Shown here: positions 1 through 48,034 of the stretch, in pieces
How positions within the stretch are numbered: position 1 is the stretch's first letter
How the letters are laid out: each line of letters opens with the position of its first letter
DNA from: a virus
Lineage: Duplodnaviria; Heunggongvirae; Uroviricota; Caudoviricetes
Length of the DNA: 48,034 nt
IMG/VR virus record: IMGVR_UViG_3300029079_000001
Strand: one strand, 5' to 3'
The notes under the pieces: generated by a model
What the model saw: the letters and a program-made list of their open reading frames with translations, nothing else
Databases searched by the model: none
Told to the model about the DNA's origin: nothing
Position numbers and translations under genes: made by a program

Positions 1-1
1 C

Positions 2-2329
2 CGGCCGTCGGATAAGGTGTGGACCTATAACCGCAGTAATGTGGTGATGCCGGATGATGGCGCGCCGTTCCGCTACAGTTTCAGCGCCCTGAAGGACCGC
101 CATAATGCCGTTGAGGTGAACTGGATTGACCCGAACAACGGCTGGGAGACGGCGACAGAGCTTGTTGAAGATACGCAGGCCATTGCCCGTTACGGTCGTA
201 ACGTCACGAAGATGGACGCCTTTGGCTGTACCAGCCGGGGGCAGGCACACCGCGCCGGGCTGTGGCTGATTAAAACAGAACTGCTGGAAACGCAGACCGT
301 GGATTTCAGCGTCGGCGCAGAAGGGCTTCGCCATGTACCGGGCGATGTTATTGAAATCTGTGATGATGACTATGCCGGTATCAGCACCGGTGGTCGTGTG
401 CTGGCGGTGAACAGCCAGACCCGGACGCTGACGCTCGACCGTGAAATCACGCTGCCATCCTCCGGTACCACGCTGATAAGCCTGGTTGACGGAAGTGGCA
501 ATCCGGTCAGCGTGGAGGTTCAGTCCGTCACCGACGGCGTGAAGGTAAAAGTGAGCCGTGTTCCTGACGGTGTTGCTGAATACAGCGTATGGGGGCTGAA
601 GCTGCCGACGCTGCGCCAGCGACTGTTCCGCTGCGTGAGTATCCGTGAGAACGACGACGGCACGTATGCCATCACCGCCGTGCAGCATGTGCCGGAAAAA
701 GAGGCCATCGTGGATAACGGGGCGCACTTTGACGGCGAACAGAGCGGCACGGTGAATGGTGTCACGCCGCCAGCGGTGCAGCACCTGACCGCAGAAGTCA
801 CTGCAGACAGCGGGGAATATCAGGTGCTGGCGCGATGGGACACACCGAAGGTGGTGAAGGGCGTGAGCTTCCTGCTCCGTCTGACCGTAACAGCGGACGA
901 CGGCAGTGAGCGGCTGGTCAGCACGGCCCGGACGACGGAAACCACATACCGCTTCACGCAACTGGCGCTGGGGAACTACAGGCTGACAGTCCGGGCGGTA
1001 AATGCGTGGGGGCAGCAGGGAGATCCGGCGTCGGTATCGTTCCGGATTGCCGCACCGGCAGCACCGTCGCGGATTGAGCTGACGCCGGGCTATTTTCAGA
1101 TAACCGCAACGCCGCATCTTGCCGTTTATGATCCGACGGTACAGTTTGAGTTCTGGTTCTCGGAAAAGCGGATTACGGATATCAGGCAGGTTGAAACCAG
1201 CGCACGTTATCTTGGTACGGCGCTGTACTGGATAGCCGCCAGTATCAATATCAAGCCGGGCCATGATTATTATTTTTACATCCGCAGTGTGAACACCGTT
1301 GGCAAATCGGCATTCGTGGAGGCTGTCGGTCGGGCGAGCGATGATGCAGAAGGTTACCTGGATTTTTTCAAAGGCCAGATAACCAAATCCCATCTCGGCA
1401 AGGAGCTGCTGGAAAAAGTCGACCTGACGGAGGATAACGCCAGCAGACTGGATGAGTTTTCGAAAGAGTGGAAAGACGCCAACGATAAATGGAATGCCAT
1501 GTGGGGCGTCAAAATTGAGCAGACCAAAGACGGCAAACATTATGTCGCGGGGCTTGGCCTCAGCATGGAGGATACGGAGGAAGGCAAACTGAGTCAGTTC
1601 CTGGTTGCCGCTAACCGTATCGCGTTTATTGACCCGGCAAACGGGAATGAAACGCCGATGTTTGTGGCGCAGGGCAACCAGATATTCATGAACGAAGTGT
1701 TTCTGAAGTATCTGACGGCTCCCACCATTACCAGCGGCGGTAATCCTCCGGCATTTTCCCTGACACCGGACGGGCGGCTGACCGCTAAAAATGCGGATAT
1801 CAGCGGTAACGTGAATGCGAACTCAGGAACGCTCAACAATGTCACGATTAACCAGAACTGTACGATTAAGGGCATGCTGGAGGCGACCCAGGTCAGAGGG
1901 GATTTCGTTAAAGCTGTATCAAAAGCCTTCCCGAAAAAAGTCGGTACGTGGGGTAACACGGAAACACCAAACGGTACGGTTACAGTCACCATCAGCGATG
2001 ATCATAACTTTGACCGCCAGATTATTATTCCGCCCATTATCTTTAACGGAATAGCGTATGACGATCCGGGGAGCGGAAATAACCCAGGAGGCACGCGATA
2101 CACGGGTTATGGTTTTGAAGTTCGCAAAAACGGCGTATTAATCGCATCCAGAGAAACTAAAGGGGCCATTCCCGGTAGTTACAGTGCAGTTATTGATATG
2201 CCTAGTGGTGGTGGTAGCGTCACTCTGGAGTTTAAGGTTTTCCAGAAAGGCAATCAGGGGGCAGGCAATATCACCGACTGTACGGTGATTGTGACCAAAA
2301 AAGCGGCTTCCGGCATCAGTATTCGTTGA
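2..2329 (+). CDS. J: Tail tip / host-specificity protein J, C-terminal ~770 aa; the 5' part of the same gene is at 46843..48034 (circular permutation)
   Basis: Open frame runs from the window start; product continues the ORF at the window end across the 108-bp terminal overlap; contains fibronectin-III-like repeats and lies in lambda gene order after I. Confidence 0.85.
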
Positions 2330-2351
2330 AATATTTATAACCCCAATAAAT

Positions 2352-2377
2352 GGCGTCAGGAATGACGCCTTTTTTAT
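2352..2377 (+). terminator. Intrinsic terminator after J
   Basis: Hairpin GGCGTCA-GGAA-TGACGCC followed by a T-run. Confidence 0.6.
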
Positions 2378-2399
2378 TGCAGAAAAGCGAGAGGTAATT

Positions 2400-2999
2400 A
2401 TGCGTAAATTATGTGCTGTTATTCTGTCCGCAGTAGTCTGGCTGGTTGCCGCTGGTACGCCAGCGAGCGCAGCAGAGCATCAGTCCACACTAAGCGCCGG
2501 GTATCTTCAGACCCATACTGATATGCCAGGCAGTGATGACCTGAAGGGCATTAACGTGAAATACCGTTATGAATTTACGGACACGCTGGGGCTGGTGACG
2601 TCATTCAGTTATGCCAATGCCAAAGATGAGCAAAAAACGCATTACAGCGATACCCGCTGGCATGAAGATTCAGTGCGTAACCGCTGGTTCAGCATGATGG
2701 CGGGGCCATCTGTACGCGTGAATGAATGGTTCAGTGCTTATGCGATGGCAGGTGTGGCTTACAGCCGTGTTTCGACGTTCTCCGGGGATTATCTCCGCGT
2801 AACTGACAACAAGGGGAAAACGCACGATGTGCTGACCGGAAGTGATGACGATCGCAACAGCAACACGTCTCTGGCGTGGGGAGCTGGCGTGCAGTTTAAC
2901 CCGACCGAATCCGTGGCCATTGATATTGCTTATGAAGGCTCCGGCAGTGGCGACTGGCGCACTGACGGTTTCATCGTGGGTGTCGGTTATAAGTTCTGA
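2400..2999 (+). CDS. lom: Outer membrane protein Lom (Ail/Lom family beta-barrel)
   Basis: 199 aa, signal peptide, C-terminal ...GFIVGVGYKF beta-barrel end; closely matches recalled lambda Lom. Confidence 0.9.
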   Translation: MRKLCAVILSAVVWLVAAGTPASAAEHQSTLSAGYLQTHTDMPGSDDLKGINVKYRYEFTDTLGLVTSFSYANAKDEQKTHYSDTRWHEDSVRNRWFSMMAGPSVRVNEWFSAYAMAGVAYSRVSTFSGDYLRVTDNKGKTHDVLTGSDDDRNSNTSLAWGAGVQFNPTESVAIDIAYEGSGSGDWRTDGFIVGVGYKF

Positions 3000-3025
3000 T
3001 TAGCCAGGTAACACAGTGTTATGAC

Positions 3026-3053
3026 AGCCCGCCGGTTCAGGCGGGCTTTTTTG
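3026..3053 (+). terminator. Intrinsic terminator after lom
   Basis: Hairpin AGCCCGCC-GGTTCA-GGCGGGCT followed by TTTTTT. Confidence 0.7.
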
Positions 3054-3057
3054 TGGA

Positions 3058-5439
3058 GTGGATATGGCAGCAGTAAAAATCTCAGGTGTGCTGAAAGATG
3101 GTGCGGGAAAACCAATACAGAACTGCACTATTCAACTGAAGGCAAAGCGTAACAGCACCACGGTACTGGTGAACACGGTTGCCTCTGAAAATCCTGATGA
3201 AGCCGGGCGTTACAGTATGGACGTTGAGTATGGTCAGTACAGCGTCATCCTGTGGATTGAGGGTTCTCAGCCATCACATGTTGGGACCATTACCGTCTAT
3301 GAAGGTTCCAGTCCGGGGACGCTGAATGATTTTCTCGGTGCCATGACGGAAGATGATGTCATGCCGGAGGCATTGCGCCGTTTTCAGGAAATGGTGGAAG
3401 AAGCGGCACGCAACGCCGAAGCCGCTTCTCAGAGCGCAGCGGCGGCAAAGAAATCCGAAACTGCAGCGGCATCATCGAAGAACGCGGCGAAAACCTCAGA
3501 AACGAATGCAGCTAACAGCGCACAGGCGGCAGCGACCTCACAGACTGCATCGGCAAACTCCGCGACAGCAGCTAAAAAATCAGAAACCAACGCGAAAAAT
3601 AGCGAGACAGCCGCAAAGACGAGCGAAACCAACGCAAAGTCCAGCCAGACGGCAGCGAAGACCAGCGAAACGAATGCCAAAGCCAGTGAAACTGCGGCGA
3701 AAAACAGCCAGGATGCAGCGGCCCAAAGCGAGAGTGACGCAGCTGGTTCTGCAAGTGCGGCGGCTTCTTCTGCCACTGCATCAGCCAACAGTCAAAAAGC
3801 TGCAAAAACCAGCGAAACCAACGCAAAGTCCAGCCAGACGGCAGCGAAAACCAGCGAAACGAATGCCAAAGCCAGTGAAACTGCGGCGAAAAGCAGTCAG
3901 GATGCAGCAGCCGAAAGCGAGAGTGCTGCAGCTGGCTCTGCAAGCGCGGCGGCTGCTTCTGCCACTGCATCAGCCAACAGTCAAAAAGCAGCAAAAACCA
4001 GTGAAACCAATGCAAAGACAAGCGAGACTGCAGCGGCGAACTCGGCGAAAGCATCGGCAGCAAGCCAGACAGCAGCTAAAGCAAGTGAAGACGCAGCCAG
4101 AGAGTATGCAAGTCAGGCAGCAGAGCCGTATAAATATGTCTTACAGCCGCTGCCTGATGTGTGGATACCATTTAACGATTCGCTGGATATGATTACGGGC
4201 TTTTCGCCATCATATAAAAAAATTGTTATTGGTGACGATGAAATAACGATGCCTGGCGACAAGATTGTTAAGTTTAAACGTGCATCGAAAGCAACCTATA
4301 TTAACAAATCTGGTGTGCTGACAGAGGCTGCCATTGACGAGCCACGATTTGAACGTGATGGTCTGCTTATTGAGGGGCAAAGAACAAACTACATGCTCAA
4401 TTCGGAAAGCCCTGCCAGTTGGGGGCGATCGTCAAATATGGATGTGCCCGAAACAGGGACGGATAATTTTGGTTTTACCTATGGAAAGTTTGTCTGCAAC
4501 GATTCTCTGATTGGGCAAACCTCAGCCATTAATATGGCATCAATTGCTGCAACAAAGTCAGTTGATGTCTCAGGCGATAATAAATACGTGACAACCTCAT
4601 GTCGTTTTAAAACAGAACTGCAGGTAAGGTTGCGTATCCGGTTTGATAAATATGACGGTAGCGCAACAACTTTTCTTGGTGATGCGTATATTGATACACA
4701 AACGCTTGAAATTAATATGACAGGCGGTGCTGCCTCAAGGATTACAGCGAGAGTCAGAAAGGACGAAGCTACCGGATGGATTTTTGCAGAGGCAACAATT
4801 CAGGCAATTGATGGGGAGTTAAAAATAGGTTCTCAGATACAGTATTCTCCTAAGCAGGGCGGGGCAACCGTATCTGGTGACTATATTTATCTGGCCACCC
4901 CACAAGTAGAAAATGGGCCTTGTGTATCATCTTTTATTATATCAGGAACGACGGCGGCGACCCGCGCAAGCGATATAGTTACAGTTCCCATTAAGAATAA
5001 TCTTTATAATCTTCCTTTTACGGTTCTTTGTGAGGTACATAAGAACTGGTATAAAACGCCAAATGCAGCGCCGCGTGTTTTTGATACCGGCGGTCATCAA
5101 ACCGGAGCGGCTATTATTCTTGGCTTCGGTTCTTCAGCAGATTACGACGGATTTCCTTATTGCGATATTGGAGGAGCTAACAGACGGGTAAACGAAAACG
5201 CATCGCTTGAAAAAATGGTTATGGGGATGCGTGTAAAGTCAGATCAGTCTACGTGCTCAGTAAGTAACGGGCGTATATCCAGCGAAACAAAAACCACATG
5301 GTCCTGTATTCAGAACACCGCAATTATCCGTATTGGAGGCCAGACTACAGCCGGGTTACGTCATTTATTTGGTCATGTCAGGAATTTCAGAATATGGCAC
5401 AAGGCATTGACTGATGCTCAGGTGGGGGAGTCAATCTAA
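3058..5439 (+). CDS. stf: Side tail fiber protein (lambda Stf-like N-terminus, divergent AT-rich C-terminal receptor-binding part)
   Basis: N-terminus ...AAVKISGVLKDGAGKPIQNCTIQLKAKRNSTT... resembles lambda Stf; Ala/Ser/Thr-rich KTSETNAK repeat region; likely true start ATG at 3064. Confidence 0.8.
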   Translation: MDMAAVKISGVLKDGAGKPIQNCTIQLKAKRNSTTVLVNTVASENPDEAGRYSMDVEYGQYSVILWIEGSQPSHVGTITVYEGSSPGTLNDFLGAMTEDDVMPEALRRFQEMVEEAARNAEAASQSAAAAKKSETAAASSKNAAKTSETNAANSAQAAATSQTASANSATAAKKSETNAKNSETAAKTSETNAKSSQTAAKTSETNAKASETAAKNSQDAAAQSESDAAGSASAAASSATASANSQKAAKTSETNAKSSQTAAKTSETNAKASETAAKSSQDAAAESESAAAGSASAAAASATASANSQKAAKTSETNAKTSETAAANSAKASAASQTAAKASEDAAREYASQAAEPYKYVLQPLPDVWIPFNDSLDMITGFSPSYKKIVIGDDEITMPGDKIVKFKRASKATYINKSGVLTEAAIDEPRFERDGLLIEGQRTNYMLNSESPASWGRSSNMDVPETGTDNFGFTYGKFVCNDSLIGQTSAINMASIAATKSVDVSGDNKYVTTSCRFKTELQVRLRIRFDKYDGSATTFLGDAYIDTQTLEINMTGGAASRITARVRKDEATGWIFAEATIQAIDGELKIGSQIQYSPKQGGATVSGDYIYLATPQVENGPCVSSFIISGTTAATRASDIVTVPIKNNLYNLPFTVLCEVHKNWYKTPNAAPRVFDTGGHQTGAAIILGFGSSADYDGFPYCDIGGANRRVNENASLEKMVMGMRVKSDQSTCSVSNGRISSETKTTWSCIQNTAIIRIGGQTTAGLRHLFGHVRNFRIWHKALTDAQVGESI
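3622..3999 (+). repeat. Two tandem copies of a 189-bp (63-codon) unit inside stf
   Basis: AGCGAAACCAACGCAAAGTCCAGCCAGACGGCAGCGAAG... recurs at 3622 and 3811 with few mismatches. Confidence 0.8.
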
Positions 5440-5720
5440 TGAAAGATTTAACACTCAAATTTGCCGACAGGGCCGACTTTTCGGCCTTTATGGAGAGTAT
5501 TGGCTATTATGATGACGAGTCGATGCAGGATGATATTCTTATTGACGTGATAGGTAACGTGTACAAAGAAACCGGAGAACTTACTGAAGATGGCGAGCCG
5601 GTATGTGTTAAGGAAGACGGATATTTTGTAAACGTGCGCATCATTAATGATGCAAAAAAATCGTCAATATTCGATGAATACGTGGTTGCTGTTGAGCATC
5701 AACTTCGTGGCTGGATGTGA
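5439..5720 (+). CDS. Hypothetical protein (93 aa), tail-fiber associated by position
   Basis: ATG overlaps the stf stop (ATGA coupling); acidic product with no recognised motif. Confidence 0.5.
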   Translation: MKDLTLKFADRADFSAFMESIGYYDDESMQDDILIDVIGNVYKETGELTEDGEPVCVKEDGYFVNVRIINDAKKSSIFDEYVVAVEHQLRGWM

Positions 5721-5729
5721 GGAAGAAAA

Positions 5730-6770
5730 ATGGCTACATCGACAGTAATTCCTGAAGACATCAAAACGCTAAAATCCGACGTTAGCAAATTAAAAAACGA
5801 TCAAGGAAGCTACGCAACAAAATCATATGTAGACAGCAAAGATGAAACCGTTGGTGACTGGTCTGCTTCATGGTATCAGCAGGTATTGCCAACTAGCGGA
5901 GCTATATTTGGGAGAAAACTCCGCTCAACTCACCGGACGGCAGGTGTTGAGGATGCGTATTGCGAACTATACCTCAAAAAATGGATAGACAGTCCAGGTA
6001 ACGCAATGGCGCGCCTTAACCTGAACGATAACGGGACAAACATTTGCTGGGACTTTACCAACCTTTATGGCGGTACGATGATTTTTCCCGGTGACAGCGG
6101 ATACCTCAAAATGGGTAACTGCCTTATGTCATACAGCAAGCGTGGAAGTAACGCGCTTATTAAATTTGATTACACCGACACATTACAGATCAAATATGCC
6201 AATCATGGGTCAACCATGACATTAAACACACAGGGAACCGCTTATGCTGGTGTTACTGCTCAATTGTGGGGCAACTCCAGCCGTCCTGTTGTTTATGAAG
6301 TCGGTGTTGATGGTGGCGCTTATATGTTCTATGCGCAGAAAACTACCAGCAATACCTACGAATTAACGGTTAACGGCGCGTGCAATGCAAGTGCATTTAA
6401 TCAAGGCTCTGACCGGGATCTGAAAGACAATATTCAGGTGATCGATAATGCAACCGACCGCATTCGTAAAATGAACGGCTATACATACACGCTTAAAGAA
6501 AACGGTATGCCTTACGCTGGTGTTATTGCACAAGAAACCCTGGAAGCCATCCCCGAAGCCGTAGGGTCTATGATGAAATATCCAGACGGCGGGAGTGGAT
6601 TAGATGGAGAAGAAGGTGAACGGTATTACACTGTAGATTATTCTGGTGTTACTGGCTTGCTTGTTCAGGTAGCCAGAGAGTCAGACGACAGAATAACAGC
6701 ACTGGAAGAAGAAAACGCAGAATTAAGACAAAGATTATCTGCAATTGAGGCGGCGCTTGCGTCTAAATAA
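5730..6770 (+). CDS. Tail fiber / tail spike tip protein with C-terminal intramolecular chaperone (peptidase S74-like) domain
   Basis: C-terminal ...NQGS-DRDLKDNI... matches the S-D-x-x-x-K autoproteolysis motif, followed by a coiled-coil tail (EEENAELRQRLSAIEAALASK). Confidence 0.65.
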   Translation: MATSTVIPEDIKTLKSDVSKLKNDQGSYATKSYVDSKDETVGDWSASWYQQVLPTSGAIFGRKLRSTHRTAGVEDAYCELYLKKWIDSPGNAMARLNLNDNGTNICWDFTNLYGGTMIFPGDSGYLKMGNCLMSYSKRGSNALIKFDYTDTLQIKYANHGSTMTLNTQGTAYAGVTAQLWGNSSRPVVYEVGVDGGAYMFYAQKTTSNTYELTVNGACNASAFNQGSDRDLKDNIQVIDNATDRIRKMNGYTYTLKENGMPYAGVIAQETLEAIPEAVGSMMKYPDGGSGLDGEEGERYYTVDYSGVTGLLVQVARESDDRITALEEENAELRQRLSAIEAALASK

Positions 6771-6776
6771 TATTAA

Positions 6777-6798
6777 GGGGCCGAGCGCCCCGTTTTAT
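6777..6798 (+). terminator. Intrinsic terminator after the fiber genes
   Basis: Hairpin GGGGCC-GAG-CGCCCC followed by GTTTTATT. Confidence 0.6.
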
Positions 6799-6806
6799 TG
6801 GGTAGG

Positions 6807-7106
6807 ATGAAAATGGATATAACACCTTTCCTTCATGCTCTTTGTGCTGTGGCTGCGCAGCTACTGATTGGTCTTTTTACCGGGAACTGGGCTTACGGAG
6901 CGATAGCCGGTTGTACGTTCTTCATTGCGCGTGAACACACCCAGGCAGAATATCGCTGGATTGAAATGTTCGGGCATGGCAAGCGGATTAACATGCCGTG
7001 GTGGGGCGGTTTTGATCCGCGCGTGTGGGATGTGGCAAGCCTGATGGATTTTGCTGTGCCGGTGGTGGCGTGTCTGCTGGTCTGGCTGTTGGTTTATCGT
7101 GGGTGA
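6807..7106 (+). CDS. Small integral membrane protein (about 95-100 aa, 2-3 predicted TM segments), moron-like
   Basis: Hydrophobic stretches LHALCAVAAQLLIGLF and FAVPVVACLLVWLLVY; the ORF track starts at TTG 6798, but ATG 6807 or 6813 (better RBS) is more likely. Confidence 0.5.
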   Translation: MKMDITPFLHALCAVAAQLLIGLFTGNWAYGAIAGCTFFIAREHTQAEYRWIEMFGHGKRINMPWWGGFDPRVWDVASLMDFAVPVVACLLVWLLVYRG

Positions 7107-7240
7107 AAAAAGGTGAGCTGTATATGCAACGGAGGAAGAAACCCCGTTGCTGGAAGCCTGGAAAAAGTATCGGGTGTTGTTGAATCGTGTTGATACATCA
7201 CTATCTCCAGATATCGAGTGGCCAAGTCAACCATAAATCA

Positions 7241-7270
7241 ATATCCCCTGCAATGCAGGGGATATTTCTT
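7241..7270. terminator. Hairpin between convergent genes (membrane ORF on + and sopB on -), probable bidirectional terminator
   Basis: ATATCCCCTGCA / TGCAGGGGATAT inverted repeat with T-rich flank. Confidence 0.55.
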
Positions 7271-8234
7271 AATTATCAGTAGATTGTTCCTCTAGTAACA
7301 ACTCAATTCTGCTTAGTATTTCTTTAGATATTTTTCGGCTATCAATTTTTATAGTTACAAAATTACCTTTATATCTAGCCGTGATCCCTTCCCCATATTT
7401 TTTCTCGTCTTTTGTTTTTTCCTCGTCGCCAACCAGAACAGAGTCAGATAATATTTGTATAATCCGTGAAGCTTCTAAATCCTCGCCGTTTTTTTTAATT
7501 GCCAGAAGATGATGAGCAGCATTGCTCATGGCAGCCATGTTTTTTTTGTAGACCTTAAACAAAGAATCTCCAGCACGAGCTGACAGTTCTCCTGGATGAT
7601 TGAAGATAGCTAATATATCTTTTGGTAGACCAGCTGTATTAATACAGCGAGTGATAATATTTCTGTCTATATTTTCAGCCTCGGCTAATGCTTTAACGTT
7701 ACCATCAAAGTCATTTAGCTTGCGTAAGTATCTCTTTCCTCTTTCGTATGCACTAATAGGCCTATAATCGTTACCAATTTGGGATAACCAATGCATCTGT
7801 TCATCGTCGAGATCACCTATTAAGACGCGATAGTCACATCCTGTTAATATCGCTGCTTTTCTTCTACGTGAGCCGTCAGCGACTTCAACGATTCCAGACA
7901 CTTTTCTGGCGAAAGCTGGATTTTGTTGTCCAGACGTTAGAAAAGATGGGATTAAATCGGCTAGAGAGGATTCATTTAATAAATCTTGATCGCGTTCATT
8001 ACCTAGCCATACCATTGTTGCCATTTCAACTTTATCTGCGGGAATTGTCTCTAACTTAAAGTTAACATTACGTCCGCATACTGGCAAAGTTATGCTGTTA
8101 CCGGTTAATGAACTCAGTTGACGTTTTAAATCACCAACCATAGGTGATACGGGCTGATGTTCAGGGGCATGATGATTATTACTCATAATGCGATTAATAT
8201 CTGGAGCATTTTTTAGAAGAGAGCGCTGTTTCAT
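7269..8234 (-). CDS. sopB: Partition protein SopB (ParB-type centromere-binding protein)
   Basis: 321 aa; ParB-like motif ...GSRRRKAAILTGCDYRVLIGDLDDEQ...; translationally coupled downstream of sopA. Confidence 0.8.
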   Translation of the reverse strand: MKQRSLLKNAPDINRIMSNNHHAPEHQPVSPMVGDLKRQLSSLTGNSITLPVCGRNVNFKLETIPADKVEMATMVWLGNERDQDLLNESSLADLIPSFLTSGQQNPAFARKVSGIVEVADGSRRRKAAILTGCDYRVLIGDLDDEQMHWLSQIGNDYRPISAYERGKRYLRKLNDFDGNVKALAEAENIDRNIITRCINTAGLPKDILAIFNHPGELSARAGDSLFKVYKKNMAAMSNAAHHLLAIKKNGEDLEASRIIQILSDSVLVGDEEKTKDEKKYGEGITARYKGNFVTIKIDSRKISKEILSRIELLLEEQSTDN

Positions 8235-9400
8235 TATTCGTTCTCCCAGCGAGGTTTTATTAGATCATCAAAAATTTCTCGGCAAACAGGGTCCCATATA
8301 GAAACAGCATTTCTCCATGCATTCAATGTTGAACGTTGGTTTGCTGCTTGTTCAAATACTGTTCTCATTTTTATCTGGCCTTTACCTACTTCATCGGTAA
8401 CGCGTACAACCTGACGTAATACCATTGATCCCCATGTATTTCTTATTTGTTCTTCCATCCATCGTGATTGATTCCCTGTAGTGAGACTATATTTAGTCAG
8501 AAGTAAGCGAACGGTTGGCTCAAATCCACCTAGGTCAACGCTTTCCAATAGATCGAGAAGCATTGTGAAAAACTGTAGAACAGAAGCGTAATCAAATAAT
8601 TCTGCAGGTGTAGCAACAACAATAACGTCAGCGGCACAAACAACGTTAATGGTTCCTGTACCGAGGTTCGGAGCACTATCTATAACGATAACATCGTAGT
8701 TATCCCAAACTGATTCAATAGCTGCGCGCAGCATAAGGTGTGGAGGATGAGGCAATTTACCCTGAGCATGATATTGCATGAGATCTGTTTCTATACGATG
8801 TAAAGCTAGGCAGCTAGGGATAATGTCTAGCCCAGGCCAACATGTTGGCTTTATAGCATATTCAGCGTTATCGCGTTCTCCTAAGTAAAATGGCAGTAAA
8901 GTATCCTCGGCATGGATATGTAAATCAGGAACATAACCGTGATACATAGAGGCCGTGCCTTGAGGATCGTTACCTTCAACCAAAAGAACACGATGACCTT
9001 GTAATGCTAACCATTGAGCTTGATGTACCGCAGACGATGTTTTATAAACGCCGCCTTTGTGTGACATAACGGCAAGCACAACAGGGTTTTTATCTTGTGG
9101 TCGTTGGTTTGGGTTGCCAAAAACTGCTCGCATACTGTTGATTTGATCTATGGTATAACCAGCACGACGTTCAATTCTTCCTCTCATTTCAAAGTCAGGT
9201 GCAGGTAAACGCCCGCTCTTCTCAGCATCTCTAATTGCTTGAGGAGTTACACCAATTAAATCTGCTACTTCAGTTATACCCCATCGGCGGGTGATACGCC
9301 GAGCTTCAGGACTATCATCACCGAATTGAGCGATTGCAATTGCTTGGGTCATTTCTTGACCTCTCGTAACACAATCTTGCAATAACTTTTTCAAAGACAT
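8234..9400 (-). CDS. sopA: Partition ATPase SopA (ParA/Walker-type, F SopA-like)
   Basis: 388 aa; deviant Walker A MSHKGGVYKTS; extensive similarity to recalled F-plasmid SopA (HTH ...AIAIAQFGDDSPEARRITRRW...). Confidence 0.9.
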   Translation of the reverse strand: MSLKKLLQDCVTRGQEMTQAIAIAQFGDDSPEARRITRRWGITEVADLIGVTPQAIRDAEKSGRLPAPDFEMRGRIERRAGYTIDQINSMRAVFGNPNQRPQDKNPVVLAVMSHKGGVYKTSSAVHQAQWLALQGHRVLLVEGNDPQGTASMYHGYVPDLHIHAEDTLLPFYLGERDNAEYAIKPTCWPGLDIIPSCLALHRIETDLMQYHAQGKLPHPPHLMLRAAIESVWDNYDVIVIDSAPNLGTGTINVVCAADVIVVATPAELFDYASVLQFFTMLLDLLESVDLGGFEPTVRLLLTKYSLTTGNQSRWMEEQIRNTWGSMVLRQVVRVTDEVGKGQIKMRTVFEQAANQRSTLNAWRNAVSIWDPVCREIFDDLIKPRWENE

Positions 9401-9421
9401 ACTGTCATCTCCAGCTTGTAA

Positions 9422-9499
9422 CTTTGCTTAATAATTAAATCTTTGCTTATTTCTAGCAAATTTGCATGAAAAAGGCAAAGCAAAACGAAAAACGCAAAG
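9422..9499. promoter_or_regulatory. sopAB promoter/operator region with CTTTGC/GCAAAG repeats
   Basis: CTTTGC at 9422 and 9441; GCAAA(G) at 9456, 9475, 9494; the F sopAB operator carries CTTTGC repeats bound by SopA. Confidence 0.55.
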
Positions 9500-9687
9500 G
9501 TGAATATTTGAGCTAAATCATCTTTTGTTCCCCTCCCGAAATGCATAAAACGAACAACGATATAATCATAACTAATTGATATTTATTATCTTTTTAAAGA
9601 AAGGAAATCATGTAAAACTAGGGAAACATGATAAGAATCATCAATGAGATACGTTTTCTCTATTAGTTCTCCCAATCTTACCAATAC

Positions 9688-9833
9688 GAGAACATAAACA
9701 GAGAACATAAAAATCAAGTAATGATACAAACACAATAAAGAACATAAATAAAGAATTAAAACCAATGCTAAATAAAGCAGTACATAATATGAGAACATTA
9801 CACCAAATGAGAACATTAATCAAGAACACAACG
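9688..9833. repeat. Six direct (A/G)AGAACA(T/C) iterons left of the telomere palindrome; probable protelomerase/regulatory binding sites (tos-like)
   Basis: GAGAACATAAAC (9688), GAGAACATAAAA (9701), AAGAACATAAAT (9738), GAGAACATTACA (9791), GAGAACATTAAT (9809), AAGAACACAACG (9822); inverted ATGTTCT copy about 9949 on the right side. Confidence 0.6.
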
Positions 9834-9835
9834 AA

Positions 9836-9877
9836 ACATAATTCCCCATTATACGCGCGTATAATGGGGAATTATGT
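9836..9877. other. telRL: Telomere resolution site (telRL-like): 42-bp perfect palindrome with central TACGCGCGTA
   Basis: ACATAATTCCCCATTATACGCGCGTATAATGGGGAATTATGT equals its own reverse complement; the 22-bp core CCATTATACGCGCGTATAATGG matches the recalled N15 telO; lies immediately upstream of telN. Confidence 0.8.
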
Positions 9878-10047
9878 CCTGATTTTTAGAACAAAGTCAA
9901 GGAACAAATTTAAACGTTCCGATATTGTGTTTTTGTTTATTATCCGTCATTATGTTCTGTTAGTTTGTGACTAAGTTAACGCGTTATTAGTTATCTTATT
10001 CTCAAATTGTGTTACGATAATCAGAGCTGATAATCTGGAGAGGAAAG

Positions 10048-11949
10048 ATGAGCAAAGTAAAAATCGGTGAATTAATAAACTCACTTGTTAGCGATGTTGA
10101 GTCAATAGATAACTCTGACCGTCCTCAAGGGGAAAAAACAAAAAAAATAAAGGCTGTTGCATTAAAATTTAAAAATGCATTATTTAATGACAAGCGAAAG
10201 TTTAGGGGGAAAGGATTAGAAAAAAGAATTACAGCCAACACATTCAATGCCTATATGAGCAGGGCCAGAAAACGGTTTGATGATAAACTTCATCATAGCT
10301 TTGAAAAAAATATACATCGCCTATCTGAAAAGTATCCTTTATATAATGAGGAGCTATTGTCATGGCTTTCTCTACCTGCTGCCGATATTCGCCAGAGAAT
10401 GTCAGCTTTACAGGCAAAATTAAAATTAATTCTCCCTTTATCAGAAGATTTATCTAATATCAGAATTGGTGATAACAAAAGTCATAATAAGTTATTAAAA
10501 TTATCAAATAAATATAAAGAGTGGCAATTCGCCATATCTGATTTAACTAGCGATAACTGGAAAGATAAGCGCGATTATTTATATAAATTACTACAGCAAG
10601 GATCTGCCTTACTTGAGGAGTTGAATCAGCTAAAAGTTAACCATGAGATTCTCTATCATCTTCAACTAAGCCCTGCCGAACGCGCATCTATCCAGCAACG
10701 ATGGGCGGACGTTCTGCACAATAAGAAACGTAACGTGGTGGTCATTGATTACCCTAAATATATGCAAGCTATTTACGATATTATAAATAGCCCTGCTACA
10801 TTAAATAATCTAAACACTCGTTCAGGTATGGCTCCTTTGGCATTTGCACTTGCAGCATTGTCAGGAAGACGAATGATTGAGATTATGTATCAAGGTACAT
10901 TTACTGTTTCTGGTAAGTATACCGTTGATTTTTTAGGCCAAGCAAAAAAAAGAACTTCTGATGATATAACCAGAAAAATATATACATTATGCGAAGCAAA
11001 AACATTTGTTTATTTAATAAATGTACTTCGCTCATGCCCAGCAGCATCTGATTTTGATGATGTCGTTAAAGGTTATGGAGATAACGACACACGCTCTGAA
11101 AACGGACGGATTAATGCCATATTAGCAAAGGCTTTTAACCCGTGGGTTAAATCATTTTTCAAAGATGACCGCCGTGTTTATAAAGATAGTCGTGCTATTT
11201 ATGCCCGTATTGCGTATGAAATGTTTTTCCGCGTAGATCCTCGTTGGAAAAACGTAGATGAGGATGTTTTCTTTATGGAAATTTTAGGCCATGACGATGA
11301 AAACACTCAATTACACTATAAGCAATTCAAGCTGGCCAACTTCTCAAAGACATGGAGGCCAAATACTGGAAACGAAAATACCAGGCTGGAAGCATTGCAG
11401 CAGCTTGATGACGAAATGCCAGGATTCGCCAGAGGAGATGCCGGGGTTCGTCTGCATAACACAGTTAAGCAGCTGGTAGAGCAGGACCCCTCTATAAAAA
11501 TCACGAACAGCACTCTAAGAGCATTCAAATTTAGCCCTACAATGATTAGTCGATACCTGGAATTTGCTGCTGATGCTCTGGGGCAATTTGTTGGCGAAAA
11601 TGGACAATGGCAGCTGAAAATAGATTCTCCAGAAATCGTTATGCCTGACGAAGAAGAGCTGGAAGCAATACCTGAACAGACGGATGAATTATCAGAGGAT
11701 GACGATCTGGATGACGACGAAATTGAGATAGAGGAAGAGGAAGAGGAAGAGGAAGAGAGCGTAGAAGAACAGCAACCGCCCGCGCCTTCTTCACCTGTAT
11801 CTAAGCCGGTATTTAAGCCCGTGAGAAATATTGGTGATGGCTCATACGTTGTTGAGTTTCATTATAATGGCCAGAATTATGCTTGGTCCGGCATTGCAAA
11901 CAGCCCTATATCAGCAATGCAGTTAGCATGGCTGACATATTTCGGATAA
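10048..11949 (+). CDS. telN: Protelomerase TelN (telomere resolvase)
   Basis: 633 aa; N15 TelN-like sequence throughout with an acidic EEEEEEE C-terminal region; directly adjacent to the palindromic target. Confidence 0.9.
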   Translation: MSKVKIGELINSLVSDVESIDNSDRPQGEKTKKIKAVALKFKNALFNDKRKFRGKGLEKRITANTFNAYMSRARKRFDDKLHHSFEKNIHRLSEKYPLYNEELLSWLSLPAADIRQRMSALQAKLKLILPLSEDLSNIRIGDNKSHNKLLKLSNKYKEWQFAISDLTSDNWKDKRDYLYKLLQQGSALLEELNQLKVNHEILYHLQLSPAERASIQQRWADVLHNKKRNVVVIDYPKYMQAIYDIINSPATLNNLNTRSGMAPLAFALAALSGRRMIEIMYQGTFTVSGKYTVDFLGQAKKRTSDDITRKIYTLCEAKTFVYLINVLRSCPAASDFDDVVKGYGDNDTRSENGRINAILAKAFNPWVKSFFKDDRRVYKDSRAIYARIAYEMFFRVDPRWKNVDEDVFFMEILGHDDENTQLHYKQFKLANFSKTWRPNTGNENTRLEALQQLDDEMPGFARGDAGVRLHNTVKQLVEQDPSIKITNSTLRAFKFSPTMISRYLEFAADALGQFVGENGQWQLKIDSPEIVMPDEEELEAIPEQTDELSEDDDLDDDEIEIEEEEEEEEESVEEQQPPAPSSPVSKPVFKPVRNIGDGSYVVEFHYNGQNYAWSGIANSPISAMQLAWLTYFG

Positions 11950-11960
11950 AGCATACAGTA

Positions 11961-11984
11961 AAGGCACCGAATTATCGGTGCCTT
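11961..11984. terminator. Bidirectional hairpin between convergent telN and the antirepressor-like operon
   Basis: AAGGCACCGA-ATTA-TCGGTGCCTT 10-bp stem. Confidence 0.6.
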
Positions 11985-11994
11985 GTTGTGTGGT

Positions 11995-12159
11995 CTACCT
12001 CGCCTGCCCCTTTTCGTCCTCATCCAACTTTCTGATGGCCGTAGAATCAATACCCGCCGCCATACACACATCAGATGCAACAAACCACGGTTCGCCGTTA
12101 ATCATCACTACACGAACCTGATGCTCTTCCTGAAAGGAAAATACTGCTAACGCGCTCAT
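11995..12159 (-). CDS. Truncated Bro-N-domain antirepressor fragment (54 aa)
   Basis: MSALAVFSFQEEHQVRVVMINGEPWFVASDVCMAAGIDSTAIRKLDEDEK matches the Bro-N consensus; ATGA coupling to the upstream ORF; below the 60-aa cut-off of the ORF track. Confidence 0.6.
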   Translation of the reverse strand: MSALAVFSFQEEHQVRVVMINGEPWFVASDVCMAAGIDSTAIRKLDEDEKGQAR

Positions 12160-12389
12160 TCAGCCTCCTTATCGTGCAGCAATTGCGACGAGAGCGATGC
12201 TGAATAACCCTGTGCTTCGTGTGTGAGCTCACACGCAATTTGAAGGAGTTTCCCTGCTTCTGAGAGATAAATCGACGCCTCACAACTGGAGATTGTCCGA
12301 TGGGCTGATGATACGAGCGCATAGACCTGAGCCAGACGTTCATCCAACGATTCCAGCAGGCCAACAGTGTTCATTTTTACCTGATTCAT
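12156..12389 (-). CDS. Hypothetical protein (77 aa), middle gene of the coupled three-gene operon
   Basis: ORF with overlapping start/stop (ATGA) on both sides. Confidence 0.5.
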   Translation of the reverse strand: MNQVKMNTVGLLESLDERLAQVYALVSSAHRTISSCEASIYLSEAGKLLQIACELTHEAQGYSASLSSQLLHDKEAE

Positions 12390-12550
12390 GCAGCCACCTC
12401 GCGCACCGGAATACGGGCAGATAATACCAGGACAAACCGGCTGGCGAACTGGCGACGAGCTTCCCGTTCAGATGACGCGATGGTGGAAAGATGATGGATG
12501 TGTGACTTTTTGTCTGTGCGAACGATTGCCGCAAATTTGAATTTGAACAT
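12386..12550 (-). CDS. Hypothetical small protein (54 aa), first gene after the leader terminator
   Basis: MFKFKFAAIVRTDKK...; stop overlaps the next start; not in the ORF track (<60 aa). Confidence 0.4.
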   Translation of the reverse strand: MFKFKFAAIVRTDKKSHIHHLSTIASSEREARRQFASRFVLVLSARIPVREVAA

Positions 12551-12711
12551 GGTATGCACTCCGTTTAATTGGTCGTGCTACCACCAGAGTTCCTACGCTC
12601 TATATGGCGGTAGCCCAGACGGGGGTAGGAATACCGGTAAACGAAGAAACCGGCCAGCTAAAAGCTGCCCCATCTGAGCCACCATAAATTTGGTGTACGC
12701 AGATTTTACAC

Positions 12712-12736
12712 ACAAAAAAACACGCTGGCGCGTGTT
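12712..12736 (-). terminator. Intrinsic terminator inside the leader of the antirepressor-like operon
   Basis: On the minus strand AACACGC-GCCA-GCGTGTT followed by TTTTTTT. Confidence 0.7.
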
Positions 12737-12739
12737 GTG

Positions 12740-12900
12740 CGCTTCATTTACTCGGGTTCCTACGCCCGGCTACGGGATTTACCGTAGCAGAGTAAACTTT
12801 ACCGTCAAAACGACGCGCACGTCAATAATTTGCAAAGACATTTTACCCCGTGACCAGTCACGGGGACAGGTGTTTTTATAATTTGCTTGAACGAGTGATC
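12740..12900 (-). ncRNA. Candidate leader/small regulatory RNA region (N15 CA / P4 CI RNA-like control of the antirepressor operon)
   Basis: No ORF; 9-bp-stem hairpin CCCCGTGAC/GTCACGGGG at 12846..12865; lies upstream of the terminator; the 10-mer GTTCCTACGC occurs twice (12589, 12756) with a partially complementary GGTAGGAAT at 12624. Confidence 0.35.
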
Positions 12901-12926
12901 AGAAGTTGATCGTTAATCAAAGGCCA

Positions 12927-13238
12927 TTACTGATTAAGAGATTGGAAATACCTAACTAACTTACCGGCATCATCACATTTTTCTTTATCTTCGTCCTTAA
13001 CATAGCCGCGACAAAAGGCTGAATAAAATTTTGCATTTTCAGAAGCAAAAGCAGCCGTCGAAAGGAGCAGCTCTTTGCATGACTCTTTTGATGCAGCATC
13101 GGGATTATTTTTACATGCAAGCTCCGCTGATGAGTTAATAACAGAAATGCTATCTTCCTGGGCATAAACCGCAGCAGAAAAGGCAAAACATAAAACAAAA
13201 ATAAAACTCTTCACTTTATCTCCTGTAACAGTCATCAC
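12927..13238 (-). CDS. Secreted Cys-rich small protein (signal peptide, ~80-aa mature part)
   Basis: N-terminus KSFIFVLCFAFSAAVYA|QED is a Sec signal; four Cys in the mature part; AT-rich. Confidence 0.55.
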   Translation of the reverse strand: MMTVTGDKVKSFIFVLCFAFSAAVYAQEDSISVINSSAELACKNNPDAASKESCKELLLSTAAFASENAKFYSAFCRGYVKDEDKEKCDDAGKLVRYFQSLNQ

Positions 13239-13241
13239 AAT

Positions 13242-13649
13242 TCAATCAACTTTTTTAGCATCAGCCATACGATTCAACCAGGAATCAACAATCGGTTGCT
13301 CATCTACAGAATGTTTACCAGGTATAACTCGCCAGCTATCTTGCGAAAATCTGCCGTACTTACGCGGGAATAGGCCTTTCTTTATCTCCCGCCATGTAGT
13401 AGGAAAACCATCCACAAAAGTACCAATTAACAGGAGAGGGACAAAAATCAGAGCTACAAACCATCGTGCAAGAAAGTGTTCAACAACAACATTTTCACCG
13501 TTGTAGTAATACGCATACGCATCCAATATGCGAATTTTCCTTACCTTAAAAATAGCCTTATGCTGAGAACGACTTAACTTGATACGAATGTATCCCTTAT
13601 CCAAAGGGGATTCGTATTTGTATGATTGAACAGCCATTTTTAACCCCAC
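13242..13649 (-). CDS. Membrane-anchored hypothetical protein (135 aa)
   Basis: Central TM segment WFVALIFVPLLLIGTFV. Confidence 0.5.
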   Translation of the reverse strand: MGLKMAVQSYKYESPLDKGYIRIKLSRSQHKAIFKVRKIRILDAYAYYYNGENVVVEHFLARWFVALIFVPLLLIGTFVDGFPTTWREIKKGLFPRKYGRFSQDSWRVIPGKHSVDEQPIVDSWLNRMADAKKVD

Positions 13650-13966
13650 TCACCATCAGCAAACAAAGCGTTATACTCTGACAATGGTAGACGGTTGCCC
13701 TCGATGTAGAGATTCAGTTCATACTTCGTCTCCGGGTTTTCCTTGTCGGCTCGTTCCCAACGCTCAGCAGCCTTACGCGCCAATAATTCCACTGCTTTCA
13801 GATAATCCTCCGTACGGAACCAGCCAAAGATAAGGCCACGATCTGTTACAGCCCAGGCGACCTTTTTTTCTTCCTCCTGGATAGCCCTAATGCGTCGTTC
13901 GCACTCATCCCGGCAGAACTGCAGCTGACGGTAATCAAGTTTGTCCAAAAATGCCGTAGTAGACAT
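13640..13966 (-). CDS. Hypothetical soluble protein (108 aa)
   Basis: ORF overlapping its neighbours; charged, Cys-x-x-x-Cys near the N-terminus. Confidence 0.5.
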   Translation of the reverse strand: MSTTAFLDKLDYRQLQFCRDECERRIRAIQEEEKKVAWAVTDRGLIFGWFRTEDYLKAVELLARKAAERWERADKENPETKYELNLYIEGNRLPLSEYNALFADGEWG

Positions 13967-13970
13967 ATTT

Positions 13971-14162
13971 TTACTCCCCGTTCACCGAAAATTCACGATA
14001 GAAACGTTTCCACATACGATAAGTCTGCGCAAATTGTTCACCACGAAACATCGCCTTCCTGGCCTTCATGTTTTCCTTGTGAGACTTTCGGTCTATGAAC
14101 CAAAACCATTGATGGAACACACAAAGCAAGAGACACAAAGATAATATCCAATCATTACCCAT
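13971..14162 (-). CDS. Small membrane protein (63 aa), translationally coupled to the repA stop
   Basis: ATG at 14162 overlaps the repA stop; TM segment WILSLCLLLCVFHQWFWFI; the ORF track gives a longer 13971..14279 frame. Confidence 0.5.
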   Translation of the reverse strand: MGNDWILSLCLLLCVFHQWFWFIDRKSHKENMKARKAMFRGEQFAQTYRMWKRFYREFSVNGE

Positions 14163-17100
14163 AGAAAGCGCCCTGCTCTTCGTAGCTGCATGAGCTATTC
14201 CCCGTAATGTATTCACGTAACCGCCGCAGCTCATTGCTGGAAAGGTGATCCATGAACTCTGTGAGGTACAGGGATGCAAACGTCATAGCTATGCTGGCTG
14301 ATGACCATGATGACATAGTGGCCAACTCCTCACTGGAAAGCGCACTCATCGCCCAGGACTCAGGTACAGCCACTGGCAACACGGCCAAAGCCTCAGAAAT
14401 TACTGAATGAGGGGCGTTTTGAACCTGCTCGTTTGTGGATCGCGTTTTATCATCCATATATATATTGAGATCCAAATCGCGATCCATTTCGATGGCTGTC
14501 TTCTCGGCTTTACGCGTTTTTAGGGTTAGGCCATCTTTCTGACGCTGAACAAGAATATCCAGCATAAATGCCGCTGATTCAGGCTCAACAAAACGCAAGG
14601 TTGGACGCTTATCGCCGTCTCTGCCGCGACGTTTACCTGTTTTAAGGCCAAGAGAGTCGCAAATGTTTTTAAACAACGCTTCCGGCACTTTAGGCTTCCC
14701 TTTTGGCGTCATAAAACCACCAATGTGCAGAACGTTATTCAACAGGTCACGGCGTTCGGCTGTCATGAGGTTATCTCGAGCGAATTTGAGACGCTCCTGA
14801 GTCGCCTCGCCGGTCATAGTCTCAGGGTTGATACCGCAGTCGATAAAGTACTGCCGGAGAGTTGCTGATTTAAGCGCATAGAAACCGCGCGCCCCGACTT
14901 CAACAGTAGGAGTAGCTTTTACCTTGTGATCGATTATTCCAGGGAATTTAGTTTTAAAGACATCATCAGCCTGCTCGCGAGTCATCGCGGTCACTACAAA
15001 ATATTGCCACTGTCCCGCCTGACGGTATGCGTAGGTAAAATTGATGGCTGCTTCTTCCCGGTCGTAACGACGAGCTGTTACCTCATCTAAAAGCATTGTT
15101 TCATAGCGGCGAACTTTGTCTCGAGCACCATCGAAATAGAATTTCAGCGTGCCTTCTTCAACCGGTAGTTTCAGTTCGTTTTCAATATCCCAGCGGACAA
15201 GTTTTGCCTGTTCTTCAAGCGTCAGCGCGCGTTTTTTTAGCAGTTCTTCACGCTCTGATTCTTGTGGAGTTTCTGTATTGAGGTGCAGATCCAGTGTCTG
15301 TTCCCACACAATATCCCGCGCTTCTTTACGCAGATCTTTACCGATATCATTCGCAGCATAATCGGTGGCCAGCGGTGATACCTTATAACCGTCGCTGTGC
15401 ATGATGCAGATCATGTTGCTGGCGTAGTCGTTACGCGCAGTCGCTTCAATTGCGGCTGCTTTAATTTTCATCCTGGTAAAGTCGGTATTGGCCACCCCCA
15501 TTGATATACGGTCGCCATCGAAAACGACATCCGTCAGTTCACCGTTCATACCTGCGGTAGCAAGCAATGCCTGGGCGAATGCTCGTTCTATTTTTTGCGG
15601 GTCAGTTTCTCGTTTTGCACGAGCTTTATCAAAGCCGATAATAAATTCTTTTGCTGTACGGTCGCGGCGTAGCATTTGCACTGCGTCGCTGGGTACAACT
15701 TCACCACAGAACATGCCGAAATGACGGTCAAAATGTTTTTGCTCAATCGACACGCCGGATGAAATAGACGGGCTATAAATCAGGCCGTCGTATTTTTTGA
15801 CCATCTTTTTCGGTTGATTGGTAAATGCTTCAACTTCTGGCTCTGGTTTGTTTTTCTGGTTTACACACAGAAATTTCTTACCAGGAAAATGCATTCTCAG
15901 GGTGGCTGTCACATCTTCTGCAAAGGTGGAGCTGTCGGTGGCCAACATGATTTTTTCGCCATCCGATACAGCTTTCACCACCTCGGTCATGATGCGATCT
16001 TTTTCTGTATAAAAAACCCGGATTGGCTCACCTGTTTCGCGGTTGCGAACATCAACAGGTAATTCAATTACGTGGATCTGCAGCCATGCCGGTAAACCTA
16101 GTTCTTCACGGCGTTTCATAGCCAGTTCAGCCAGGTCAACCAGTAGATCGTTCGCATCAGCATCCACCATGATTGGGTGTTGTTCCGTTCTGGCCAGCGC
16201 GTCAATTAGCGTATTGAATACAGCAACCGGGTTTTCCATAGCCCGACCGGAAAGAACGGCACGTAGCCCTTGCGTGGCCTCGTCAAAGCCAAAATAGTCG
16301 TGCTGGCGCATCAACGGTTGCCAGCAGTTTTTAACAATCGAGTTTATGCAGATGGTCAGTTTACTGGCGTATGGAGCAATTTCCTGATAGCCAGGGTCCT
16401 GATAGTGCAGGATATCGGCTTTTACACCTTTTCCTTCTGTCATCATTTCCCACAGGCCACCAATAAGGGAGACACGGTGAGCAACAGAGATACCACGTTC
16501 TGAGCTATGCATTAACGGTCGTAACAATCCAGTAGATTTGCCGGAACCCATACCAGCACGGACGATGACTATCCCCTGTAGTGATTGCACGTACTTCAGG
16601 ACATCATCGGTCATTACCGAAGTTTCAAAACGCTTATAGGTGATATGTTGAGGGCGTTTATTGGGATCAGTTATGCGTTCGCTGAAAGAGCGCGGAGCCT
16701 GGGCAATACGGCACTTTTTATTCAGGCGACGGGCAATGTGGTCTTTTACCGTAGCACGATAGATATTTTCCAGTCCCATTTCACGCAGAACGATGCAGAA
16801 CATGTTAAATAAATCTGACGGACTGTTAGGAACCGGGCAGGTTAGCATGCCAATATCCACCGCTCTCAGCAGCTCTTTGGCAAAAGTACGACGGTTATCC
16901 CGCTTAATTGTCTTCAGGCGGTTGAGCGTCAGAGATAGCAAATCAGTACCGGTTTTCAGGCGGTTTGCTGTTGCAAATAGTTGACGTGCTGTTTCACGAA
17001 GTCCACGTAGTTTGTGCAGGTCGTTGAAGTCACTGCACTCCATTTGCGGATCGTCTTCAAAAGTTGGATAGACGCAGCGGACATCGTTGAATTTCGATAA

Positions 17101-18150
17101 GATTTCATAGCCAGTCCGCAGGCCGGTATTCCCTTTTCCTTCTGTGGCAGATTTCCGGTCATTATCCAGTGCGCAGGTGATTTTTGCCGCCGGGTACATG
17201 TTTACCAGTTGTTCCACAACATGAACCATGTTGTTAGCGGATACAGCGACAACCACAGCGTCAAAGCGTTTATCTTTTTTCGTGGCAAGCCAGATGGATG
17301 CACCAGTAGCAAAACCTTCTGTAACAGCGATGTTTTGCGCCCCTTTCAGCTCACCGATAACAAAGCAGGCACCGACGAAATCGCCGCTGGTTACTGCGCT
17401 GGTCTGGTATTTCCCACCTTGTTTGTCGATTCGCTGCCAACCCACAATACGACCATCATAACGACCGTCCAGGTGAGCCAGAGGGATAGCCATATATGTG
17501 GTTGGCCCCCGGCTCCATTTCGCACTGTCGTGACTGGTCACGCGACGCACATCACATGAACTAAAAACGTCACGAATACCTTTTTTAATCGCATATGGCC
17601 ATGAGCCGTCTTCAGCCTGAGCATGTTCCCACGCGCTGTGGAATGCCAGCCATCCCAGCAAACGTTCATGGTCCATTTGGTTGTTTTTCAGGTCATTAAT
17701 TCGTTTTTGTTCTTCACGGCGACGACGTGCTTCGGCCTGACGTTCTATTCTTTCCCGTTCTTCTTCCGGTTGTGCGACCACGGTCGCATTATTCCGTTGT
17801 TGCTCACGGCGATATTCAGAAAACAGGAAGGAGAAACCGCTCCATGAGCCAGCATCGCTGCCTTTATGGACGAAGTTAATGAACGGGTAATCAATCCCTT
17901 TGCTGTGTTCCAGCCTGGAGTAAATTTCTACGCGTCCTTTCAGGCTCTTTTCGAGAGCTTCTGGAGATGTTTTATTGTATGAAGAGTAACGCTCAACCCC
18001 CCCGCGAGGGTTGAGTTGGATGTTGTCGGAACAGGCAGACCAGTTGATACCAGCCATCTGTGCCAGCTCGGTTAGTTCATCCCGTGCTGCTTCAATTAGC
18101 GAGAACGGATCGCTGCCAAAGCGATCCGCATAGAAATCGTTTAATGTCAT
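14155..18150 (-). CDS. repA: Replication protein RepA (multidomain primase-helicase, N15 RepA-like)
   Basis: 1331 aa; Walker A GMGSGKST in the helicase part; position and size match N15 repA; sopC-like palindrome #1 lies inside it at 17771..17788. Confidence 0.85.
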   Translation of the reverse strand: MTLNDFYADRFGSDPFSLIEAARDELTELAQMAGINWSACSDNIQLNPRGGVERYSSYNKTSPEALEKSLKGRVEIYSRLEHSKGIDYPFINFVHKGSDAGSWSGFSFLFSEYRREQQRNNATVVAQPEEERERIERQAEARRRREEQKRINDLKNNQMDHERLLGWLAFHSAWEHAQAEDGSWPYAIKKGIRDVFSSCDVRRVTSHDSAKWSRGPTTYMAIPLAHLDGRYDGRIVGWQRIDKQGGKYQTSAVTSGDFVGACFVIGELKGAQNIAVTEGFATGASIWLATKKDKRFDAVVVAVSANNMVHVVEQLVNMYPAAKITCALDNDRKSATEGKGNTGLRTGYEILSKFNDVRCVYPTFEDDPQMECSDFNDLHKLRGLRETARQLFATANRLKTGTDLLSLTLNRLKTIKRDNRRTFAKELLRAVDIGMLTCPVPNSPSDLFNMFCIVLREMGLENIYRATVKDHIARRLNKKCRIAQAPRSFSERITDPNKRPQHITYKRFETSVMTDDVLKYVQSLQGIVIVRAGMGSGKSTGLLRPLMHSSERGISVAHRVSLIGGLWEMMTEGKGVKADILHYQDPGYQEIAPYASKLTICINSIVKNCWQPLMRQHDYFGFDEATQGLRAVLSGRAMENPVAVFNTLIDALARTEQHPIMVDADANDLLVDLAELAMKRREELGLPAWLQIHVIELPVDVRNRETGEPIRVFYTEKDRIMTEVVKAVSDGEKIMLATDSSTFAEDVTATLRMHFPGKKFLCVNQKNKPEPEVEAFTNQPKKMVKKYDGLIYSPSISSGVSIEQKHFDRHFGMFCGEVVPSDAVQMLRRDRTAKEFIIGFDKARAKRETDPQKIERAFAQALLATAGMNGELTDVVFDGDRISMGVANTDFTRMKIKAAAIEATARNDYASNMICIMHSDGYKVSPLATDYAANDIGKDLRKEARDIVWEQTLDLHLNTETPQESEREELLKKRALTLEEQAKLVRWDIENELKLPVEEGTLKFYFDGARDKVRRYETMLLDEVTARRYDREEAAINFTYAYRQAGQWQYFVVTAMTREQADDVFKTKFPGIIDHKVKATPTVEVGARGFYALKSATLRQYFIDCGINPETMTGEATQERLKFARDNLMTAERRDLLNNVLHIGGFMTPKGKPKVPEALFKNICDSLGLKTGKRRGRDGDKRPTLRFVEPESAAFMLDILVQRQKDGLTLKTRKAEKTAIEMDRDLDLNIYMDDKTRSTNEQVQNAPHSVISEALAVLPVAVPESWAMSALSSEELATMSSWSSASIAMTFASLYLTEFMDHLSSNELRRLREYITGNSSCSYEEQGAFYG
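17771..17788. repeat. sopC-like centromere palindrome #1 (inside repA)
   Basis: TGTGCGACCACGGTCGCA. Confidence 0.6.
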
Positions 18151-18204
18151 TTTTTAGCCATTCCATGCGAATTATGTTTTTTCGGGTTGAAAAAATCCGC
18201 AGGA

Positions 18205-18260
18205 GCAGCCACAATAAACGCATCTTGAATTGACGGAATCCGTCGCGTTACTGTGGCTGC
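18205..18260. promoter_or_regulatory. Large imperfect inverted repeat in the repA leader
   Basis: GCAGCCACAATAAACGC ... GCGTTACTGTGGCTGC with a 23-bp spacer. Confidence 0.4.
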
Positions 18261-18272
18261 TTCCTGAAAAGG

Positions 18273-18302
18273 ACCCGAGTTTGCCGACTCGGGTTTTTTT
18301 TC
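18273..18302. terminator. Hairpin plus T-run between cB and repA
   Basis: ACCCGAGT-TTGCCG-ACTCGGGT followed by TTTTTTTT on the plus strand; U-containing flank on the minus strand. Confidence 0.55.
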
Positions 18303-18395
18303 GTCTTTTTTCTGCTGCTGTAACCTGAGTCAACCCACAGAACATATGCCCTGCATTAAACCAGATTTACAGCAAACAATAAACCCCGTATTAAG

Positions 18396-18992
18396 TCATC
18401 TACCCTCAACCATGAATGATTTGATCGTTCCGACTATTTGGTGAACAAATTCAAGATCGCTTTTCCTGAAGATGGCGCGTTGTGAGTTTGTTCCATCCAG
18501 ATAGTAATTTTCATCATCAAAACGGGCCAGGCGCTGGATAGTGATATTTCCTGCAGTATCACGAACCAGAACATCCTCGCCGGGGACCAGTTCCAGCGCA
18601 GAATCGACCAGGAGAAAATCGCCTGGCTGATAGTTTCCCTGCGTAAGATTGCTGATAGTTAACGCATACACAGTATTGCGCTGGCTGATGAATGGCAGGA
18701 ATCGCTCAGTATTTGGAACCTGTCCCGGCTTCCACTCTTCATCCGGCCCACTTTCAGTTGTGCCAATAACAGGAATGCGATCAGGGTCATATTCTGTCCC
18801 ATATAGCACCCAATGCACTGGCTTGCGTAAGCACTTAGCCAGGGCAATACCTATCTCCAGTGACGGCATTACGTCGCCACGTTCTAAGTTTTGGACGCCT
18901 GCTATAGAGATATCGACAGCCTCAGCAACTTCTCGCAACGTCAGCTTCATCTCTAAACGGCGTGCTTTCAGTCGTTCGCCTCGTGTTTTCAT
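18396..18992 (-). CDS. cB: Prophage repressor CB (CI-like: N-terminal HTH plus C-terminal S24 LexA-like domain)
   Basis: 198 aa; HTH LTLREVAEAVDISIAGVQNLERG; divergent from cro across an operator-containing intergenic region. Confidence 0.8.
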   Translation of the reverse strand: MKTRGERLKARRLEMKLTLREVAEAVDISIAGVQNLERGDVMPSLEIGIALAKCLRKPVHWVLYGTEYDPDRIPVIGTTESGPDEEWKPGQVPNTERFLPFISQRNTVYALTISNLTQGNYQPGDFLLVDSALELVPGEDVLVRDTAGNITIQRLARFDDENYYLDGTNSQRAIFRKSDLEFVHQIVGTIKSFMVEGR

Positions 18993-19014
18993 ACTGTAAT
19001 CATAAATGATCTTC

Positions 19015-19056
19015 TTATAGCTGGCTATAAAATTTATTTATTATAGCTAGCTTTAA
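19015..19056. promoter_or_regulatory. Immunity operator sites between cB and cro
   Basis: 16-bp palindromes TTATAGCTGGCTATAA (19015..19030) and TTATAGCTAGCTTTAA (19041..19056). Confidence 0.7.
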
Positions 19057-19083
19057 TTGTTGTTTATTGTTTATAATAACAAC

Positions 19084-19305
19084 ATGAAACCAGAAGAACT
19101 TATTCGCCACTTTGGCAGTGTAGAAAAAGCAGCGGCAGGGGTAGGTGTAACACCCGGAGCTGTTTACCAATGGTTAACCGCTGGAGAGATTCCTTCATTG
19201 CGGCAAAGCGATATTGAAGTTCGTACTGCTTATAAGCTGAAGAGTGACTTTACAACTCGGCGGGTAAAGCAGTCGATTAAGGAGAGTCGTAAGCGTGGAG
19301 CTTGA
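19084..19305 (+). CDS. cro: Cro-like HTH regulator
   Basis: 73 aa from ATG 19084 (the ORF track uses upstream TTG 19057); HTH AAGVGVTPGAVYQWL; divergent from cB. Confidence 0.7.
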   Translation: MKPEELIRHFGSVEKAAAGVGVTPGAVYQWLTAGEIPSLRQSDIEVRTAYKLKSDFTTRRVKQSIKESRKRGA

Positions 19306-20005
19306 GTATATACGCAGCTGCGTCTCTACGGCATTGGCTGATGTTCATTATCGCCAGCGTGGCATTCTGGAGGTCCAGCTTGAGCAGATGCGTCTCGGTA
19401 GATCAGGACGGTTTAACAATAAACCAGTCCGCTCAATCAGTGTGGGGGATGATAACTCATACGAAGTGTCCGTTCCTGCTGAGCCGGTTAGATTCCACCA
19501 GGGGAAAACATTTAAACAATCATCAATGTTGCTCACTGATATTGATTTTCAGAGCGCCAGCTGGCGCAGGGCTATTGGTCAGTTGAATAACGAGGAATCA
19601 GCCTGGCTTTATTATTGCTACGGATGCAAGCCTGATTACAACAATGATGTGATTGTTTGTCAGTGGTTATGGCTTGATTTTCTGGTTGCTCATTCGGGGG
19701 GCGGCTTTAAAAAAATGAAGGCCTCCACGAAAAAAGCCATGCGGAAATTGATTTATTACGCGGCACAGCAGGTTAAATCAGAACTTACGTGTGCTGAGTC
19801 AGTTGATGAGAGAGAACAGGACAGGCATCTGAGTTTTCTACTGAATATATCTATTGATAGCTGGAGACAAGATTATAAAGAACGCTGGCTTTTAATTAAG
19901 TCGCGATGTCTGAGCTTAAATCGAACTGCATTATTAAATGCGGCGGAGAAGCGCAGTGAAATCATCAAACGCCATCGGGCAGGAAGTGCCATTCTGCCTT
20001 TGTAA
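19295..20005 (+). CDS. Hypothetical early protein (236 aa), possibly a Q-like late regulator
   Basis: Directly follows cro; Cys-containing YYCYGCKPDY region; assignment is by position only. Confidence 0.35.
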   Translation: MELEYIRSCVSTALADVHYRQRGILEVQLEQMRLGRSGRFNNKPVRSISVGDDNSYEVSVPAEPVRFHQGKTFKQSSMLLTDIDFQSASWRRAIGQLNNEESAWLYYCYGCKPDYNNDVIVCQWLWLDFLVAHSGGGFKKMKASTKKAMRKLIYYAAQQVKSELTCAESVDEREQDRHLSFLLNISIDSWRQDYKERWLLIKSRCLSLNRTALLNAAEKRSEIIKRHRAGSAILPL

Positions 20006-20012
20006 ACAAGTT

Positions 20013-20258
20013 ATGTTCAGGAAACCGTCGAAGCCAGAATTAAGGTATTCGGGGGTAAGAAATGAATATGTTATCTGGTGTCCAACTTGTGGTTACAGGA
20101 CACGACCAGATAGTAATAAGCAGTCTGTAATTGCCGATTGGTATTTATCAAATCAGCCAGGTAATAAGCATATAGAAAATCTTTGGATTAAGCGTTACTT
20201 GGAAATCAGAGAGGGTGCGACCGTGGTCGCACAAGAAAATGAAAATAACGCCATTTAA
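20013..20258 (+). CDS. Small zinc-ribbon protein
   Basis: ATG at 20013; CxxC pair in ...VIWCPTCGYRTRPD...; sopC-like site #2 lies near its 3' end. Confidence 0.45.
   Translation: MFRKPSKPELRYSGVRNEYVIWCPTCGYRTRPDSNKQSVIADWYLSNQPGNKHIENLWIKRYLEIREGATVVAQENENNAI
20215..20232. repeat. sopC-like centromere palindrome #2
   Basis: GTGCGACCGTGGTCGCAC. Confidence 0.6.
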
Positions 20259-20442
20259 GCAGGGGCCGATGACGCATGATGAAGCAGAGCGTCTTTCAGA
20301 TACTTATCGGCGGCGTGGTAAGAAAGTTCTGGTTGTTCGTTCTGATTTTTTAGGTGATGGATATTGCGTTTATGTTCATTTACCTGAATCAGAAAGAACG
20401 CCAAAGCCATCCAGAACATATCAACAGAAAATTTGGGTATAG
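20215..20442 (+). CDS. Hypothetical small protein
   Basis: ORF only; start ambiguous (alternative ATG at 20239). Confidence 0.35.
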   Translation: MRPWSHKKMKITPFKQGPMTHDEAERLSDTYRRRGKKVLVVRSDFLGDGYCVYVHLPESERTPKPSRTYQQKIWV

Positions 20443-20465
20443 ATAAACGTTGAGGAGAATTATTC

Positions 20466-21065
20466 GTGACTAATCAGATTATTTACGACAGGAAACGGTC
20501 TGATGTAATGATTGACCTTGAAGCAATGGGTACTAACACATGTGCTCCAATTGTTTCTATCGGGGCAGTGTTTTTTTCTCCAGAAAGTGAGGAATTAGGT
20601 CCTACTTTTTATGTGCCAGTGAATCTCAGAAGTTCGATGTTGAATGGTGGTGTCGCTGATGGTGATACTATTTTATGGTGGTTGAAACAGAGCAAGGAAG
20701 CCAGAGCCGCAATTTGTACTAATGATGCCCTTGATATTAAGGATGCACTTTTTGAATTATCACACTTTATTACTTGTCATGCATGTAATTTAAAAAAATT
20801 GAAAGTATGGGGAAATGGAGCAACGTTCGATAATGTAATTTTACGCGGTGCTTATGAGCGCGTTGGCTTAGCCTGTCCGTGGGAATATTTTAATGATCAG
20901 GATGTTCGAACAATCGTTAATCTTGGTCAGTTTATTGGTTTTAATCCTAAAAAAGATATGCCATTTGATGGCGAACGACACAATGCCCTGGCTGATGCTA
21001 TTCATCAGGCTAAATATGTATCCGCAATTTTCTCCCGTCTTGTAAAAGGGCAAGGAGAATCGTAA
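20466..21065 (+). CDS. DEDDh-type 3'-5' exonuclease (DnaQ-like fold)
   Basis: Exo motifs DLEAMG (N-terminal D-x-E) and HNALADA (H-x-x-x-x-D) near the C-terminus; GTG start with GAGGAG RBS. Confidence 0.6.
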   Translation: MTNQIIYDRKRSDVMIDLEAMGTNTCAPIVSIGAVFFSPESEELGPTFYVPVNLRSSMLNGGVADGDTILWWLKQSKEARAAICTNDALDIKDALFELSHFITCHACNLKKLKVWGNGATFDNVILRGAYERVGLACPWEYFNDQDVRTIVNLGQFIGFNPKKDMPFDGERHNALADAIHQAKYVSAIFSRLVKGQGES

Positions 21066-21484
21066 TGGCAAAGGCTTTTACACCAGAACAGAGGGAAGAA
21101 CTGAATAAACAAATTGTGGAACTCGTGCGCCTGAATGGACGAGGAACGGTTAGGCAACTTGCGGATGAAACTGGTATTAGCCGGTGTGCTGTTAGTCGTT
21201 TATCAAGAGAGCTTGCTGCCAGTGGTGATTTGTATATCTCTGGCTCCGGGATATTTCTGTCTGCACAAGCACGCAAGGACTGGCAAAACGCCCGTAAAAA
21301 ACTATCAAGAGTAAAGCCGAAGACATCGGTAGTGGTTGATCCAGACCTTATCTGGTCATTACCTGACGGAGAAATACGTCGTTACGACAGGCGCTTGAAC
21401 ATGATTTGTCACGATTGCCGGAAAAGTGAAGTTATGCAGCGTGTGCTGGCTTTTTATCAGGGAAATTTTCAGGAGGTGGCGTAG
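21065..21484 (+). CDS. Putative winged-helix/HTH DNA-binding protein
   Basis: GTVRQLADETGISRCAVSRLSREL helix-turn-helix-like segment. Confidence 0.45.
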   Translation: MAKAFTPEQREELNKQIVELVRLNGRGTVRQLADETGISRCAVSRLSRELAASGDLYISGSGIFLSAQARKDWQNARKKLSRVKPKTSVVVDPDLIWSLPDGEIRRYDRRLNMICHDCRKSEVMQRVLAFYQGNFQEVA

Positions 21485-21774
21485 TGAATATCGACACCAC
21501 GATAACGATCGATACGCTCCTAAATTCCGGTCTGGCACTTCTCGGTTGGCTTTACATCATGTCCCGTACATGGCGATGGCTGGGTTCCATTTTCCTGAAA
21601 CAGTGGAAAAAACGGCGCAAACAGGAACTACGCCAGAAGGCATTAGAAGCGTTCTATGACGCATTTGAACTTGGCAGCATTGAACCAGGCACAACAGCCA
21701 AGATAGCGACAAAAGGCGACCTGATGATAGTGATGTTCCGACAGGAGAGAGCAGAGAAAGGGGAATCAGCATGA
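21484..21774 (+). CDS. Small membrane-anchored hypothetical protein
   Basis: N-terminal hydrophobic segment LLNSGLALLGWLYIM. Confidence 0.4.
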   Translation: MNIDTTITIDTLLNSGLALLGWLYIMSRTWRWLGSIFLKQWKKRRKQELRQKALEAFYDAFELGSIEPGTTAKIATKGDLMIVMFRQERAEKGESA

Positions 21775-22349
21775 AATTTTCCAAATTTTCTGAGTTGGTG
21801 AATCGTATTTTGTCCAACAACCACAGCCATCGTCGCGATATGGATGTAACAATCGTTATTCATTCGCCTGGCAGCATTGGTTCAACACCTTCAGTTGAGG
21901 TTCAGTCAATTCACGCTGGTTTTGATTGGGATTCCGGGAAAGTGCTTATTTTCCCATCACAGCCACTGACCACGCTAACACCAGAACAGATTACTGATAT
22001 CACTGATAGTGTGCGCAAAGGTCAGTCCTGGCACGCATATCAGGAATACAAAAAGCATAAAGAGCAGTTGGAAAAATTGTCTATTGAGCTGGAAGCTGCA
22101 AGAAAGCGAATTTCAGAACAGGGAAATAAAGTAATACCAGTGTCAGCTGAATTGCCACCTGCAAATGAAAGTGTTCTGTTATTTGATGCTAACGGAGAAG
22201 GCTGGCTGATTGGCTGGCGTTCTCTCTGGTACACCTGGGGACAAAAGGAAACCGGAGAATGGCAGTGGACATTTCAGATCGGGGATCTTGAAAACGTCAA
22301 TATCACTCACTGGGCAGTAATACCAAAGGCACCGGAGGCAGGGGCATAA
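21771..22349 (+). CDS. Hypothetical protein (192 aa)
   Basis: ORF in an overlapping-stop/start operon. Confidence 0.45.
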   Translation: MKFSKFSELVNRILSNNHSHRRDMDVTIVIHSPGSIGSTPSVEVQSIHAGFDWDSGKVLIFPSQPLTTLTPEQITDITDSVRKGQSWHAYQEYKKHKEQLEKLSIELEAARKRISEQGNKVIPVSAELPPANESVLLFDANGEGWLIGWRSLWYTWGQKETGEWQWTFQIGDLENVNITHWAVIPKAPEAGA

Positions 22350-22762
22350 TGACCACATTTACCGACAAAGAACTGATTAAAGAAATCAAAGAGCGCATAG
22401 GCAGTCTGGATGTGCGAGACAATATTGAGCGCCGTGCTTATGAAATTGCTTTGGTATCGCTGGAAGCAGAACCGGTGGCATGGCTGCATTCAGACAATGG
22501 CTTAGGTATTCCGGCAATAACACGGAGTAAAAACATTGCTGACAGTTGGTTATCAAAGGGCTGGTATGTTCAGTCGCTATATGTAGCCCAGCCACTGCCG
22601 GTGGTGCCGGATGATAATCGTATTCAGTTTTCTGTTTCACTTCCTGCAGCGTTTGGTGGAGATAAATATTTTATTGATGGTGTATTTCAACCTTTGAGAT
22701 ATGAGCGTGACTGTGAAAAAGCGGTTGTGGCCGCTGGCGGTGTAGTTAATTGGGTTAAGTAA
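22349..22762 (+). CDS. Hypothetical protein (137 aa)
   Basis: ATGA-coupled ORF. Confidence 0.45.
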   Translation: MTTFTDKELIKEIKERIGSLDVRDNIERRAYEIALVSLEAEPVAWLHSDNGLGIPAITRSKNIADSWLSKGWYVQSLYVAQPLPVVPDDNRIQFSVSLPAAFGGDKYFIDGVFQPLRYERDCEKAVVAAGGVVNWVK

Positions 22763-22777
22763 TTTTAAGGAGGATTT

Positions 22778-23104
22778 ATGGCGCTGACACCGGCAGAACG
22801 GCAAAGGAGACGCAGGGAACGGTTGAAGAAGGAAGGCACATCAAGACGGGACTGGATTCTGGAGCCTGACGAGTTACGTATGTTGGGAGAAATTTGTGTA
22901 TTGCGTAGACCGGGGCGAGTTCCATATTCAGAGAATGAAGTCATTGGTCTGCTGATCAGGAAAAACTATAAGGAACTGCAGAAGCAGCTATCTACTACTT
23001 GCCCACGATGTGGTCAAAAAATGCCTGTTTCAGAATGCATTTTTGATGGTGAAGACTCATGTCACCTTACAACTACGAGGCTGAAACTTGCGCTCAAAGT
23101 GTGA
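22778..23104 (+). CDS. Hypothetical basic protein with C-terminal CxxC motif
   Basis: Arg-rich N-terminus RQRRRRERLKK; CPRCG motif. Confidence 0.4.
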   Translation: MALTPAERQRRRRERLKKEGTSRRDWILEPDELRMLGEICVLRRPGRVPYSENEVIGLLIRKNYKELQKQLSTTCPRCGQKMPVSECIFDGEDSCHLTTTRLKLALKV

Positions 23105-23235
23105 CTGGTCACGGAATGATAAACGAAGCGAAAAGAGCTTTTCTTATGGTGATGATGGGCTTTTGTAGGTGGTTGAGTGAGGCGTAGGAAGAGAACATAA
23201 ATATCTGACTACAAAGCTATTAACCCAGTTAATCC

Positions 23236-23258
23236 ATTGAAAGTTGGCTATAAAATTT
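23236..23258. promoter_or_regulatory. Candidate CB operator half-site/promoter upstream of the 23309 gene
   Basis: GGCTATAAAATTT is identical to the right half of the 19015 operator. Confidence 0.45.
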
Positions 23259-23308
23259 GAGTTTTAACCTGTAATTTTATACAGTATCAAATAACCTTTT
23301 TTAATTAA

Positions 23309-23527
23309 ATGGTATTAGATTCAATGACTGAAGCATCTGTATCAACTCTTGAAGAACTCGAATCAAACCTAAAAGACATCGACGCCGTTTTGGATCTGGT
23401 TAGCGTTGCTCTGGCTTCTCCCGAAGCTAGCTTGCATCTTGGCGAGATTTCACGGCTTGTTAGTATGTCGCGGGAGATTGCTCAGAATTGCCAACAAGCG
23501 ATTGCTGTTGAGTGTTTACATCATTGA
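23309..23527 (+). CDS. Hypothetical acidic small protein (72 aa), candidate repressor-controlled early/anti-immunity function
   Basis: ORF downstream of the operator-like site. Confidence 0.4.
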   Translation: MVLDSMTEASVSTLEELESNLKDIDAVLDLVSVALASPEASLHLGEISRLVSMSREIAQNCQQAIAVECLHH

Positions 23528-23570
23528 TACACACCCCGCCCTTCTGGACGGGGTAGCGAAAAGTGATTAA

Positions 23571-23858
23571 TCAATAGACGGCATTAATATTAATCGTTGC
23601 GCCACATGCTTGGGCATATTTTGATAAAGTTTTCATGCTTGCTCCTAAAGGATTGCTTTCCAGGCGGCTGATGGCGGACGGGCGCAAGCCCATTCTTTCT
23701 GCCAGAGCTGACTTCGTTAAACCTGCTCTTTCCCTCATTTCGTATAACATTTCGACCATCTCCAGTTCTTTATCGGCCTCTTCATATCCTTTGATAGCTT
23801 CTGGAGTGTTGAGTAGTTTTTCCTTTACTTCGTTAAACGGGATGCCTTTTGCTTTCAT
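23571..23858 (-). CDS. HTH (XRE-family) antitoxin, HigA-like
   Basis: 95 aa; HTH LTKSALAERMGLRPSAISRLES; start overlaps the upstream toxin stop. Confidence 0.65.
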   Translation of the reverse strand: MKAKGIPFNEVKEKLLNTPEAIKGYEEADKELEMVEMLYEMRERAGLTKSALAERMGLRPSAISRLESNPLGASMKTLSKYAQACGATININAVY

Positions 23859-24169
23859 CAGTTCATCTCCTTCAGGCGAGTTCTGGCGATTTCTATAGCC
23901 TTTACTGGTGTTTTCTGTGTCTTTTTTACAAATGCATGCAATAGATAAATTTCGTTACCAGTCGCGTAGGCGTATAGCGTTCTTGCGATATTTTTATCCC
24001 CTACTCTTAGTTCAAAGAGTCCTCCGCCTATTACACGGCTATGGGGCATCTTAAGTTTGTTTCCTTCTTTCTCAAGCCGTTCAATTAGCCTGGTCATGCG
24101 ACCTCGCAGATCGTCTGGTAGTTCAAGCAGTTCATCCAGTGCTGCAGGGTGGGTTATCACGTTAAACAT
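23858..24169 (-). CDS. RelE/ParE-superfamily toxin, Gp49/HigB-2-like
   Basis: 103 aa from ATG 24169 with AGGAGG RBS; toxin-upstream-of-antitoxin (hig-type) order; ...LFELRVGDKNIARTLYAY... core. Confidence 0.55.
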   Translation of the reverse strand: MFNVITHPAALDELLELPDDLRGRMTRLIERLEKEGNKLKMPHSRVIGGGLFELRVGDKNIARTLYAYATGNEIYLLHAFVKKTQKTPVKAIEIARTRLKEMN

Positions 24170-24227
24170 ATTATAGCCTCCTAACGCGCAAAATACACCA
24201 AAACGAGAAAACATTGCAAACATAAAA

Positions 24228-24245
24228 TTTCACTAAAAAGTGAAA
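24228..24245. promoter_or_regulatory. Palindromic operator in the toxin-antitoxin promoter
   Basis: TTTCAC-TAAAAA-GTGAAA inverted repeat 60 bp upstream of the toxin start. Confidence 0.5.
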
Positions 24246-24315
24246 AATAACGCTGGATGTGTTCGTTTGGCAGAGTTACAGTTCGTGTTGTTGAGGGGGA
24301 TAACCCACTAACTGT

Positions 24316-24555
24316 ATGAATTTGGAGGATATTATGAATTATCAAGGTAACGAAAAAATGCGCGACGACGTTGCTGAGATAGCTAACGAACTGTATGAGT
24401 TGTGGCAGAAGGTTGAACGTTTCGAAAAGGAATATGGTTTCAACAGTACCAACCTAGCAGACCGACTGGCTGGTCGCTTAGTTGGGACTATGGGGCCAAA
24501 ACTGGCTGAGTTGAACCGCTTTATGGCTGATGTTGATTTCCAGTTTCAAGATTGA
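24316..24555 (+). CDS. Hypothetical protein (79 aa)
   Basis: ORF with GGAGG RBS. Confidence 0.45.
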   Translation: MNLEDIMNYQGNEKMRDDVAEIANELYELWQKVERFEKEYGFNSTNLADRLAGRLVGTMGPKLAELNRFMADVDFQFQD

Positions 24556-24568
24556 TTAGAGAGGCGTT

Positions 24569-24796
24569 ATGAATATTAATGAAATTCGTGGAAATATGAC
24601 TGAAGCGGCCCTGAGTGTGGAATGTGTTATGCGTGGATACCCACGCATTTCCCTGAAAGAGTTAAGCGAAGCCTGTTTTTTGAGTCAAGTTGCCGTTGAA
24701 TTTATCATCGAACAGATGATCTGTTTTGGGGTTGCAAAGCGTAGTGGATCTGGTCGATATTCTTTGACCGATGAATATAAGCAGGCAACTTTCTAA
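24569..24796 (+). CDS. Hypothetical protein (75 aa)
   Basis: ORF; followed by sopC-like site #3 and terminator hairpins. Confidence 0.45.
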   Translation: MNINEIRGNMTEAALSVECVMRGYPRISLKELSEACFLSQVAVEFIIEQMICFGVAKRSGSGRYSLTDEYKQATF

Positions 24797-24800
24797 AAAC

Positions 24801-24818
24801 TGTGCGACCACGGTCGCA
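24801..24818. repeat. sopC-like centromere palindrome #3
   Basis: GTGCGACCACGGTCGCAC (intergenic). Confidence 0.6.
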
Positions 24819-24904
24819 CAGCACAAAAACGAAAAAGCTTGGCAAAATGACGGTTTTTAGTTATTGTTTTGTTAAGTTGGGTTTTTTGTACCCAACAGCC
24901 AACA

Positions 24905-24935
24905 AGCCGCCTTTATGGCGGTTTTTTTGTGCCTG
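24905..24935 (+). terminator. Intrinsic terminator(s) after the 24316..24796 genes
   Basis: AGCCGCC-TTTA-TGGCGG followed by TTTTTTT; a second hairpin GTTGGGT...ACCCAAC lies upstream. Confidence 0.55.
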
Positions 24936-25063
24936 AAAAGTGGGCGCAGGACAATTTGCAGCTTGTCCTGCGGTCAACCCATGCCAGAGCTATAGGCTGA
25001 ACCTAAAGCCCACCCGCGATGCGCATCGCCGGGTTAGCTTACCCAGGCAAAAAAATAATAGCT

Positions 25064-26140
25064 ATGTTCAAAACCACTAATATTCATGGCGCACAACTCG
25101 TTTGCGCAGATTCTCTGCAATTTATCAAAACCATCCCTGATAACTCGGTCAATTTGATTGCAACAGACCCACCATACTTCGGCGTAAAGGCTAACGCATG
25201 GGATAACCAGTGGGATAGCGATGCTGACTTTTTGGGGTGGATTGACGAATTTTTGGCAGAATTTTGGCGGATATTGGCCCCTAATGGCAGCCTGTATATG
25301 TTTACCGGCTCTCGCCTTGCGTCAAAAATTGAATTATTAACTCGCGACCGTTTCAATGTTCTGAACCATATCATTTGGGCTAAACCCAGTGGTATGTGGC
25401 GCGGTTGTCATAAAGAAAGTTTAAGGGCTTATTTTCCTGCTACTGAAAGAATATTATTTGCAGAGCATTACGGCGCGTCAGGTTATGCTAAAGGTCAGTC
25501 AGGTTATGCTTCAAAATGTGCAGATTTAAGAAAAAATATTTTTTCTCCACTAATTGATGCTTTTTCGCTGGCTCGCCGTCAGTTAGATATATCAGCCGCA
25601 GACATTAATTCAGCGACAGGAAAGCAGATGTGTTCGCACTGGTTTTCTTATTCGCAGTGGCGGCTTCCATCATTAATTGATTTTAATAAACTATGCGAAT
25701 TATTTCGCAGGAAGGCAGATTCACTCGGTGTCCCGTGTCCATATCCTTTTAATGTTGATTATTCAGAACATGAAAAGCGTTATAGCGATCTGAAATTGCA
25801 TTATGAGGAAGTAAAGAAGCAGTATGATGATTTGAAGGCTCAGTATGAAAATTTGCGCCGCCCATTTCATGTTACTGCTGATGTACCTTATACCGATGTA
25901 TGGGAGTTTCCTCCTGTGCAATATTATCCTGGCAAGCACCCATGTGAAAAACCTGCAGCGATGATGGAACATATTATAAAGAGTAGTTCACGCCCCGGAG
26001 ATATCGTTGCCGATTTCTTTATGGGATCAGGCTCAACTATTAAAGCTGCGCTGAAGTTAGGACGTCAGGCAATAGGTATTGAGATTGAGGGCGAACGTTA
26101 TCTTCAGACAGTTGATGAAGTGAAAAAGTTATTTGAGTAA
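25064..26140 (+). CDS. Orphan N6-adenine (beta-class, CcrM-like order) DNA methyltransferase
   Basis: DPPY catalytic motif (IATDPPYFG) N-terminal to the AdoMet motif FFMGSGST; ATG 25064 preferred over the longer 25019 frame. Confidence 0.75.
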   Translation: MFKTTNIHGAQLVCADSLQFIKTIPDNSVNLIATDPPYFGVKANAWDNQWDSDADFLGWIDEFLAEFWRILAPNGSLYMFTGSRLASKIELLTRDRFNVLNHIIWAKPSGMWRGCHKESLRAYFPATERILFAEHYGASGYAKGQSGYASKCADLRKNIFSPLIDAFSLARRQLDISAADINSATGKQMCSHWFSYSQWRLPSLIDFNKLCELFRRKADSLGVPCPYPFNVDYSEHEKRYSDLKLHYEEVKKQYDDLKAQYENLRRPFHVTADVPYTDVWEFPPVQYYPGKHPCEKPAAMMEHIIKSSSRPGDIVADFFMGSGSTIKAALKLGRQAIGIEIEGERYLQTVDEVKKLFE

Positions 26141-26154
26141 CTGGAGAATATATT

Positions 26155-26184
26155 CCCCTGCCGTTTTTGGTAGGGGTTATTTTT
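26155..26184 (+). terminator. Intrinsic terminator between the methylase and the lysis cassette
   Basis: CCCCTGCC-GTTTTT-GGTAGGGG followed by TTATTTTT. Confidence 0.55.
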
Positions 26185-26235
26185 GCCATATAGTTTCCAA
26201 GCCGAAACCTCAGCAACTATTGCGAGGTAAGAGAT

Positions 26236-26508
26236 ATGAAGATGGATGAACGATACAGCAGTGCATCTTATGGTAGCGCTGGTCTTGCTGCGTTCTTTGC
26301 CAGCCTGTCATTGCAGGATTGGGGCTTCATTATCGGTGTCGCGTTCAGCATTATCCTCGGTGTGCTTACATACCGGCTCAATAAACGCGAGCAGATGAAG
26401 CGCACGAAGATATTGCAGGACATATTGGATAAAACTAATACCAATAATCTTTCTGCTACAGCGATGGTTATTGGAGAGCTGGGGAAGAGAGCACCGAAGG
26501 AAATATGA
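26236..26508 (+). CDS. Class II holin (pinholin S21-like), MKM dual-start motif
   Basis: 90 aa; two TM segments ([27 protein letters not shown]); start overlaps into the endolysin gene. Confidence 0.7.
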
Positions 26509-27005
26509 TGCAGTCATCATTACGCAAAGCTGTCACAGTTGCTATTGGTGGCGGGGCTATTGCCATAGCGTCTATGCTCATCACTGGCCCAAGTGGTAAC
26601 GATGGTCTGGAAGGTGTCAGTTACATACCATACAAAGATATTGTTGGCGTATGGACTGTATGTTACGGACACACCGGAAAAGACATCATGCTAGGTAAAA
26701 CGTATACCGAAGCAGAATGCAAAGCTCTCCTGAATAAAGACCTTGCCACTGTCGCCAGACAAATTAATCCGTACATCAAAGTCGATATACCGGAAACAAC
26801 GCGCGGCGCTCTTTACTCGTTCGTTTACAACGTGGGCGCTGGCAATTTCAGAACATCGACGCTTCTTCGCAAAATAAACCAGGGCGATATCAAGGGCGCA
26901 TGTGACCAGCTACGTCGCTGGACATACGCTGGCGGTAAGCAATGGAAAGGGCTGATGACTCGCCGTGAGATTGAGCGTGAAGTCTGTTTGCGGGGGCAAC
27001 AATGA
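26505..27005 (+). CDS. SAR endolysin (phage lysozyme, T4-lysozyme-like fold)
   Basis: 166 aa; Gly/Ala-rich N-terminal signal-anchor [19 protein letters not shown]; lysozyme core ...[11 protein letters not shown]... Confidence 0.8.
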
Positions 27006-27093
27006 GCATGATTTGCTTTTTCATGGCAGCGTTGCTCGCATTCAATGGCAACGATGCGTGGCCGTGGTTTCTGGCCGTTGGAGTGTTGATGTC

Positions 27094-27555
27094 ATGAGTC
27101 GGTTAACCGCGATTATCTCCGCTCTGGTTATCTGCATCATCGTCTGCCTGTCATGGGCTGTTAATCATTACCGTGATAACGCCATCTCCTACAAAGAGCA
27201 GCGCGACAAAAACGCCAGAGAGTTGAAGCTGGCGAACGCCACCATCAAAGACATGCAGATCCGCCAGCGTGATGTAGCGGCTCTGGATGCCAAATACACG
27301 AAGGACTTAGCTGATGCTAAAAAGCAGCTTGATGATTTGCAGCGTTGTGTTCGCACTGGCAAGTGTGGGCTGCACCTCAACGCCAGATGTCCCGCGAACG
27401 GAGCGACCATCACCGGCGGCCTGGGCGATGCTACCGGCCCCCGACTTACTGACTCCGCTGAACGGGATTATTTCATCCTCAGAGAGCGAATCGTCACAGT
27501 GACGAAACAGGTTGGATATTTGCAGGAGTACATCAGGACGCAATGCCTGAATTAA
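27094..27555 (+). CDS. Rz: Spanin inner-membrane subunit Rz
   Basis: 153 aa from ATG 27094; N-terminal [17 protein letters not shown]; coiled-coil body; closely matches recalled lambda Rz. Confidence 0.85.
27314..27502 (+). CDS. Rz1: Spanin outer-membrane lipoprotein Rz1 (embedded in Rz, +1 frame)
   Basis: 62 aa; lipobox LASVGC; Pro-rich. Confidence 0.8.
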
Positions 27556-27596
27556 TTCCTCTGCATCAAAAACTAACTTAATTTGTTGGATAGTGA

Positions 27597-27923
27597 ATGA
27601 AAATTTATATTTCCGGACCAATGACGGGATATGAGAATTTTAATCGTGACGCCTTTAATAAAGAGGCTGAGCGTTTATCACGTCATGCTCACGTAGTCCT
27701 GAACCCGGCGATTTTTCCTAATGGCCTGACACAACGTGCACACATGGAGATTTGCTTTGCAATGCTTCGCTGTGCTGATGCTATTTTGATGCTTCCTGGC
27801 TGGAAAACATCTGCCGGAGCCACTGCGGATTACCATTACGCATACAAGATGGGGATGCCGGTATTCACTACGCTGAATTATCCGCCAGCTTGTTCCTCGT
27901 GTGCGACCGTGGTCGCACGCTAA
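27597..27923 (+). CDS. DUF4406-like protein (nucleoside 2-deoxyribosyltransferase-like fold)
   Basis: MKIYISGPMTG... N-terminal signature; sopC-like site #4 lies in its last codons. Confidence 0.55.
   Translation: MKIYISGPMTGYENFNRDAFNKEAERLSRHAHVVLNPAIFPNGLTQRAHMEICFAMLRCADAILMLPGWKTSAGATADYHYAYKMGMPVFTTLNYPPACSSCATVVAR
27901..27918. repeat. sopC-like centromere palindrome #4
   Basis: GTGCGACCGTGGTCGCAC. Confidence 0.6.
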
Positions 27924-27928
27924 ATTCC

Positions 27929-27996
27929 GCGCTGCATCGTCGCCGTATTCCCGCATTAACTATGACCGTAGCCCGACGGGGAACTCCTCTGCGCGA
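27929..27996. repeat. Left copy of a ~68-bp direct repeat flanking the AT-rich cassette
   Basis: GCGCTGCATCGTCGCCGTATTCCCGCATTAACTATGACCGTAGCCCGACGGGGAACTCCTCTGCGCGAG; second copy at 29713..29780 with 4 mismatches. Confidence 0.8.
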
Positions 27997-28120
27997 GTGT
28001 GCGGAAATAATCAAAAACGATGCACACCGGGTTTTTACCGCGCTATTGATTCGCGGGTTTGTCCCTCATGCTCGCCAGTCCTGTGCGAGGGTGGAAGAAA
28101 CAGGGCATGTATTCAGGAGC

Positions 28121-28138
28121 GTGCGACCGTGGTTGCAC
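28121..28138. repeat. sopC-like centromere palindrome #5 (one mismatch)
   Basis: GTGCGACCGTGGTTGCAC. Confidence 0.5.
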
Positions 28139-28161
28139 GGTATCTTTGTCAGGAGGTTTTG

Positions 28162-29022
28162 ATGAAAGAGTTGCAAAAAATTAATTCAATAATGGAAAGG
28201 TTAAGTGCTCTTGAGCGTAAGCTGGACGATTGTGGAAAGCTGTGTGTTGAAAAGCAAAATGAGCTTTACCGAGAATTTTTTACAATCGTAAGTGAGCTGA
28301 TGCCAATTGTTAATAACTGCCTGATGACATCCAGATTTTTTAATGTCGATGCTACTACATCCAGAAAATTTTCTGTGAAAATTCAAGAAAGAGTTTCTGG
28401 TAGTGTGACAAGAGAGATGGCTGAACAGTTGGTGGCAATGAGCAATAAAACAAAAAGAAAAAAGGCATTGCTTGTAACAGCAAATCAGCTTTCAGGGCGC
28501 GTTGACTTTCAGGTCAGACAGGGTGGGCGTGTACTGGTAAATGATGCGTTCGTTGGACGTAGCTTTAGTCCTTACTCGATGAAATATGATGTTGATGCAG
28601 ATGATCAGGATATCAGCATTTCCTGGAAATCTGAGACAGCAGGGATTGTATTAACAGCAGAGTTGTTGAGTGATGATAAAAATGATGTCCAGCATCATTT
28701 GGACGAAAAGAATCATATTTCTGAAATTTGTATGAAGCCACGCAGCGGAATGACTTTATTGTCACGCACTCTTGCTGCTGGCTTTTCTGCACCGGAAAAA
28801 CGTGTGCTTCTGGTAGTGCCTGAAGATGCAGATATTCGACCACTGAATGGCTGTGATGTTATTAGTGCAAAAACATTGCATACCCGCGTCATTCCTGTAC
28901 CGGATGTGGTCATTATTGATGATGTTGAGAAATGCAAGTCTGTTTCCTCAACTGCCACAATCAAGCGAATTTTACGTTGTAGCACGTCGGCTGTTGTATT
29001 CCGGAAGCAGTTACATAACTAA
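28162..29022 (+). CDS. Hypothetical cytoplasmic protein (287 aa), AT-rich cassette gene 1
   Basis: ATG 28162 with AGGAGG RBS (the track's 27901 start reads through the repeat); N-terminal coiled-coil-like segment; no recognisable family. Confidence 0.6.
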   Translation: MKELQKINSIMERLSALERKLDDCGKLCVEKQNELYREFFTIVSELMPIVNNCLMTSRFFNVDATTSRKFSVKIQERVSGSVTREMAEQLVAMSNKTKRKKALLVTANQLSGRVDFQVRQGGRVLVNDAFVGRSFSPYSMKYDVDADDQDISISWKSETAGIVLTAELLSDDKNDVQHHLDEKNHISEICMKPRSGMTLLSRTLAAGFSAPEKRVLLVVPEDADIRPLNGCDVISAKTLHTRVIPVPDVVIIDDVEKCKSVSSTATIKRILRCSTSAVVFRKQLHN

Positions 29023-29146
29023 CCAGTTTTGTTTTGCAGAACATCCTCAACTAAAAGCTTATAGAAAGAGAACCTGAGATATTTTTTCTGTCTCTCGTAG
29101 TTGTTTATTTTTTTTCGAACAGGCTTACAACTTACAGGATATAAAC

Positions 29147-29596
29147 ATGCAAGAAGAAGCAAATAAAATTCTTGTTGATTTATTGAAGAAGGCCAGCGAT
29201 GGAATTGATTCCGCCATTGCATTCAGTCAGGCACAGATTCCGGATGTTGTTCATCAGTTGCTGGTATGGAATATGGTTGATAGCCTGATTAAAACATTAA
29301 TAGCCATTTCAACAATCCCGCTAGTTATTTGGTTTATGAAGAAACAGTACCAAAAAGTTGAAATTGGTAAGTTCGATAATGAAGGATGGTCATGGGAAAA
29401 ATGGAAGCCTAAATACAAACAGACTATGATTTGGGAAAGTAACGGTGAGATTAGTTTTCTTATCTTACCATTAGCAGCAGTTTTTGTTCTGTGGGTAAGT
29501 TTTATTATTGCTGTAGTAACCAATATGACATGGTTAAAAATCTGGTTGGCACCTAAGTTATATCTAATCGAATACGCAGCATCACTAATTAAATAG
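29147..29596 (+). CDS. Hypothetical membrane protein (149 aa, two TM segments), AT-rich cassette gene 2
   Basis: TM segments LIKTLIAISTIPLVIWF and ISFLILPLAAVFVLWVSFIIAVV. Confidence 0.55.
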   Translation: MQEEANKILVDLLKKASDGIDSAIAFSQAQIPDVVHQLLVWNMVDSLIKTLIAISTIPLVIWFMKKQYQKVEIGKFDNEGWSWEKWKPKYKQTMIWESNGEISFLILPLAAVFVLWVSFIIAVVTNMTWLKIWLAPKLYLIEYAASLIK

Positions 29597-29712
29597 TCCA
29601 TTACAAAAGCCATTCGCTACTGAGTGGCTTTGATAATGGCTTATACCCTACACGGGATAACTTAACTGATATCCCTTTTAACGGATAAATGTATTCAAGC
29701 CTGACACATCAT

Positions 29713-29780
29713 GCGCTGTATCGTCGCTGTATTCCCGCATTAACCATGACCGTAGCCTGACGGGGAACTCCTCTGCGCGA
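29713..29780. repeat. Right copy of the ~68-bp direct repeat
   Basis: GCGCTGTATCGTCGCTGTATTCCCGCATTAACCATGACCGTAGCCTGACGGGGAACTCCTCTGCGCGAG. Confidence 0.8.
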
Positions 29781-29805
29781 GCATGCAGGATGTTGATTCA
29801 TTGCT

Positions 29806-29823
29806 GTGCGACCGTGGTCGCAC
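29806..29823. repeat. sopC-like centromere palindrome #6
   Basis: GTGCGACCGTGGTCGCAC. Confidence 0.6.
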
Positions 29824-29879
29824 GACGCAGGTCTGTCAGACATTGAATTCATTGCGAATAAACCAGAACGCCTGCGGGT

Positions 29880-30094
29880 CCTTTCCGGCGATCCGGCAGG
29901 CTACGGGGCGGAAGGCGCGCGGGTTTTCGCTATTTATGAAAATTTTCCGGTTTAAGGCGTTTCCGTTCTTCTTCGCCGTAACTTAATGTTTTTATTTAAA
30001 ACACCCCCTGAAAAGAAAGGAAACGACAGATGCTGAAAACGGGCTTTTTGGCCTCTGTCGTTTCCTTTCTCTGTTTTTGTCCGTGGAATGAACA
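29880..30094. other. cos: cos region (cosQ/cosN/cosB-like) upstream of Nu1
   Basis: ...ACGGGGCGGAAGGCGCGCGGGTTTTCGCTATTTATGAAAATTTTCCGGTTTAAGGCG... is near-identical to the recalled lambda left end, except that the 12-nt cosN position reads GGGCGGAAGGCG. Confidence 0.7.
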
Positions 30095-30614
30095 ATGGAA
30101 GTCAACAAAAAGCAGCTGGCTGATATTTTCGGTGCGAGTATCCGTACCATTCAGAACTGGCAGGAGCAGGGAATGCCCGTTCTGCGAGGCGGTGGCAAGG
30201 GTAATGAGGTGCTTTATGATTCTGCCGCCGTCATAAAATGGTATGCCGAAAGGGATGCTGAAATTGAGAACGAAAAGCTGCGCCGGGAGGTTGAAGAACT
30301 GCGGCTGGCCAGCGAGGCAGATCTTCACCCCGGAACACTTGAATTTGAGCGCCATCGCCTGACCCGTGCTCAGGCGACGGCGCAGGAACTGAAAAATGCC
30401 AAAGAATCGGCTGAAGTGGTGGAAACCGCATTCTGTACTTTCGTGCTGTCGCGTATAGCAAGGGAAATATCCAGTATTCTCGACGGTATTCCTCTGTCGG
30501 TGCAGCGACGTTTTCCTGAGCTGGATAACCGGCATATTGATTTCCTGAAACGGGATATCATCAAAGCCATGAACAAAGCAGCCGCGCTGGATGAACTGAT
30601 ACCGGGGTTGCTGA

Positions 30615-30640
<26 letters not shown>
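30095..30640 (+). CDS. nu1: Terminase small subunit Nu1
   Basis: 181 aa, MEVNKKQLADIFGASIRTIQNWQEQGMPV..., lambda Nu1-like. Confidence 0.9.
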
Positions 30641-34321
<3,681 letters not shown>

Positions 34322-34341
<20 letters not shown>

Positions 34342-35641
34342 TCTCCCGCATATTGCCAGCATGGCCTTTAATGAGCCGCTGATGCTTGAACCCGCCTATG
34401 CGCGGGTTTTCTTTTGTGCGCTTGCAGGCCAGCTTGGGATCAGCCGCCTGACGGATGCGGTGTCCGGTGACAGCCTGACTGCCCAGGAGGCACTCGCGAC
34501 GCTGGCATTATCCGGTGATGATGACGGACCACGACAGGCCCGCAGTTATCAGGTCATGAACGGCATCGCCGTGCTGCCGGTTTCCGGCACGCTGGTCAGC
34601 CGGACGCGGGCGCTGCAGCCGTATTCGGGGATGACCGGTTACAACGGCATTATCGCCCGTCTGCAACAGGCTGCCAGCGATCCGATGGTGGACGGCATTC
34701 TGCTCGATATGGACACGCCAGGCGGGATGGTGGCGGGGGCATTTGACTGCGCTGACATCATCGCCCGTGTGCGTGACATAAAGCCGGTATGGGCACTGGC
34801 CAACGACATGAACTGCAGTGCAGGTCAGCTGCTTGCCAGTGCCGCTTCCCGGCGTCTGGTCACGCAGACCGCCCGGACAGGCTCCATCGGCGTCATGATG
34901 GCTCACAGTAATTACGGTGCTGCGCTGGAGAAACAGGGCGTGGAAATCACGCTGATTTACAGCGGCAGCCATAAGGTGGATGGCAACCCCTACAGCCATC
35001 TTCCGGATGACGTCCGGGAGACACTGCAGTCCCGGATGGACGCAACCCGTCAGATGTTTGCGCAGAAGGTGTCGGCATATACCGGCCTGTCCGTGCAGGC
35101 TGTGCTGGATACCGAGGCTGCAGTGTACAGCGGTCAGGAGGCCATTGATGCCGGACTGGCTGATGAACTTGTTAACAGCACCGATGCGATCACCGTCATG
35201 CGTGATGCACTGGATGCACGTAAATCCCGTCTCTCAGGAGGGCGAATGACCAAAGAGACTCAATCAACAACTGTTTCAGCCACTGCTTCGCAGGCTGACG
35301 TTACTGACGTGGTGCCAGCGACGGAGGGCAAAAACGCCAGCGCGGCGCAGCCGGATGTGAACGCGCAGATCACCGCAGCGGTTGCGGCAGAAAACAGTCG
35401 CATTATGGGGATCCTCAGCTGTGAGGAGGCTCACGGACGCGAAGAACAGGCCCGCGTGCTGGCAGAAACCCCCGGTATGACCGTGGAAACGGCCCGCCGT
35501 ATTCTGGCCGCAGCACCACAGAGTGCACAGGCGCGCAGTGACACTGCGCTGGATCGTCTGATGCAGGGGGCACCGGCACCGCTGGCTGCAGGTAACCCGG
35601 CATCTGATGCCGTTAACGATTTGCTGAACACACCAGTGTAA
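34322..35641 (+). CDS. C: Head maturation protease/scaffold C
   Basis: GTG start at 34322 overlapping the end of B as in lambda; VTAELRNLPHIASMAF...; the track's longer 34208 frame is an upstream extension. Confidence 0.8.
35035..35641 (+). CDS. nu3: Scaffold protein Nu3 (in-frame internal start within C)
   Basis: Internal ATG (MDATRQMF...) at the lambda Nu3-equivalent position. Confidence 0.55.
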
Positions 35642-35650
35642 GGGATGTTT

Positions 35651-35983
35651 ATGACGAGCAAAGAAACCTTTACCCATTACCAGCCGCTGGGCAACAGTGA
35701 CCCGGCTCATACCGCAACCGCGCCCGGCGGATTGAGTGCGAAAGCGCCTGCAATGACCCCGCTGATGCTGGACACCTCCACCCGTAAGCTGGTTGCGTGG
35801 GATGGCACCACCGACGGTGCTGCCGTTGGCATTCTGGCGGTTGCTGCTGACCAGACCAGCACCACGCTGACGTTCTACAAGTCCGGCACGTTCCGTTATG
35901 AGGATGTGCTCTGGCCGGAGGCTGCCAGCGACGAGACGAAAAAACGGACCGCGTTTGCCGGAACGGCAATCAGCATCGTTTAA
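35651..35983 (+). CDS. D: Head decoration protein D
   Basis: 110 aa, [27 protein letters not shown]..., lambda gpD-like. Confidence 0.9.
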
Positions 35984-36002
35984 CCTGACCCTTCATCACT
36001 AA

Positions 36003-36025
36003 AGGCCGCCTGTGCGGCTTTTTTA
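36003..36025 (+). terminator. Partial terminator hairpin between D and E
   Basis: GCCGC-CTGT-GCGGC followed by TTTTTT. Confidence 0.5.
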
Positions 36026-36037
36026 CGGGATTTTTTT

Positions 36038-37063
36038 ATGTCGATGTACACAACCGCCCAGCTGCTGGCGGCAAATGAGAAGAAATTTAAGTTTGATCCG
36101 CTGTTTCTGCGTCTCTTTTTCCGTGAGAGCTATCCCTTCACCACGGAGAAAGTCTATCTCTCACAAATTCCGGGACTGGTAAACATGGCGCTGTACGTTT
36201 CGCCGATTGTTTCCGGTGAGGTTATCCGCTCCCGTGGCGGCTCCACCTCCGAATTTACGCCGGGATATGTCAAGCCGAAGCATGAGGTGAATCCGCAGAT
36301 GACCCTGCGTCGCCTGCCGGATGAAGATCCACAGAATCTGGCAGACCCGGCTTACCGCCGCCGTCGCATCATCATGCAGAACATGCGAGACGAAGAGCTG
36401 GCCATTGCTCAGGTCGAAGAGATGCAGGCCGTTTCTGCCGTGCTTAAGGGCAAATACACCATGACCGGTGAAGCCTTCGATCCGGTTGAGGTGGATATGG
36501 GCCGCAGTGCGGCGAATAACATCACGCAGTCCGGCGGCACGGAGTGGAGCAAGCGTGACAAGTCCACGTATGACCCGACCGACGATATCGAAGCCTACGC
36601 GCTGAACGCCAGCGGCGTGGTGAATATCATCGTGTTTGATCCGAAAGGTTGGGCGCTGTTCCGTTCCTTCAAAGCCGTCAAGGAGAAGCTGGATACCCGT
36701 CGCGGCTCTAATTCCGAGCTGGAGACAGCGGTAAAAGACCTGGGCGAAGCGGTGTCCTATAAGGGGATGTATGGCGATACGGCGATCGTCGTGTATTCCG
36801 GACAGTACGTGGAAAACGACGTCAAAAAGAACTTCCTGCCGGACAACACGATGGTGCTGGGGAACACTCAGGCACGCGGTCTGCGCACCTATGGATGCAT
36901 TCAGGATGCGGACGCACAGCGCGAAGGTATTAACGCCTCTGCCCGCTACCCGAAAAACTGGGTGACCACCGGCGATCCGGCGCGTGAGTTCACCATGATT
37001 CAGTCAGCACCGCTGATGCTGCTGGCTGACCCTGATGCGTTCGTGTCCGTACAACTGGCGTAA
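36038..37063 (+). CDS. E: Major capsid protein E
   Basis: 341 aa, lambda gpE-like. Confidence 0.9.
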   Translation: MSMYTTAQLLAANEKKFKFDPLFLRLFFRESYPFTTEKVYLSQIPGLVNMALYVSPIVSGEVIRSRGGSTSEFTPGYVKPKHEVNPQMTLRRLPDEDPQNLADPAYRRRRIIMQNMRDEELAIAQVEEMQAVSAVLKGKYTMTGEAFDPVEVDMGRSAANNITQSGGTEWSKRDKSTYDPTDDIEAYALNASGVVNIIVFDPKGWALFRSFKAVKEKLDTRRGSNSELETAVKDLGEAVSYKGMYGDTAIVVYSGQYVENDVKKNFLPDNTMVLGNTQARGLRTYGCIQDADAQREGINASARYPKNWVTTGDPAREFTMIQSAPLMLLADPDAFVSVQLA

Positions 37064-37104
37064 TCATGGCCCTTCGGGGCCATTGTTTCTCTGTGGAGGA
37101 GTCC

Positions 37105-37494
37105 ATGACGAAAGATGAGCTGATTGCCCGTCTCCGCTCGCTGGGTGAACAACTGAACCGTGATGTCAGCCTGACGGGGACGAAAGAAGAACTTGCGCTC
37201 CGTGTGGCAGAGCTGGAAGAGGAGCTTGATGACACTGTCGATCAGGATACCCCTATCAGCCCGGAAAATGCGCTGACCGGGCATGAAAATGAGGTGGTAT
37301 CAGCGCAGCCGGATACCGTGATTCAGGATACTGCTGAACTGGTCACGGTCGTGGCACTGGTGACGCTGCATACCGATGCACTTCACGCCACGCGGGATGA
37401 ACCTGTGGCATTTGTGCTGCCGGGAACGGCGTTTCGTGTCTCTGCCGGTGTGGCAGCCGAAATGACAGAACGTGGCCTGGCCAGAATGCAATAA
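37105..37494 (+). CDS. FI: DNA packaging protein FI
   Basis: MTKDELIARLRSLGEQLNRDVSLTG..., lambda FI-like; the track start 37066 is upstream. Confidence 0.85.
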   Translation: MTKDELIARLRSLGEQLNRDVSLTGTKEELALRVAELEEELDDTVDQDTPISPENALTGHENEVVSAQPDTVIQDTAELVTVVALVTLHTDALHATRDEPVAFVLPGTAFRVSAGVAAEMTERGLARMQ

Positions 37495-37505
37495 CGGGAG
37501 GCGCT

Positions 37506-37859
37506 GTGGCTGATTTCGATAACCTGTTCGATGCTGCCATTGCCCGCGCCGATGAAACGATACGCGGGTACATGGGAACGTCAGCCACCATGACATCCGG
37601 TGAGCAGTCCGGTGCTGTGATACGTGGTGTTTTTGATGACCCTGAAAATATCAGCTATGCCGGACAGGGCGTGCGCGTTGAAGGCTCCAGCCCGTCCCTG
37701 TTTGTCCGGACTGATGATGTGCGGCAGCTGCGGCGCGGCGACACGCTGACCATCGGTGAGGAAAACTTCTGGATAGACCGGATTTCGCCGGATGATGGCG
37801 GAAGCTGTCATCTCTGGCTTGGGCGTGGCGTGCCGCCTGCCGTTAACCGTCGTCGCTGA
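37506..37859 (+). CDS. FII: Head-tail connector protein FII
   Basis: 117 aa, lambda order. Confidence 0.85.
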   Translation: MADFDNLFDAAIARADETIRGYMGTSATMTSGEQSGAVIRGVFDDPENISYAGQGVRVEGSSPSLFVRTDDVRQLRRGDTLTIGEENFWIDRISPDDGGSCHLWLGRGVPPAVNRRR

Positions 37860-37870
37860 AAGGGGGATGT

Positions 37871-38449
37871 ATGGCCATAAAAGGTCTTGAGCAGGCCGTT
37901 GAAAACCTCAGCCGTATCAGCAGAACGGCGGTGCCTGGTGCGTCAGCAATGGCCATTAACCGCGTTGCTTCATCCGCGATATCGCAGTCGGCGGCACAGG
38001 TTGCCCGTGAGACAAAGGTACGCCGGAAACTGGTAAAGGAAAGGGCCAGGCTGAAAAGGGCCACGGTCAAAAATCCGCAGGCCAGAATCAAGGTTAACCG
38101 GGGGGATTTGCCCGTAATCAAGCTGGGGAATGCGCGGGTTGTCCTGTCCCGCCGCAGGCGTCGTAAAAAGGGGCAGCGTTCATCCCTGAAAGGTGGCGGT
38201 AGCGTGCTTGTGGTGGGAAACCGTCGTATTCCCGGCGCGTTTATTCAGCAACTGAAAAATGGCCGGTGGCATGTCATGCAGCGTGTGGCCGGGAAAAACC
38301 GTTACCCCATTGATGTGGTGAAAATCCCGATGGCGGTGCCGCTGACCACGGCGTTTAAACAGAATATTGAGCGGATACGGCGTGAACGTCTTCCGAAAGA
38401 GCTGGGCTATGCGCTGCAGCATCAACTGAGAATGGTAATAAAGCGATGA
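37871..38449 (+). CDS. Z: Tail completion protein Z
   Basis: 192 aa, lambda order. Confidence 0.85.
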   Translation: MAIKGLEQAVENLSRISRTAVPGASAMAINRVASSAISQSAAQVARETKVRRKLVKERARLKRATVKNPQARIKVNRGDLPVIKLGNARVVLSRRRRRKKGQRSSLKGGGSVLVVGNRRIPGAFIQQLKNGRWHVMQRVAGKNRYPIDVVKIPMAVPLTTAFKQNIERIRRERLPKELGYALQHQLRMVIKR

Positions 38450-38841
38450 AACATACTGAACTCCGTGCAGCCGTACTGGATGCACTGGAGAAGCATGACA
38501 CCGGGGCGACGCTTTTTGATGGTCGCCCCGCTGTTTTTGATGAGGCGGATTTTCCGGCAGTTGCCGTTTATCTCACCGGCGCTGAATACACGGGCGAAGA
38601 GCTGGACAGCGATACCTGGCAGGCGGAGCTGCATATCGAAGTTTTCCTGCCTGCTCAGGTGCCGGATTCAGAGCTGGATGCGTGGATGGAGTCCCGGATT
38701 TATCCGGTGATGAGCGATATCCCGGCACTGTCAGAGTTGATCACCAGTATGGTGGCCAGTGGCTATGACTACCGGCGCGACGATGATGCGGGCCTGTGGA
38801 GTTCAGCCGATCTGACGTATGTCATTACCTATGAAATGTGA
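38446..38841 (+). CDS. U: Tail terminator protein U
   Basis: 131 aa, lambda gpU-like. Confidence 0.85.
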
Positions 38842-38848
38842 GGACGAT

Positions 38849-39589
38849 ATGCCAACACCAAATCCTCTGGCACCGGTGAAAGGGGCCGGAACCACCCTGT
38901 GGGTTTATAAGGGGAACGGTGACCCTTATGCGAACCCGCTTTCAGACGTTGACTGGTCGCGTCTGGCAAAAGTTAAAGACCTGACGCCCGGCGAACTGAC
39001 CGCAGAGTCCTATGACGACAGTTATCTCGATGATGAAGATCCGGACTGGGCCGCGACCGGGCAGGGGCAGAAATCCGCCGGAGATACCAGCTTCACGCTG
39101 GCGTGGATGCCCGGAGAGCAGGGGCAGCAGGCGCTGCTGGCGTGGTTTAATGAAGGTGATACCCGTGCCTATAAAATCCGCTTCCCGAACGGCACGGTCG
39201 ATGTGTTCCGTGGCTGGGTCAGCAGTATCGGTAAGGCGGTGACAGCGAAGGAAGTGATCACCCGTACGGTGAAGGTCACCAATGTGGGACGCCCGTCGAT
39301 GGCAGAAGATCGCAGCACGGTAACAGCGGCAACCGGCATGACCGTGACGCCTGCCAGCACCTCGGTGGTTAAAGGGCAGAGCACGACGCTGACCGTGGCA
39401 TTCCAGCCGGAAGGCGCAACCGACAAGAGCTTCCGTGCGGTGTCTGCGGATAAAACAAAAGCCACCGTGTCGGTCAGTGGTATGACCATCACCGTGAAAG
39501 GTGTTGCTGCAGGCAAGGTCAACATTCCGGTCGTATCCGGTAATGGTGAGTTTGCTGCGGTTGCAGAAATCAACGTCACCGCCAGTTAA
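38849..39589 (+). CDS. V: Major tail tube protein V
   Basis: [22 protein letters not shown]..., lambda gpV-like including the C-terminal Ig-like domain. Confidence 0.9.
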
Positions 39590-39604
39590 TCCGGAGAATC
39601 AGCG

Positions 39605-40027
39605 ATGTTCCTGAAAACCGAATCATTTGAACATAACGGCGTGACCGTCACGCTTTCTGAACTGTCAGCCCTGCAGCGTATTGAGCATCTCGCCCTGATG
39701 AAACGACAGGCAGAACAGGCGGACTCCGACAGCAACCAACAGGTTGCTTTGGCAGACCTTATCAGAACCGGTGCTTTTGTGGTGGCGATGTCCCTGTGGC
39801 ATAACCATCCGAAGAAGACGCAGATGCCGTCCATGAATGAAGCCGTTAAACAGATTGAGCAGGAAGTGCTTACCACCTGGCCCGCGGAGGCAATTTCTCA
39901 TGCTGAAAACGTGGTGTACCGGCTGTCCGGTATGTATGAGTTTGTGGTGAATGATGCTCCTGAACAGACAGAGGACGCCGGGCCTGCAGAGCCTGTTTCT
40001 GCGGGAAAGTGTTCGACGGTGAGCTGA
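39605..40027 (+). CDS. G: Tail assembly chaperone G
   Basis: 140 aa, lambda gpG-like. Confidence 0.85.
   Translation: MFLKTESFEHNGVTVTLSELSALQRIEHLALMKRQAEQADSDSNQQVALADLIRTGAFVVAMSLWHNHPKKTQMPSMNEAVKQIEQEVLTTWPAEAISHAENVVYRLSGMYEFVVNDAPEQTEDAGPAEPVSAGKCSTVS
40002..40008 (+). promoter_or_regulatory. Programmed -1 ribosomal frameshift slippery heptamer for the G-T fusion
   Basis: GGGAAAG at the 3' end of G, as in lambda. Confidence 0.75.
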
Positions 40028-40443
40028 GTTTTGCCCTGAAACTGGCGCGAGAGATGGGGCGACCCGACTGGCGCGCCATGCTTGCCGGGATGTCATCCAC
40101 GGAGTACGCCGACTGGCACCGCTTTTACAGTACCCATTATTTTCATGATGTTCTGCTGGATATGCACTTTTCCGGGCTGACGTACACCGTACTCAGCCTG
40201 TTTTTCAGCGATCCGGATATGCATCCGCTGGATTTCAGTCTGCTGAACCGGCGCGAGGCTGACGAAGAGCCTGAAGATGATGTGCTGATGCAGAAAGCGG
40301 CAGGGCTTGCCGGAGGCGTCCGCTTTGGTCCGGACGGGAATGAAGTTATCCGCGCTTCCCCGGATGTGGCTGAAATGACGGAGGATGACGTAATGCTGAT
40401 GACAGTATCAGAAGGGATCGCAGGAGGAGTCCGGTATGGCTGA
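40009..40443 (+). CDS. T: T portion of the tail assembly chaperone G-T (expressed by -1 frameshift from G)
   Basis: Open -1 frame overlapping the G 3' end with no independent RBS; lambda order. Confidence 0.75.
   Translation: MFDGELSFALKLAREMGRPDWRAMLAGMSSTEYADWHRFYSTHYFHDVLLDMHFSGLTYTVLSLFFSDPDMHPLDFSLLNRREADEEPEDDVLMQKAAGLAGGVRFGPDGNEVIRASPDVAEMTEDDVMLMTVSEGIAGGVRYG

Positions 40444-48034: not shown

What the first reader, a model, noticed from the sequence alone, without database searches (positions are those of the whole stretch)
18150..18396. Structured leader between cB and repA: long inverted repeat plus hairpin and T-run
The 245-bp region upstream of repA carries a 16-bp imperfect inverted repeat with a 23-bp spacer (18205..18260) and a GC hairpin with a T-run (18273..18302). 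This could act as an attenuator or antisense-RNA terminator coupling repA expression to immunity-region transcription.
Basis: seen in the sequence. Interest (0 to 1): 0.4.

Follow-up and report, generated by a model that had tools for sequence, protein, structure and literature searches.

The report
Antisense-RNA control region upstream of repA

Summary
The inverted repeat is longer than reported: it forms a 68-nt hairpin, 18199-18266, on the repA strand (-37.7 kcal/mol, z -7.25). The GC hairpin (18273-18294) is followed by eight T (18294-18301) on the + strand only.

The window is an N15-like telomere phage-plasmid. GenBank U45242 annotates the matching N15 spacer as: two CB operators over the putative repA promoter PL, a two-way terminator, and "Pinc", promoter of a putative antisense RNA.

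In 23 relatives gathered without reference to these elements:
- The terminator and the repA-side arm, which carries the Pinc hexamers TTGAAA-17-CACAAT, are almost invariant.
- The other arm and the loop (18222-18261) change about as fast as third codon positions.
- The hairpin is kept in all 30 variants found.

The variable stretch is the body of the predicted ~80-nt + strand RNA (18222-18301). That RNA folds into the same shape in all 30 variants: 5' tail, stem-loop, terminator. The distant PY54 clade has the same layout.

Most likely this RNA pairs with the repA leader and limits replication. That step is inferred, and how it would inhibit is unresolved. No Rfam family matches. Interest is low to moderate.

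The parts
18367..18382 (.). OL2-like CB operator candidate, TTACAGCAAACAATAA (TA-N10-TA)
   Evidence: Motif scan. It aligns with N15 OL2 in U45242. CB binding to OL1/OL2 has been shown for N15 and phiKO2 (PMC4997575). Binding was not tested for this phage.
18344..18359 (.). OL1-like CB operator candidate, ATATGCCCTGCATTAA (TA-N10-TA)
   Evidence: It aligns with N15 OL1.
18355..18383 (-). Putative repA promoter PL: -35 TTTATT (18383-18378), 17-nt spacer, -10 TTTAAT (18360-18355). The leader would start near 18348.
   Evidence: Both hexamers are identical to those annotated as putative PL in N15 U45242 and are conserved in the alignment. The match to consensus is too weak for the scan to report it.
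18267..18301 (.). Two-way intrinsic terminator: stem 18273-18280 / 18287-18294, A-run before it, T8 (18294-18301) after it on the + strand. The repA-strand tail UCCUUUUC is weak.
   Evidence: + strand only; I2. Its sequence is invariant in 23 independently gathered relatives; for the block 18262-18312 around it, pi is 0.072 and 72% of columns are invariant. N15 annotates it as a terminator for both strands and phiKO2 as 'putative bidirectional'.
18199..18266 (-). Long imperfect hairpin in the repA leader RNA (about 25 pairs)
   Evidence: -37.7 kcal/mol, z -7.25. It is kept in all 30 sequence variants (-27 to -40 kcal/mol, against -16 to -20 when the variable part is shuffled).
18199..18221 (.). 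Invariant arm on the repA side, containing the -10 of Pinc
   Evidence: pi 0.011 and 87% invariant columns in the set not selected by anchors. It is 10/13 identical to the corresponding PY54 arm. The window holds no other copy within 3 mismatches.
18222..18261 (.). Variable block: the loop plus the cB-side arm of the hairpin. It equals the body of the putative antisense RNA and is its target in the leader.
   Evidence: pi 0.33-0.36, about the same as third codon positions (0.35-0.375), with indels. 30 distinct versions were found.
18187..18215 (+). Pinc, a promoter-like site for the antisense RNA: -35 TTGAAA (18187-18192), 17-nt spacer, -10 CACAAT (18210-18215)
   Evidence: It is identical to the N15 feature 'Pinc; promoter of putative antisense RNA'. 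It is invariant in 22 of 23 relatives, and the one change lies in the spacer.
18222..18301 (+). Putative countertranscript of about 80 nt: 10-12 nt 5' tail, stem-loop I, terminator stem-loop II. The 5' end is inferred from the -10.
   Evidence: Folds: z -3.84; the same shape appears in 30 of 30 variants. A covariance model finds it at 18224-18301 (+). Stem-loop I is 91.9% paired on the + strand against 59.3% for the mirror helix on the repA strand.
18148..18164 (-). repA start codon (18150-18148) and weak Shine-Dalgarno GGAAUGG (18164-18158)
   Evidence: The N15 ribosome-binding-site annotation aligns here. It lies 58 nt downstream of the end of the antisense overlap.

Best explanation
The cB-repA spacer is the repA control region of an N15-type linear phage-plasmid.

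On the repA strand, a weak promoter (PL) overlapped by two CB-repressor operators starts a leader of about 198 nt. About 50 nt in, the leader passes a GC hairpin that is only a poor terminator in this direction. It then forms a 68-nt hairpin.

On the opposite strand, a promoter (Pinc) has its -10 inside the repA-side arm of that hairpin. It would make an RNA of about 80 nt that ends at the same GC hairpin, which in this direction has a U8 tail. This countertranscript is fully complementary to the leader's terminator hairpin, the cB-side arm and the loop. Its 3' half of stem-loop I resembles the leader's own repA-side arm, so the two compete for the same partner.

I propose that the countertranscript pairs with the nascent leader and lowers RepA synthesis, setting copy number. 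Because its body differs between relatives, it would also set which related plasmids interfere with one another.

Shown here: the elements, their conservation pattern, and the conserved predicted shapes.
Inferred: that Pinc fires, that the RNA pairs with the leader in vivo, and that pairing inhibits.
Unresolved: the inhibitory step. Candidates are RNase III cleavage of the duplex, collision of converging polymerases, or refolding of the leader.
For: (1) Homology. The window is 99.5% identical to Escherichia phage YDC107_1 and 76% to N15 over 801 nt. N15 record U45242 annotates, in the same order, OL1/OL2, PL, a terminator on both strands and Pinc.

(2) Conservation in 23 relatives gathered by RepA protein or BLAST (mean pi):
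- invariant arm 0.011
- Pinc -35 to ribosome-binding site 0.068
- terminator block 0.072
- variable block 0.357
- PL/OL 0.224
. For comparison, second codon positions are 0.07-0.085 and third codon positions 0.35-0.375.

(3) The predicted start of the antisense RNA falls at the border between the invariant and variable DNA.

(4) The long hairpin is kept in all 30 variants despite near-neutral divergence of one arm.

(5) The ~80-nt RNA has the same two-hairpin shape in 30 of 30 variants. Stem-loop I:
- 7 of 13 pairs changed on both sides.
- Covariation score 0.240, against 0.146 in shuffles (0/500) and 0.05-0.08 when the partners are slid.
- 34.6% G-U pairs, so the helix works on the + strand (91.9% paired) and not on the repA strand (59.3%).

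(6) Independent clade. In eight PY54-like loci (RepA 47% identical to the window's), the repressor-repA spacer has:
- a hairpin with a T-run on the antisense strand only;
- a long hairpin with compensatory arm changes;
- TTGCGC/TTGCAC-18-TACAAT/TAAAAT with the -10 in the repA-side arm;
- a 70-73-nt predicted RNA (109 nt in one locus) of the same shape.

(7) In phiKO2, CB binds only the operator half of this spacer and Cro binds none of it (PMC4997575). So the hairpin half is not a CB or Cro site.
Against: - There are no expression data. I found no paper in the held library that shows the RNA. The N15 features are labelled 'putative'.
- The promoter scan finds no more sites in this region than chance would give (2 found, 2.5 expected). 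CACAAT is only 4/6 of the consensus.
- Stem-loop I is barely more stable than composition-matched shuffles (mean z -1.36, and near 0 in several variants).
- The covariation counts come from an alignment fitted to the model and reflect few independent events.
- The antisense RNA does not overlap the repA ribosome-binding site. Masking its target does not change predicted ribosome-binding-site accessibility. No conserved induced terminator was found. So no mechanism of inhibition is demonstrated.
- The invariance of 18151-18221 could serve the leader RNA or a protein site rather than a promoter.
Confidence: 0.6

Rival explanations
1. There is no functional antisense RNA. The GC hairpin simply insulates repA from cB and PL read-through and stops stray antisense transcription. 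The long hairpin is a feature of the repA mRNA itself, such as a stabiliser, an RNase III processing site or a pause site.
For: - Both arms of the long hairpin lie together only on a repA-strand transcript; its fold is strong and kept in all variants.
- The support for the promoter and for stem-loop I is modest.
- N15 also annotates the hairpin as 'putative terminator of repA leader transcript'.
Against: - The strong U-run is on the wrong strand for a repA-direction terminator. In this window the repA-direction tail has only 4 U, and in the PY54 clade there is none.
- It does not explain why one arm is invariant (pi 0.011) while its partner drifts at the neutral rate.
- It does not explain why -35/-10-like hexamers at proper spacing sit in that arm in two clades.
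Confidence: 0.2
2. It is a classical attenuator or a leader-peptide-coupled control. Alternative leader structures, or translation of a short upstream reading frame that ends at the repA start codon, would decide whether repA is transcribed or translated.
For: - A short frame starting at a GUG in the invariant arm ends in AUGA, overlapping the repA start, in the window and many relatives.
- In this window ACUCAGGU (18331-18324) could pair with the 5' half of the terminator stem.
- R1 and ColIb-P9 use leader peptides (established knowledge).
Against: - The reading frame and peptide are not conserved. An indel shifts the frame between groups, and in phiKO2-type leaders the frame stops 5 nt before the AUG.
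- No Shine-Dalgarno sequence precedes the GUG.
- The antiterminator-like match is absent from N15 and phiKO2.
- A 21-25 codon open frame in 70 nt is not unusual.
Confidence: 0.08
3. The inverted repeat is a DNA-level binding site for a dimeric protein, for example RepA autoregulation or a host factor, rather than an RNA structure.
For: - It is a long palindrome-like element next to a promoter.
- The strand test on the long hairpin is indecisive: the repA strand is more stable in 17 of 30 variants.
Against: - The two arms are very unequally conserved, and the variable arm carries indels and bulges. That is unlike half-sites of a dimer.
- There is no second copy of the arm anywhere in the window.
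- CB and Cro do not bind this half of the spacer in phiKO2.
- There is no DnaA-box match by inspection.
Confidence: 0.07

Closest known systems
N15 immB-repA spacer as annotated in GenBank U45242 (OL1/OL2, PL, two-way terminator, Pinc 'promoter of putative antisense RNA')
   Same: - Same genes on both sides, and the same order and strands of all elements.
- The Pinc hexamers and spacing, the terminator hairpin and the repA-side arm are identical base for base.
- Operators with the TA-N10-TA layout sit at the aligned positions.
   Different: - The body of the predicted antisense RNA and its target differ. The window RNA reaches only about half of its cognate duplex energy on the N15 target.
- The operator sequences differ.
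- The repA-direction U-run is shorter here (4 against 5).
- In N15 itself the antisense RNA is only 'putative' as far as I could verify.
Plasmid countertranscript control of replication (R1 CopA/CopT, ColIb-P9 Inc RNA, pT181 RNA I, pLS1 RNA II)
   Same: - A short RNA is made from the rep leader in the opposite direction.
- It has a 5' stem-loop plus a terminator stem-loop.
- It is fully complementary to its target.
- The RNA body varies between relatives while the flanks stay fixed.
(Comparison with these systems is from established knowledge; the features here are.)
   Different: - The overlap stops 58 nt before the repA ribosome-binding site.
- No conserved leader peptide, pseudoknot or induced terminator was found.
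- The -10 of the antisense promoter lies inside one arm of the target hairpin, so the antisense RNA mimics that arm.
- A protein repressor (CB) also controls the sense promoter.
Lambda OOP RNA
   Same: It is a short (77-nt) antisense RNA with its own promoter and intrinsic terminator, in the immunity/replication region of a lambdoid phage (own knowledge).
   Different: OOP overlaps the 3' end of cII, not the leader of the replication gene. There is no sequence or Rfam match here.
C4 / P4 CI-type processed antisense RNAs (Rfam RF01695), the other antisense control of N15-like phages
   Same: It is a small phage-plasmid regulatory RNA. A copy is present in this same window at 12603-12689 (-).
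   Different: It is a different locus (antirepressor control) and a different family. The repA-leader element does not match RF01695 or any other Rfam model.

Membership tests
N15-type repA control region (GenBank U45242 annotation) | Lies between the prophage repressor gene cB and repA, both on the same strand | tested here: met
   cB is 18396-18992 (-) and repA is 14155-18150 (-). Homologous records show the same layout.
N15-type repA control region (GenBank U45242 annotation) | Pinc hexamers TTGAAA-17-CACAAT on the strand opposite repA | tested here: met
   18187-18215 (+). Identical to N15 positions 56-61 and 79-84 and invariant in relatives.
N15-type repA control region (GenBank U45242 annotation) | GC hairpin flanked by an A-run and a T-run, annotated as a terminator on both strands | tested here: met
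   The stem-loop sequence is identical to N15. The scan calls it on the + strand. The repA-strand tail is weaker here, with 4 U.
N15-type repA control region (GenBank U45242 annotation) | Two 16-bp CB operators (TA-N10-TA) overlapping PL | tested here: met
   Sites at 18344-18359 and 18367-18382 lie at the aligned positions. Protein binding cannot be tested here.
N15-type repA control region (GenBank U45242 annotation) | The antisense RNA is actually made | not testable with these tools
   It needs RNA data. No report was found in the held literature.
Plasmid countertranscript (antisense RNA) copy-number control | Small RNA (about 50-150 nt) with its own promoter inside the rep leader, opposite strand, ended by an intrinsic terminator | tested here: met
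   Predicted only: 18222-18301 (+), about 80 nt. An analogous arrangement occurs in the PY54 clade.
Plasmid countertranscript (antisense RNA) copy-number control | Conserved stem-loop that presents a recognition loop | tested here: inconclusive
   For: the same shape in 30 of 30 variants, 91.9% paired, and covariation above the controls. Against: stability only z -1.36 versus shuffles, and the alignment was fitted to the model.
Plasmid countertranscript (antisense RNA) copy-number control | A defined inhibitory step (ribosome-binding-site block, leader-peptide or pseudoknot block, or induced terminator) | tested here: inconclusive
   There is no overlap with the ribosome-binding site. Masking the target leaves ribosome-binding-site accessibility unchanged. 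No conserved leader peptide was found. No conserved induced terminator was seen.
Plasmid countertranscript (antisense RNA) copy-number control | Acts in trans to lower copy number and cause incompatibility | not testable with these tools
   The only support is indirect: about 10 groups of RNA/target pairs by predicted duplex energy.
Intrinsic (Rho-independent) terminator, two-way | GC-rich stem-loop followed at once by a U-run, on each strand | tested here: inconclusive
   + strand: 8 U, called by the scan. repA strand: UCCUUUUC, below the scan's threshold in this window; relatives have 5-6 U.
Transcription attenuator with alternative antiterminator | A conserved alternative pairing that competes with the terminator stem | tested here: not met
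   The only candidate (18331-18324) is not conserved in N15 or phiKO2-type leaders.
Any Rfam family | Score at or above the family's gathering threshold | tested here: not met
   The best hit in the region is NsiR1 at 26.4 bits against a threshold of 39. The whole-window gathering scan finds only C4 and isrK, both elsewhere.

The most novel reading that the evidence does not exclude
The ~80-nt countertranscript is a family-wide, uncatalogued RNA of enterobacterial telomere phage-plasmids (the N15, phiKO2 and PY54 clades). Its variable body would define ten or more mutually non-interfering replication-control groups. It would act by imitating the invariant arm of the leader hairpin: by capturing the other arm during transcription, it would switch the repA leader into a non-productive form.
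Probability: 0.3. Interest if true: 0.55.

Novelty: new member of a known kind. Interest (0 to 1): 0.3.

Why it matters
N15-like linear phage-plasmids are common in E. coli and Klebsiella. The plasmid collection holds 214 records with this spacer, 176 of them from Klebsiella.

If the countertranscript works as proposed, it sets their copy number. Through its variable body, it would also decide which of them can share a cell.

The comparative data give a ready-made seed for an RNA family that Rfam lacks. They also give a clear set of mutants to test. Beyond that, the finding mainly confirms a 1996 annotation.

Tried and rejected
- **Diversifying selection on the variable block: rejected.** Its diversity (0.33-0.36) equals that of third codon positions (0.35-0.375). 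Within the near-identical E. coli group, only 4 of 43 polymorphic sites fall in it (p 0.07).
- **Strand assignment of the long hairpin from G-U pairs: indecisive.** The repA strand is more stable in 17 of 30 variants.
- **Ribosome-binding-site masking by the freed invariant arm: rejected.** The 10-nt match to repA codons 2-4 (18138-18147 with 18211-18220) is not conserved in N15, and constrained folding shows no change.
- **A 12-pair helix around the Shine-Dalgarno sequence reaching into the coding region: set aside.** It is weakened by a synonymous change in N15.
- **Leader peptide: rejected.** The 57-codon frame 18345-18172 and the short frame from GUG are not conserved in frame.
- **Antiterminator: rejected.** It is not conserved.
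- **RNAalifold on a plain MAFFT alignment:** it missed stem-loop I because of misalignment. I therefore used a covariance model, which biases the alignment towards the structure.
- **Weak Rfam E-value hits** (NsiR1, mir-95 and others): all are far below threshold.
- **Literature:** Lobocka 1996, the Ravin reviews, Casjens 2004 and Ziegelin 2005 are not held. Full-text searches found no experimental report of the antisense RNA.
- **Genome-collection scan with RepA:** it returned only one locus.
- **VP882:** it shows a similar hairpin layout, but I could not place an antisense promoter.
Full report
**What is in the sequence.** The spacer lies between repA (14155-18150, minus strand) and cB (18396-18992, minus strand).
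- The repeat tool finds arms 18204-18217 and 18248-18261 (14 nt, 93% complementary) and a second pair at 18267-18280 / 18287-18300.
- Read by eye, the first repeat runs 18204-18221 / 18244-18261 with one bulge. It gains five base pairs at its foot, giving a 68-nt hairpin at 18199-18266.
- As repA-strand RNA this hairpin folds at -37.7 kcal/mol, against -16.5 +/- 2.9 for shuffles (z -7.25).
- The GC hairpin (stem 18273-18280 / 18287-18294) is followed by T8 on the + strand. Only that strand is called a terminator by the scan. On the repA strand the tail is UCCUUUUC.

**What the window is.** An 801-nt stretch around the spacer is 99.5% identical to Escherichia phage YDC107_1 and about 76% identical to N15, phiKO2 and relatives. 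214 plasmid records hold the spacer.

The N15 record U45242 annotates the matching spacer in detail:
- CB operators OL1 and OL2 overlapping the putative repA promoter PL;
- a 'putative terminator of repA leader transcript';
- on the other strand, a 'putative terminator of RNA antisense to repA transcript';
- 'Pinc; promoter of putative antisense RNA'.

phiKO2 annotates the hairpin as a putative bidirectional terminator. The promoter scan on the window independently reports TTGAAA-17-CACAAT at 18187-18215 (+). These are the Pinc hexamers of N15.

Published work shows that CB binds OL1/OL2 in N15 and phiKO2 and lowers copy number. In phiKO2, CB binds only the operator half of the spacer and Cro binds none of it (PMC4997575). 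The window has TA-N10-TA sites at the aligned positions, 18344-18359 and 18367-18382.

**Conservation pattern.** I aligned 23 distinct spacers gathered by RepA protein similarity or BLAST, that is, not selected for the elements themselves.

| Block | Mean pi |
|---|---|
| repA-side arm 18199-18221 | 0.011 |
| 18151-18198 (Pinc -35 to ribosome-binding site) | 0.068 |
| terminator block 18262-18312 | 0.072 |
| loop plus cB-side arm 18222-18261 | 0.357 |
| PL/OL 18313-18395 | 0.224 |

In a larger set, third codon positions of cB and repA have pi 0.35-0.375 and second positions 0.07-0.085. So the variable block drifts at about the neutral rate, not faster. The flanks are at least as constrained as second codon positions, and the repA-side arm far more so. 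The expected start of a Pinc transcript, about 7 nt after the -10 and near 18222, falls exactly on the border between invariant and variable DNA.

**Structures across variants.** Pattern scans of viral and metagenome contigs raised the number of distinct variable blocks to 30.
- The long hairpin is kept in all 30: -27 to -40 kcal/mol, against -16 to -20 when the variable part is shuffled. Which strand it favours is not decided by the energies (17 of 30 for the repA strand).
- The predicted + strand RNA (79-85 nt) folds in all 30 variants into the same shape: a 10-12 nt 5' tail, stem-loop I with a U-rich loop, and the terminator stem-loop.
- A covariance model built from seven phiKO2-type sequences finds all 30, including the window at 18224-18301 (+).
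- On the model-fitted alignment, stem-loop I has 13 pairs. None is invariant and 7 changed on both sides. 91.9% of cells are paired. The covariation score is 0.240, against 0.146 in shuffles (0/500) and 0.05-0.08 for slid partners.
- A third of the pairs are G-U, so the same helix on the repA strand would be only 59.3% paired.

Cautions:
- The alignment is fitted to the structure.
- Several 'double changes' are one register shift shared by a whole group.
- The + strand here is G+U-rich, and against dinucleotide shuffles stem-loop I is only modestly stable (mean z -1.36).

**An independent clade.** PY54 RepA is 47% identical to the window's. The cI-repA spacer of PY54 and seven relatives (RepA 61-100% identical to PY54) shows the same plan:
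- a GC hairpin whose T-run is on the antisense strand only;
- then a long hairpin (-23 to -36 kcal/mol) with compensatory changes in both arms, and one in the terminator stem;
- TTGCGC or TTGCAC, 18 nt, then TACAAT or TAAAAT on the antisense strand, with the -10 inside the repA-side arm;
- a predicted RNA of 70-73 nt (109 nt in one locus) with a 5' tail, stem-loop and terminator.

The promoter-bearing arm is 10/13 identical between the two clades. VP882 has a similar hairpin layout, but I could not place an antisense promoter there.

**How it most likely works.**
- PL, repressed by CB, starts a leader of about 198 nt. The GC hairpin may stop part of the PL and cB read-through.
- Pinc makes a countertranscript that ends at the same hairpin. 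It is complementary to the leader's terminator hairpin, the cB-side arm and the loop.
- Because the leader's two arms are complementary, the antisense RNA resembles the invariant arm and competes with it for the variable arm.
- I infer negative control of RepA and hence of copy number.
- Predicted duplex energies sort the 30 variants into about ten groups. The window RNA reaches 32-54% of its cognate energy on N15- or phiKO2-type targets. Specificity between relatives is therefore plausible.

The inhibitory step is open. The overlap ends 58 nt before the ribosome-binding site. Masking the target does not change predicted ribosome-binding-site accessibility. I found no conserved leader peptide and no conserved antiterminator or induced terminator. 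The remaining candidates are RNase III cleavage of the duplex, polymerase collision between PL and Pinc, and refolding of the leader.

**Comparison and novelty.** This is an ortholog of the N15 region annotated in 1996 and works on the plan of plasmid countertranscript systems. No Rfam model matches it. I found no experimental report of the RNA in the held literature, and the key N15 papers are not held.

What is added here is comparative:
- the sharp invariant/variable border at the predicted start site;
- the conserved RNA shape over 30 variants;
- the same plan in the PY54 clade.

I rate it a new member of a known kind, with low to moderate interest.

Noticed in passing
window 12603-12689 (-) and 12715-12788 (-): Rfam gathering-level matches to C4 antisense RNA (RF01695, 73.6 bits) and isrK (RF01394, 62.5 bits), side by side. 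This is probably the antirepressor control RNA region known from N15, P1 and P4.
   Followed up: no
window 17992-18015 (-): A terminator-like hairpin, CTCAACCCTCGCGGGGGGGTTGAG, lies inside repA on the coding strand, about 135 nt after the start codon. Its T tail is weak.
   Followed up: no
window 18106-18128: A perfect 9-bp inverted repeat with a 5-nt spacer, CGGATCGCT-ttggc-AGCGATCCG, lies within repA codons 8-15. It is kept with one mismatch in N15-type sequences.
   Followed up: partly
window 18213-18147 (-): A short open frame (21 codons, GUG start inside the invariant arm) ends in UGA overlapping the repA AUG (AUGA). Many relatives have a frame ending at the same place, but an indel changes the frame upstream, and phiKO2-type leaders stop 5 nt earlier. 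No Shine-Dalgarno sequence precedes the GUG.
   Followed up: partly
window 18649-18999 (+): A 116-codon open frame runs antisense inside cB. The N15 record U45242 annotates a comparable 'unknown' gene with its own ribosome-binding site overlapping cB on the opposite strand.
   Followed up: no
L044 (3638-3735 and 12045-12142); contig pairs L011/L014, L035/L066, L038/L069, L057/L061, L068/L076: Several IMG/VR contigs carry two copies of the repA control region on one contig. Some plasmid records of 72-107 kb also carry two places. These may be dimers, head-to-head assemblies of hairpin-ended linear plasmids, or co-assembled relatives.
   Followed up: no
L116 (Vibrio phage VP882) 1286-1470: Between the repressor gene and repA there is a hairpin with A and T runs (1286-1321) followed by a large, roughly 80-nt structured domain. 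The leader folds with z -4.35. The layout resembles the N15 and PY54 plan, but no antisense promoter was placed.
   Followed up: partly
window 18187-18198 with 18306-18312 (-): In the minimum-energy fold of the leader, the A-run before the terminator pairs with the U-run after the long hairpin. This closes both hairpins into one three-way junction. Both runs are nearly invariant.
   Followed up: no

What the first reader, a model, noticed from the sequence alone, without database searches (positions are those of the whole stretch)
23230..23530. Second CB-operator-like site upstream of a small acidic gene
The 13-mer GGCTATAAAATTT from the cB/cro operator recurs at 23246, about 50 bp upstream of a 72-aa ORF. 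This suggests a second repressor-controlled promoter, as expected for an anti-immunity or early function in N15-like elements.
Basis: inference. Interest (0 to 1): 0.4.

Follow-up and report, generated by a model that had tools for sequence, protein, structure and literature searches.

The report
SOS-controlled antirepressor gene antC promoter
The repeated word is real, but it is only one half of a repressor binding site; the gene beside it is the N15-type antirepressor antC, whose conserved control element is a perfect LexA (SOS) box, an arrangement already known from phage N15.

Summary
The window is an N15-like linear phage-plasmid. GGCTATAAAATTT does occur at 19023 and 23246; the shared word is 14 nt (TGGCTATAAAATTT). 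It is the right half of operator OR3 plus AT-rich flank. The 16-mer around it (23238-23253, TGAAAGTTGGCTATAA) has one perfect half-site and a poor one, with G where all 30 reference half-sites have T. A shared word of at least 14 nt has P about 0.02. As an operator match it is the best untrained hit in the window, but about 30% of shuffled windows reach that score.

Sister plasmids with an identical CB repressor and identical OR1-3 carry two other upstream alleles that lack the site. N15, phiKO2 and Enterobacter relatives lack it too.

The conserved elements are a -35 TTGAGT, a -10 TACAGT and a perfect LexA box CTGTAATTTTATACAG (23269-23284) over the -10. The ORF (probably 67 aa, from 23324) is 56% identical to an unannotated N15 ORF that also follows a LexA box, which I infer to be antC. 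antC encodes the LexA-controlled antirepressor of CB.

The family-wide conserved secondary CB-type site lies upstream of immA (12876-12891), not here. A weak, lineage-specific CB site at antC is not excluded (about 0.2). Verdict: ordinary and mostly already known.

The parts
23245..23258 (+). 14-nt word TGGCTATAAAATTT, identical to 19022-19035 (right half of OR3 plus 5 nt of AT-rich flank).
   Evidence: P about 0.02 for a shared word of at least 14 nt
23238..23253 (.). CB-operator-like 16-mer TGAAAGTTGGCTATAA. The right half is perfect (GCTATAA). The left half is TGAAAGT, with G at position 2 where all 30 reference half-sites have T. Its predicted centre is about -46.5, just upstream of the -35. 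It is found only in the 'type A' upstream allele.
   Evidence: matrix score 14.0; half-site scores 2.7 and 11.3; absence in relatives:
23257..23262 (+). Predicted -35 hexamer TTGAGT of the antC promoter. The TTG is invariant in the 7 aligned elements.
   Evidence: read from the sequence; conservation in alignment A1; not picked up by the consensus scan, which needs 9 of 12 matches (my count is 8 of 12)
23267..23286 (.). LexA (SOS) box ACCTGTAATTTTATACAGTA, core CTGT-N8-ACAG at 23269-23284. It overlaps the spacer and the -10.
   Evidence: perfect CTGT-N8-ACAG; 21.5 bits, next best in the window 11.5; core box identical in all 29 type A, B and C sequences including the window, and near-identical in N15, Enterobacter and phiKO2 relatives
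23280..23285 (+). Predicted -10 hexamer TACAGT, 17 nt after the -35. It lies inside the invariant TATACAGTAT block.
23324..23527 (+). antC homolog, probably 67 aa. The product is small and acidic (pI 4.3) and is an inferred antirepressor of CB.
   Evidence: 56% identity to an unannotated N15 ORF at 39604-39807 that also follows a LexA box; phrog_6301 at 4e-35 and phrog_10889 'anti-repressor' at 1e-6. Start codon: type B reads ATG GTA TGA at the first ATG and phiKO2 has CTG there; RefSeq annotates 204-nt genes
23533..23554 (.). GC-rich hairpin between the convergent antC and higA-like genes. It has no clear U-run, so it is a possible non-canonical bidirectional terminator.
   Evidence: -17.7 kcal/mol, z = -3.05 for the 61-nt stretch 23520-23580 folded; not called by the terminator scan
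23169..23240 (+). Remnant of the 3' end of N15 gene 47, with an in-frame stop in the window. The former stop codon TGA (23238-23240) forms the first three bases of the operator-like 16-mer.
   Evidence: window ...GVGREHKYLTTKLLTQLIH*, L007 ...GRGAGREHKYRTTKIFNQLIH*, N15 gp47 ...ERGAGRAHKYRTIQ*
19015..19079 (.). The OR operators between cB and cro: OR3 19015-19030 TTATAGCTGGCTATAA, OR2 19041-19056 TTATAGCTAGCTTTAA, OR1 19064-19079 TTATTGTTTATAATAA.
   Evidence: positional homology to the protein_bind features of the N15 record; OR3 is identical to the experimentally bound N15/phiKO2 OR3 (PMC4997575, PMC4488713)
18344..18382 (.). OL operators upstream of repA: OL2 18344-18359 ATATGCCCTGCATTAA and OL1 18367-18382 TTACAGCAAACAATAA.
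   Evidence: homology to N15 protein_bind 34056-34094
18396..18992 (-). cB prophage repressor, 198 aa: HTH_3 domain plus a degenerate S24-like C-terminal domain that scores below the Pfam cut-off. It is 78% identical to N15 CB.
12876..12891 (.). CB-operator-like site TTATAATTTGCTTGAA upstream of the immA (icd/ant) operon. It is homologous to N15 28576 TTATAGTTTGCTTTAC and is conserved across the family.

Best explanation
Positions 23230-23530 hold the promoter and coding sequence of antC, the LexA-controlled antirepressor of N15-type linear phage-plasmids.

Proposed mechanism. In the lysogen, host LexA sits on the SOS box (23267-23286), which overlaps the -10 (TACAGT) of a sigma-70 promoter whose -35 is TTGAGT, and keeps antC silent. 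DNA damage activates RecA, LexA cleaves itself, and antC is transcribed. The 67-aa acidic AntC then binds the non-cleavable CB repressor and removes it from OR and OL, so cro, Q and repA are expressed and lytic growth starts.

The 14-nt word shared with OR3 is one good CB half-site lying in a decaying remnant of gene 47, just upstream of the -35. It is not a conserved part of this control module and is most likely not a working CB operator.

Shown here: the sequence elements, their conservation, and the homology to the N15 ORF. Inferred from N15 literature and not tested here: LexA binding, AntC-CB binding, the transcription start, and the identification of that N15 ORF as antC.
For: Identity of the element:
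- It is an N15-like element with repA, cB, cro and Q in N15 order, and OR3 identical to the N15/phiKO2 OR3.

The LexA box:
- A perfect CTGT-N8-ACAG lies at 23269-23284.
- With a LexA matrix it scores 21.5 bits, above the median of the E. coli training boxes (20.7). The next best site in the window scores 11.5.
- The core box and the -35/-10 are identical in all 29 type A, B and C sequences including the window. They are nearly identical in N15 (CTGTGTTTATATACAG), Enterobacter plasmids and phiKO2.

The gene:
- The ORF is 56% identical to an N15 ORF between genes 47 and 48 that follows a LexA box.
- N15 has only two strong LexA boxes: one before the umuD-like gene 26 and one before this ORF.
- Literature states that N15 induction is started by antC, a LexA-controlled antirepressor of CB lying outside immA and immB (PMC4488713, PMC3121763, both citing Mardanov & Ravin 2007).
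- N15 CB is reported as non-proteolytic (PMC10432266, PMC4997575). The S24-like domain of CB here scores below the Pfam cut-off.
- The ORF gives a weak hit to a PHROG family annotated as anti-repressor.

Against a CB operator:
- The left half has G at the invariant T2.
- No partner site lies within the surrounding 120 bp (23181-23300).
- Alleles B and C, paired with 99.5-100% identical CB and identical OR1-3, lack the site. Homology with allele C begins exactly at the -35.
- The left half is the end of a gene 47 remnant.
- As a positive control, the immA-upstream site is kept in 13 distinct sequence contexts across the family.
Against: - The paper that defines antC (Mardanov & Ravin 2007) could not be read here. 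The identification of the N15 ORF at 39604 as antC therefore rests on elimination and on my memory.
- No transcription start or binding data exist for this element.
- The predicted promoter matches the consensus at only 8 of 12 positions and was not called by the scan.
- The operator-like site is the best untrained CB-matrix hit in the window. It scores above the window's own inferred OL2 (9.6-11.6) and N15's OL2 (10.4). Apart from G2, every base has a precedent in a known operator.
- A 14-nt identity with OR3 has P about 0.02.
- Polarised with N15 and Enterobacter as outgroups, the two changes specific to type A and the extra change in L007 all move towards the operator consensus (read by eye).
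Confidence: 0.75

Rival explanations
1. The type A upstream allele, which includes this window, has acquired a weak but real CB operator at about -54 to -39 of the antC promoter. CB would then add a second lock on antC alongside LexA. Because AntC inactivates CB, this would create a positive feedback loop that sharpens SOS induction and lowers spontaneous induction.
For: - It is the best untrained CB-matrix hit in 48 kb (14.0 bits). It scores above the window's inferred OL2 and above N15's OL2, which lies within the CB-binding region annotated in the N15 record.
- Its right half is perfect. Its left half, TGAAAGT, resembles the OR2 half-site TTAAAGC. L007 has TGAAAGC, leaving only G2 deviant.
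- The 14-nt identity with OR3 has P about 0.02.
- Derived substitutions in type A point towards the operator consensus.
- Secondary CB-type sites with one degenerate half do exist in this family, at immA.
Against: - G replaces the T found in 30 of 30 reference half-sites.
- Half-sites of OR3 are reported not to be bound, and changing the outermost bases of OR3 abolished binding (PMC4997575).
- The site is a lone site with no cooperative partner.
- It lies upstream of the -35, not over it.
- It is absent from alleles B and C with the same CB, and from N15, phiKO2 and Enterobacter relatives.
- 27-32% of shuffled windows reach its matrix score.
- Its left half is the tail of a gene remnant.
Confidence: 0.2
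2. The shared word reflects promoter-type sequence rather than repressor binding. The A/T-rich tract ATAAAATTT directly upstream of the -35 would act as an UP-like element, or TATAAA (23249-23254) would act as the -10 of a minor second promoter, much as the same word overlaps cro promoter elements at OR3.
For: - The word sits immediately upstream of the -35 hexamer, in UP-element territory (UP consensus from general knowledge).
- A similar word, GGCTATAATATGT, occurs at 24166 (- strand), just upstream of the RefSeq-type start of the toxin gene, where it could be a -10 region (my reading).
- In phiKO2 the cro promoters overlap the OR operators (PMC4997575).
Against: - No acceptable -35 lies 16-18 nt upstream of TATAAA (my reading).
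- The promoter scan finds nothing on the + strand.
- The tract is not conserved in alleles B and C (AAAGTTT is retained, the rest is not) or in N15.
Confidence: 0.1
3. The site is a target of Cro, because it copies the centre and right half of OR3, the only operator that phiKO2 Cro binds.
For: The central TG and the right half are identical to OR3.
Against: Cro of phiKO2 and PY54 is highly specific for the complete 16-bp OR3 and does not bind half-sites or OR2 (PMC4997575, PMC4488713). Here the left half differs from OR3 at 3 of 7 positions.
Confidence: 0.03

Closest known systems
antC of phage-plasmid N15, the LexA-controlled antirepressor of CB (Mardanov & Ravin 2007, J Bacteriol 189:6333; cited in PMC4488713 and PMC3121763)
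   Same: - Same genomic slot: after the gene 46/47 homologs and converging on the RelE/ParE-HTH toxin-antitoxin pair.
- A small acidic protein, 56% identical.
- A LexA box over the -10, with the invariant TATACAGTAT block.
- Paired with a CB-type repressor whose S24-like domain is degenerate.
   Different: - The protein is 44% diverged.
- The box spacer differs (AATTTTAT against GTTTATAT).
- Gene 47 upstream is reduced to a remnant.
- The upstream flank carries an OR3-like half-site that N15 lacks.
CB operators OR1-3 and OL1-2 of N15 and phiKO2 (Lobocka 1996, from memory; Hammerl 2016, PMC4997575)
   Same: - 16-bp frame, with the right half and centre identical to OR3.
- 15 of 16 bases have a precedent in known operators.
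   Different: - G at the invariant position 2.
- No neighbouring operator 23-26 bp away.
- Positioned upstream of the -35, not over the promoter hexamers.
- Not conserved among elements with the same repressor.
CB-controlled Pa promoter of the N15 immA anti-immunity operon (Ravin, Svarchevsky & Deho 1999; its content is recalled from memory)
   Same: A secondary CB-type site with one good half and one degenerate half, in front of an antirepressor function.
   Different: That site (window 12876-12891, N15 28576) is conserved across the whole family. The antC site is confined to one allele.
Other LexA-controlled small antirepressors: Tum of phage 186; GfoA and GftA of the Gifsy prophages (PMC3121763)
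   Same: The same logic: a non-cleavable repressor, with an SOS box controlling a small antirepressor encoded outside the immunity region.
   Different: No significant sequence relationship was shown here beyond a weak hit to a PHROG family annotated as anti-repressor.

Membership tests
N15/phiKO2-type CB operator | 16-bp site with two-fold symmetry, with both half-sites close to TTATAGC or TTAAAGC | tested here: not met
   The right half is perfect (11.3 bits). The left half, TGAAAGT, scores 2.7 bits and matches 4 of 7 bases of TTATAGC.
N15/phiKO2-type CB operator | T-A-(N)10-T-A motif present in all known operators (PMC4997575) | tested here: not met
   Position 2 is G. All 30 half-sites of the 15 reference operators have T2 and A3.
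N15/phiKO2-type CB operator | Conserved at the homologous place in elements that carry the same repressor | tested here: not met
   Present in 17 type A loci plus the window. Absent from 11 type B loci and the type C locus, all with 99.5-100% identical CB where cB is included in the locus, and with the same OR3. Also absent from N15, phiKO2 and Enterobacter relatives.
N15/phiKO2-type CB operator | Overlaps promoter hexamers, or lies in an array with 23-26 bp spacing | tested here: not met
   It ends 3 bp upstream of the predicted -35. No other site scoring above 3 bits lies within 23181-23300.
N15/phiKO2-type CB operator | Bound by CB in vitro or in vivo | not testable with these tools
   Needs a gel-shift or footprint assay, or a reporter assay.
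LexA (SOS) box of Enterobacteriaceae | CTGT-N8-ACAG palindrome with an AT-rich spacer, scoring like known boxes | tested here: met
   CTGTAATTTTATACAG. It scores 21.5 bits against a training median of 20.7, with a 10-bit gap to the next site in the window (the matrix was built from boxes recalled from memory).
LexA (SOS) box of Enterobacteriaceae | Overlaps the promoter and is conserved in orthologous promoters | tested here: met
   It overlaps the spacer and the -10. It is identical in all type A, B and C sequences and near-identical in N15, Enterobacter and phiKO2 relatives.
LexA (SOS) box of Enterobacteriaceae | LexA binding and SOS-inducible transcription | not testable with these tools
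   Reported for N15 antC in the literature (cited in PMC3121763). Not tested for this element.
AntC antirepressor of N15-like phage-plasmids | Sequence homology to N15 AntC | tested here: inconclusive
   56% identity over 68 residues (E = 3e-17) to the N15 ORF at 39604-39807. That this ORF is antC is inferred: it is the only LexA-boxed ORF in N15 besides the umuD-like gene. The defining paper could not be read.
AntC antirepressor of N15-like phage-plasmids | Encoded outside immA and immB, in an element whose main repressor is not self-cleaving | tested here: met
   It lies 4.3 kb to the right of cB/cro and far from immA. The S24-like domain of CB is below the Pfam cut-off. N15 CB is reported as non-proteolytic (PMC10432266, PMC4997575).
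AntC antirepressor of N15-like phage-plasmids | Binds and inactivates CB | not testable with these tools
   Needs pull-down, two-hybrid or induction assays.

The most novel reading that the evidence does not exclude
In one sub-lineage of E. coli N15-like phage-plasmids (the type A antC-upstream allele, which includes this window), a few point changes in the tail of a decaying gene 47 have produced a weak CB operator next to the -35 of the SOS-controlled antC promoter. The antirepressor would then be repressed by the protein it inactivates. That double-negative loop would make SOS induction more switch-like than in N15.
Probability: 0.2. Interest if true: 0.4.

Novelty: new member of a known kind. 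Interest (0 to 1): 0.15.

Why it matters
It corrects the annotation of this locus. The small "hypothetical" gene is the induction trigger (antC) of this phage-plasmid, and it is wired to the host SOS response through LexA, not to CB. This is the arrangement already described for N15, so it adds a divergent member rather than a new principle.

It also places the conserved secondary CB-type site of this element in front of immA. Only if the half-operator proved functional would there be something new: a recently evolved feedback loop on an antirepressor promoter.

Tried and rejected
- Consensus promoter and terminator scan of 22700-24400. It found nothing on the + strand near antC. The promoter proposed here matches 8 of 12 positions and rests on conservation only.
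- Reading the key papers (Mardanov & Ravin 2007, Lobocka 1996, Casjens 2004). None is held. Further literature searches for the CB control of immA Pa gave nothing usable.
- Protein database search with AntC. Only 10 close relatives were found, none with an informative name.
- Genome-contig scan with AntC. No confirmed locus.
- Pfam search. No family for AntC; DUF7032 at E = 0.08 was ignored.
- Extended homology between the OR3 region and the antC upstream region. Outside the 14-mer the flanks match only 4-5 of 11 bases (by eye), so a duplication or gene-conversion tract is unlikely.
- A second promoter using TATAAA at 23249-23254 as its -10. Rejected for lack of a -35.
- A cooperative partner operator. 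None lies within 23181-23300.
- Structure prediction of AntC. Not run, because it does not bear on the operator question.

Full report
**Context**

The window is an N15-like linear phage-plasmid. It encodes:
- a 1331-aa RepA (14155-18150, - strand);
- a 198-aa CB-type repressor (18396-18992, - strand) that is 78% identical to N15 CB;
- a P22_Cro-type cro, ending at 19305;
- a Q-like antiterminator.

The closest records are E. coli phage-plasmids such as PhiR46_1, YDC107_1 and many unnamed E. coli, E. fergusonii, E. albertii and Shigella plasmids.

**The observation**

GGCTATAAAATTT occurs exactly at 19023 and 23246. The exact identity is 14 nt: TGGCTATAAAATTT at 19022-19035 and 23245-23258. 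The second copy ends 51 bp before the 72-aa ORF at 23309-23527.

**What the word is at its first site**

I aligned the cB/cro and cB/repA spacers with N15, whose record annotates the CB-binding regions, and with phiKO2. This gives the operators of this element:

| Operator | Start | Sequence |
|---|---|---|
| OR3 | 19015 | TTATAGCTGGCTATAA |
| OR2 | 19041 | TTATAGCTAGCTTTAA |
| OR1 | 19064 | TTATTGTTTATAATAA |
| OL1 | 18367 | TTACAGCAAACAATAA |
| OL2 | 18344 | ATATGCCCTGCATTAA |

OR3 is identical to the N15/phiKO2 OR3, which has been shown to bind CB (PMC4488713, PMC4997575). It is half an operator, not a whole one.

**What the word is at 23246**

The 16-bp frame is 23238-23253, TGAAAGTTGGCTATAA. 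The right half is perfect. The left half is poor: half-site scores are 2.7 against 11.3 bits. It has G at position 2, where all 30 half-sites of the 15 reference operators have T. This breaks the T-A-N10-T-A motif that Hammerl et al. describe as common to all operators (PMC4997575). That paper also reports three relevant findings:
- CB needs at least 18 bp of target.
- Half-sites of OR3 are not bound.
- Changing only the outermost bases of OR3 abolishes binding.

TTAAAGC is a half of OR2, and a T at position 7 occurs in N15 OL1. The site is the best untrained hit of the matrix in the window at 14.0 bits, above the inferred OL2.

**Statistics**
- A shared word of at least 14 nt between the 92-bp OR region and the rest of the window arises in 2% of dinucleotide shuffles; at least 13 nt arises in 8%.
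- A matrix score of 14.0 or more somewhere in 48 kb arises in 27-32% of shuffles.

The signal is mild, and it rests largely on five flank bases that are not part of the operator.

**Comparative test**

I collected 31 related loci that carry an antC homolog. Among elements whose CB is 99.5-100% identical to this one, where cB is included in the locus, and whose OR1-3 are the same, there are three different sequences upstream of the small gene:
- Type A (the window and 17 loci) has the site. One member, L007, has TGAAAGCTGGCTATAA.
- Type B (11 loci) has TGAAAATTGACCGTAA, which scores 2-6 bits.
- Type C (L031, E. albertii; CB 100% identical; same OR3, OR2 and OR1) has unrelated sequence there. 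Its homology with the window begins exactly at AAAGTTTGAGT, that is at the -35.

N15, three Enterobacter plasmids and phiKO2 have nothing operator-like at the homologous place. The site is therefore dispensable for elements that use the very same repressor.

The left half of the 16-mer is also the tail of a decayed gene. The window reads ...GVGREHKYLTTKLLTQLIH* with an in-frame stop upstream. L007 has an intact 51-aa mini-gene ending ...HKYRTTKIFNQLIH*. N15 gp47 ends ...HKYRTIQ*. The TGA at 23238-23240 is that gene's stop codon.

**What is conserved**

From the -35 onward, all elements share three features:
- TTG of a -35 hexamer (TTGAGT at 23257-23262);
- a 17-nt spacer;
- TACAGT (23280-23285) inside an invariant TATACAGTAT block.

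Across the spacer and the -10 lies CTGTAATTTTATACAG (23269-23284), a perfect CTGT-N8-ACAG LexA box. I scored it with a LexA matrix built from E. coli SOS boxes that I wrote down from memory. It scores 21.5 bits, above the median training box (20.7), and the next best site in the window scores 11.5. The core box is identical in every type A, B and C sequence. N15 has CTGTGTTTATATACAG and phiKO2 has ATGTATTTTTATACAG.

**The gene**

The ORF product is 56% identical to an unannotated N15 ORF (39604-39807, between genes 47 and 48) that follows the N15 box, and 52% identical to phiKO2 Gp47. N15 has only two strong LexA boxes, one before its umuD-like gene 26 and one before this ORF.

The literature supports the following:
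- N15 induction is started by antC.
- antC is a LexA-controlled antirepressor that acts on CB and lies outside immA and immB (PMC4488713; PMC3121763, citing Mardanov & Ravin 2007).
- The N15 repressor is not self-cleaving (PMC10432266, PMC4997575).

I could not read the 2007 paper, so equating the N15 ORF with antC is an inference by elimination. The protein also hits phrog_6301 (4e-35, no annotated function) and, weakly, phrog_10889, annotated 'anti-repressor' (1e-6). It has no Pfam family.

The real start is probably the ATG at 23324, giving 67 aa. Three points support this:
- Type B has ATG GTA TGA at the upstream ATG.
- phiKO2 has CTG at the upstream ATG.
- RefSeq annotates 204-nt genes.

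The invariant TGGTA about 10 nt upstream may serve as a weak ribosome-binding site (my reading). A GC-rich hairpin without a clear U-run follows the gene, between it and the convergent toxin-antitoxin pair.

**Where the conserved secondary CB site is**

The same matrix finds TTATAGTTTGCTTTAC at N15 28576 (15.3 bits), upstream of the immA operon. Its homolog in the window is TTATAATTTGCTTGAA at 12876-12891. Loci fetched through a neighbouring conserved hairpin show the core TTATAGTTTGCTT kept in 11 of 13 distinct sequence contexts, while the flanks vary. The other two contexts are the window itself (TTATAATTTGCTT) and one group with TTACAGCTAACTT. That is how a functional secondary operator should look.

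As I recall, Ravin et al. 1999 showed that the upstream immA promoter Pa is CB-controlled. That claim rests on my memory and was not verified here.

**Residual case for a weak CB site**

I polarised the type A/B difference with the N15 and Enterobacter sequences in alignment A1 (by eye, across a weakly aligned stretch). Three changes all move towards the operator consensus:
- A to G at position 6 (type A);
- G to A at position 13 (type A);
- T to C at position 7 (L007 only).

Together with the 14-nt identity, this keeps open a lineage-specific, weak CB site. If real, it would put antC under the repressor it inactivates, which is a feedback loop. I give this about 0.2. It would not replace LexA as the main control.

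**Verdict**

It is wrong about which repressor: the operator is a LexA box. This is a divergent member of the known N15 antC/SOS arrangement.

Noticed in passing
window 12876-12891: A CB-operator-like site, TTATAATTTGCTTGAA, lies upstream of the immA (icd/ant) operon. It is homologous to N15 28576 TTATAGTTTGCTTTAC. The core TTATAGTTTGCTT is kept in 11 of 13 distinct contexts across N15-like elements. The window's copy has an unusual A at position 6.
   Followed up: partly
window 23169-23240 (L007 6465-6620 for the intact version): Gene 47 of N15 is reduced to a 51-aa mini-gene in some relatives and to a remnant with an in-frame stop in this window. Type B elements keep a 243-nt gene there, and type C has none. 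The region upstream of antC is a mosaic junction.
   Followed up: partly
window 23309 vs 23324: The 72-aa ORF probably starts 5 codons too early. The upstream ATG is followed by a stop in type B and is CTG in phiKO2. The invariant ATGGTA may be a weak ribosome-binding site instead.
   Followed up: yes
window 23571-24223 (- strand): A toxin-antitoxin pair converges on antC, as in N15 genes 48 and 49. It consists of an HTH antitoxin (95 aa) and a RelE/ParE-type (Gp49 family) toxin. The 121-aa ORF is annotated as 103 aa in RefSeq relatives.
   Followed up: no
L003 (N15) 39570-39585: In N15 and two Enterobacter plasmids, the right arm of the antC LexA box reads TTATATACAGTATTAA. This obeys the T-A-N10-T-A rule and scores 10.5 bits on the CB matrix, about the same as N15 OL2. 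It is not conserved in the window or in L010, so it is probably a by-product of the LexA box.
   Followed up: partly
L009 (phiKO2) 11783-11802; L003 (N15) 21658-21677: There are strong LexA-like boxes elsewhere in relatives: at the start of phiKO2 methyltransferase gene 52 (19.8 bits) and upstream of the N15 umuD-like gene 26 (24.5 bits). The window has no second box.
   Followed up: no
window 18344-18359: The inferred OL2 of this element (ATATGCCCTGCATTAA) is much more degenerate than OL2 of N15 or phiKO2. It scores 9.6-11.6 bits even as a training member, so CB control of repA may rest mainly on OL1 here.
   Followed up: no
window 23533-23554: A GC-rich hairpin lies between the convergent antC and antitoxin genes (the 61-nt stretch 23520-23580 folds at -17.7 kcal/mol, z = -3.05). 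Neither strand has a clear U-run. N15 has a stronger hairpin followed by a T-rich stretch at the same place.
   Followed up: partly

What the first reader, a model, noticed from the sequence alone, without database searches (positions are those of the whole stretch)
23571..24260. Toxin-antitoxin module (Gp49/HigB-2-like toxin with XRE-HTH antitoxin) and palindromic operator
Two overlapping minus-strand genes in toxin-then-antitoxin order, preceded by the inverted repeat TTTCAC-N6-GTGAAA, form a probable addiction or phage-defence module on the plasmid-prophage. Correct toxin start is ATG 24169, not the longer ORF-track frame.
Basis: partly seen in the sequence, partly recalled or inferred. Interest (0 to 1): 0.45.

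Follow-up and report, generated by a model that had tools for sequence, protein, structure and literature searches.

The report
N15 gp49/gp48 toxin-antitoxin pair with operator
This is the well-known toxin-antitoxin "addiction" gene pair of N15-type linear phage-plasmids (an mRNA-cutting toxin, its DNA-binding antidote and the small palindrome the antidote most likely binds), so it is real but ordinary.

Summary
On the minus strand a 103-aa toxin gene (24169..23858) overlaps a 95-aa antitoxin gene (23858..23571) by one base. An inverted repeat lies 59 nt upstream of the toxin ATG. It is a 7-4-7 palindrome, TTTCACT-TTTT-AGTGAAA (24228-24245), rather than 6-N6-6.

The window is an N15-like linear phage-plasmid. 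The toxin is 92% identical to N15 gp49, the founding member of Pfam Gp49 (PF05973), and the antitoxin is 86% identical to N15 gp48. That pair is the published tad-ata-type stabilising module (Dziewit 2007, not readable here).

The AlphaFold model matches the ribosome-dependent RNases M. tuberculosis HigB1 and S. pneumoniae HigB, and the proposed catalytic residues are conserved. ATG 24169 is the right start.

The palindrome alone is no better than chance. It is, however, strongly conserved, and it stays with the module in chromosomal copies that lack the phage neighbours. Equivalent 7-4-7 palindromes of other sequence occur upstream of 18 of 30 diverse family members. It is therefore most likely the antitoxin operator, not the "terminator" annotated in N15. 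It sits upstream of the -35, which is unusual.

"HigB-2-like" is imprecise, and nothing here supports a defence role. Already known; low interest.

The parts
23858..24169 (-). Toxin gene (103 aa). Orthologue of N15 gp49, Pfam Gp49/Tad family, RelE-fold ribosome-dependent mRNA endonuclease.
   Evidence: Pfam PF05973, E 2.5e-29. 92% identical to N15 gp49. Profile hits to PDB HigB 6af3 (E 4.7e-10) and HigB1 7nbu (E 9.8e-8). AF2 pLDDT 87.8, and Foldseek TM 0.77 to 7nbu_Y. The proposed catalytic residues are conserved. pN/pS is 0.06-0.08.
23571..23858 (-). Antitoxin gene (95 aa). Orthologue of N15 gp48. [quoted passage not shown]
   Evidence: HTH_3 E 1.6e-12. 86% identical to N15 gp48. PDB hits to HipB, HigA2 and S. 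pneumoniae HigA 6af3_B, the last covering residues 9-90. phrog_1373 E 3.4e-36. pN/pS about 0.09-0.13. One-base overlap with the toxin stop, TGATG.
24228..24245 (.). 18-bp palindrome TTTCACT-TTTT-AGTGAAA, the inferred operator for an antitoxin dimer. The centre lies about 52 nt upstream of the inferred transcription start.
   Evidence: Only exact copy in the window. Diversity 0.057 against 0.38-0.47 in flanking variable DNA. Retained at the same distance from the promoter in chromosomal copies without the phage neighbours, with changes in both arms. A 7-4-7 geometry is found upstream of 18 of 30 diverse family members against 0.45 expected.
24214..24219 (-). Inferred -35 hexamer, TTGCAA.
   Evidence: The TTG is conserved across N15-like and chromosomal copies, 8 nt downstream of the palindrome. 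It falls below the threshold of the consensus scan, so this is an inference from conservation.
24190..24197 (-). Inferred -10 region. Read either as TGTATT with a 16-nt spacer and a TG extension, or as TATTTT with an 18-nt spacer. N15 has TATATT at a 17-nt spacer.
   Evidence: The block TTTTGGT(A/G)TATTT has diversity 0.073 between two variable blocks. The same arrangement occurs in Xenorhabdus, Winslowiella and Yersinia copies. No transcription start data are available.
24177..24182 (-). Shine-Dalgarno sequence AGGAGG, 7 nt upstream of the toxin ATG.
   Evidence: Read directly from the sequence. Conserved in the alignment.
23533..23554 (.). G+C-rich hairpin 16 nt after the antitoxin stop, between convergent genes. 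Probably a 3'-end or terminator structure, but it lacks a U tract.
   Evidence: RNA fold -22 kcal/mol, z -3.7, with 0 of 200 shuffles folding as well. Not called by the terminator scan.

Best explanation
This is the type II toxin-antitoxin operon of an N15-like linear phage-plasmid, orthologous to N15 genes 49 and 48 (the Tad-Ata / Gp49-HTH family).

Proposed mechanism:

1. One short-leader transcript starts from a weak sigma-70 promoter: -35 TTGCAA at 24219-24214 and a -10 around 24197-24190.
2. The transcript encodes first the 103-aa toxin and then the 95-aa antitoxin. The two are translationally coupled through a TGATG overlap.
3. The toxin is a RelE-fold endonuclease. By analogy with M. 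tuberculosis HigB1 and S. pneumoniae HigB, it enters the ribosomal A site and cuts translated mRNA.
4. The antitoxin binds the toxin through its N-terminal segment and neutralises it. As a dimer, alone or in complex with the toxin, it binds through its XRE helix-turn-helix domains to the 18-bp palindrome TTTCACT-TTTT-AGTGAAA (24228-24245), whose half-site centres are 11 bp apart, and represses the operon.
5. The site covers about -44 to -61. Repression would therefore work by blocking UP-element/alpha-CTD contacts, or together with weaker sites in the core promoter.
6. If the prophage is lost, the antitoxin is expected to decay faster than the toxin. The freed toxin then arrests growth, which stabilises the plasmid-prophage.

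What is shown here:
- gene structure;
- family membership, fold and residue conservation;
- orthology to N15;
- purifying selection on both genes;
- conservation of the palindrome and its co-travel with the module.

What comes from the literature:
- the stabilising toxin-antitoxin activity of N15 gp49/gp48;
- ribosome-dependent mRNA cleavage by family members.

What is inferred:
- the promoter position;
- antitoxin binding to the palindrome;
- the mode of repression;
- differential stability of the two proteins.
For: Gene structure and start.

Family:
- Pfam Gp49, E 2.5e-29, and HTH_3, E 1.6e-12.
- PHROG families 2523 and 1373.

Orthology:
- 92% and 86% identity to N15 gp49 and gp48, in the same neighbourhood of gp47, gp50, gp51 and the methylase.
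- The window is 88% covered at 96% identity by N15-like phage YDC107_1.
- Dziewit et al. 2007 (J Bacteriol 189:1983) is cited in PMC2701414, PMC3581621 and PMC4489591. Its title reports that N15 encodes a tad-ata-type stabilising toxin-antitoxin system, and PMC3581621 names the gp49-gp48 locus.

Fold:
- AF2 pLDDT 87.8 and pTM 0.81.
- Foldseek top hits are HigB1 7nbu_Y (TM 0.77) and S. pneumoniae HigB 6af4 (TM 0.68-0.72), followed by RelE and YoeB.
- Profile search gives E 4.7e-10 and 9.8e-8 to the same proteins.

Catalytic residues. In the alignments, read against PMC9098466 and PMC7984235:
- R45 matches K58; E53 matches E66; R55 matches R68; N60 matches N73.
- R63 is one position off R77.
- F80 matches F93; K82 matches K95; Q85 matches Q98; K86 matches K99.
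- E53, R55, R63, F80 and K82 are invariant in 36 homologues, and Q85 is nearly so.

Selection:
- All 55 N15-like loci with the toxin start motif have intact genes of 102-104 aa and 95 aa.
- pN/pS is 0.06-0.13 at pS 0.66-0.84.

Operator:
- Conserved.
- Kept with the promoter in chromosomal contexts: Winslowiella TTTCACT-ATTT-AGTGAAA, Xenorhabdus TTTCTCT-TTTT-AGAGAAA, Yersinia ATTAACT-TAAT-AGTTAAT. The Pectobacterium copy, which still has the gp50 neighbour, has TTTATCT-TTTT-AGATAAA.
- Lost together with the promoter and toxin when a hicAB cassette replaces them.
- Perfect 7-4-7 repeats occur in 18 of 30 diverse upstream regions, against 0.45 expected and a maximum of 3 in 500 shuffles. Odd spacers are almost absent.
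- V. cholerae HigA2 binds a single 7-N5-7 operator as an HTH dimer (PMC11006873).
Against: - No binding, transcription or toxicity data exist for this sequence, and the primary N15 paper could not be read here.
- The promoter is weak by consensus, at 8 of 12 matches. It was not called by the scan and has no mapped start.
- The palindrome lies upstream of the -35. Studied relatives (V. cholerae HigA2) and the more distant family members found here have theirs over the core promoter.
- 13 of 36 distinct N15-like upstream sequences have one imperfect arm (e.g. TTTCGC, TTTAAC, TTTATC or GTTAAA), and hybrids exist. Half-site positions 4-5 are therefore loosely constrained. Some both-arm changes could reflect palindrome-templated correction rather than selection by the protein.
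- The Buttiauxella chromosomal copy lacks the palindrome.
- There is no simple correspondence between recognition-helix residues and half-site sequence.
- Both-arm changes would equally preserve a hairpin.
Confidence: 0.85

Rival explanations
1. The module is a genuine toxin-antitoxin pair, but its main role in the lysogen is anti-phage defence (abortive infection or exclusion of superinfecting phage) rather than plasmid addiction.
For: Type II RelE-superfamily modules are discussed as defence toxins (PMC11980606). The toxin's C-terminal half hits the RelE-like domain of the PADLOC candidate NsnC at E 2.6e-7. Homologues also sit in chromosomes and in Stx and lambdoid prophages, where plasmid stabilisation is irrelevant.
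Against: There is no full-length match to any PADLOC system protein. The only experimental report for the N15 orthologue is of stabilisation (title of Dziewit 2007). No phage-sensing component is evident. The two roles are not exclusive.
Confidence: 0.15
2. The palindrome is not the antitoxin's operator. It is a regulatory site for the divergent gp50-gp51 genes, or for a host or other phage protein, and its conservation reflects that role.
For: It lies in a shared 164-nt divergent intergenic region, next to even better conserved blocks at 24253-24262 and 24271-24295. It is upstream of the inferred -35 of the toxin promoter, a position more typical of activator or UP-element sites.
Against: Chromosomal copies in Winslowiella, Xenorhabdus and Yersinia have no gp50 and none of the conserved blocks. 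They still keep a 7-4-7 palindrome 8 nt upstream of the -35. In L009 and L057 a hicAB cassette replaces the palindrome, promoter and toxin; in L057 gp50-side block1 and block2 remain up to the junction (only block2 in L009). There is only one copy in the 48-kb element.
Confidence: 0.1
3. The palindrome is a weak rho-independent terminator or RNA hairpin, as annotated in the N15 GenBank and RefSeq records.
For: N15 annotates it as a 'putative rho-indep. transcription terminator'. As RNA it folds at -6.2 kcal/mol (z -4.7) and is followed by UUUUAU. Changes in both arms would preserve a stem.
Against: Nothing upstream on either strand ends there, because the flanking genes diverge. The stem has only 2 G-C pairs in 7. 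Many lineages carry single-arm changes that break pairs without compensation. In relatives the equivalent palindrome lies between or over promoter hexamers. The fixed 18-bp frame, with half-site centres 11 bp apart, fits an HTH dimer. There is no Rfam match.
Confidence: 0.04
4. The toxin is a ParE-like gyrase poison, or a catalytically inactive RelE-fold protein, rather than a ribosome-dependent RNase.
For: The RelE/ParE superfamily includes gyrase inhibitors. PGAP's label is the generic 'RelE/ParE family toxin'. M. tuberculosis HigB2 and HigB3, of the same family, are non-toxic (PMC9098466).
Against: The best sequence and fold matches are the RNases HigB1 and S. pneumoniae HigB, and ParE structures score much worse (TM 0.38-0.50). 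All residues proposed as catalytic in HigB1 have counterparts, most of them invariant in the family. Strong purifying selection acts on the gene.
Confidence: 0.04

Closest known systems
Bacteriophage N15 gp49-gp48 (tad-ata-type stabilising toxin-antitoxin module; Dziewit et al. 2007, J Bacteriol 189:1983)
   Same: Orthologous. The proteins are 92% and 86% identical, with the same lengths (103 and 95 aa) and the same one-base overlap. The neighbours match (gp47, gp50, gp51, methylase). The palindrome is identical, and the promoter layout is the same.
   Different: Synonymous sites are nearly saturated (pS about 0.7-0.8). There is a one-base deletion and an A-to-G change in the -10 region. The linker and spacer sequences differ. 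No functional difference is evident.
M. tuberculosis HigB1 (HigB-TAC, Rv1955; PDB 7nbu, 7awk) with HigA1
   Same: Same Pfam family (PMC11980606). It is the best structural match (TM 0.77), and the catalytic residues align. The toxin-first order and the HTH-Xre antitoxin are shared (PMC3581621).
   Different: Only 27% identical. The mycobacterial system needs a SecB-like chaperone as a third gene, and there is none here. The CCA-codon preference is not known to transfer.
S. pneumoniae HigBA (PDB 6af3, 6af4)
   Same: Best sequence match in the PDB for the toxin (E 5.5e-5 with the single sequence, 4.7e-10 with the profile). The antitoxin also matches over residues 9-90. It has the long C-terminal helix, and the antitoxin binds promoter palindromes (PMC7984235).
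   Different: 24% identity. Four palindromes are reported in its promoter, against one clear site here.
V. cholerae HigB2-HigA2 (PDB 8a0x, 5ja8)
   Same: RelE-fold toxin first, and an antitoxin with an N-terminal neutralising segment plus a C-terminal XRE HTH. A single operator with 7-bp arms, TGTACGC-N5-GCGTACA, is bound by an HTH dimer (PMC11006873).
   Different: A different Pfam family (PF06296), not matched by this toxin, and a weak fold match (TM 0.56-0.58). Its operator spans from after the -35 across the -10, whereas here the site is upstream of the -35. The spacer is 5 nt rather than 4.
Tad-Ata of Paracoccus aminophilus pAMI2 and s045-s044 of SXT
   Same: Same family as defined in the literature: toxin COG4679/DUF891, antitoxin with an Xre HTH, and a stabilising function (PMC2701414, PMC4489591).
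   Different: Their sequences were not compared here, and they sit on a plasmid and an ICE rather than a phage-plasmid.

Membership tests
Pfam Gp49 (PF05973) / Tad toxin / COG4679 | Sequence scores above the family's curated threshold | tested here: met
   101.6 bits against a cut-off of 23.9, E 2.5e-29, covering profile positions 1-90 of 90. All 119 listed homologues with a precomputed Pfam entry carry PF05973.
Pfam Gp49 (PF05973) / Tad toxin / COG4679 | RelE (BECR) fold with a long C-terminal helix | tested here: met
   The AF2 model has pLDDT 87.8 and the element order E-H-H-E-E-E-E-H. Foldseek gives TM 0.77 to HigB1 7nbu_Y and 0.68-0.72 to S. pneumoniae HigB.
Pfam Gp49 (PF05973) / Tad toxin / COG4679 | Residues proposed as catalytic in HigB1 and S. 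pneumoniae HigB are present | tested here: met
   R45, E53, R55, N60, R63, F80, K82, Q85 and K86 align to K58, E66, R68, N73, R77 (one position off), F93, K95, Q98 and K99. E53, R55, R63, F80 and K82 are invariant in 36 homologues.
Pfam Gp49 (PF05973) / Tad toxin / COG4679 | Toxin gene first, followed by an overlapping Xre-HTH antitoxin gene | tested here: met
   One-base overlap, TGATG. The antitoxin matches HTH_3 at E 1.6e-12.
Type II toxin-antitoxin system (functional definition) | The toxin inhibits growth, and the antitoxin neutralises it by direct binding | not testable with these tools
   By its title and citing papers, Dziewit 2007 reports that N15 encodes a tad-ata-type stabilising toxin-antitoxin system, and PMC3581621 names the gp49-gp48 locus (here 92% and 86% identical). 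The paper itself is not held.
Type II toxin-antitoxin system (functional definition) | Autoregulation through antitoxin binding to an operator at its own promoter | tested here: inconclusive
   A conserved palindrome travels with the module, and the geometry is shared across the family. There are no binding or reporter data, and the site is upstream of the inferred -35.
V. cholerae HigB2 family (Pfam RelE, PF06296) | Sequence match to PF06296 | tested here: not met
   PF06296 does not appear for the toxin at E<=0.1. HigB2 structures are only weak fold matches (E 1e-2, TM 0.56-0.58).
ParE gyrase-poison family (PF05016) | Sequence or closest-fold match to ParE | tested here: not met
   No PF05016 hit. 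ParE structures rank below the RNases, with TM 0.38-0.50.
Known anti-phage defence systems (PADLOC-DB v2) | Full-length match of the proteins to the components of a defined system | tested here: not met
   The toxin matches only positions 229-282 of the 293-position NsnC model. The antitoxin gives generic HTH hits.
Intrinsic (rho-independent) terminator, as the palindrome is annotated in N15 | G+C-rich stem followed by a T run, at the end of a transcription unit | tested here: not met
   Not called by the scan. The stem has 2 G-C pairs of 7 and folds at -6.2 kcal/mol. The flanking genes diverge from it. Uncompensated arm changes are common.

The most novel reading that the evidence does not exclude
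The 18-bp palindrome, annotated in N15 as a terminator, is the Gp48 operator. It belongs to a family-wide 7-4-7 operator code for Gp49-HTH modules. In the N15 lineage the operator has moved from the core promoter to the UP-element position (about -44 to -61). The antitoxin would then control the promoter by an atypical route: blocking alpha-CTD contacts, or acting as an activator or repressor depending on the toxin:antitoxin ratio. The module could then also serve as a superinfection-defence switch of the phage-plasmid.
Probability: 0.15. Interest if true: 0.35.

Novelty: already known. Interest (0 to 1): 0.12.

Why it matters
It matters little beyond correct annotation. The pair explains part of the stable inheritance of N15-like phage-plasmids, which are common in clinical and animal E. 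coli, Shigella and Klebsiella isolates. The toxin start should be annotated at 24169.

The one modestly useful by-product is comparative. The stem-loop labelled 'terminator' in the N15 reference record behaves like an antitoxin operator. Gp49-HTH modules across many phages share an 18-bp 7-4-7 palindrome geometry with variable half-sites. This gives a ready set of natural operator/antitoxin pairs for studying XRE-HTH specificity.

Tried and rejected
- **Longer 121-aa toxin ORF from ATG 24223.** Rejected because the ATGs are not conserved, the ORF lies upstream of the inferred -10, and there is no SD.
- **Consensus promoter/terminator scan of 23300-24700.** It found only one promoter-like site, inside the toxin gene, and no terminator. 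The promoter model therefore rests on conservation alone.
- **Terminator reading of the palindrome.** Rejected.
- **Palindrome as a multi-copy site of a phage regulon.** Rejected: there is one exact copy, and the three further matches with 2 mismatches are at chance level (4 matches in all, 2.65 expected).
- **Statistical significance of the palindrome from the window alone.** Not significant.
- **A second operator over the -10.** The candidate TTTCTCG-TTTT-GGTGTAT (24193-24210) matches O1 at 13 of 18 positions. It overlaps the conserved -10, has weak internal symmetry, and is not reproducible in Yersinia. Left as unproven.
- **Correspondence between recognition-helix residues and half-site sequence.** No simple rule emerged.
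- **HigB2 (PF06296), ParE and PADLOC membership.** Not met.
- **NCBIfam.** Only sub-threshold hits.
- **Rfam on the region.** Only chance-level hits.
- **Reading Dziewit 2007 directly.** Not held, by DOI or by PMC id.
- **Sigma-70 or sigma-54 promoter for gp50 in the conserved blocks 24253-24295.** None convincing on manual inspection.
Full report
**1. What is there**

Read on the minus strand, the region contains the following features, in order:

- an 18-bp palindrome, TTTCACT-TTTT-AGTGAAA (24245..24228);
- 8 nt of linker, then TTGCAA (24219..24214);
- a 16-18 nt spacer, then TGGTGTATTTT (24200..24190);
- AGGAGG (24182..24177);
- ATG 24169, opening a 103-codon ORF that ends with TGA at 23860..23858;
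- an ATG that shares base 23858 with that stop codon and opens a 95-codon ORF ending at 23571;
- a G+C-rich hairpin 16 nt further on (23554..23533; -22 kcal/mol, z -3.7), facing a convergent gene.

The repeat it gave as 6-N6-6 is really 7-4-7.

**2. Start codon**

The ORF list extends the toxin frame to ATG 24223, giving 121 aa. The short form from 24169 is correct, for these reasons:

- The extra ATGs are missing in N15 and phiKO2.
- The Pfam domain begins at residue 12 of the short form.
- Listed homologues are mostly 102-108 aa, and the Enterobacterales members in the alignment begin MF/MY at the same position.
- A strong SD precedes 24169.
- N15, phiKO2 and PGAP-annotated plasmids all annotate CDSs of 312-315 nt from the equivalent ATG.

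**3. Identity of the element and of the genes**

The 1.1-kb region is 90-98% identical to about 30 non-mobilizable plasmids, most about 46 kb, of E. coli, Shigella, E. fergusonii and E. albertii. It also matches Escherichia phages YDC107_1 and PhiR46_1, and is 78% identical to Klebsiella phage phiKO2. Twenty-four kb around it is 88% covered at 96% identity by YDC107_1. The window is therefore an N15-like linear phage-plasmid.

The toxin is 92% identical to N15 gp49 and the antitoxin is 86% identical to N15 gp48. The neighbours are the same: gp47, gp50, gp51 and the DNA methylase. N15 gp49 gave its name to Pfam family Gp49 (PF05973), which the toxin matches at E 2.5e-29. The antitoxin matches HTH_3 at E 1.6e-12.

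The literature treats the N15 gp49-gp48 locus as a toxin-antitoxin module of the tad-ata family. The source is Dziewit et al. 2007, cited in PMC2701414, PMC3581621 and PMC4489591. Its title reports that N15 encodes a stabilising system of this type. I could not read the primary paper, so I rely on its title and on the citing texts.

**4. Toxin fold and chemistry**

- A profile of 36 homologues finds only S. pneumoniae HigB (E 4.7e-10) and M. tuberculosis HigB1 (E 1e-7) among solved structures.
- An AlphaFold2 model built from that alignment has pLDDT 87.8 and pTM 0.81.
- Its best Foldseek matches are ribosome-bound HigB1 (7nbu_Y, TM 0.77) and S. pneumoniae HigB (TM 0.68-0.72). RelE and YoeB follow, and V. 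cholerae HigB2 and ParE come much lower.
- I read the HMMER alignments against the residues that PMC9098466 and PMC7984235 propose as catalytic. The window toxin has R45, E53, R55, N60, R63, F80, K82, Q85 and K86 at the positions of HigB1 K58, E66, R68, N73, R77 (one position off), F93, K95, Q98 and K99.
- E53, R55, R63, F80 and K82 are invariant in the 36-sequence alignment.

HigB1 cleaves mRNA in the ribosomal A site between the second and third codon bases. The same chemistry is the natural inference here, but the codon preference cannot be inferred.

**5. Antitoxin**

Residues about 36-88 form the XRE helix-turn-helix domain. The roughly 30 N-terminal residues precede it, as in S. pneumoniae HigA (matched over residues 9-90) and V. 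cholerae HigA2, where the N-terminal segment neutralises the toxin.

**6. Selection**

All 55 N15-like loci recovered that carry the toxin start motif have intact genes of 102-104 aa and 95 aa. Between the window and N15, pS is 0.72-0.84 and pN/pS is 0.08-0.09. Both genes are maintained by strong purifying selection.

**7. The palindrome**

Taken alone it is not significant. 41% of shuffles of the intergenic region contain an equally good inverted repeat with 6-bp arms, and the window holds only one exact copy. Four comparative observations make it a real element that belongs to the toxin-antitoxin module.

(a) Conservation. Across 36 distinct N15-like upstream sequences, its nucleotide diversity is 0.057. 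The 8-nt linker scores 0.38, the promoter spacer 0.47 and the leader 0.43. The inferred -10 block scores 0.073 and the SD 0.10.

(b) Co-travel with the module. Chromosomal copies sit in unrelated neighbourhoods with no gp50. Examples are Winslowiella, Xenorhabdus and Yersinia, with toxins 67-77% identical. They keep the layout of palindrome, 8 nt, TTGnnn, 17 nt, TATATT-like. Their half-sites are either the same (TTTCACT/AGTGAAA) or changed in both arms:
- TTTCTCT/AGAGAAA in Xenorhabdus;
- ATTAACT/AGTTAAT in Yersinia;
- TTTATCT/AGATAAA in a Pectobacterium N15-like element.

(c) Joint loss. In Klebsiella grimontii L009 and IMG/VR L057, a hicA-hicB cassette replaces the palindrome, the promoter and the toxin gene. 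In L057 the replacement starts just after the gp50-side conserved blocks; L009 keeps only the second of them. An orphan gp48 remains.

(d) Shared geometry across the family. Among 30 non-redundant upstream regions of Gp49-HTH modules (toxin identity 40-100%), 18 contain a perfect 7-4-7 inverted repeat of varying sequence. Examples are CATAACT-N4-AGTTATG, GTTATCA-N4-TGATAAC, ATTGCAT-N4-ATGCAAT and ACTAACA-N4-TGTTAGT. Shuffles give 0.45 on average and at most 3 in 500, and odd spacers are almost absent.

The half-site centres are 11 bp apart, about one helical turn. That is what a dimer of HTH domains needs. V. cholerae HigA2 binds a 7-N5-7 site in just this way.

**8. Caveats on the operator**

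- There are no binding data.
- The promoter is weak by consensus (8 of 12), was not called by the scan, and is inferred from conservation alone.
- With that promoter, the palindrome spans about -44 to -61, the UP-element zone. In V. cholerae, in the Stx-phage homologue (ATAACAAATTTGTTAT between the -35 and the -10) and in several distant members, the site overlaps the core promoter.
- 13 of 36 distinct N15-like upstream sequences have one imperfect arm, and hybrids exist. Positions 4-5 of the half-site are therefore loosely constrained.
- Both-arm changes would also preserve a hairpin.
- No simple rule links the recognition helix to the half-site.
- Buttiauxella lacks the site.

I put the operator reading at about 0.7 and the toxin-antitoxin identity at above 0.95.

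**9. Rivals**

- **Terminator.** This is the annotation in the N15 record. It fails because the flanking genes diverge from the site, the stem has 2 G-C pairs and folds at -6.2 kcal/mol, uncompensated arm changes are common, and relatives place the palindrome inside promoters.
- **Regulation of gp50.** A role in gp50 regulation is made unlikely by points (b) and (c) above, though a dual role is not excluded.
- **Defence.** A defence role is possible but unsupported. PADLOC gives the toxin only a partial hit to the RelE-like domain of NsnC.
- **ParE-like gyrase poisoning.** The fold ranking and the conserved residues contradict it.

**10. Comparison and novelty**

This is a member of the Gp49/Tad family, with every sequence-level criterion met. 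More precisely it is an orthologue of the experimentally described N15 pair. PGAP already annotates it in dozens of plasmids as a 'RelE/ParE family toxin' plus a 'helix-turn-helix transcriptional regulator'.

'HigB-2-like' should be dropped. V. cholerae HigB2 is in PF06296, which this protein does not match.

The finding is correct and ordinary. The only mildly new point is that the N15 'terminator' stem-loop is better read as the module's operator, one instance of an 18-bp palindrome geometry shared across the family.

Noticed in passing
window 24253-24262 and 24271-24295 (between the palindrome and the divergent gp50-like gene, which starts at 24334 on the + strand): Two non-coding blocks are as conserved as coding DNA across 36 N15-like sequences: ACACATCCAG (diversity 0.10) and CTCAACAACACGAACTGTAACTCTG (diversity 0.034). 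They occur only where gp50 (YubE-like) is present and are absent from chromosomal toxin-antitoxin copies. I saw no convincing sigma-70 or sigma-54 promoter in them. Function unknown.
   Followed up: partly
L009 1339-2288 (Klebsiella grimontii NZ_FZTC01000002.1) and L057: At the same locus of an N15-like element, a hicA-hicB cassette replaces the palindrome, the promoter and gp49. In L057 the junction lies directly after the gp50-side conserved blocks; L009 keeps only ACACATCCAG. An orphan gp48 homologue (81-82% identical) remains downstream. This looks like a cassette swap between toxin-antitoxin families.
   Followed up: partly
L059 410-1230 (IMGVR_UViG_3300039366_000144): An IS3-type transposase ORF sits where the toxin gene should be, and the gp48 homologue is truncated and fused after residue 70. 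The module appears to have been inactivated by an insertion sequence.
   Followed up: no
L001 1424-1444 (N15 NC_001901.1 40551-40571): The N15 reference record annotates the palindrome as a 'putative rho-indep. transcription terminator'. The comparative evidence here argues that it is an operator.
   Followed up: yes
window 23533-23554: A strong G+C-rich hairpin lies between the convergent antitoxin and gp47-like genes (-22 kcal/mol, z -3.7). It has no U tract on either strand. It may be a bidirectional terminator or a 3'-end stabiliser.
   Followed up: partly
window 23309-23527 (+): A 72-aa gp47-like ORF downstream of the module matches phrog_6301 (E 4e-35, unknown function). It also matches a PHROG annotated as anti-repressor more weakly (phrog_10889, E 1e-6).
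   Followed up: no
L065 701-2093 (Photorhabdus luminescens SBIJ01000063.1): Two Gp49-HTH modules lie back to back in divergent orientation. The upstream region of the copy examined has an imperfect palindrome with a shortened spacer (TTTCTCT-TTT-AGAGTAA).
   Followed up: no
L005 1395-1440 and L006 (Stx-converting and lambdoid phages 75/02 Stx and PhiR5_2): A 43-48%-identical Gp49-HTH module in lambdoid prophages carries a different perfect 16-bp palindrome, ATAACAAATTTGTTAT. It lies between a TTGAAT -35 and a TATGTT -10, the classical operator position.
   Followed up: partly

What the first reader, a model, noticed from the sequence alone, without database searches (positions are those of the whole stretch)
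25064..26184. Orphan adenine methyltransferase placed immediately before the lysis cassette
A CcrM-like (DPPY then FxGxG) methyltransferase with no adjacent restriction endonuclease, followed by a terminator and then the holin gene. It may protect phage DNA from host restriction or have a regulatory role.
Basis: partly seen in the sequence, partly recalled or inferred. Interest (0 to 1): 0.35.

Follow-up and report, generated by a model that had tools for sequence, protein, structure and literature searches.

The report
Phage late-gene adenine methyltransferase, M.EcoGII family
The gene is a real stand-alone DNA adenine methyltransferase of an N15-like phage-plasmid, the counterpart of N15 gene 52 and a relative of the non-specific enzyme M.EcoGII, so it is ordinary; the less ordinary part is a conserved folded RNA leader in front of it.

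Summary
Window 25064-26140 (+) encodes a 358-aa beta-class N6-adenine methyltransferase, with DPPY at 25166-25177 and FxGxG at 26018-26032. An intrinsic terminator follows (26155-26184), then holin, endolysin and Rz/Rz1. No restriction enzyme is nearby.

The window is an N15-like telomere phage-plasmid. The gene is the ortholog of N15 gene 52 (82% identity). It is 99.4% identical to annotated genes in phages YDC107_1 and PhiR46_1.

Its closest characterised relative is M.EcoGII, not CcrM. Identity to M.EcoGII is 56% over the full length, and 69% to a reconstructed, active ancestor.

A late promoter plus terminator lies just upstream, as annotated in N15. The enzyme is therefore most likely made only after Q antitermination. 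It would then methylate progeny DNA broadly, to evade restriction in the next host. Non-specificity and timing are inferred, not shown.

- A roughly 130-nt structured leader RNA (24933-25063) is conserved, with covariation, upstream of this gene family in N15-like and lambdoid phages. It has no Rfam match.
- A small phrog_331 gene is linked upstream.

Verdict: a new member of a known kind, of modest interest. The leader RNA is the part worth following up.

The parts
19295..20005 (+). Q-type late antiterminator gene, the presumed activator of read-through into the methyltransferase and lysis operon
   Evidence: Pfam PF06323 Phage_antiter_Q at E 4.5e-84 and phrog_304. It occupies the same position as N15 gene 40. 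That it acts on this operon is inferred.
24569..24796 (+). Small 75-aa protein of family phrog_331 (N15 gp51 ortholog), function unknown, genetically linked to the methyltransferase
   Evidence: phrog_331 at E 5.7e-32. SfV orf47 and Stx2a-WGPS2 gp28 belong to the same family, at E 6e-35 and 6e-37. A homolog lies less than 700 nt upstream on the same strand in 166 of 193 loci.
24802..24819 (.). 18-bp palindrome GTGCGACCACGGTCGCAC just upstream of the late promoter, one of six copies in the window
   Evidence: One search finds 6 sites where 0.02 are expected by chance. It is conserved with compensating changes in other N15-like loci, for example TTGGGACCACGGTCCCAA. Its role is unknown.
24839..24867 (+). 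Late promoter, -35 TTGGCA, 17-nt spacer, -10 TATTGT
   Evidence: Promoter scan. It aligns with the -35 and -10 signals annotated in the N15 record and is conserved across N15-like loci. A conserved -10-like TAAGTT at 24873-24878 could be a sigma-dependent pause element; that is inference from knowledge of lambdoid pR' promoters.
24904..24932 (+). Intrinsic terminator t1, directly after the late promoter (a tR'-like arrangement)
   Evidence: One search finds an 8-bp stem (5 G-C pairs) plus a T-run. It aligns with the stem-loop annotated in N15. The loop varies while the stem is kept across loci.
24933..25063 (+). Structured leader RNA. Domain 1 is P2 (UGGG/CCCA) stacked on hairpin H1, with a 5-nt bulge on the 3' side. 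Domain 2 is P3 (AAGC/GCUU) enclosing hairpin H3 with loop GCGC. In the minimum-energy fold, AGCUAU (24989-24994) pairs with AUAGCU (25058-25063), which abuts the AUG.
   Evidence: Covariance model R1 and alignment A6: 88.6% of cells paired against 65% in shuffles and 31-45% with slid partners; 28 of 33 pairs change on both sides. The fold has z -3.1, with 0 of 200 shuffles as stable. No Rfam family matches.
25064..26140 (+). Methyltransferase coding sequence, 358 aa, beta-class N6-adenine, M.EcoGII family, ortholog of N15 gene 52
25166..25177 (+). Catalytic motif IV, DPPY
   Evidence: Read from the translation. These residues are invariant in 30 homologs.
26018..26032 (+). AdoMet-binding motif I, FMGSG (FxGxG)
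   Evidence: Read from the translation. These residues are invariant in 30 homologs.
26155..26184 (+). Intrinsic terminator t2, between the methyltransferase and the holin gene
   Evidence: One search finds a 9-bp stem (6 G-C pairs) plus a T-run. Terminators are annotated at the equivalent position in N15 and SfV.
26236..26508 (+). Holin
   Evidence: phrog_1350 holin at E 1.5e-30. The Pfam holin families score below their cut-offs.
26505..27005 (+). Endolysin (phage lysozyme)
   Evidence: PF00959 at E 7e-47 and phrog_7.
27094..27555 (+). Rz spanin, with an embedded Rz1-like ORF at 27314-27502
   Evidence: PF03245 at E 9e-40 and phrog_13. The embedded ORF is in the ORF list.

Best explanation
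The gene encodes a stand-alone beta-class N6-adenine DNA methyltransferase of the M.EcoGII family. It is carried by an N15-like linear phage-plasmid as the first gene of the Q-dependent late operon.

Proposed sequence of events:
1. In the lysogen, transcripts from the late promoter (24839-24867) stop at terminator t1 (24904-24932), so the enzyme is not made.
2. After induction, Q-modified RNA polymerase reads through t1, the structured leader, the methyltransferase gene and terminator t2, and on into the lysis genes.
3. The enzyme then methylates adenines in replicating phage DNA, probably in many or all sequence contexts, as M.EcoGII does.
4. Packaged genomes are thereby protected from adenine-methylation-sensitive restriction systems in the next host.
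5. The folded leader, which can pair with the six bases just before the AUG, probably adds a translational brake on an enzyme that harms the cell. This would be analogous to the control of mom in phage Mu.

Shown here: enzyme family, motifs, predicted fold, synteny, promoter and terminator layout, and conservation and covariation of the leader.
Inferred: expression timing, Q dependence, lack of sequence specificity, the anti-restriction role, and what the leader does.
For: Family:
- PF01555 at E 1e-46.
- Full-length, colinear 55.7% identity to M.EcoGII. Identity is 69%, 64% and 61% to the reconstructed ancestors Anc250, Anc242 and Anc284. The sequences come from PMC11551740 Suppl. Table S1.
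- All expressed ancestors methylated DNA and RNA, with little variation in DNA activity (PMC11551740).
- The AlphaFold model (pLDDT 82) has a Rossmann core, a four-helix central domain (148-221) and a long helix (233-263). This is the architecture reported for M.EcoGII.

Orthology and context:
- 82% identity to N15 gene 52.
- Protelomerase, RepA, repressor, Cro and Q are all present in the window.
- The N15 record annotates -35/-10 signals and a terminator upstream of gene 52, and a terminator between gene 52 and the holin. These align with the window and match the scan.
- The same slot, between the late control region and the lysis or stx genes, holds the homolog in SfV, Stx2a-WGPS2 and Aeromonas phiARM81ld.

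Silence in lysogens and the anti-restriction rationale:
- M.EcoGI and M.EcoGII are not expressed in the lysogen and slow growth when over-expressed (PMC5778455).
- Non-specific methyltransferases sit in the mom position, with Com homologs, in Mu-like prophages (PMC3299994).

Leader.

No endonuclease or defence gene is adjacent.
Against: - No activity or methylome data exist for this protein or for N15 gp52.
- At 56% identity to M.EcoGII, specificity cannot be read from sequence. The protein also has a 9-residue insertion (VPCPYPFNV) at the junction of the recognition domain and the linker.
- For the deep ancestors Anc250 and Anc242, only bulk activity was measured, not specificity.
- The M.EcoGII and ancestor sequences were read by machine from a PDF and contain small errors, so identities are good to about 1-2%.
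- Q dependence of the promoter is inferred from layout only.
- The pairing of the leader with the translation start region is only weakly better than chance in this window by a duplex test (-8.2 kcal/mol; 9% of shuffles do as well). It does appear in the minimum-energy fold.
Confidence: 0.7

Rival explanations
1. It is a sequence-specific orphan adenine methyltransferase. It would protect phage DNA only against particular restriction systems, rather than methylating adenine broadly.
For: - Most PF01555 enzymes are site-specific.
- The M.EcoGII sequence cluster also contains the site-specific M.PflMI, which recognises CCANNNNNTGG (PMC11551740).
- The protein is only 56% identical to M.EcoGII and carries a 9-residue insertion near the recognition domain.
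Against: - M.PflMI is only 27% identical to M.EcoGII and lacks the charged helical linker. This protein has that linker (helix 233-263).
- It is 64-69% identical to ancestors that lie between M.EcoGII and the M.PflMI split and that had M.EcoGII-like bulk DNA activity.
- The heavy gating by two terminators and a structured leader fits a harmful, broadly acting enzyme.
Confidence: 0.2
2. It has an epigenetic or regulatory role in the lysogen, like CcrM or Dam. It would be expressed from the plasmid prophage and would alter host or prophage gene expression or replication.
For: - Orphan methyltransferases such as CcrM and Dam do have regulatory roles.
- The structural search ranks CcrM first.
- A late-type promoter is probably constitutively active.
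Against: - A terminator lies immediately after the promoter, and no other promoter-like site lies between it and the ATG.
- The CcrM equivalog model is far below its cut-off, at 67 against 830 bits.
- Relatives are silent in lysogens (PMC5778455).
- The gene sits in the late lysis operon in four unrelated phage backbones.
Confidence: 0.05
3. It is the modification half of a restriction-modification or other defence system whose nuclease has not been recognised, for example the unassigned ORF at 28162-29022.
For: ORFs 28162-29022 (286 aa) and 29147-29596 have no Pfam, PHROG or PADLOC match. An unknown nuclease therefore cannot be formally excluded.
Against: - These ORFs are separated from the methyltransferase by the whole lysis cassette and a DUF4406 gene.
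- They are absent from homologous loci that keep the methyltransferase. N15 has a cytosine methyltransferase in that position instead.
- The methyltransferase is conserved with phrog_331 and lysis genes, not with any nuclease.
Confidence: 0.03

Closest known systems
Bacteriophage N15 gene 52 ('possible adenine-specific modification methylase', NC_001901)
   Same: - It is the ortholog, at 82% identity over the annotated part.
- Neighbours are the same: gp50, gp51, late promoter, terminator, gene 52, terminator, holin.
- The leader RNA is the same (R1 score 172 bits).
   Different: - The lysis genes downstream differ.
- The RefSeq gene 52 model starts 78 codons too late and so omits DPPY. The full ORF is intact in N15.
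- No functional study of gp52 was found in the library searched.
M.EcoGII / M.EcoGI (non-specific adenine methyltransferases of E. coli O104:H4 prophages; PMC5778455)
   Same: - Beta class, about 350 aa, full-length colinear homology at 55.7% identity.
- Same predicted domain layout.
- Prophage-borne and placed in the late region.
- Close homologs (Stx2a-WGPS2, 93% identical to M.EcoGII) carry the same leader RNA and phrog_331 gene upstream.
   Different: - A different phage backbone: N15-like linear plasmid rather than lambdoid.
- It belongs to a deeper branch, closest to ancestor Anc250.
- It has a 9-residue insertion.
- Non-specific activity has not been demonstrated for it.
Phage Mu com-mom operon, and the non-specific methyltransferases Hia5/Hin1523/Nme1821 in the mom position (PMC3299994)
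   Same: - A broad adenine modification that protects phage DNA.
- Harmful to the host, and expressed late.
- The translation start is gated by RNA structure.
- Some relatives of this gene (L036, L070, phiARM81ld) do have a Com-like zinc-finger gene between the leader and the methyltransferase.
   Different: - There is no com gene in this window.
- Mom is not a methyltransferase.
- Hia5-type enzymes are alpha class.
- The leader here is a larger two-domain RNA.
CcrM (Caulobacter cell-cycle methyltransferase, GANTC)
   Same: Beta-class fold, DPPY and FxGxG motifs, and orphan status. It is the top Foldseek match (E 1e-14).
   Different: - 19% identity.
- The NCBIfam CcrM equivalog scores 67 bits against a cut-off of 830.
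- It has a different recognition domain.
- The gene is phage-borne and lies in a late operon.

Membership tests
Beta-class amino (N6A/N4C) DNA methyltransferases, Pfam PF01555 | Match to the family model above its curated threshold | tested here: met
   160.1 bits against a gathering score of 26.7, E 1.1e-46, covering residues 29-346.
Beta-class amino (N6A/N4C) DNA methyltransferases, Pfam PF01555 | Motif order: catalytic motif IV (D/SPPY) N-terminal, recognition region central, AdoMet motif I (FxGxG) C-terminal | tested here: met
   DPPY is at residues 35-38 and FMGSG at 319-323, both invariant in 30 homologs. DPPY rather than SPPY favours adenine as the target; that step is inference from general knowledge of the motif.
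Beta-class amino (N6A/N4C) DNA methyltransferases, Pfam PF01555 | Rossmann-type fold similar to solved beta-class enzymes | tested here: met
   The AlphaFold model has pLDDT 82. Foldseek matches CcrM, M.BceJIV, RsrI and MboIIA at E 1e-14 to 5e-12.
CcrM (equivalog NF050803) | Score at or above the curated equivalog cut-off | tested here: not met
   67.4 bits against a cut-off of 830. Only the C-terminal AdoMet region aligns.
M.EcoGII family | Full-length colinear homology to M.EcoGII, well above the 27% identity that the site-specific M.PflMI shares with M.EcoGII | tested here: met
   55.7% identity over 359 aligned columns, E 1e-141. Identity to Anc250 is 69%. The M.PflMI sequence itself was not available; the 27% figure comes from PMC11551740.
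M.EcoGII family | Rossmann domain, four-helix HTH recognition domain and long charged helical linker (the linker is absent in M.PflMI) | tested here: met
   The model has helices 148-174, 178-185, 190-194 and 204-221, and a long helix 233-263 rich in charged residues. This was compared with the description in PMC11551740. The two models were not superposed.
M.EcoGII family | Methylation of adenine in any sequence context | not testable with these tools
   This needs expression plus a methylome or LC-MS measurement.
M.EcoGII family | Encoded in a temperate phage and silent in the lysogen | tested here: inconclusive
   The phage location is met. Silence is only inferred, from the promoter-proximal terminator.
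N15 gene 52 orthologs | High identity plus conserved gene order (gp50, gp51, late promoter, terminator, methyltransferase, terminator, holin) in a protelomerase-bearing phage-plasmid | tested here: met
Mu com/mom-type translational control | Com zinc-finger activator gene directly upstream of the modification gene | tested here: not met
   No Com-like ORF lies in 24797-25063. Com-like genes are present only in other members of the family.
Mu com/mom-type translational control | The translation start region is sequestered in RNA secondary structure | tested here: inconclusive
   In the window's minimum-energy fold, the 6 nt before the AUG are paired, but the duplex test is weak (9% of shuffles do as well). 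In the lambdoid class, helix P4 is 87% paired against 22-40% with slid partners, and 4 of its pairs change on both sides.

The most novel reading that the evidence does not exclude
The roughly 130-nt leader (24933-25063) may be an undescribed class of cis-regulatory RNA. It would be dedicated to M.EcoGII-family methyltransferase genes in N15-like and lambdoid phages, including Stx and SfV phages.

Together with the linked small phrog_331 protein, or with a Com-like protein in some relatives, it would gate translation of a harmful non-specific methyltransferase. That would make it a functional counterpart of the Mu com-mom switch.
Probability: 0.45. Interest if true: 0.6.

Novelty: new member of a known kind. 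Interest (0 to 1): 0.35.

Why it matters
For the methyltransferase alone, not much. It places N15-type phage-plasmids among the carriers of M.EcoGII-like enzymes. It predicts that their virion DNA is heavily adenine-methylated, which bears on host range, on sensitivity to m6A-dependent restriction, and on long-read sequencing of these phages.

The leader RNA and the phrog_331 linkage matter more. M.EcoGII is a widely used chromatin-footprinting reagent, yet how its natural gene is regulated is unknown. A conserved RNA element with fixed spacing to the start codon offers a testable explanation for why these genes are silent in lysogens and hard to express.

Tried and rejected
- **Rfam.** The whole window at gathering thresholds, and 24600-26300 at E up to 1, gave nothing relevant to the leader.
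- **RNAalifold on a plain MAFFT alignment of 15 leaders.** It recovered only 6 pairs, because hairpin H1 was misaligned by one column between groups. I replaced it with a covariance-model alignment.
- **CcrM membership.** Rejected.
- **A Com-like ORF upstream in the window.** None was found. The 46-aa ORF at 24940-25080 overlaps the leader hairpins, and those stems change by compensating substitutions, so an RNA reading fits better than a coding one.
- **The 25019 ATG as the start.** Rejected.
- **Closing helix P1 (GCCUG/CAGGC).** Only 75% of cells pair, and it is absent in the lambdoid class. I kept it as tentative.
- **Duplex test of leader-to-start-site pairing.** Significant for the lambdoid and Com-type leaders (z -2.3 to -4.0). 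Weak for the window (z -1.4) and for the L035 group.
- **Defence or nuclease search on neighbours.** Nothing beyond a HigB/HigA-like pair.
- **Literature.** The Stx pR' comparative paper does not mention the methyltransferase. A survey of 224 RNA motifs does not list a DNA-methyltransferase leader. A paper on a Klebsiella N15-like phage lists a DNA methyltransferase only in a table of gene functions, with no analysis of it.
- **Supplement of the M.EcoGII paper.** Not held. I took the sequence from the SUPREM paper instead.

Full report

Yes. An ORF runs from 25019 or 25064 to 26140 on the + strand.
- From the ATG at 25064 it encodes 358 aa.
- These match Pfam PF01555 (N6_N4_Mtase) at E 1.1e-46 and 160 bits, against a cut-off of 26.7.
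- They also match PHROG phrog_67, 'DNA methyltransferase', at E 5.6e-90.
- DPPY lies at residues 35-38 and FMGSG at 319-323. Both are invariant in an alignment of 30 homologs.

The 25064 start is correct.
- Homologs from other phages align from residue 1.
- The upstream in-frame ATG at 25019 lies inside a conserved RNA hairpin and is not kept in other groups.

The downstream layout is as described.
- A terminator-like hairpin plus T-run lies at 26155-26184.
- Holin, lysozyme and Rz/Rz1 follow.
- No neighbour matches an endonuclease or a defence family, apart from a HigB/HigA-like pair at 23571-24223.

**2. What is the element around it?**

The window is an N15-like telomere phage-plasmid. It encodes:
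- SopA (8234-9400),
- a protelomerase (10048-11949, four TelK domains),
- a 1331-aa replication protein in the position of N15 RepA,
- a CI-type repressor, Cro, and a Q antiterminator (19295-20005, PF06323).

The region is 96% identical in DNA to phages YDC107_1 and PhiR46_1. PhiR46_1 has an annotated telL end. Sixteen of 5426 complete E. coli genomes carry the locus; all 16 matches lie on plasmid records, and the eight listed are 36-63 kb.

**3. Which methyltransferase is it?**

It is the ortholog of N15 gene 52, at 82% identity.
- The N15 RefSeq model of that gene starts 78 codons late and omits DPPY. The full ORF is intact.

Solved structures are only distant relatives.
- By sequence these are RsrI, M.BceJIV, DpnA, MboIIA and CcrM, at E 1e-22 to 1e-15.
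- The NCBIfam CcrM equivalog scores 67 bits against a cut-off of 830.

The closest characterised enzyme is M.EcoGII, the non-specific adenine methyltransferase of E. coli O104:H4 prophages (PMC5778455).
- I used the sequences in Suppl. Table S1 of PMC11551740. They were read by machine from a PDF and contain small errors.
- The window protein is 55.7% identical to M.EcoGII over its full length.
- It is 61% identical to ancestor Anc284 (SUPREM), 69% to Anc250 and 64% to Anc242.
- It is 57% identical to the Stx2a-WGPS2 enzyme, which is itself 93% identical to M.EcoGII.
- That paper reports that all expressed ancestors methylated DNA and RNA, with little variation in DNA activity.
- It also reports that the nearest site-specific enzyme, M.PflMI, is only 27% identical to M.EcoGII and lacks the charged linker.

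An AlphaFold model (pLDDT 82) shows the expected layout.
- It has a Rossmann core.
- It has a four-helix central domain (148-221).
- It has a long helix (233-263).
- This matches the architecture described for M.EcoGII.

Foldseek returns beta-class enzymes at 22% identity or less.

So family membership is well supported. Lack of sequence specificity is a reasonable inference, not a result.

**4. How is it expressed?**

The N15 record annotates -35/-10 signals and a terminator upstream of gene 52, and another terminator between gene 52 and the holin. The window aligns base for base with these. The scan finds:
- a promoter-like site, TTGGCA-17-TATTGT, at 24839-24867,
- terminators at 24904-24924 and 26155-26176.

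A promoter followed at once by a terminator, in a phage with a Q protein, is the lambdoid pR'-tR' design. This step rests on established knowledge of lambdoid late control, and Q dependence here is inferred.

The same slot holds the homolog in three other phages:
- SfV: Q, terminator, orf47, methyltransferase, terminator, S.
- Stx2a-WGPS2: methyltransferase, tRNAs, stx2.
- Aeromonas phiARM81ld: a Com-like gene, methyltransferase, holin.

M.EcoGI and M.EcoGII are reported silent in the lysogen and deleterious when over-expressed. The likely role is therefore late, broad methylation of progeny DNA to evade restriction. A regulatory role in the lysogen is unlikely.

**5.

*Conservation.* The 130 nt between terminator t1 and the ATG are conserved in every N15-like locus recovered. 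Each sequence folds into the same hairpin: UGGG/CCCA closing a 10-13-bp stem of variable sequence, with a 5-nt bulge on the 3' side.

*Reach.* A covariance model built from seven N15-group sequences finds full-length matches ending at the start codon in three settings:
- all N15-like loci, at E 1e-38 to 4e-4;
- upstream of the M.EcoGII-type genes of SfV, Stx2a-WGPS2 and other lambdoid prophages, at E about 0.01-0.04;
- upstream of a Com-like gene that precedes the methyltransferase in L036 and L070.

*Covariation* (26-sequence alignment).
- 88.6% of cells are paired. The figure is 65.0% in shuffles and 31-45% with slid partners.
- 28 of 33 pairs change on both sides.
- The covariation score is 0.549 against 0.186, reached by 0 of 500 shuffles.
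- The alignment was fitted to the structure, which favours it. The size of the gap and the many pair types in H1 make an artefact unlikely.

*Specificity.* A motif-only DNA scan of IMG/VR was run. Of the 80 loci analysed, 77 have a family methyltransferase starting 22-23 nt downstream. Two were GC-rich chance hits and one was a disrupted copy.

*Stability.* The window's leader folds at -49.2 kcal/mol (z -3.1). The fold pairs AGCUAU (24989-24994) with AUAGCU (25058-25063), which abuts the AUG.

*Start-site pairing in other classes.* In the lambdoid class the equivalent helix is 87% paired, against 22-40% with slid partners, with limited covariation. In the window's own group the evidence for start-site sequestration is weaker.

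*Prior description.* Rfam has no match. I found no description of this element in the papers searched.

**6. A linked small gene**

The 75-aa ORF at 24569-24796 belongs to phrog_331. So do SfV orf47 and Stx2a-WGPS2 gp28. A homolog lies within 700 nt upstream, on the same strand, in 166 of 193 loci. Six further loci have a Com-like gene. The loci are not independent samples, but the linkage spans unrelated phage backbones. The protein's function is unknown.

**7. Verdict**

- The gene is a new member of a known kind: the N15 gene 52 / M.EcoGII family, in a known genomic slot.
- Interest is modest.
- The leader RNA and its linkage to phrog_331 are the parts that deserve follow-up.

Noticed in passing
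window 24933-25063 (+); also L001:5859-6003, L004:3858-4003, L005:17250-17390: A conserved two-domain structured leader RNA lies directly upstream of M.EcoGII-family methyltransferase genes in N15-like and lambdoid phages. It has strong covariation and fixed spacing to the AUG, and no Rfam family matches it.
   Followed up: yes
window 24569-24796 (+): A small phrog_331 protein (N15 gp51, SfV orf47) is linked upstream of the methyltransferase in 166 of 193 loci, across unrelated phage backbones. It gives a weak winged-helix-like hit and its function is unknown. It could be a regulator of the methyltransferase.
   Followed up: partly
window 17772-17789, 20215-20232, 24802-24819, 27901-27918, 28121-28138, 29806-29823: An 18-bp palindrome, GTGCGACCACGGTCGCAC, occurs six times where 0.02 are expected. 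Five of the six copies lie at gene or operon boundaries; the sixth (17772) lies inside the replication gene. The copy before the late promoter is conserved in other N15-like phages, with compensating changes in its arms. It may be an RNA hairpin or a protein-binding site.
   Followed up: partly
L005 (N15, NC_001901) 17343/17388-18476: The RefSeq model of N15 gene 52 starts at an internal Met and omits the first 78 codons, including the catalytic DPPY motif. The full-length ORF is intact.
   Followed up: yes
window 12603-12689 and 12715-12788 (-): Rfam hits above gathering score to C4 antisense RNA (73.6 bits) and isrK (62.5 bits). These suggest a P1/P7-type antisense immunity and antirepressor control region next to the protelomerase.
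   Followed up: no
window 23571-24223 (-): A toxin-antitoxin pair in the HigB/HigA style, made of a Gp49/DUF891 protein and an HTH_3 protein. It is oriented against the flanking genes and matches N15 genes 48 and 49.
   Followed up: no
window 28162-29022 and 29147-29596 (+): Two ORFs (286 aa and 149 aa, the second probably a membrane protein) have no Pfam or PADLOC match (PHROGs was not run on them). They are flanked by copies of the 18-bp palindrome and occupy the slot where N15 has a cytosine methyltransferase (gene 58). This may be a variable cargo position.
   Followed up: partly
L040:2940-3006, L044:2940-3006: Another subgroup of the methyltransferase family lacks the leader motif. It has instead a strong terminator followed by a short hairpin whose 3' arm contains the AUG and whose loop contains the Shine-Dalgarno sequence. 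This is a different solution to the same gating problem.
   Followed up: no
L036:2831-2938, L070, L003:3835-4050: In some relatives a Com-like zinc-finger gene (CPHC...CSRC; phrog_6417 and phrog_13819) sits between the leader RNA and the methyltransferase, as in the Mu com-mom operon.
   Followed up: partly

What the first reader, a model, noticed from the sequence alone, without database searches (positions are those of the whole stretch)
27896..29830. ~68-bp direct repeats plus centromere-like palindromes delimit a replaceable module
The two repeat copies differ at only 4 positions and each sits beside a GTGCGACCGTGGTCGCAC palindrome (27901, 28121 with one mismatch, 29806). The right-hand unit looks like the left-hand unit with about 65 bp deleted. 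Such a flanking repeat pair is a plausible substrate for cassette gain or loss by homologous recombination, and it concentrates three putative SopB binding sites next to cos.
Basis: seen in the sequence. Interest (0 to 1): 0.5.

Follow-up and report, generated by a model that had tools for sequence, protein, structure and literature searches.

The report
Centromere palindromes and repeats flank moron
In this N15-like telomere phage, a two-gene insert just upstream of cos is flanked by two copies of a widespread lambdoid non-coding element and three N15-type partition-site palindromes, and related plasmids that have lost the insert by recombination between the copies show this is ordinary phage mosaicism.

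Summary
The repeats are 27929-28002 and 29713-29786: 74 nt at 92%, with 4 differences in the first 69 nt. The palindromes are at 27901, 28121 (one mismatch) and 29806. The window is an N15-like telomere phage with sopBA, telRL, telN and repA. The 18-mer is identical to the defined N15 centromere sites IR1-4. The window has six such sites where N15 has four.

The repeat is not a cassette end. It is the 5' part of a ~295-bp lambdoid non-coding unit, A-R-B. R-B is present in 3087 of 5426 complete E. coli genomes. It probably folds as a + strand RNA hairpin followed by a U-run. The left copy (R-B) is intact. The right copy (A-R) has lost about 99 bp, not about 65 bp.

Relatives vary in this interval:
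- full right units;
- cassette-less telomere plasmids with one hybrid repeat and a crossover inside R-B;
- palindrome-bounded deletions;
- ORF1-only and ORF2-only forms;
- a diverged ORF1-like stub.

The same module, palindromes included, also sits in integrated lambdoid prophages that show no Sop genes in the sequence examined.

Verdict: a recombination-prone moron region, and a new variant of known kinds. The cargo function is unknown. Moderate interest.

The parts
27597..27923 (+). DUF4406 ORF, homologue of N15 gene 57. It forms the left flank. Its last 5 codons run into PAL1 in this window only.
   Evidence: Pfam DUF4406, E=4.5e-31. Alignment with relatives and N15 gp57.
27901..27918 (.). 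PAL1: N15-type SopB centromere palindrome, exact. It is the positional analogue of N15 IR4, lying downstream of gene 57/58 and followed by 'GCT'.
   Evidence: IR sequences in PMC7205306 Table 4.
27929..28002 (+). R, left copy: the 5' two-thirds of a conserved lambdoid hairpin element.
28003..28107 (+). B, left copy only. It holds the 3' arm of the long hairpin, a U-run (GGGTTTTTA) and two further covarying hairpins. Together with R it makes an intact R-B unit.
28121..28138 (.). PAL2: centromere palindrome with one mismatch (C14 to T). It lies 23 nt upstream of the ORF1 start and sits at a recurrent mosaic breakpoint.
   Evidence: Flagged as terminator-like.
28162..29022 (+). ORF1, 286 aa, cargo gene 1. 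It is an orphan family restricted to Escherichia phage and prophage DNA. Its RBS is AGGAGG.
   Evidence: No Pfam hit; PHROG 2571, function unknown; AlphaFold2 pLDDT 40.
29147..29596 (+). ORF2, 149 aa, cargo gene 2, function unknown. It is also found without ORF1 in other lambdoid prophages.
   Evidence: PHROG 3054; loci L152 and L153.
29598..29712 (+). A: the upstream part of the lambdoid A-R-B unit. It begins with a terminator-like hairpin (AAAGCCAyTC...GAGTGGCTTT) immediately after the ORF2 stop codon.
   Evidence: The homologous position in phage Ayreon is annotated 'terminator'.
29713..29786 (+). R, right copy. It is truncated: the 3' arm of the hairpin (B) is missing because of a deletion of about 99 bp.
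29806..29823 (.). PAL3: centromere palindrome, exact. It ends 82 bp upstream of the cos nick.
29873..30094 (+). Lambda-type cos region, forming the right flank. The GGGTCCT heptamer is at 29876-29882 and the predicted 12-nt cohesive end is at 29906-29917. The Nu1 gene starts at 30095.
   Evidence: Homology to the right end of lambda and to Stx and lambdoid phages.
17772..17789 (.). Centromere palindrome inside repA, positional orthologue of N15 IR1.
20215..20232 (.). Centromere palindrome downstream of the Q-like gene, positional orthologue of N15 IR2.
24802..24819 (.). Centromere palindrome upstream of the late region, positional orthologue of N15 IR3.
7269..9400 (-). sopB (7269-8234) and sopA (8234-9400): the cognate partition proteins for the palindromes.
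   Evidence: Pfam SopB_HTH and ParA-type ATPase domains. SopB is 73% identical to N15 SopB.

Best explanation
The interval between the lysis genes and cos is a mosaic 'moron' region built from three kinds of sequence.

1. N15-type SopB centromere palindromes. The single cos-proximal site of N15 (IR4) is represented here by three sites.

2. Two copies of a conserved lambdoid non-coding unit, A-R-B. One copy is intact (R-B, left) and one is truncated (A-R, right). The unit itself most likely acts as a structured + strand RNA element of the late transcript: a ~100-nt hairpin followed by a U-run, then two small hairpins. This would be a terminator or RNA-processing type of element. It is not a recombination site by design.

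3. A two-gene cargo of unknown function.

The ancestral arrangement was g57-PAL1-R-B-PAL2-ORF1-ORF2-A-R-B-PAL3-cos. The window's lineage deleted about 99 bp of the right B.

Because the two R-B(-PAL) copies are direct repeats, ordinary homologous recombination between them deletes the cargo, or reinserts it through a circular intermediate. The identical 18-20-bp palindromes give further short-homology breakpoints.

The palindromes most likely bind the phage's SopB and nucleate partition complexes for the linear plasmid prophage.

Shown: the sequence identities, the structural variants and the recombination joints. Inferred: SopB binding, the RNA function, and the direction of the events (loss or gain).
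For: Palindromes:
- The 18-mer is identical to N15 IR1-4 (PMC7205306 Table 4).
- The sites at 17772, 20215 and 24802 have flanks homologous to N15 IR1-3.
- sopBA is present and so is the telRL core.

Repeat origin:
- mEp460, PhiR49_1, PhiR47_2, lambda and 2B8 each carry one contiguous A-R-B or R-B unit.
- Homology breakpoints in 80 distinct IMG/VR copies cluster at the start of A, the start of R and the end of B.
- R-B is a conserved island between 15-16 classes of flanking sequence.
- R-B occurs in 3087 of 5426 complete E. coli genomes and is unannotated in the five best-matching records listed.

RNA structure:
- The RNAalifold consensus has 98.8% of cells paired.
- Compensatory changes occur at four pairs.
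- Consensus energy is -43.9 kcal/mol on the + strand and -21.8 on the - strand.
- There are 77 G.U cells against 3 A.C cells.

Variants:
- L013 and L149 have the full right unit.
- L141, a decayed copy, has the same double-R layout, so the arrangement is old.
- L008 equals the left copy up to a 38-nt identity tract and the right copy after it. L151 has a different crossover.
- L014 and L150 lack the left R-B, with a single palindrome left at the junction.
- L139 has ORF1 only. L152 and L153 have ORF2 only.
- L009 has a 69-aa ORF that is 39% identical to the ORF1 N-terminus, directly after the palindrome.

All plasmid loci used carry sopAB and/or telN at 94-99.9% identity to the window.
Against: - SopB binding to these particular sites was not and cannot be tested here.
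- The same palindromes sit in an integrase-type phage whose complete annotated record lists no Sop gene (2B8) and in a lambdoid chromosomal prophage whose 26.6-kb stretch lists none (CUVM3/L149). They need not all be functional centromeres.
- The 2B8 variant GTGCAACCGTGGTTGCAC keeps its symmetry. This hints at selection on the hairpin itself.
- In this window the R/R homology is short (69-74 nt, longest perfect run 23 nt). Recombination between these two copies has not been shown for this genome type; the observed recombinants derive from relatives with about 170 nt of homology.
- The direction of the events, loss or gain, cannot be read from the joints.
- The covariation support for the RNA fold rests on few independent changes among closely related sequences, and the structure was predicted on the same alignment.
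- No promoter was found for the cargo.
Confidence: 0.72

Rival explanations
1. The palindromes act mainly as RNA or DNA hairpins, for example transcription terminators or insulators around morons. On this view SopB binding is irrelevant for the three cos-proximal copies.
For: - The N15 record annotates IR4 as a 'putative rho-independent terminator'.
- PAL2 followed by GGTATCTTTGT is flagged as terminator-like.
- The palindrome occurs next to cos in the integrase-type phage 2B8, whose record lists no Sop gene, as a symmetric double variant.
- Several one-sided changes in other copies are C to T, which keeps G.U pairing on the + strand. Examples are the window's PAL2, L120 and L013 PAL1.
Against: - The sequence matches experimentally used N15 centromere sites exactly, and a cognate SopB is encoded (PMC7205306).
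- PAL1 and PAL3 have no downstream T-run.
- The two arms are separated by only 2 nt, so the hairpin would have to open its inner pairs.
- Many copies in prophages show symmetry-breaking changes, as expected for neutral decay.
- A scan for the 2B8-type variant found only single isolated sites.
Confidence: 0.15
2. The repeats are the ends of a site-specific mobile cassette, either att-like sites or a target-site duplication made by an integrase or transposase.
For: Direct repeats flank a low-GC two-gene insert: GC is 0.41-0.43 inside against 0.51-0.52 in the flanks. The insert is present or absent among relatives.
Against: - The cargo encodes no recombinase or transposase.
- The repeat is a pre-existing ubiquitous element, and at 74-210 bp it is far longer than a target-site duplication.
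- The two cassette-less variants have different crossover points inside the homology.
- ORF1 and ORF2 also occur separately.
Confidence: 0.04
3. The two R copies have no bearing on cassette turnover. They are leftovers of two independent recombinations with different lambdoid phages, and the variants arose by unrelated illegitimate deletions.
For: - Copies differ by 6-8% in the window.
- In type III relatives the right copy is of a distinct lambdoid type: B' at 88% identity plus a 1-nt indel.
- Several variants are clearly illegitimate deletions: YDC107_1/L011, L010 and L152.
Against: - L008 is an exact left/right hybrid with its switch inside a 38-nt identity tract. L151 is a second, independent hybrid.
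- In L013 and L014 the right copies share the left copy's 1-nt indel state and the following palindrome. They are therefore paralogues of the left copy rather than independent imports.
Confidence: 0.12

Closest known systems
N15 dispersed Sop centromere sites IR1-IR4 (Ravin & Lane 1999; sequences in PMC7205306 Table 4)
   Same: The 18-bp palindrome is identical: GTGCGACCnnGGTCGCAC. The copies are dispersed. Three sites lie at orthologous positions: in repA, after Q, and before the late region. One site lies between the gene 57/58 region and cos. The cognate sopAB is present.
   Different: There are six sites rather than four. The cos-proximal site is triplicated and interleaved with lambdoid DNA and a moron. 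One copy carries a C to T change. The same sites are also found in integrated lambdoid prophages in which no Sop genes were seen.
Lambdoid 'morons' and mosaic boundary sequences in the Rz-cos interval (Juhala et al. 2000; e.g. bor in lambda)
   Same: Low-GC extra genes lie in the late operon between the lysis genes and cos. A terminator-like hairpin follows the cargo. The cargo is present or absent among relatives. Conserved non-coding stretches mark the mosaic joints.
   Different: The flanking conserved element is duplicated, so the moron is bracketed by direct repeats. The host is a telomere plasmid-prophage. No moron promoter was identified.
F plasmid sopC (tandem 43-bp repeats, each with a 16-bp SopB site)
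   Same: The SopB-type palindrome differs from the F site at one position per half-site (PMC2910045). Several sites occur together.
   Different: The sites are not tandem. Spacings are 220 bp and 1685 bp, and unrelated DNA lies between them.

Membership tests
N15-type Sop centromere (IR) site | Palindrome matching the N15 IR consensus GTGCGACCnnGGTCGCAC | tested here: met
   Exact at 27901 and 29806, and one mismatch at 28121. N15 IR1-4 were found with the same pattern. The sequences agree with PMC7205306 Table 4.
N15-type Sop centromere (IR) site | Cognate SopA and SopB encoded on the same replicon | tested here: met
   sopB is at 7269-8234 and sopA at 8234-9400. SopB is 73% identical to N15 SopB, and the HTH region is conserved.
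N15-type Sop centromere (IR) site | Several dispersed copies at N15-like genome positions | tested here: met
   The flanks of 17772, 20215 and 24802 are homologous to N15 IR1-3. PAL1 lies at an IR4-like position.
N15-type Sop centromere (IR) site | SopB binding and SopAB-dependent plasmid stabilisation | not testable with these tools
   This needs EMSA or ChIP and stability assays.
Lambdoid moron | Extra genes within the late operon, with composition unlike the flanks | tested here: met
   The cargo lies between the Rz/DUF4406 genes and cos. GC is 0.41-0.43 against 0.51-0.52 in the flanks.
Lambdoid moron | Own promoter and terminator | tested here: inconclusive
   A terminator-like hairpin sits right after ORF2. 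No convincing sigma-70 promoter lies upstream of ORF1.
Lambdoid moron | Presence or absence among otherwise similar genomes | tested here: met
   L008 and L151 have no cargo. L139 has ORF1 only. L152 and L153 have ORF2 only.
Site-specific cassette (att- or integron-like) | A dedicated recombinase and a fixed crossover point in the repeats | tested here: not met
   No recombinase domains in the cargo. The crossovers differ between L008 and L151.
Transposable element with target-site duplication | Transposase, terminal inverted repeats, short target-site duplication | tested here: not met
   No transposase was found. The repeat is a 74-210-bp pre-existing element.
Described RNA families (Rfam 15) for the R-B element | A match to any curated covariance model | tested here: not met
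   No hit over R-B at the gathering threshold or at E<=1.

The most novel reading that the evidence does not exclude
The repeated sequence is one intact and one broken copy of an undescribed structured RNA element of lambdoid late operons. The element (R-B) is a ~100-nt hairpin with a U-run followed by two covarying hairpins. It lies upstream of cos and is present in 57% of complete E. coli genomes. It may act as a terminator or processing site that insulates cos and terminase expression from upstream morons. In telomere phages it has become physically coupled to N15-type centromere palindromes. Those palindromes are then carried by late-region recombination into integrated lambdoid prophages, where they could titrate SopB of a co-resident telomere plasmid.
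Probability: 0.3. Interest if true: 0.6.

Novelty: new variant of a known kind. Interest (0 to 1): 0.4.

Why it matters
This gives a nucleotide-level example of how telomere plasmid-prophages and integrated lambdoid prophages of Escherichia exchange late-region DNA. It also shows how a moron is gained or lost through recombination between duplicated conserved non-coding sequence.

N15-type centromere sites are not fixed at four. They can multiply, and they can travel into prophages in which no Sop genes were found. That bears on the partition and incompatibility of linear plasmid prophages and of vectors derived from N15.

As a by-product, the work points to a very common, unannotated and probably structured element upstream of cos in lambdoid prophages. 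This element is directly testable.

Tried and rejected
- Rfam, at the gathering threshold on the whole window and at E<=1 on 27500-30200: nothing over the repeats or palindromes. The only hits were C4 and isrK elsewhere plus spurious miRNA hits on the cosB inverted repeat.
- Coding potential of R-B: no frame is consistently open (+ frame 0 is open in 35 of 81 copies), near-identical copies differ by a 1-nt indel, and the annotated CDSs over it disagree in frame and strand. Rejected as coding.
- Anti-sRNA loci of lambdoid prophages (AsxR, AgvB): these lie 3' of PR', not in this region. The Pas sRNA preprint gave no match by location terms.
- Cargo function: no Pfam or PADLOC hit, and the PHROG families have unknown function. 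The large-database search and the exhaustive search of 1.84 billion representatives found only the family itself and its fragments. The single-sequence AlphaFold2 model was poor (pLDDT 40), so no fold search was run. ORF1 is not homologous to N15 gp59.
- Scan for the 2B8-type palindrome in IMG/VR: seven isolated sites and no multi-site contigs. There is no sign that it is the centromere of another Sop specificity group.
Uninformative.
- My own dinucleotide-shuffle script timed out. I used strand folding instead.
- Ravin & Lane 1999 (PMC94163) is not held. IR sequences were taken from PMC7205306.
Full report
WHAT THE WINDOW IS

The window is a circular permutation of an N15-like telomere phage.
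- sopB and sopA lie at 7269-9400 on the minus strand (Pfam SopB_HTH and ParA-type ATPase domains).
- SopB is 73% identical to N15 SopB.
- The telRL core CCATTATACGCGCGTATAATGG sits at 9846-9867 and is identical to N15.
- A 633-aa telN-sized ORF lies at 10048-11949 and a 1331-aa repA-sized ORF at 14155-18150.
- Unlike N15, the lysis genes, cos and the morphogenesis genes are lambda-like.
- The closest phage records are PhiR46_1 and YDC107_1, the latter annotated with a protelomerase.
- About 30 Escherichia/Shigella plasmid records carry sopAB and/or telN at 94-99.9% identity.

CHECKING THE OBSERVATION

The direct repeat is real. The copies at 27929-28002 and 29713-29786 are 74 nt at 92% identity. 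The first 69 nt differ at 4 positions.

The palindrome GTGCGACCGTGGTCGCAC is exact at 27901 and 29806 and has one mismatch at 28121. It also occurs at 17772, 20215 and 24802. That is six sites against 0.04 strand-hits expected by chance.

The right unit lacks about 99 bp relative to the left, not about 65 bp.

None of these features is in conserved coding sequence. The DUF4406 ORF runs 5 extra codons into PAL1 only in this window.

THE PALINDROMES

N15 has four matches to the same pattern: in repA, after the Q-like gene, before the late promoter, and after gene 58.
- Their sequences and immediate flanks are the IR1-IR4 oligonucleotides used to build an N15 centromere in PMC7205306 (Table 4).
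- PMC2847241 states that the N15 centromere site within repA confers sopAB-dependent stability.
- PMC2910045 states that the N15 and F SopB sites differ at one position per half-site.
- The window's sites at 17772, 20215 and 24802 have flanks homologous to IR1-3. PAL1, like IR4, follows the gene 57/58 region and is followed by 'GCT'.

The centromere reading is therefore well founded by sequence. Binding itself is inferred.

WHAT THE REPEAT REALLY IS

Lambdoid phages carry one contiguous copy of a unit of about 295 bp, which I call A-R-B.
- A corresponds to window 29598-29712.
- R is the repeat.
- B corresponds to window 28003-28107.
- Single-copy carriers include mEp460, PhiR49_1, PhiR47_2 and lambda itself at 46,869-46,974.

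The window therefore has R-B on the left and A-R on the right.

Among 80 distinct copies from IMG/VR, homology breakpoints cluster at the start of A, the start of R and the end of B. R-B is a conserved island between 15-16 classes of flanking sequence. R-B is found in 3087 of 5426 complete E. coli genomes, at 4601 places, and none of the five best-matching records listed annotates a feature over it.

It is not coding. No frame is consistently open, and near-identical copies differ by a 1-nt indel.

RNAalifold on 18 diverse copies predicts the following on the + strand, which is the sense of the late operon:
- a ~100-nt hairpin formed by R plus the first ~28 nt of B;
- a U-run immediately after it;
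- two small hairpins further into B.

Support for this fold:
- 98.8% of cells are paired.
- Four pairs show compensatory changes.
- Slid controls collapse to 28-60% paired.
- The + strand has 77 G.U cells against 3 A.C cells.
- Consensus energy is -43.9 kcal/mol on the + strand and -21.8 on the - strand.
- Lambda adds a further C-G to G-C swap in the main stem.

There is no Rfam match.

A begins with a terminator-like hairpin directly after the ORF2 stop codon. The homologous position in phage Ayreon is annotated 'terminator'.

In the window's right copy the 3' arm of the long hairpin is deleted, so that copy is a remnant.

STRUCTURAL VARIANTS IN RELATIVES

Type II (pAH01-1/L013 and the chromosomal prophage L149) reads g57-PAL1-R-B-PAL2-ORF1-ORF2-A-R-B-PAL3-cos. 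The repeat unit is the whole R-B-PAL, about 210 bp. A heavily decayed copy (L141) has the same layout, so this arrangement is old.

Type I is type II with most of the right B deleted. It comprises the window, pEA26_5/L012, L015 and L030. The same truncated right unit also occurs in L082, which lacks g57 and has a more diverged Rz.

Type III is the most common in PLSDB and includes PhiR46_1, L016 and L017. Its right unit is A-R-B', where B' is 88% identical and carries a 1-nt indel of the lambdoid type. It has no PAL3.

Cassette-less forms with a single repeat:
- L008 is a telomere plasmid. It equals the type III left copy up to a 38-nt identity tract in B and equals the right copy afterwards.
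- L151, and similar chromosomal records (H210-H212, H214), switch at a different point.
- These are the signatures of homologous recombination between the repeats. Two independent crossover points argue against a site-specific mechanism.

Palindrome-bounded changes:
- L014 and L150 lack the left R-B and keep one palindrome at the joint.
- In L009 the palindrome is followed by a 69-aa ORF that is 39% identical to the ORF1 N-terminus.
- In L152-L154 an HNH-endonuclease pseudogene is truncated at the palindrome's left edge.

Cargo genes that occur separately:
- L139 has ORF1 only, at 80% amino-acid identity and preceded by R-B-PAL.
- L152 and L153 have ORF2 only, followed by A-R-B.

Illegitimate deletions: YDC107_1 and L011 lack window 28747-29573. 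L010 is deleted from within ORF1 to cos.

EXCHANGE WITH INTEGRATED LAMBDOIDS

L149 is a classical lambdoid prophage in the chromosome. Its 26.6-kb stretch carries Kil, Ral, a CI-like repressor, Cro, CII, replication genes, the Nin region, RusA, Q and a lambda-type holin, and lists no Sop gene. It nevertheless carries the whole type II module with perfect PAL2 and PAL3.

Phage 2B8 has an integrase, N, CI, O, P and Q, and its complete annotated record lists no sop genes. It carries A-R-B-GTGCAACCGTGGTTGCAC-cos, a symmetric double variant of the palindrome. The window's PAL2 is the one-sided intermediate of that variant.

Other prophage copies show symmetry-breaking changes. A scan for the 2B8-type variant found no multi-site contigs.

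The simplest reading is that the palindromes ride along when late regions recombine between telomere and integrating phages, and then decay. Selection on the hairpin itself cannot be excluded.

THE CARGO

ORF1 (286 aa) and ORF2 (149 aa) have no Pfam or PADLOC assignment. They match PHROG families 2571 and 3054, both of unknown function.

ORF1 is an orphan confined to Escherichia. It gave 15 clusters in the large protein database and only fragments of itself among 1.84 billion representatives.

The AlphaFold2 model is unreliable apart from an N-terminal helix.

GC is lower than in the flanks. No convincing promoter was found.

MECHANISM

Shown:
- The interval is bracketed by direct repeats derived from a ubiquitous lambdoid element and by identical 18-20-bp palindromes.
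- Natural relatives carry the products expected from recombination within these repeats.

Inferred:
- RecA or phage recombinases act on R-B(-PAL) to delete the cargo, or to reinsert it through a circular intermediate.
- SopB binds the three sites, adding partition-complex nucleation points near the middle of the linear prophage. PAL3 lies 82 bp from the cos nick and PAL2 lies 23 nt from the ORF1 start, so effects on ORF1 expression or on cos function are conceivable but untested.
- In this particular genome the substrate is weak: 69-74 nt at 92-94%, a longest perfect run of 23 nt, and PAL1 and PAL3 identical over 20 nt. The module is probably more stable here than in type II or III relatives.

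COMPARISON AND VERDICT

The palindromes meet every sequence-level criterion of N15 IR centromere sites.

The region behaves as a lambdoid moron or mosaic region. It fails the tests for a site-specific cassette or a transposon.

It is wrong in several details. The repeat is not a cassette end. The right copy is a truncated remnant with about 99 bp missing. Borders vary among relatives. No unrelated alternative cargo was found. The palindromes are also present in prophages in which no Sop genes were seen.

Novelty: a new variant of known kinds. Interest is moderate. The most useful by-product is the widespread, unannotated and probably structured R-B element upstream of cos.

Noticed in passing
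window 27929-28110 (also lambda 46,869-46,974; L004 2616-2795): The R-B element occurs in 3087 of 5426 complete E. coli genomes, up to 6 copies per genome, and the five best-matching records listed annotate nothing over it. It has a + strand-specific consensus fold with covariation and a U-run after a ~100-nt hairpin. It matches no Rfam family.
   Followed up: partly
L138 (phage 2B8) 48654-48671; L149 12552-12569 and 14336-14353: N15-type centromere palindromes occur next to cos in integrase-type lambdoid phages and prophages in which no sop genes are annotated. 2B8 has the symmetric double variant GTGCAACCGTGGTTGCAC, and the window's PAL2 is the one-sided intermediate. They may be passenger centromeres, with possible incompatibility effects, or the hairpin itself may be under selection.
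   Followed up: partly
L152 3369-3473; L153 2869-2973; L154 2914-3018: An HNH-endonuclease pseudogene (N-terminus MPSRIPRACRKRGCAG...DKHR) is truncated at the left edge of the palindrome. This is one more mosaic joint at that site.
   Followed up: partly
window 12603-12689 (-) and 12715-12788 (-): Rfam hits above the gathering score to C4 antisense RNA (73.6 bits) and isrK (62.5 bits), lying between the telN and repA regions. These look like an immunity or anti-repressor control locus of the P1/N15 type.
   Followed up: no
window 30014-30070: A 26-nt inverted repeat (88% complementary) lies between cos and the Nu1 start. It is homologous to the lambda cosB region. It produced spurious miRNA hits in the permissive Rfam search.
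   Followed up: no
L141 (GCA_964241885.1, 91-kb contig) 1950-4500: A heavily decayed, pseudogenised copy of the whole g57-PAL-R-B-PAL-ORF1-ORF2-A-R-B-PAL-cos-Nu1 region. The palindromes are eroded and the ORFs are broken. It shows that the double-repeat layout is old.
   Followed up: partly
window 28162-29022: ORF1 is a true orphan: only self-fragments were found among 1.84 billion representative proteins. L009 carries a 69-aa ORF that is 39% identical to its N-terminal coiled-coil region at the same position after the palindrome.
   Followed up: partly
L139 238-876: A related prophage that has ORF1 only carries a hicAB toxin-antitoxin pair between the methyltransferase and holin genes.
   Followed up: no

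What the first reader, a model, noticed from the sequence alone, without database searches (positions are those of the whole stretch)
28162..29596. AT-rich two-gene cassette (cytoplasmic protein plus small membrane protein) bracketed by direct repeats in the lysis-cos moron hotspot
Between the spanin genes and cos lies a low-GC island unlike the flanking lambda-like DNA. It encodes a 287-aa soluble protein with a coiled-coil-like N-terminus and a 149-aa two-TM membrane protein, neither with a recognisable family. It is bracketed by two copies of a ~68-bp direct repeat (27929..27996 and 29713..29780), each next to a centromere-like palindrome. A sensor-like cytoplasmic protein paired with a small membrane protein in a prophage accessory hotspot suggests superinfection exclusion or abortive infection, though nothing in the sequence proves a function.
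Basis: partly seen in the sequence, partly recalled or inferred. Interest (0 to 1): 0.75.

Follow-up and report, generated by a model that had tools for sequence, protein, structure and literature searches.

The report
Accessory gene pair beside phage cos
A low-GC block of two uncharacterised accessory genes sits in the known cargo hotspot between the lysis genes and cos of an N15-like phage-plasmid. It is real, but the two genes also occur apart in other phages, and nothing shows that they form a defence system.

Summary
A 38% GC block (28140-29600) carries gene A (28162-29022, 286 aa) and gene B (29147-29596, 149 aa, two TM helices). A 74-nt direct repeat (68/74 identical) brackets it. Three copies of GTGCGACCGTGGTCGCAC lie nearby. 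That palindrome matches the published SopB-binding IR sites of phage-plasmid N15, and the window encodes SopA, SopB and a protelomerase.

The block is dispensable cargo: N15 holds a Dcm methylase and gp59 in this slot, and other N15-like plasmids are empty or carry deletion remnants. The repeats are not insertion scars. They are copies of a non-coding lambdoid segment found in lambda and in 4592 of 5426 complete E. coli genomes.

A and B are separable. B (phrog_3054) is a widespread stand-alone gene, found after N/ral in pL operons (Sf6 gp34, HK639 gp44) and in N4-like and Vibrio phages. A is an Escherichia-restricted orphan that also occurs without B. Neither matches Pfam, NCBIfam, PADLOC or a solved structure.

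Most likely these are two independent accessory genes transcribed with the late operon. B plausibly acts at the inner membrane, perhaps in exclusion. Function is untested.

The parts
27597..27923 (+). DUF4406 gene (homologue of N15 gene 57), the last conserved gene before the variable slot. A deletion of about 28 bp relative to close relatives fuses its 3' end to IR P1.
   Evidence: Pfam DUF4406 E 4.5e-31. Alignments and sequence. N15 annotation.
27901..27918 (.). IR P1, an N15-type SopB-binding centromere palindrome GTGCGACCGTGGTCGCAC.
   Evidence: Exact match. Same as the published IR1/IR4 sequence in the opposite orientation. SopB is encoded at 7269-8234.
27929..28002 (.). Direct repeat R, left copy.
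   Evidence: 74 nt, 68/74 identical to 29713-29786. Homologous to lambda 46869-46975.
28003..28115 (.). Segment Y, conserved lambdoid non-coding DNA that follows R in mEp460, lambda and most E. coli lambdoid prophages.
   Evidence: Alignment with mEp460. R-Y is found in 4592 of 5426 complete E. coli genomes.
28121..28138 (.). IR P2 (GTGCGACCGTGGTTGCAC, one mismatch), followed by GGTATCTTTGTC. It marks the 5' boundary of the cassette, 23 nt upstream of the ATG of A (28162). It also forms a hairpin that looks like a weak terminator.
   Evidence: It is conserved in front of A or B in every context examined, including integrated prophages.
28162..29022 (+). Gene A, 286 aa, soluble. Predicted N-terminal helical hairpin (1-55), beta domain (100-169) and C-terminal alpha/beta domain (197-282). 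The C-terminal domain has a degenerate Walker A (KPRSGMT) and a Walker-B-like VVIIDD.
   Evidence: phrog_2571. Orphan in a scan of 1.84 billion representatives. AF2 model with pLDDT 56. Weak P-loop fold hits. dN/dS 0.24-0.35.
29023..29146 (+). A-B spacer, 33% GC. No convincing promoter or terminator. AGGA Shine-Dalgarno for B.
29147..29596 (+). Gene B, 149 aa, with two TM helices. The N-terminal (1-45) and C-terminal (125-149) helices are conserved. The loop and TM2 are variable.
   Evidence: phrog_3054. 175 phage records and 488 protein clusters. Alignments A2, A4 and A6. Hydropathy and charge counts. AF2 model with pLDDT 70.
29597..29712 (.). Segment X, conserved lambdoid non-coding DNA that precedes R in mEp460. 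It contains stem-loop 29606-29631, whose T-run lies on the minus strand.
   Evidence: Alignment with mEp460 starts at the stop codon of B. Sequence.
29713..29786 (.). Direct repeat R, right copy.
29806..29823 (.). IR P3, an N15-type SopB-binding palindrome, exact match.
   Evidence: Present in L010 and L012 but absent from PhiR46_1, which has Y here instead.
29906..29917 (.). Inferred cosN 12-mer GGGCGGAAGGCG. The cassette ends about 310 bp upstream of it.
   Evidence: Alignment to the right ends of the N15 and lambda records. Nu1 starts at 30095.

Best explanation
The block is dispensable mosaic cargo in the hypervariable slot between the lysis genes and cos of an N15-like linear phage-plasmid. 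It is made of two single-gene modules that are also found apart, not an obligate two-gene system.

Shown:
- The flanking repeats are two copies of a ubiquitous lambdoid non-coding segment. The usual order is X-R-Y. Here it is R-Y-[IR-A-B]-X-R. This segment gives homology for swapping cargo among lambdoid phages and N15-like plasmids.
- The palindromes are SopB centromere sites of the plasmid's partition system.
- A and B each occur without the other.

Inferred:
- A and B have no promoter of their own. They lie on the late-operon strand with only a weak hairpin upstream. They are therefore probably made mainly late in lytic growth by Q-antiterminated transcription running from the lysis genes through cos.

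Best guess for function (low confidence, about 0.3):
- B acts on its own as a small inner-membrane protein. Its conserved N- and C-terminal helices lie on one face of the membrane. It may protect the infected or lysogenic cell at the envelope, for example by excluding superinfecting phage.
- A is a cytoplasmic accessory protein with a catalytically degenerate P-loop-like domain. Its role cannot yet be named.
For: Replicon type: SopB HTH, ParA-type SopA, protelomerase and RepA-like genes. The nearest records are Ravinvirus YDC107_1 and PhiR46_1.

Variable slot:
- N15 has Dcm plus IR4 plus gp59 after DUF4406.
- N15-like plasmid L027 has only IR-R-Y before cos.
- L028 has IR-R-Y-IR and no genes.
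- L029, YDC107_1 and L024 carry three different deletion remnants.
- Only 28 of 5426 complete E. coli genomes carry the full block, on N15-like plasmids and in chromosomal lambdoid prophages.

Repeats: mEp460 carries single-copy X-R-Y, and homology to X begins at the stop codon of B. R is in lambda between bor and lambdap78. R-Y is in 4592 of 5426 E. coli genomes, median two copies.

Separability:
- B stands alone after N/ral in pL operons of Sf6, HK639, Oslo and an E. coli prophage.
- B stands alone in the Rz-cos slot in L024.
- B is also found in an N4-like phage, a Vibrio myovirus (opposite strand, inside the tail genes) and a Klebsiella phage.
- A stands alone between Rz and Nu1 in L008 and L009, 80% identical, dN/dS 0.24.
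- The B allele next to a 95%-identical A in L026 is only 80% identical, and B alleles are mosaics.

Expression: promoter-like sites are no more frequent than in shuffled sequence, and none lies upstream of A or B. The only + strand terminator-like site upstream is the IR P2 hairpin.

B architecture: two TM segments, conserved termini, and a Lys/Arg-rich variable loop.
Against: - A-B adjacency recurs in N15-like plasmids, in chromosomal prophages and in a 73%-diverged pseudogenised copy, L016. A without B is rare, with only two contigs found. Functional coupling is therefore not excluded.
- Only 12.8 kb of the L008 prophage was seen, so a B copy elsewhere in that genome cannot be ruled out.
- Absence of a promoter rests on a consensus scan only. 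AT-rich DNA often carries cryptic promoters.
- No experiment or homology supports exclusion or any other activity.
- The topology of B rests on charge counts only.
- The model of A has low confidence (pLDDT 56).
Confidence: 0.5

Rival explanations
1. A and B form a two-component prophage defence. Cytoplasmic A senses infection and activates membrane protein B, giving abortive infection or exclusion in the manner of RexA/RexB.
For: - A and B are adjacent, in the same order and with the same spacer, in all 28 complete E. coli genomes that carry the block, in many N15-like contigs and in a diverged pseudogenised copy.
- A has a multi-domain 'sensor-like' build with a P-loop-like domain.
- B is a small membrane protein.
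- The slot is an accessory hotspot.
Against: - B is a stand-alone gene in many phages and in two different operons, and A occurs alone.
- The B allele has been exchanged next to a conserved A.
- There are no PADLOC hits.
- No promoter of their own was found, and the genes lie on the late-operon strand.
- The Walker A lysine of A is replaced in all homologues.
- The cassette decays repeatedly.
Confidence: 0.15
2. The genes serve the phage during lytic growth rather than the lysogen. B, and perhaps A, is a counter-defence or host-takeover factor that neutralises a membrane-associated host or prophage system.
For: - B homologues sit in early pL operons beside ral, abc2, gam, kil and cIII.
- B is also in the early region of a strictly virulent N4-like phage.
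- In the window the genes lie on the late transcript.
- Non-synonymous changes outnumber synonymous ones in the loop and TM2 of B between close alleles, as expected for an arms-race interface.
Against: - No similarity to any known anti-defence protein.
- In a Vibrio myovirus B is a lone opposite-strand gene inside the tail cluster, a typical layout for a lysogen-expressed moron.
- The cassette is dispensable and often lost.
Confidence: 0.2
3. B is a lysis accessory, such as a second holin, an antiholin or a lysis-timing factor, placed next to the lysis cassette.
For: B has two TM helices like class II holins. Here and in L024 it sits just downstream of holin, lysozyme and Rz.
Against: - No holin Pfam or PHROG hit.
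- The phage already has a holin at 26236-26508.
- Most homologues are in early operons or elsewhere, far from lysis genes.
Confidence: 0.05
4. The block is a discrete mobile element that inserted here, and the direct repeats are its target-site duplication or att sites.
For: A 74-nt direct repeat flanks a low-GC block.
Against: - The repeat is a pre-existing, ubiquitous lambdoid sequence that is single-copy in lambda, mEp460 and thousands of prophages.
- The segments between the repeats and the genes (Y and X) are also standard lambdoid DNA.
- No recombinase or transposase lies in the block.
- Empty N15-like sites read R-Y-cos, not a single R joined to the right flank.
Confidence: 0.03

Closest known systems
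Right-end accessory region of N15 (genes 57-59 with centromere site IR4) and of Ravinvirus relatives PhiR46_1 and YDC107_1
   Same: Same replicon type and same slot: Rz, then DUF4406, then cargo, then an IR site, then cos. PhiR46_1 carries the same A-B block at 96-97% identity. YDC107_1 carries a deletion remnant.
   Different: N15 carries a Dcm methyltransferase and gp59 in place of A and B, and has one IR there. The window has three.
The lambda bor-to-cos region and equivalent Rz-cos cargo of lambdoid prophages (bor/iss, Rha, KilA-N, TonB-like, DUF1398, ylcI)
   Same: Same position in the late region. It shares the conserved R-Y segment (lambda 46869-46975) and has variable cargo with deviant composition.
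   Different: bor/iss is on the opposite strand and, from my own knowledge, is expressed in the lysogen from its own promoter. A and B are co-oriented with the late operon, show no detectable promoter, and have no known function.
phrog_3054 proteins: Sf6 gp34, HK639 gp44, vB_SosS_Oslo gp47, CUS-3 and HK633 homologues
   Same: B is a full-length homologue, 40-77% identical, with the same two-TM build and the same conserved termini.
   Different: Those genes stand alone in the early pL operon after N/ral, without any A-like neighbour. None has a described function, and literature searches found nothing.
Single-gene superinfection-exclusion membrane proteins (T4 Imm, HK97 gp15, P22 SieA), named from my own knowledge
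   Same: They are small inner-membrane proteins encoded as stand-alone accessory genes in varied genome positions, in both temperate and virulent phages. The distribution of B looks like this.
   Different: No sequence or profile similarity: B hits only unknown-function PHROGs at E<=1. Exclusion activity has not been tested.
Lambda RexA/RexB-type two-gene abortive infection (own knowledge)
   Same: A cytoplasmic protein paired with a membrane protein, carried by a temperate phage.
   Different: The Rex genes are co-inherited and expressed in the lysogen with the repressor. A and B are separable, lie on the late strand, and have no PADLOC match.

Membership tests
N15-type SopB centromere site (IR1-IR4) | 18-bp palindrome GTGCGACC-NN-GGTCGCAC as published for N15 IR1-IR4 | tested here: met
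   27901, 29806, 20215 and 24802 match exactly. 28121 and 17772 have one mismatch. Published sequences are in PMC7205306 Table 4. N15 IR3 and IR4 were found with the same pattern.
N15-type SopB centromere site (IR1-IR4) | Cognate SopA/SopB partition genes on the same replicon | tested here: met
   Pfam SoPB_HTH (E 7e-25) at 7269-8234 and a ParA-type ATPase at 8234-9400, with a protelomerase at 10048-11949.
N15-type SopB centromere site (IR1-IR4) | SopB binding and a contribution to plasmid stability | not testable with these tools
   Needs ChIP or EMSA and stability assays. The IR upstream of A also persists in integrated prophages that have no other IR, so a second role is possible.
Moron (autonomous accessory gene of lambdoid phages, in the sense of Juhala/Hendrix; own knowledge) | Present in some relatives and absent from others at the same position, with deviant base composition | tested here: met
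Moron (autonomous accessory gene of lambdoid phages, in the sense of Juhala/Hendrix; own knowledge) | Own promoter and own terminator allowing expression from the repressed prophage | tested here: inconclusive
   The consensus scan found no promoter upstream of A or B. The stem-loop after B belongs to conserved segment X, and its T-run is on the minus strand. A scan cannot exclude weak or non-sigma-70 promoters.
Known anti-phage defence systems (PADLOC-DB 2.0) | Profile match of the component proteins to a catalogued system | tested here: not met
   For A, only a DrmMII match at E 0.023 (11.6 bits), which is noise. For B, no hit at E<=1.
Obligate two-gene system (sensor plus effector) | The two genes are co-inherited and neither is found functional without the other | tested here: not met
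   B alone. A alone, intact and under purifying selection. Caveat: only part of the A-only prophage was seen.
P-loop NTPase (C-terminal domain of A) | Walker A motif GxxxxGK[ST] | tested here: not met
   The sequence is KPRSGMTLL. Met197 replaces the lysine and is invariant in all homologues.
P-loop NTPase (C-terminal domain of A) | Walker B (hhhhD[DE]) and a RecA-like/P-loop alpha/beta fold | tested here: inconclusive
Holin (class II) | Profile membership in a holin family, and a position with the endolysin as the phage's holin | tested here: not met
   No holin family hit for B or its distant homologues. The phage's holin is 26236-26508. Most B homologues lie far from lysis genes.
Inserted mobile element with target-site duplication or att repeats | Repeats created by or specific to the insertion, plus a recombinase | tested here: not met
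   The repeat pre-exists as single-copy lambdoid DNA. There is no recombinase in the block.
PHROG families phrog_2571 (A) and phrog_3054 (B) | Full-length profile match | tested here: met
   A: E 2.3e-163, residues 1-286 on profile positions 1-291. B: E 2.1e-57, residues 1-149 on profile positions 1-137. Both families are annotated 'unknown function'.

The most novel reading that the evidence does not exclude
B, alone or helped by A, is the founding member of a widespread but unrecognised family of single-protein phage exclusion or counter-defence factors. Its conserved terminal helices would engage a conserved envelope target, and its fast-evolving loop would set specificity. In N15-like plasmids its expression could be gated by the SopB-bound centromere site that always sits just upstream of the cassette.
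Probability: 0.15. Interest if true: 0.6.

Novelty: new member of a known kind. Interest (0 to 1): 0.3.

Why it matters
The direct value is modest. The analysis documents one more cargo block in a well-known lambdoid hotspot and corrects the idea that its repeats or its gene pairing define a system.

Three points could be useful:
- **A cheap target for functional work.** B belongs to a conserved, broadly distributed phage membrane-protein family (phrog_3054) with no assigned function. Its conserved termini and fast-evolving loop make it a good candidate for testing. Cultivable carriers exist, including PhiR46_1, Sf6 and HK639.
- **Gene flow between phage-plasmids and phages.** The same block, with its SopB-type palindrome, is shared at about 94% identity between N15-like plasmids and integrated lambdoid prophages. 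This is a concrete example of exchange through shared non-coding homology.
- **More centromere sites than N15.** The window has three IR sites clustered at the right end and six in total, against four in N15. This bears on how dispersed centromeres evolve.

Tried and rejected
- **Family searches.** Pfam, NCBIfam and PADLOC scans of A and B gave no usable hits. A Pfam scan of ten diverse B homologues gave only noise.
- **PDB profile searches.** For A the best hit was E 0.37. For B there were no hits.
- **Scan of 1.84 billion representatives with A.** It returned only its own cluster, fragments, and one distant beta-domain relative, P0145.
- **Structure of B.** AF2 gave pLDDT 70, and Foldseek against BFVD gave nothing below E 1.
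- **Rfam.** A scan of 27000-30500 gave only chance matches, so the conserved R/Y/X segments are not a known RNA family.
- **RNA fold of 27895-28165.** The z-score was -1.8. The fold is dominated by pairing between the two identical palindromes and is not informative.
- **Literature.** Searches for Sf6 gp34, accession numbers, PHROG ids and PhiR46_1 found nothing. The Ravin 2008 paper on Sop and late expression is not held.
- **Rejected readings.** I rejected a mobile element with target-site duplication, a holin, an active NTPase, and the 373-aa ORF from GTG 27901. That ORF runs through conserved non-coding R-Y, while the homologues and the Shine-Dalgarno support ATG 28162.
- **A count I did not use.** A 74-nt megablast count of R (66 genomes) is an undercount caused by the 28-nt word requirement. 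The 187-nt blastn count is the one to use.
Full report
**What the window is**

The 48,034-bp window is a complete contig. It encodes SopB (SoPB_HTH, E 7e-25), a ParA-type SopA, a protelomerase (four TelK domains) and a large RepA-like protein. It also has a holin, a lysozyme and Rz at 26236-27555. Lambda-type Nu1 and terminase A genes start at 30095. Its nearest phage records are PhiR46_1 and the Ravinvirus YDC107_1. It is therefore an N15-like linear phage-plasmid. The finding lies at the right end of the virion map, between Rz and cos. By alignment to the right ends of the N15 and lambda records, I place the cosN 12-mer at 29906-29917.

**Checking the observation**

- **GC content.** 28162-29596 is 38.4% GC, the window as a whole is 49.6%, and the neighbouring segments are 50-55%. 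Only 3.8% of equal-sized windows are as low.
- **Gene A.** It runs 28162-29022 and encodes 286 aa, with AGGAGG five bases upstream of the ATG.
- **Gene B.** It runs 29147-29596 and encodes 149 aa, with two hydrophobic segments.
- **Coding status.** Both are real genes. dN/dS for A is 0.24-0.35, and for B it is 0.14 against phage Oslo.
- **Direct repeat.** It is 74 nt, 68/74 identical, at 27929-28002 and 29713-29786.
- **Palindrome.** GTGCGACCGTGGTCGCAC occurs three times around the block (27901, 28121 with one mismatch, 29806) and six times in the window. Chance predicts 0.04.

**What the palindromes are**

They match the published SopB-binding centromere sites IR1-IR4 of N15, GTGCGACC-NN-GGTCGCAC (PMC7205306 Table 4). 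The same pattern finds N15's IR3 upstream of its late promoter. It also finds IR4 downstream of gene 58, where the record annotates a putative terminator hairpin. From my own recollection of Ravin, Rech and Lane 2008 (J Bacteriol 190:3538; cited in PMC11652158; the text is not held), N15 IR2 and IR3 also promote late gene expression.

**What the direct repeats are**

They are not insertion scars. Phage mEp460 has one copy of a unit X-R-Y.
- Its left part, X, aligns with window 29597-29712, starting exactly at the stop codon of B.
- Its right part, Y, aligns with window 28003-28110.

The window therefore reads DUF4406-IR-R-Y-IR-[A-B]-X-R-IR-cos. PhiR46_1 reads ...A-B-X-R-Y-cos. R lies in lambda at 46869-46975, between bor and lambdap78. 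R-Y is found in 4592 of 5426 complete E. coli genomes, with a median of two copies, including K-12. No Rfam family matches it. It is generic lambdoid late-region DNA that provides homology for exchanging whatever lies next to it.

**Is the block variable cargo?**

Yes.
- N15 has DUF4406 (gene 57), then a Dcm methyltransferase, IR4 and gp59 in this slot.
- One N15-like plasmid has only IR-R-Y before cos (L027).
- One has IR-R-Y-IR and no genes (L028).
- Three different deletion remnants exist, with junctions at 28514|29873 in L029, 28746|29574 in YDC107_1, and 28150|29089 in L024.

The full block is in 28 of 5426 complete E. coli genomes, on 46-62 kb plasmids and also in integrated chromosomal lambdoid prophages. 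One example is E. coli AR_0085, which reads Rz, iss, R-Y, IR, A, B, X, IS5, X-R-Y, ylcI, Nu1. It also occurs on E. albertii, E. fergusonii and Shigella sonnei plasmids.

**Are A and B a pair?**

The evidence says they are separable.

B belongs to phrog_3054 (E 2e-57). It has 175 phage records and 488 protein clusters. It is a lone gene in several settings:
- immediately after N/ral in the pL operon of Sf6 (gp34), HK639 (gp44), Oslo (gp47) and an E. coli prophage, the last at 88% nucleotide identity;
- alone in the Rz-cos slot of another prophage;
- in the early region of an N4-like virulent phage;
- as an opposite-strand gene inside the tail cluster of a Vibrio myovirus;
- in a Klebsiella siphovirus.

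No neighbour is shared among these contexts.

A (phrog_2571) is an orphan. Among 1.84 billion representatives there is only its own cluster, some fragments and one distant relative of its beta domain. That relative, P0145, fuses the domain to a different helical region. It sits in the Q-holin slot of another prophage. An 80%-identical, intact A lies alone between Rz and Nu1 in an integrated lambdoid prophage, and no B is present in the 12.8 kb seen. In AR_0085, A is 95% identical to the window's A, but B is only 80% identical. B alleles are mosaics of two N-terminal types and at least three loop types.

On the other side, A-B adjacency is the rule wherever A occurs. It even survives in a 73%-diverged pseudogenised copy. 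Coupling is therefore unproven rather than disproved.

**What the proteins look like**

- **A.** It is soluble (maximum 19-residue hydropathy 1.15). The AF2 model is poor (pLDDT 56). It shows an N-terminal helical hairpin, a six-strand beta domain and a C-terminal alpha/beta domain. The C-terminal domain carries KPRSGMT where a Walker A would be, with the lysine replaced by an invariant Met. It also has a conserved VVIIDD. Fold and profile hits to P-loop domains are weak. I read this as a degenerate, probably non-catalytic P-loop-like domain, at low confidence.
- **B.** It has a long N-terminal helix running into TM1, a Lys/Arg-rich loop, TM2 and a C-terminal helix (pLDDT 70). Residues 1-45 and 125-149 are strongly conserved from Vibrio to enterobacterial phages, while the TM segments and the loop vary in sequence and length. 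The N-tail is net acidic and the loop is net basic. By the positive-inside rule this suggests that both conserved termini face the periplasm. This is an inference only.
- **Selection on B.** Between the window and a close allele (L010), codons 68-127 carry 24.5 non-synonymous and 3.5 synonymous changes (pN 0.168, pS 0.102). The rest of the gene carries no non-synonymous changes. This suggests diversifying selection or relaxed constraint on the loop and TM2.

**Expression**

No sigma-70-like site lies upstream of A or B, and such sites are not enriched in the region (4 found, 5.7 expected). The only + strand terminator-like element upstream is the IR P2 hairpin with a weak T tail. The stem-loop after B belongs to segment X, and its T-run is on the minus strand. 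Both genes are co-oriented with the lysis and terminase genes. I infer that they are transcribed with the Q-antiterminated late operon. This has not been shown.

**An unexplained detail**

IR P2 plus GGTATCTTTGTC precedes the cassette in every context.
- It is the only IR in the 49-kb integrated prophage of AR_0085.
- It is perfectly conserved in the A-only prophage although its flanks have diverged.
- It precedes B in the A-deleted form.

It may be a relic of N15-like origin, a hairpin with its own role, or a control site.

**Verdict**

The block is ordinary in kind: dispensable mosaic cargo in a known lambdoid and N15 hotspot, flanked by generic recombination-prone DNA and by the plasmid's own centromere sites. 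The 'sensor plus membrane effector defence' reading is not supported as a system. Exclusion by B alone, or a lytic-cycle counter-defence role, remains plausible and testable. I rate interest at 0.3 and novelty as a new member of a known kind.

Noticed in passing
window 17772-17789, 20215-20232, 24802-24819, 27901-27918, 28121-28138, 29806-29823: The window has six N15-type SopB IR sites, against the four described for N15 (IR1-IR4). Three of them cluster within 1.9 kb at the right end.
   Followed up: partly
L026 28887-28904, L008 5960-5977, L024 3956-3973: The IR palindrome just upstream of the cassette is retained in integrated chromosomal lambdoid prophages. It is the only IR in 49 kb of the E. 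coli AR_0085 prophage. It is perfect in L008 although its flanks have diverged. Its role there is unknown.
   Followed up: partly
window 29348-29527 (B codons 68-127): Between close B alleles (window and L010), non-synonymous changes outnumber synonymous ones in the loop and TM2 (24.5 against 3.5). There are no non-synonymous changes in the rest of the gene. Alleles are also intragenic mosaics.
   Followed up: partly
window 27880-27923: A deletion of about 28 bp relative to L010 fuses the 3' end of the DUF4406 gene to IR P1. The protein is 108 aa here instead of 103 aa, and its last codons are encoded by the palindrome.
   Followed up: yes
L016 3892-5924 (GCA_964241885.1, 91-kb contig): This is a 73%-identical copy of DUF4406-R-Y-A-B-X-R in which A and B are broken by stops and frameshifts. 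It lies in a contig with very few called genes. The organism was not identified.
   Followed up: partly
L021 5001-5546 (protein P0145): The beta domain of A (residues 101-209, 32% identity) recurs fused to a different helical C-terminus (phrog_2091). The gene sits in the Q-holin slot of another lambdoid prophage, so A is itself a domain mosaic.
   Followed up: partly
window 29906-29917: The inferred cohesive-end 12-mer is GGGCGGAAGGCG. It differs in its last six bases from that of N15 (GGGCGGCGTCCG) and from that of lambda (GGGCGGCGACCT, own knowledge), while the flanks are conserved.
   Followed up: partly
window about 9200-10800: This is the lowest-GC stretch of the window (32.5%). It lies between the sopA start and telN and is lower than the cassette itself. 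I did not examine it.
   Followed up: no
window 29606-29631: The stem-loop right after B has its T-run on the minus strand. It looks like a terminator for leftward transcripts. It is part of the conserved lambdoid segment X, not of the cassette.
   Followed up: partly
L008 3238-3876 and L010 473-1071: Toxin-antitoxin pairs sit in the late regions of relatives. HicA/HicB lies between the methylase and the holin in the A-only lambdoid prophage. A Gp49 (RelE/ParE-like) plus HTH pair lies upstream of the late promoter in N15-like contigs.
   Followed up: no
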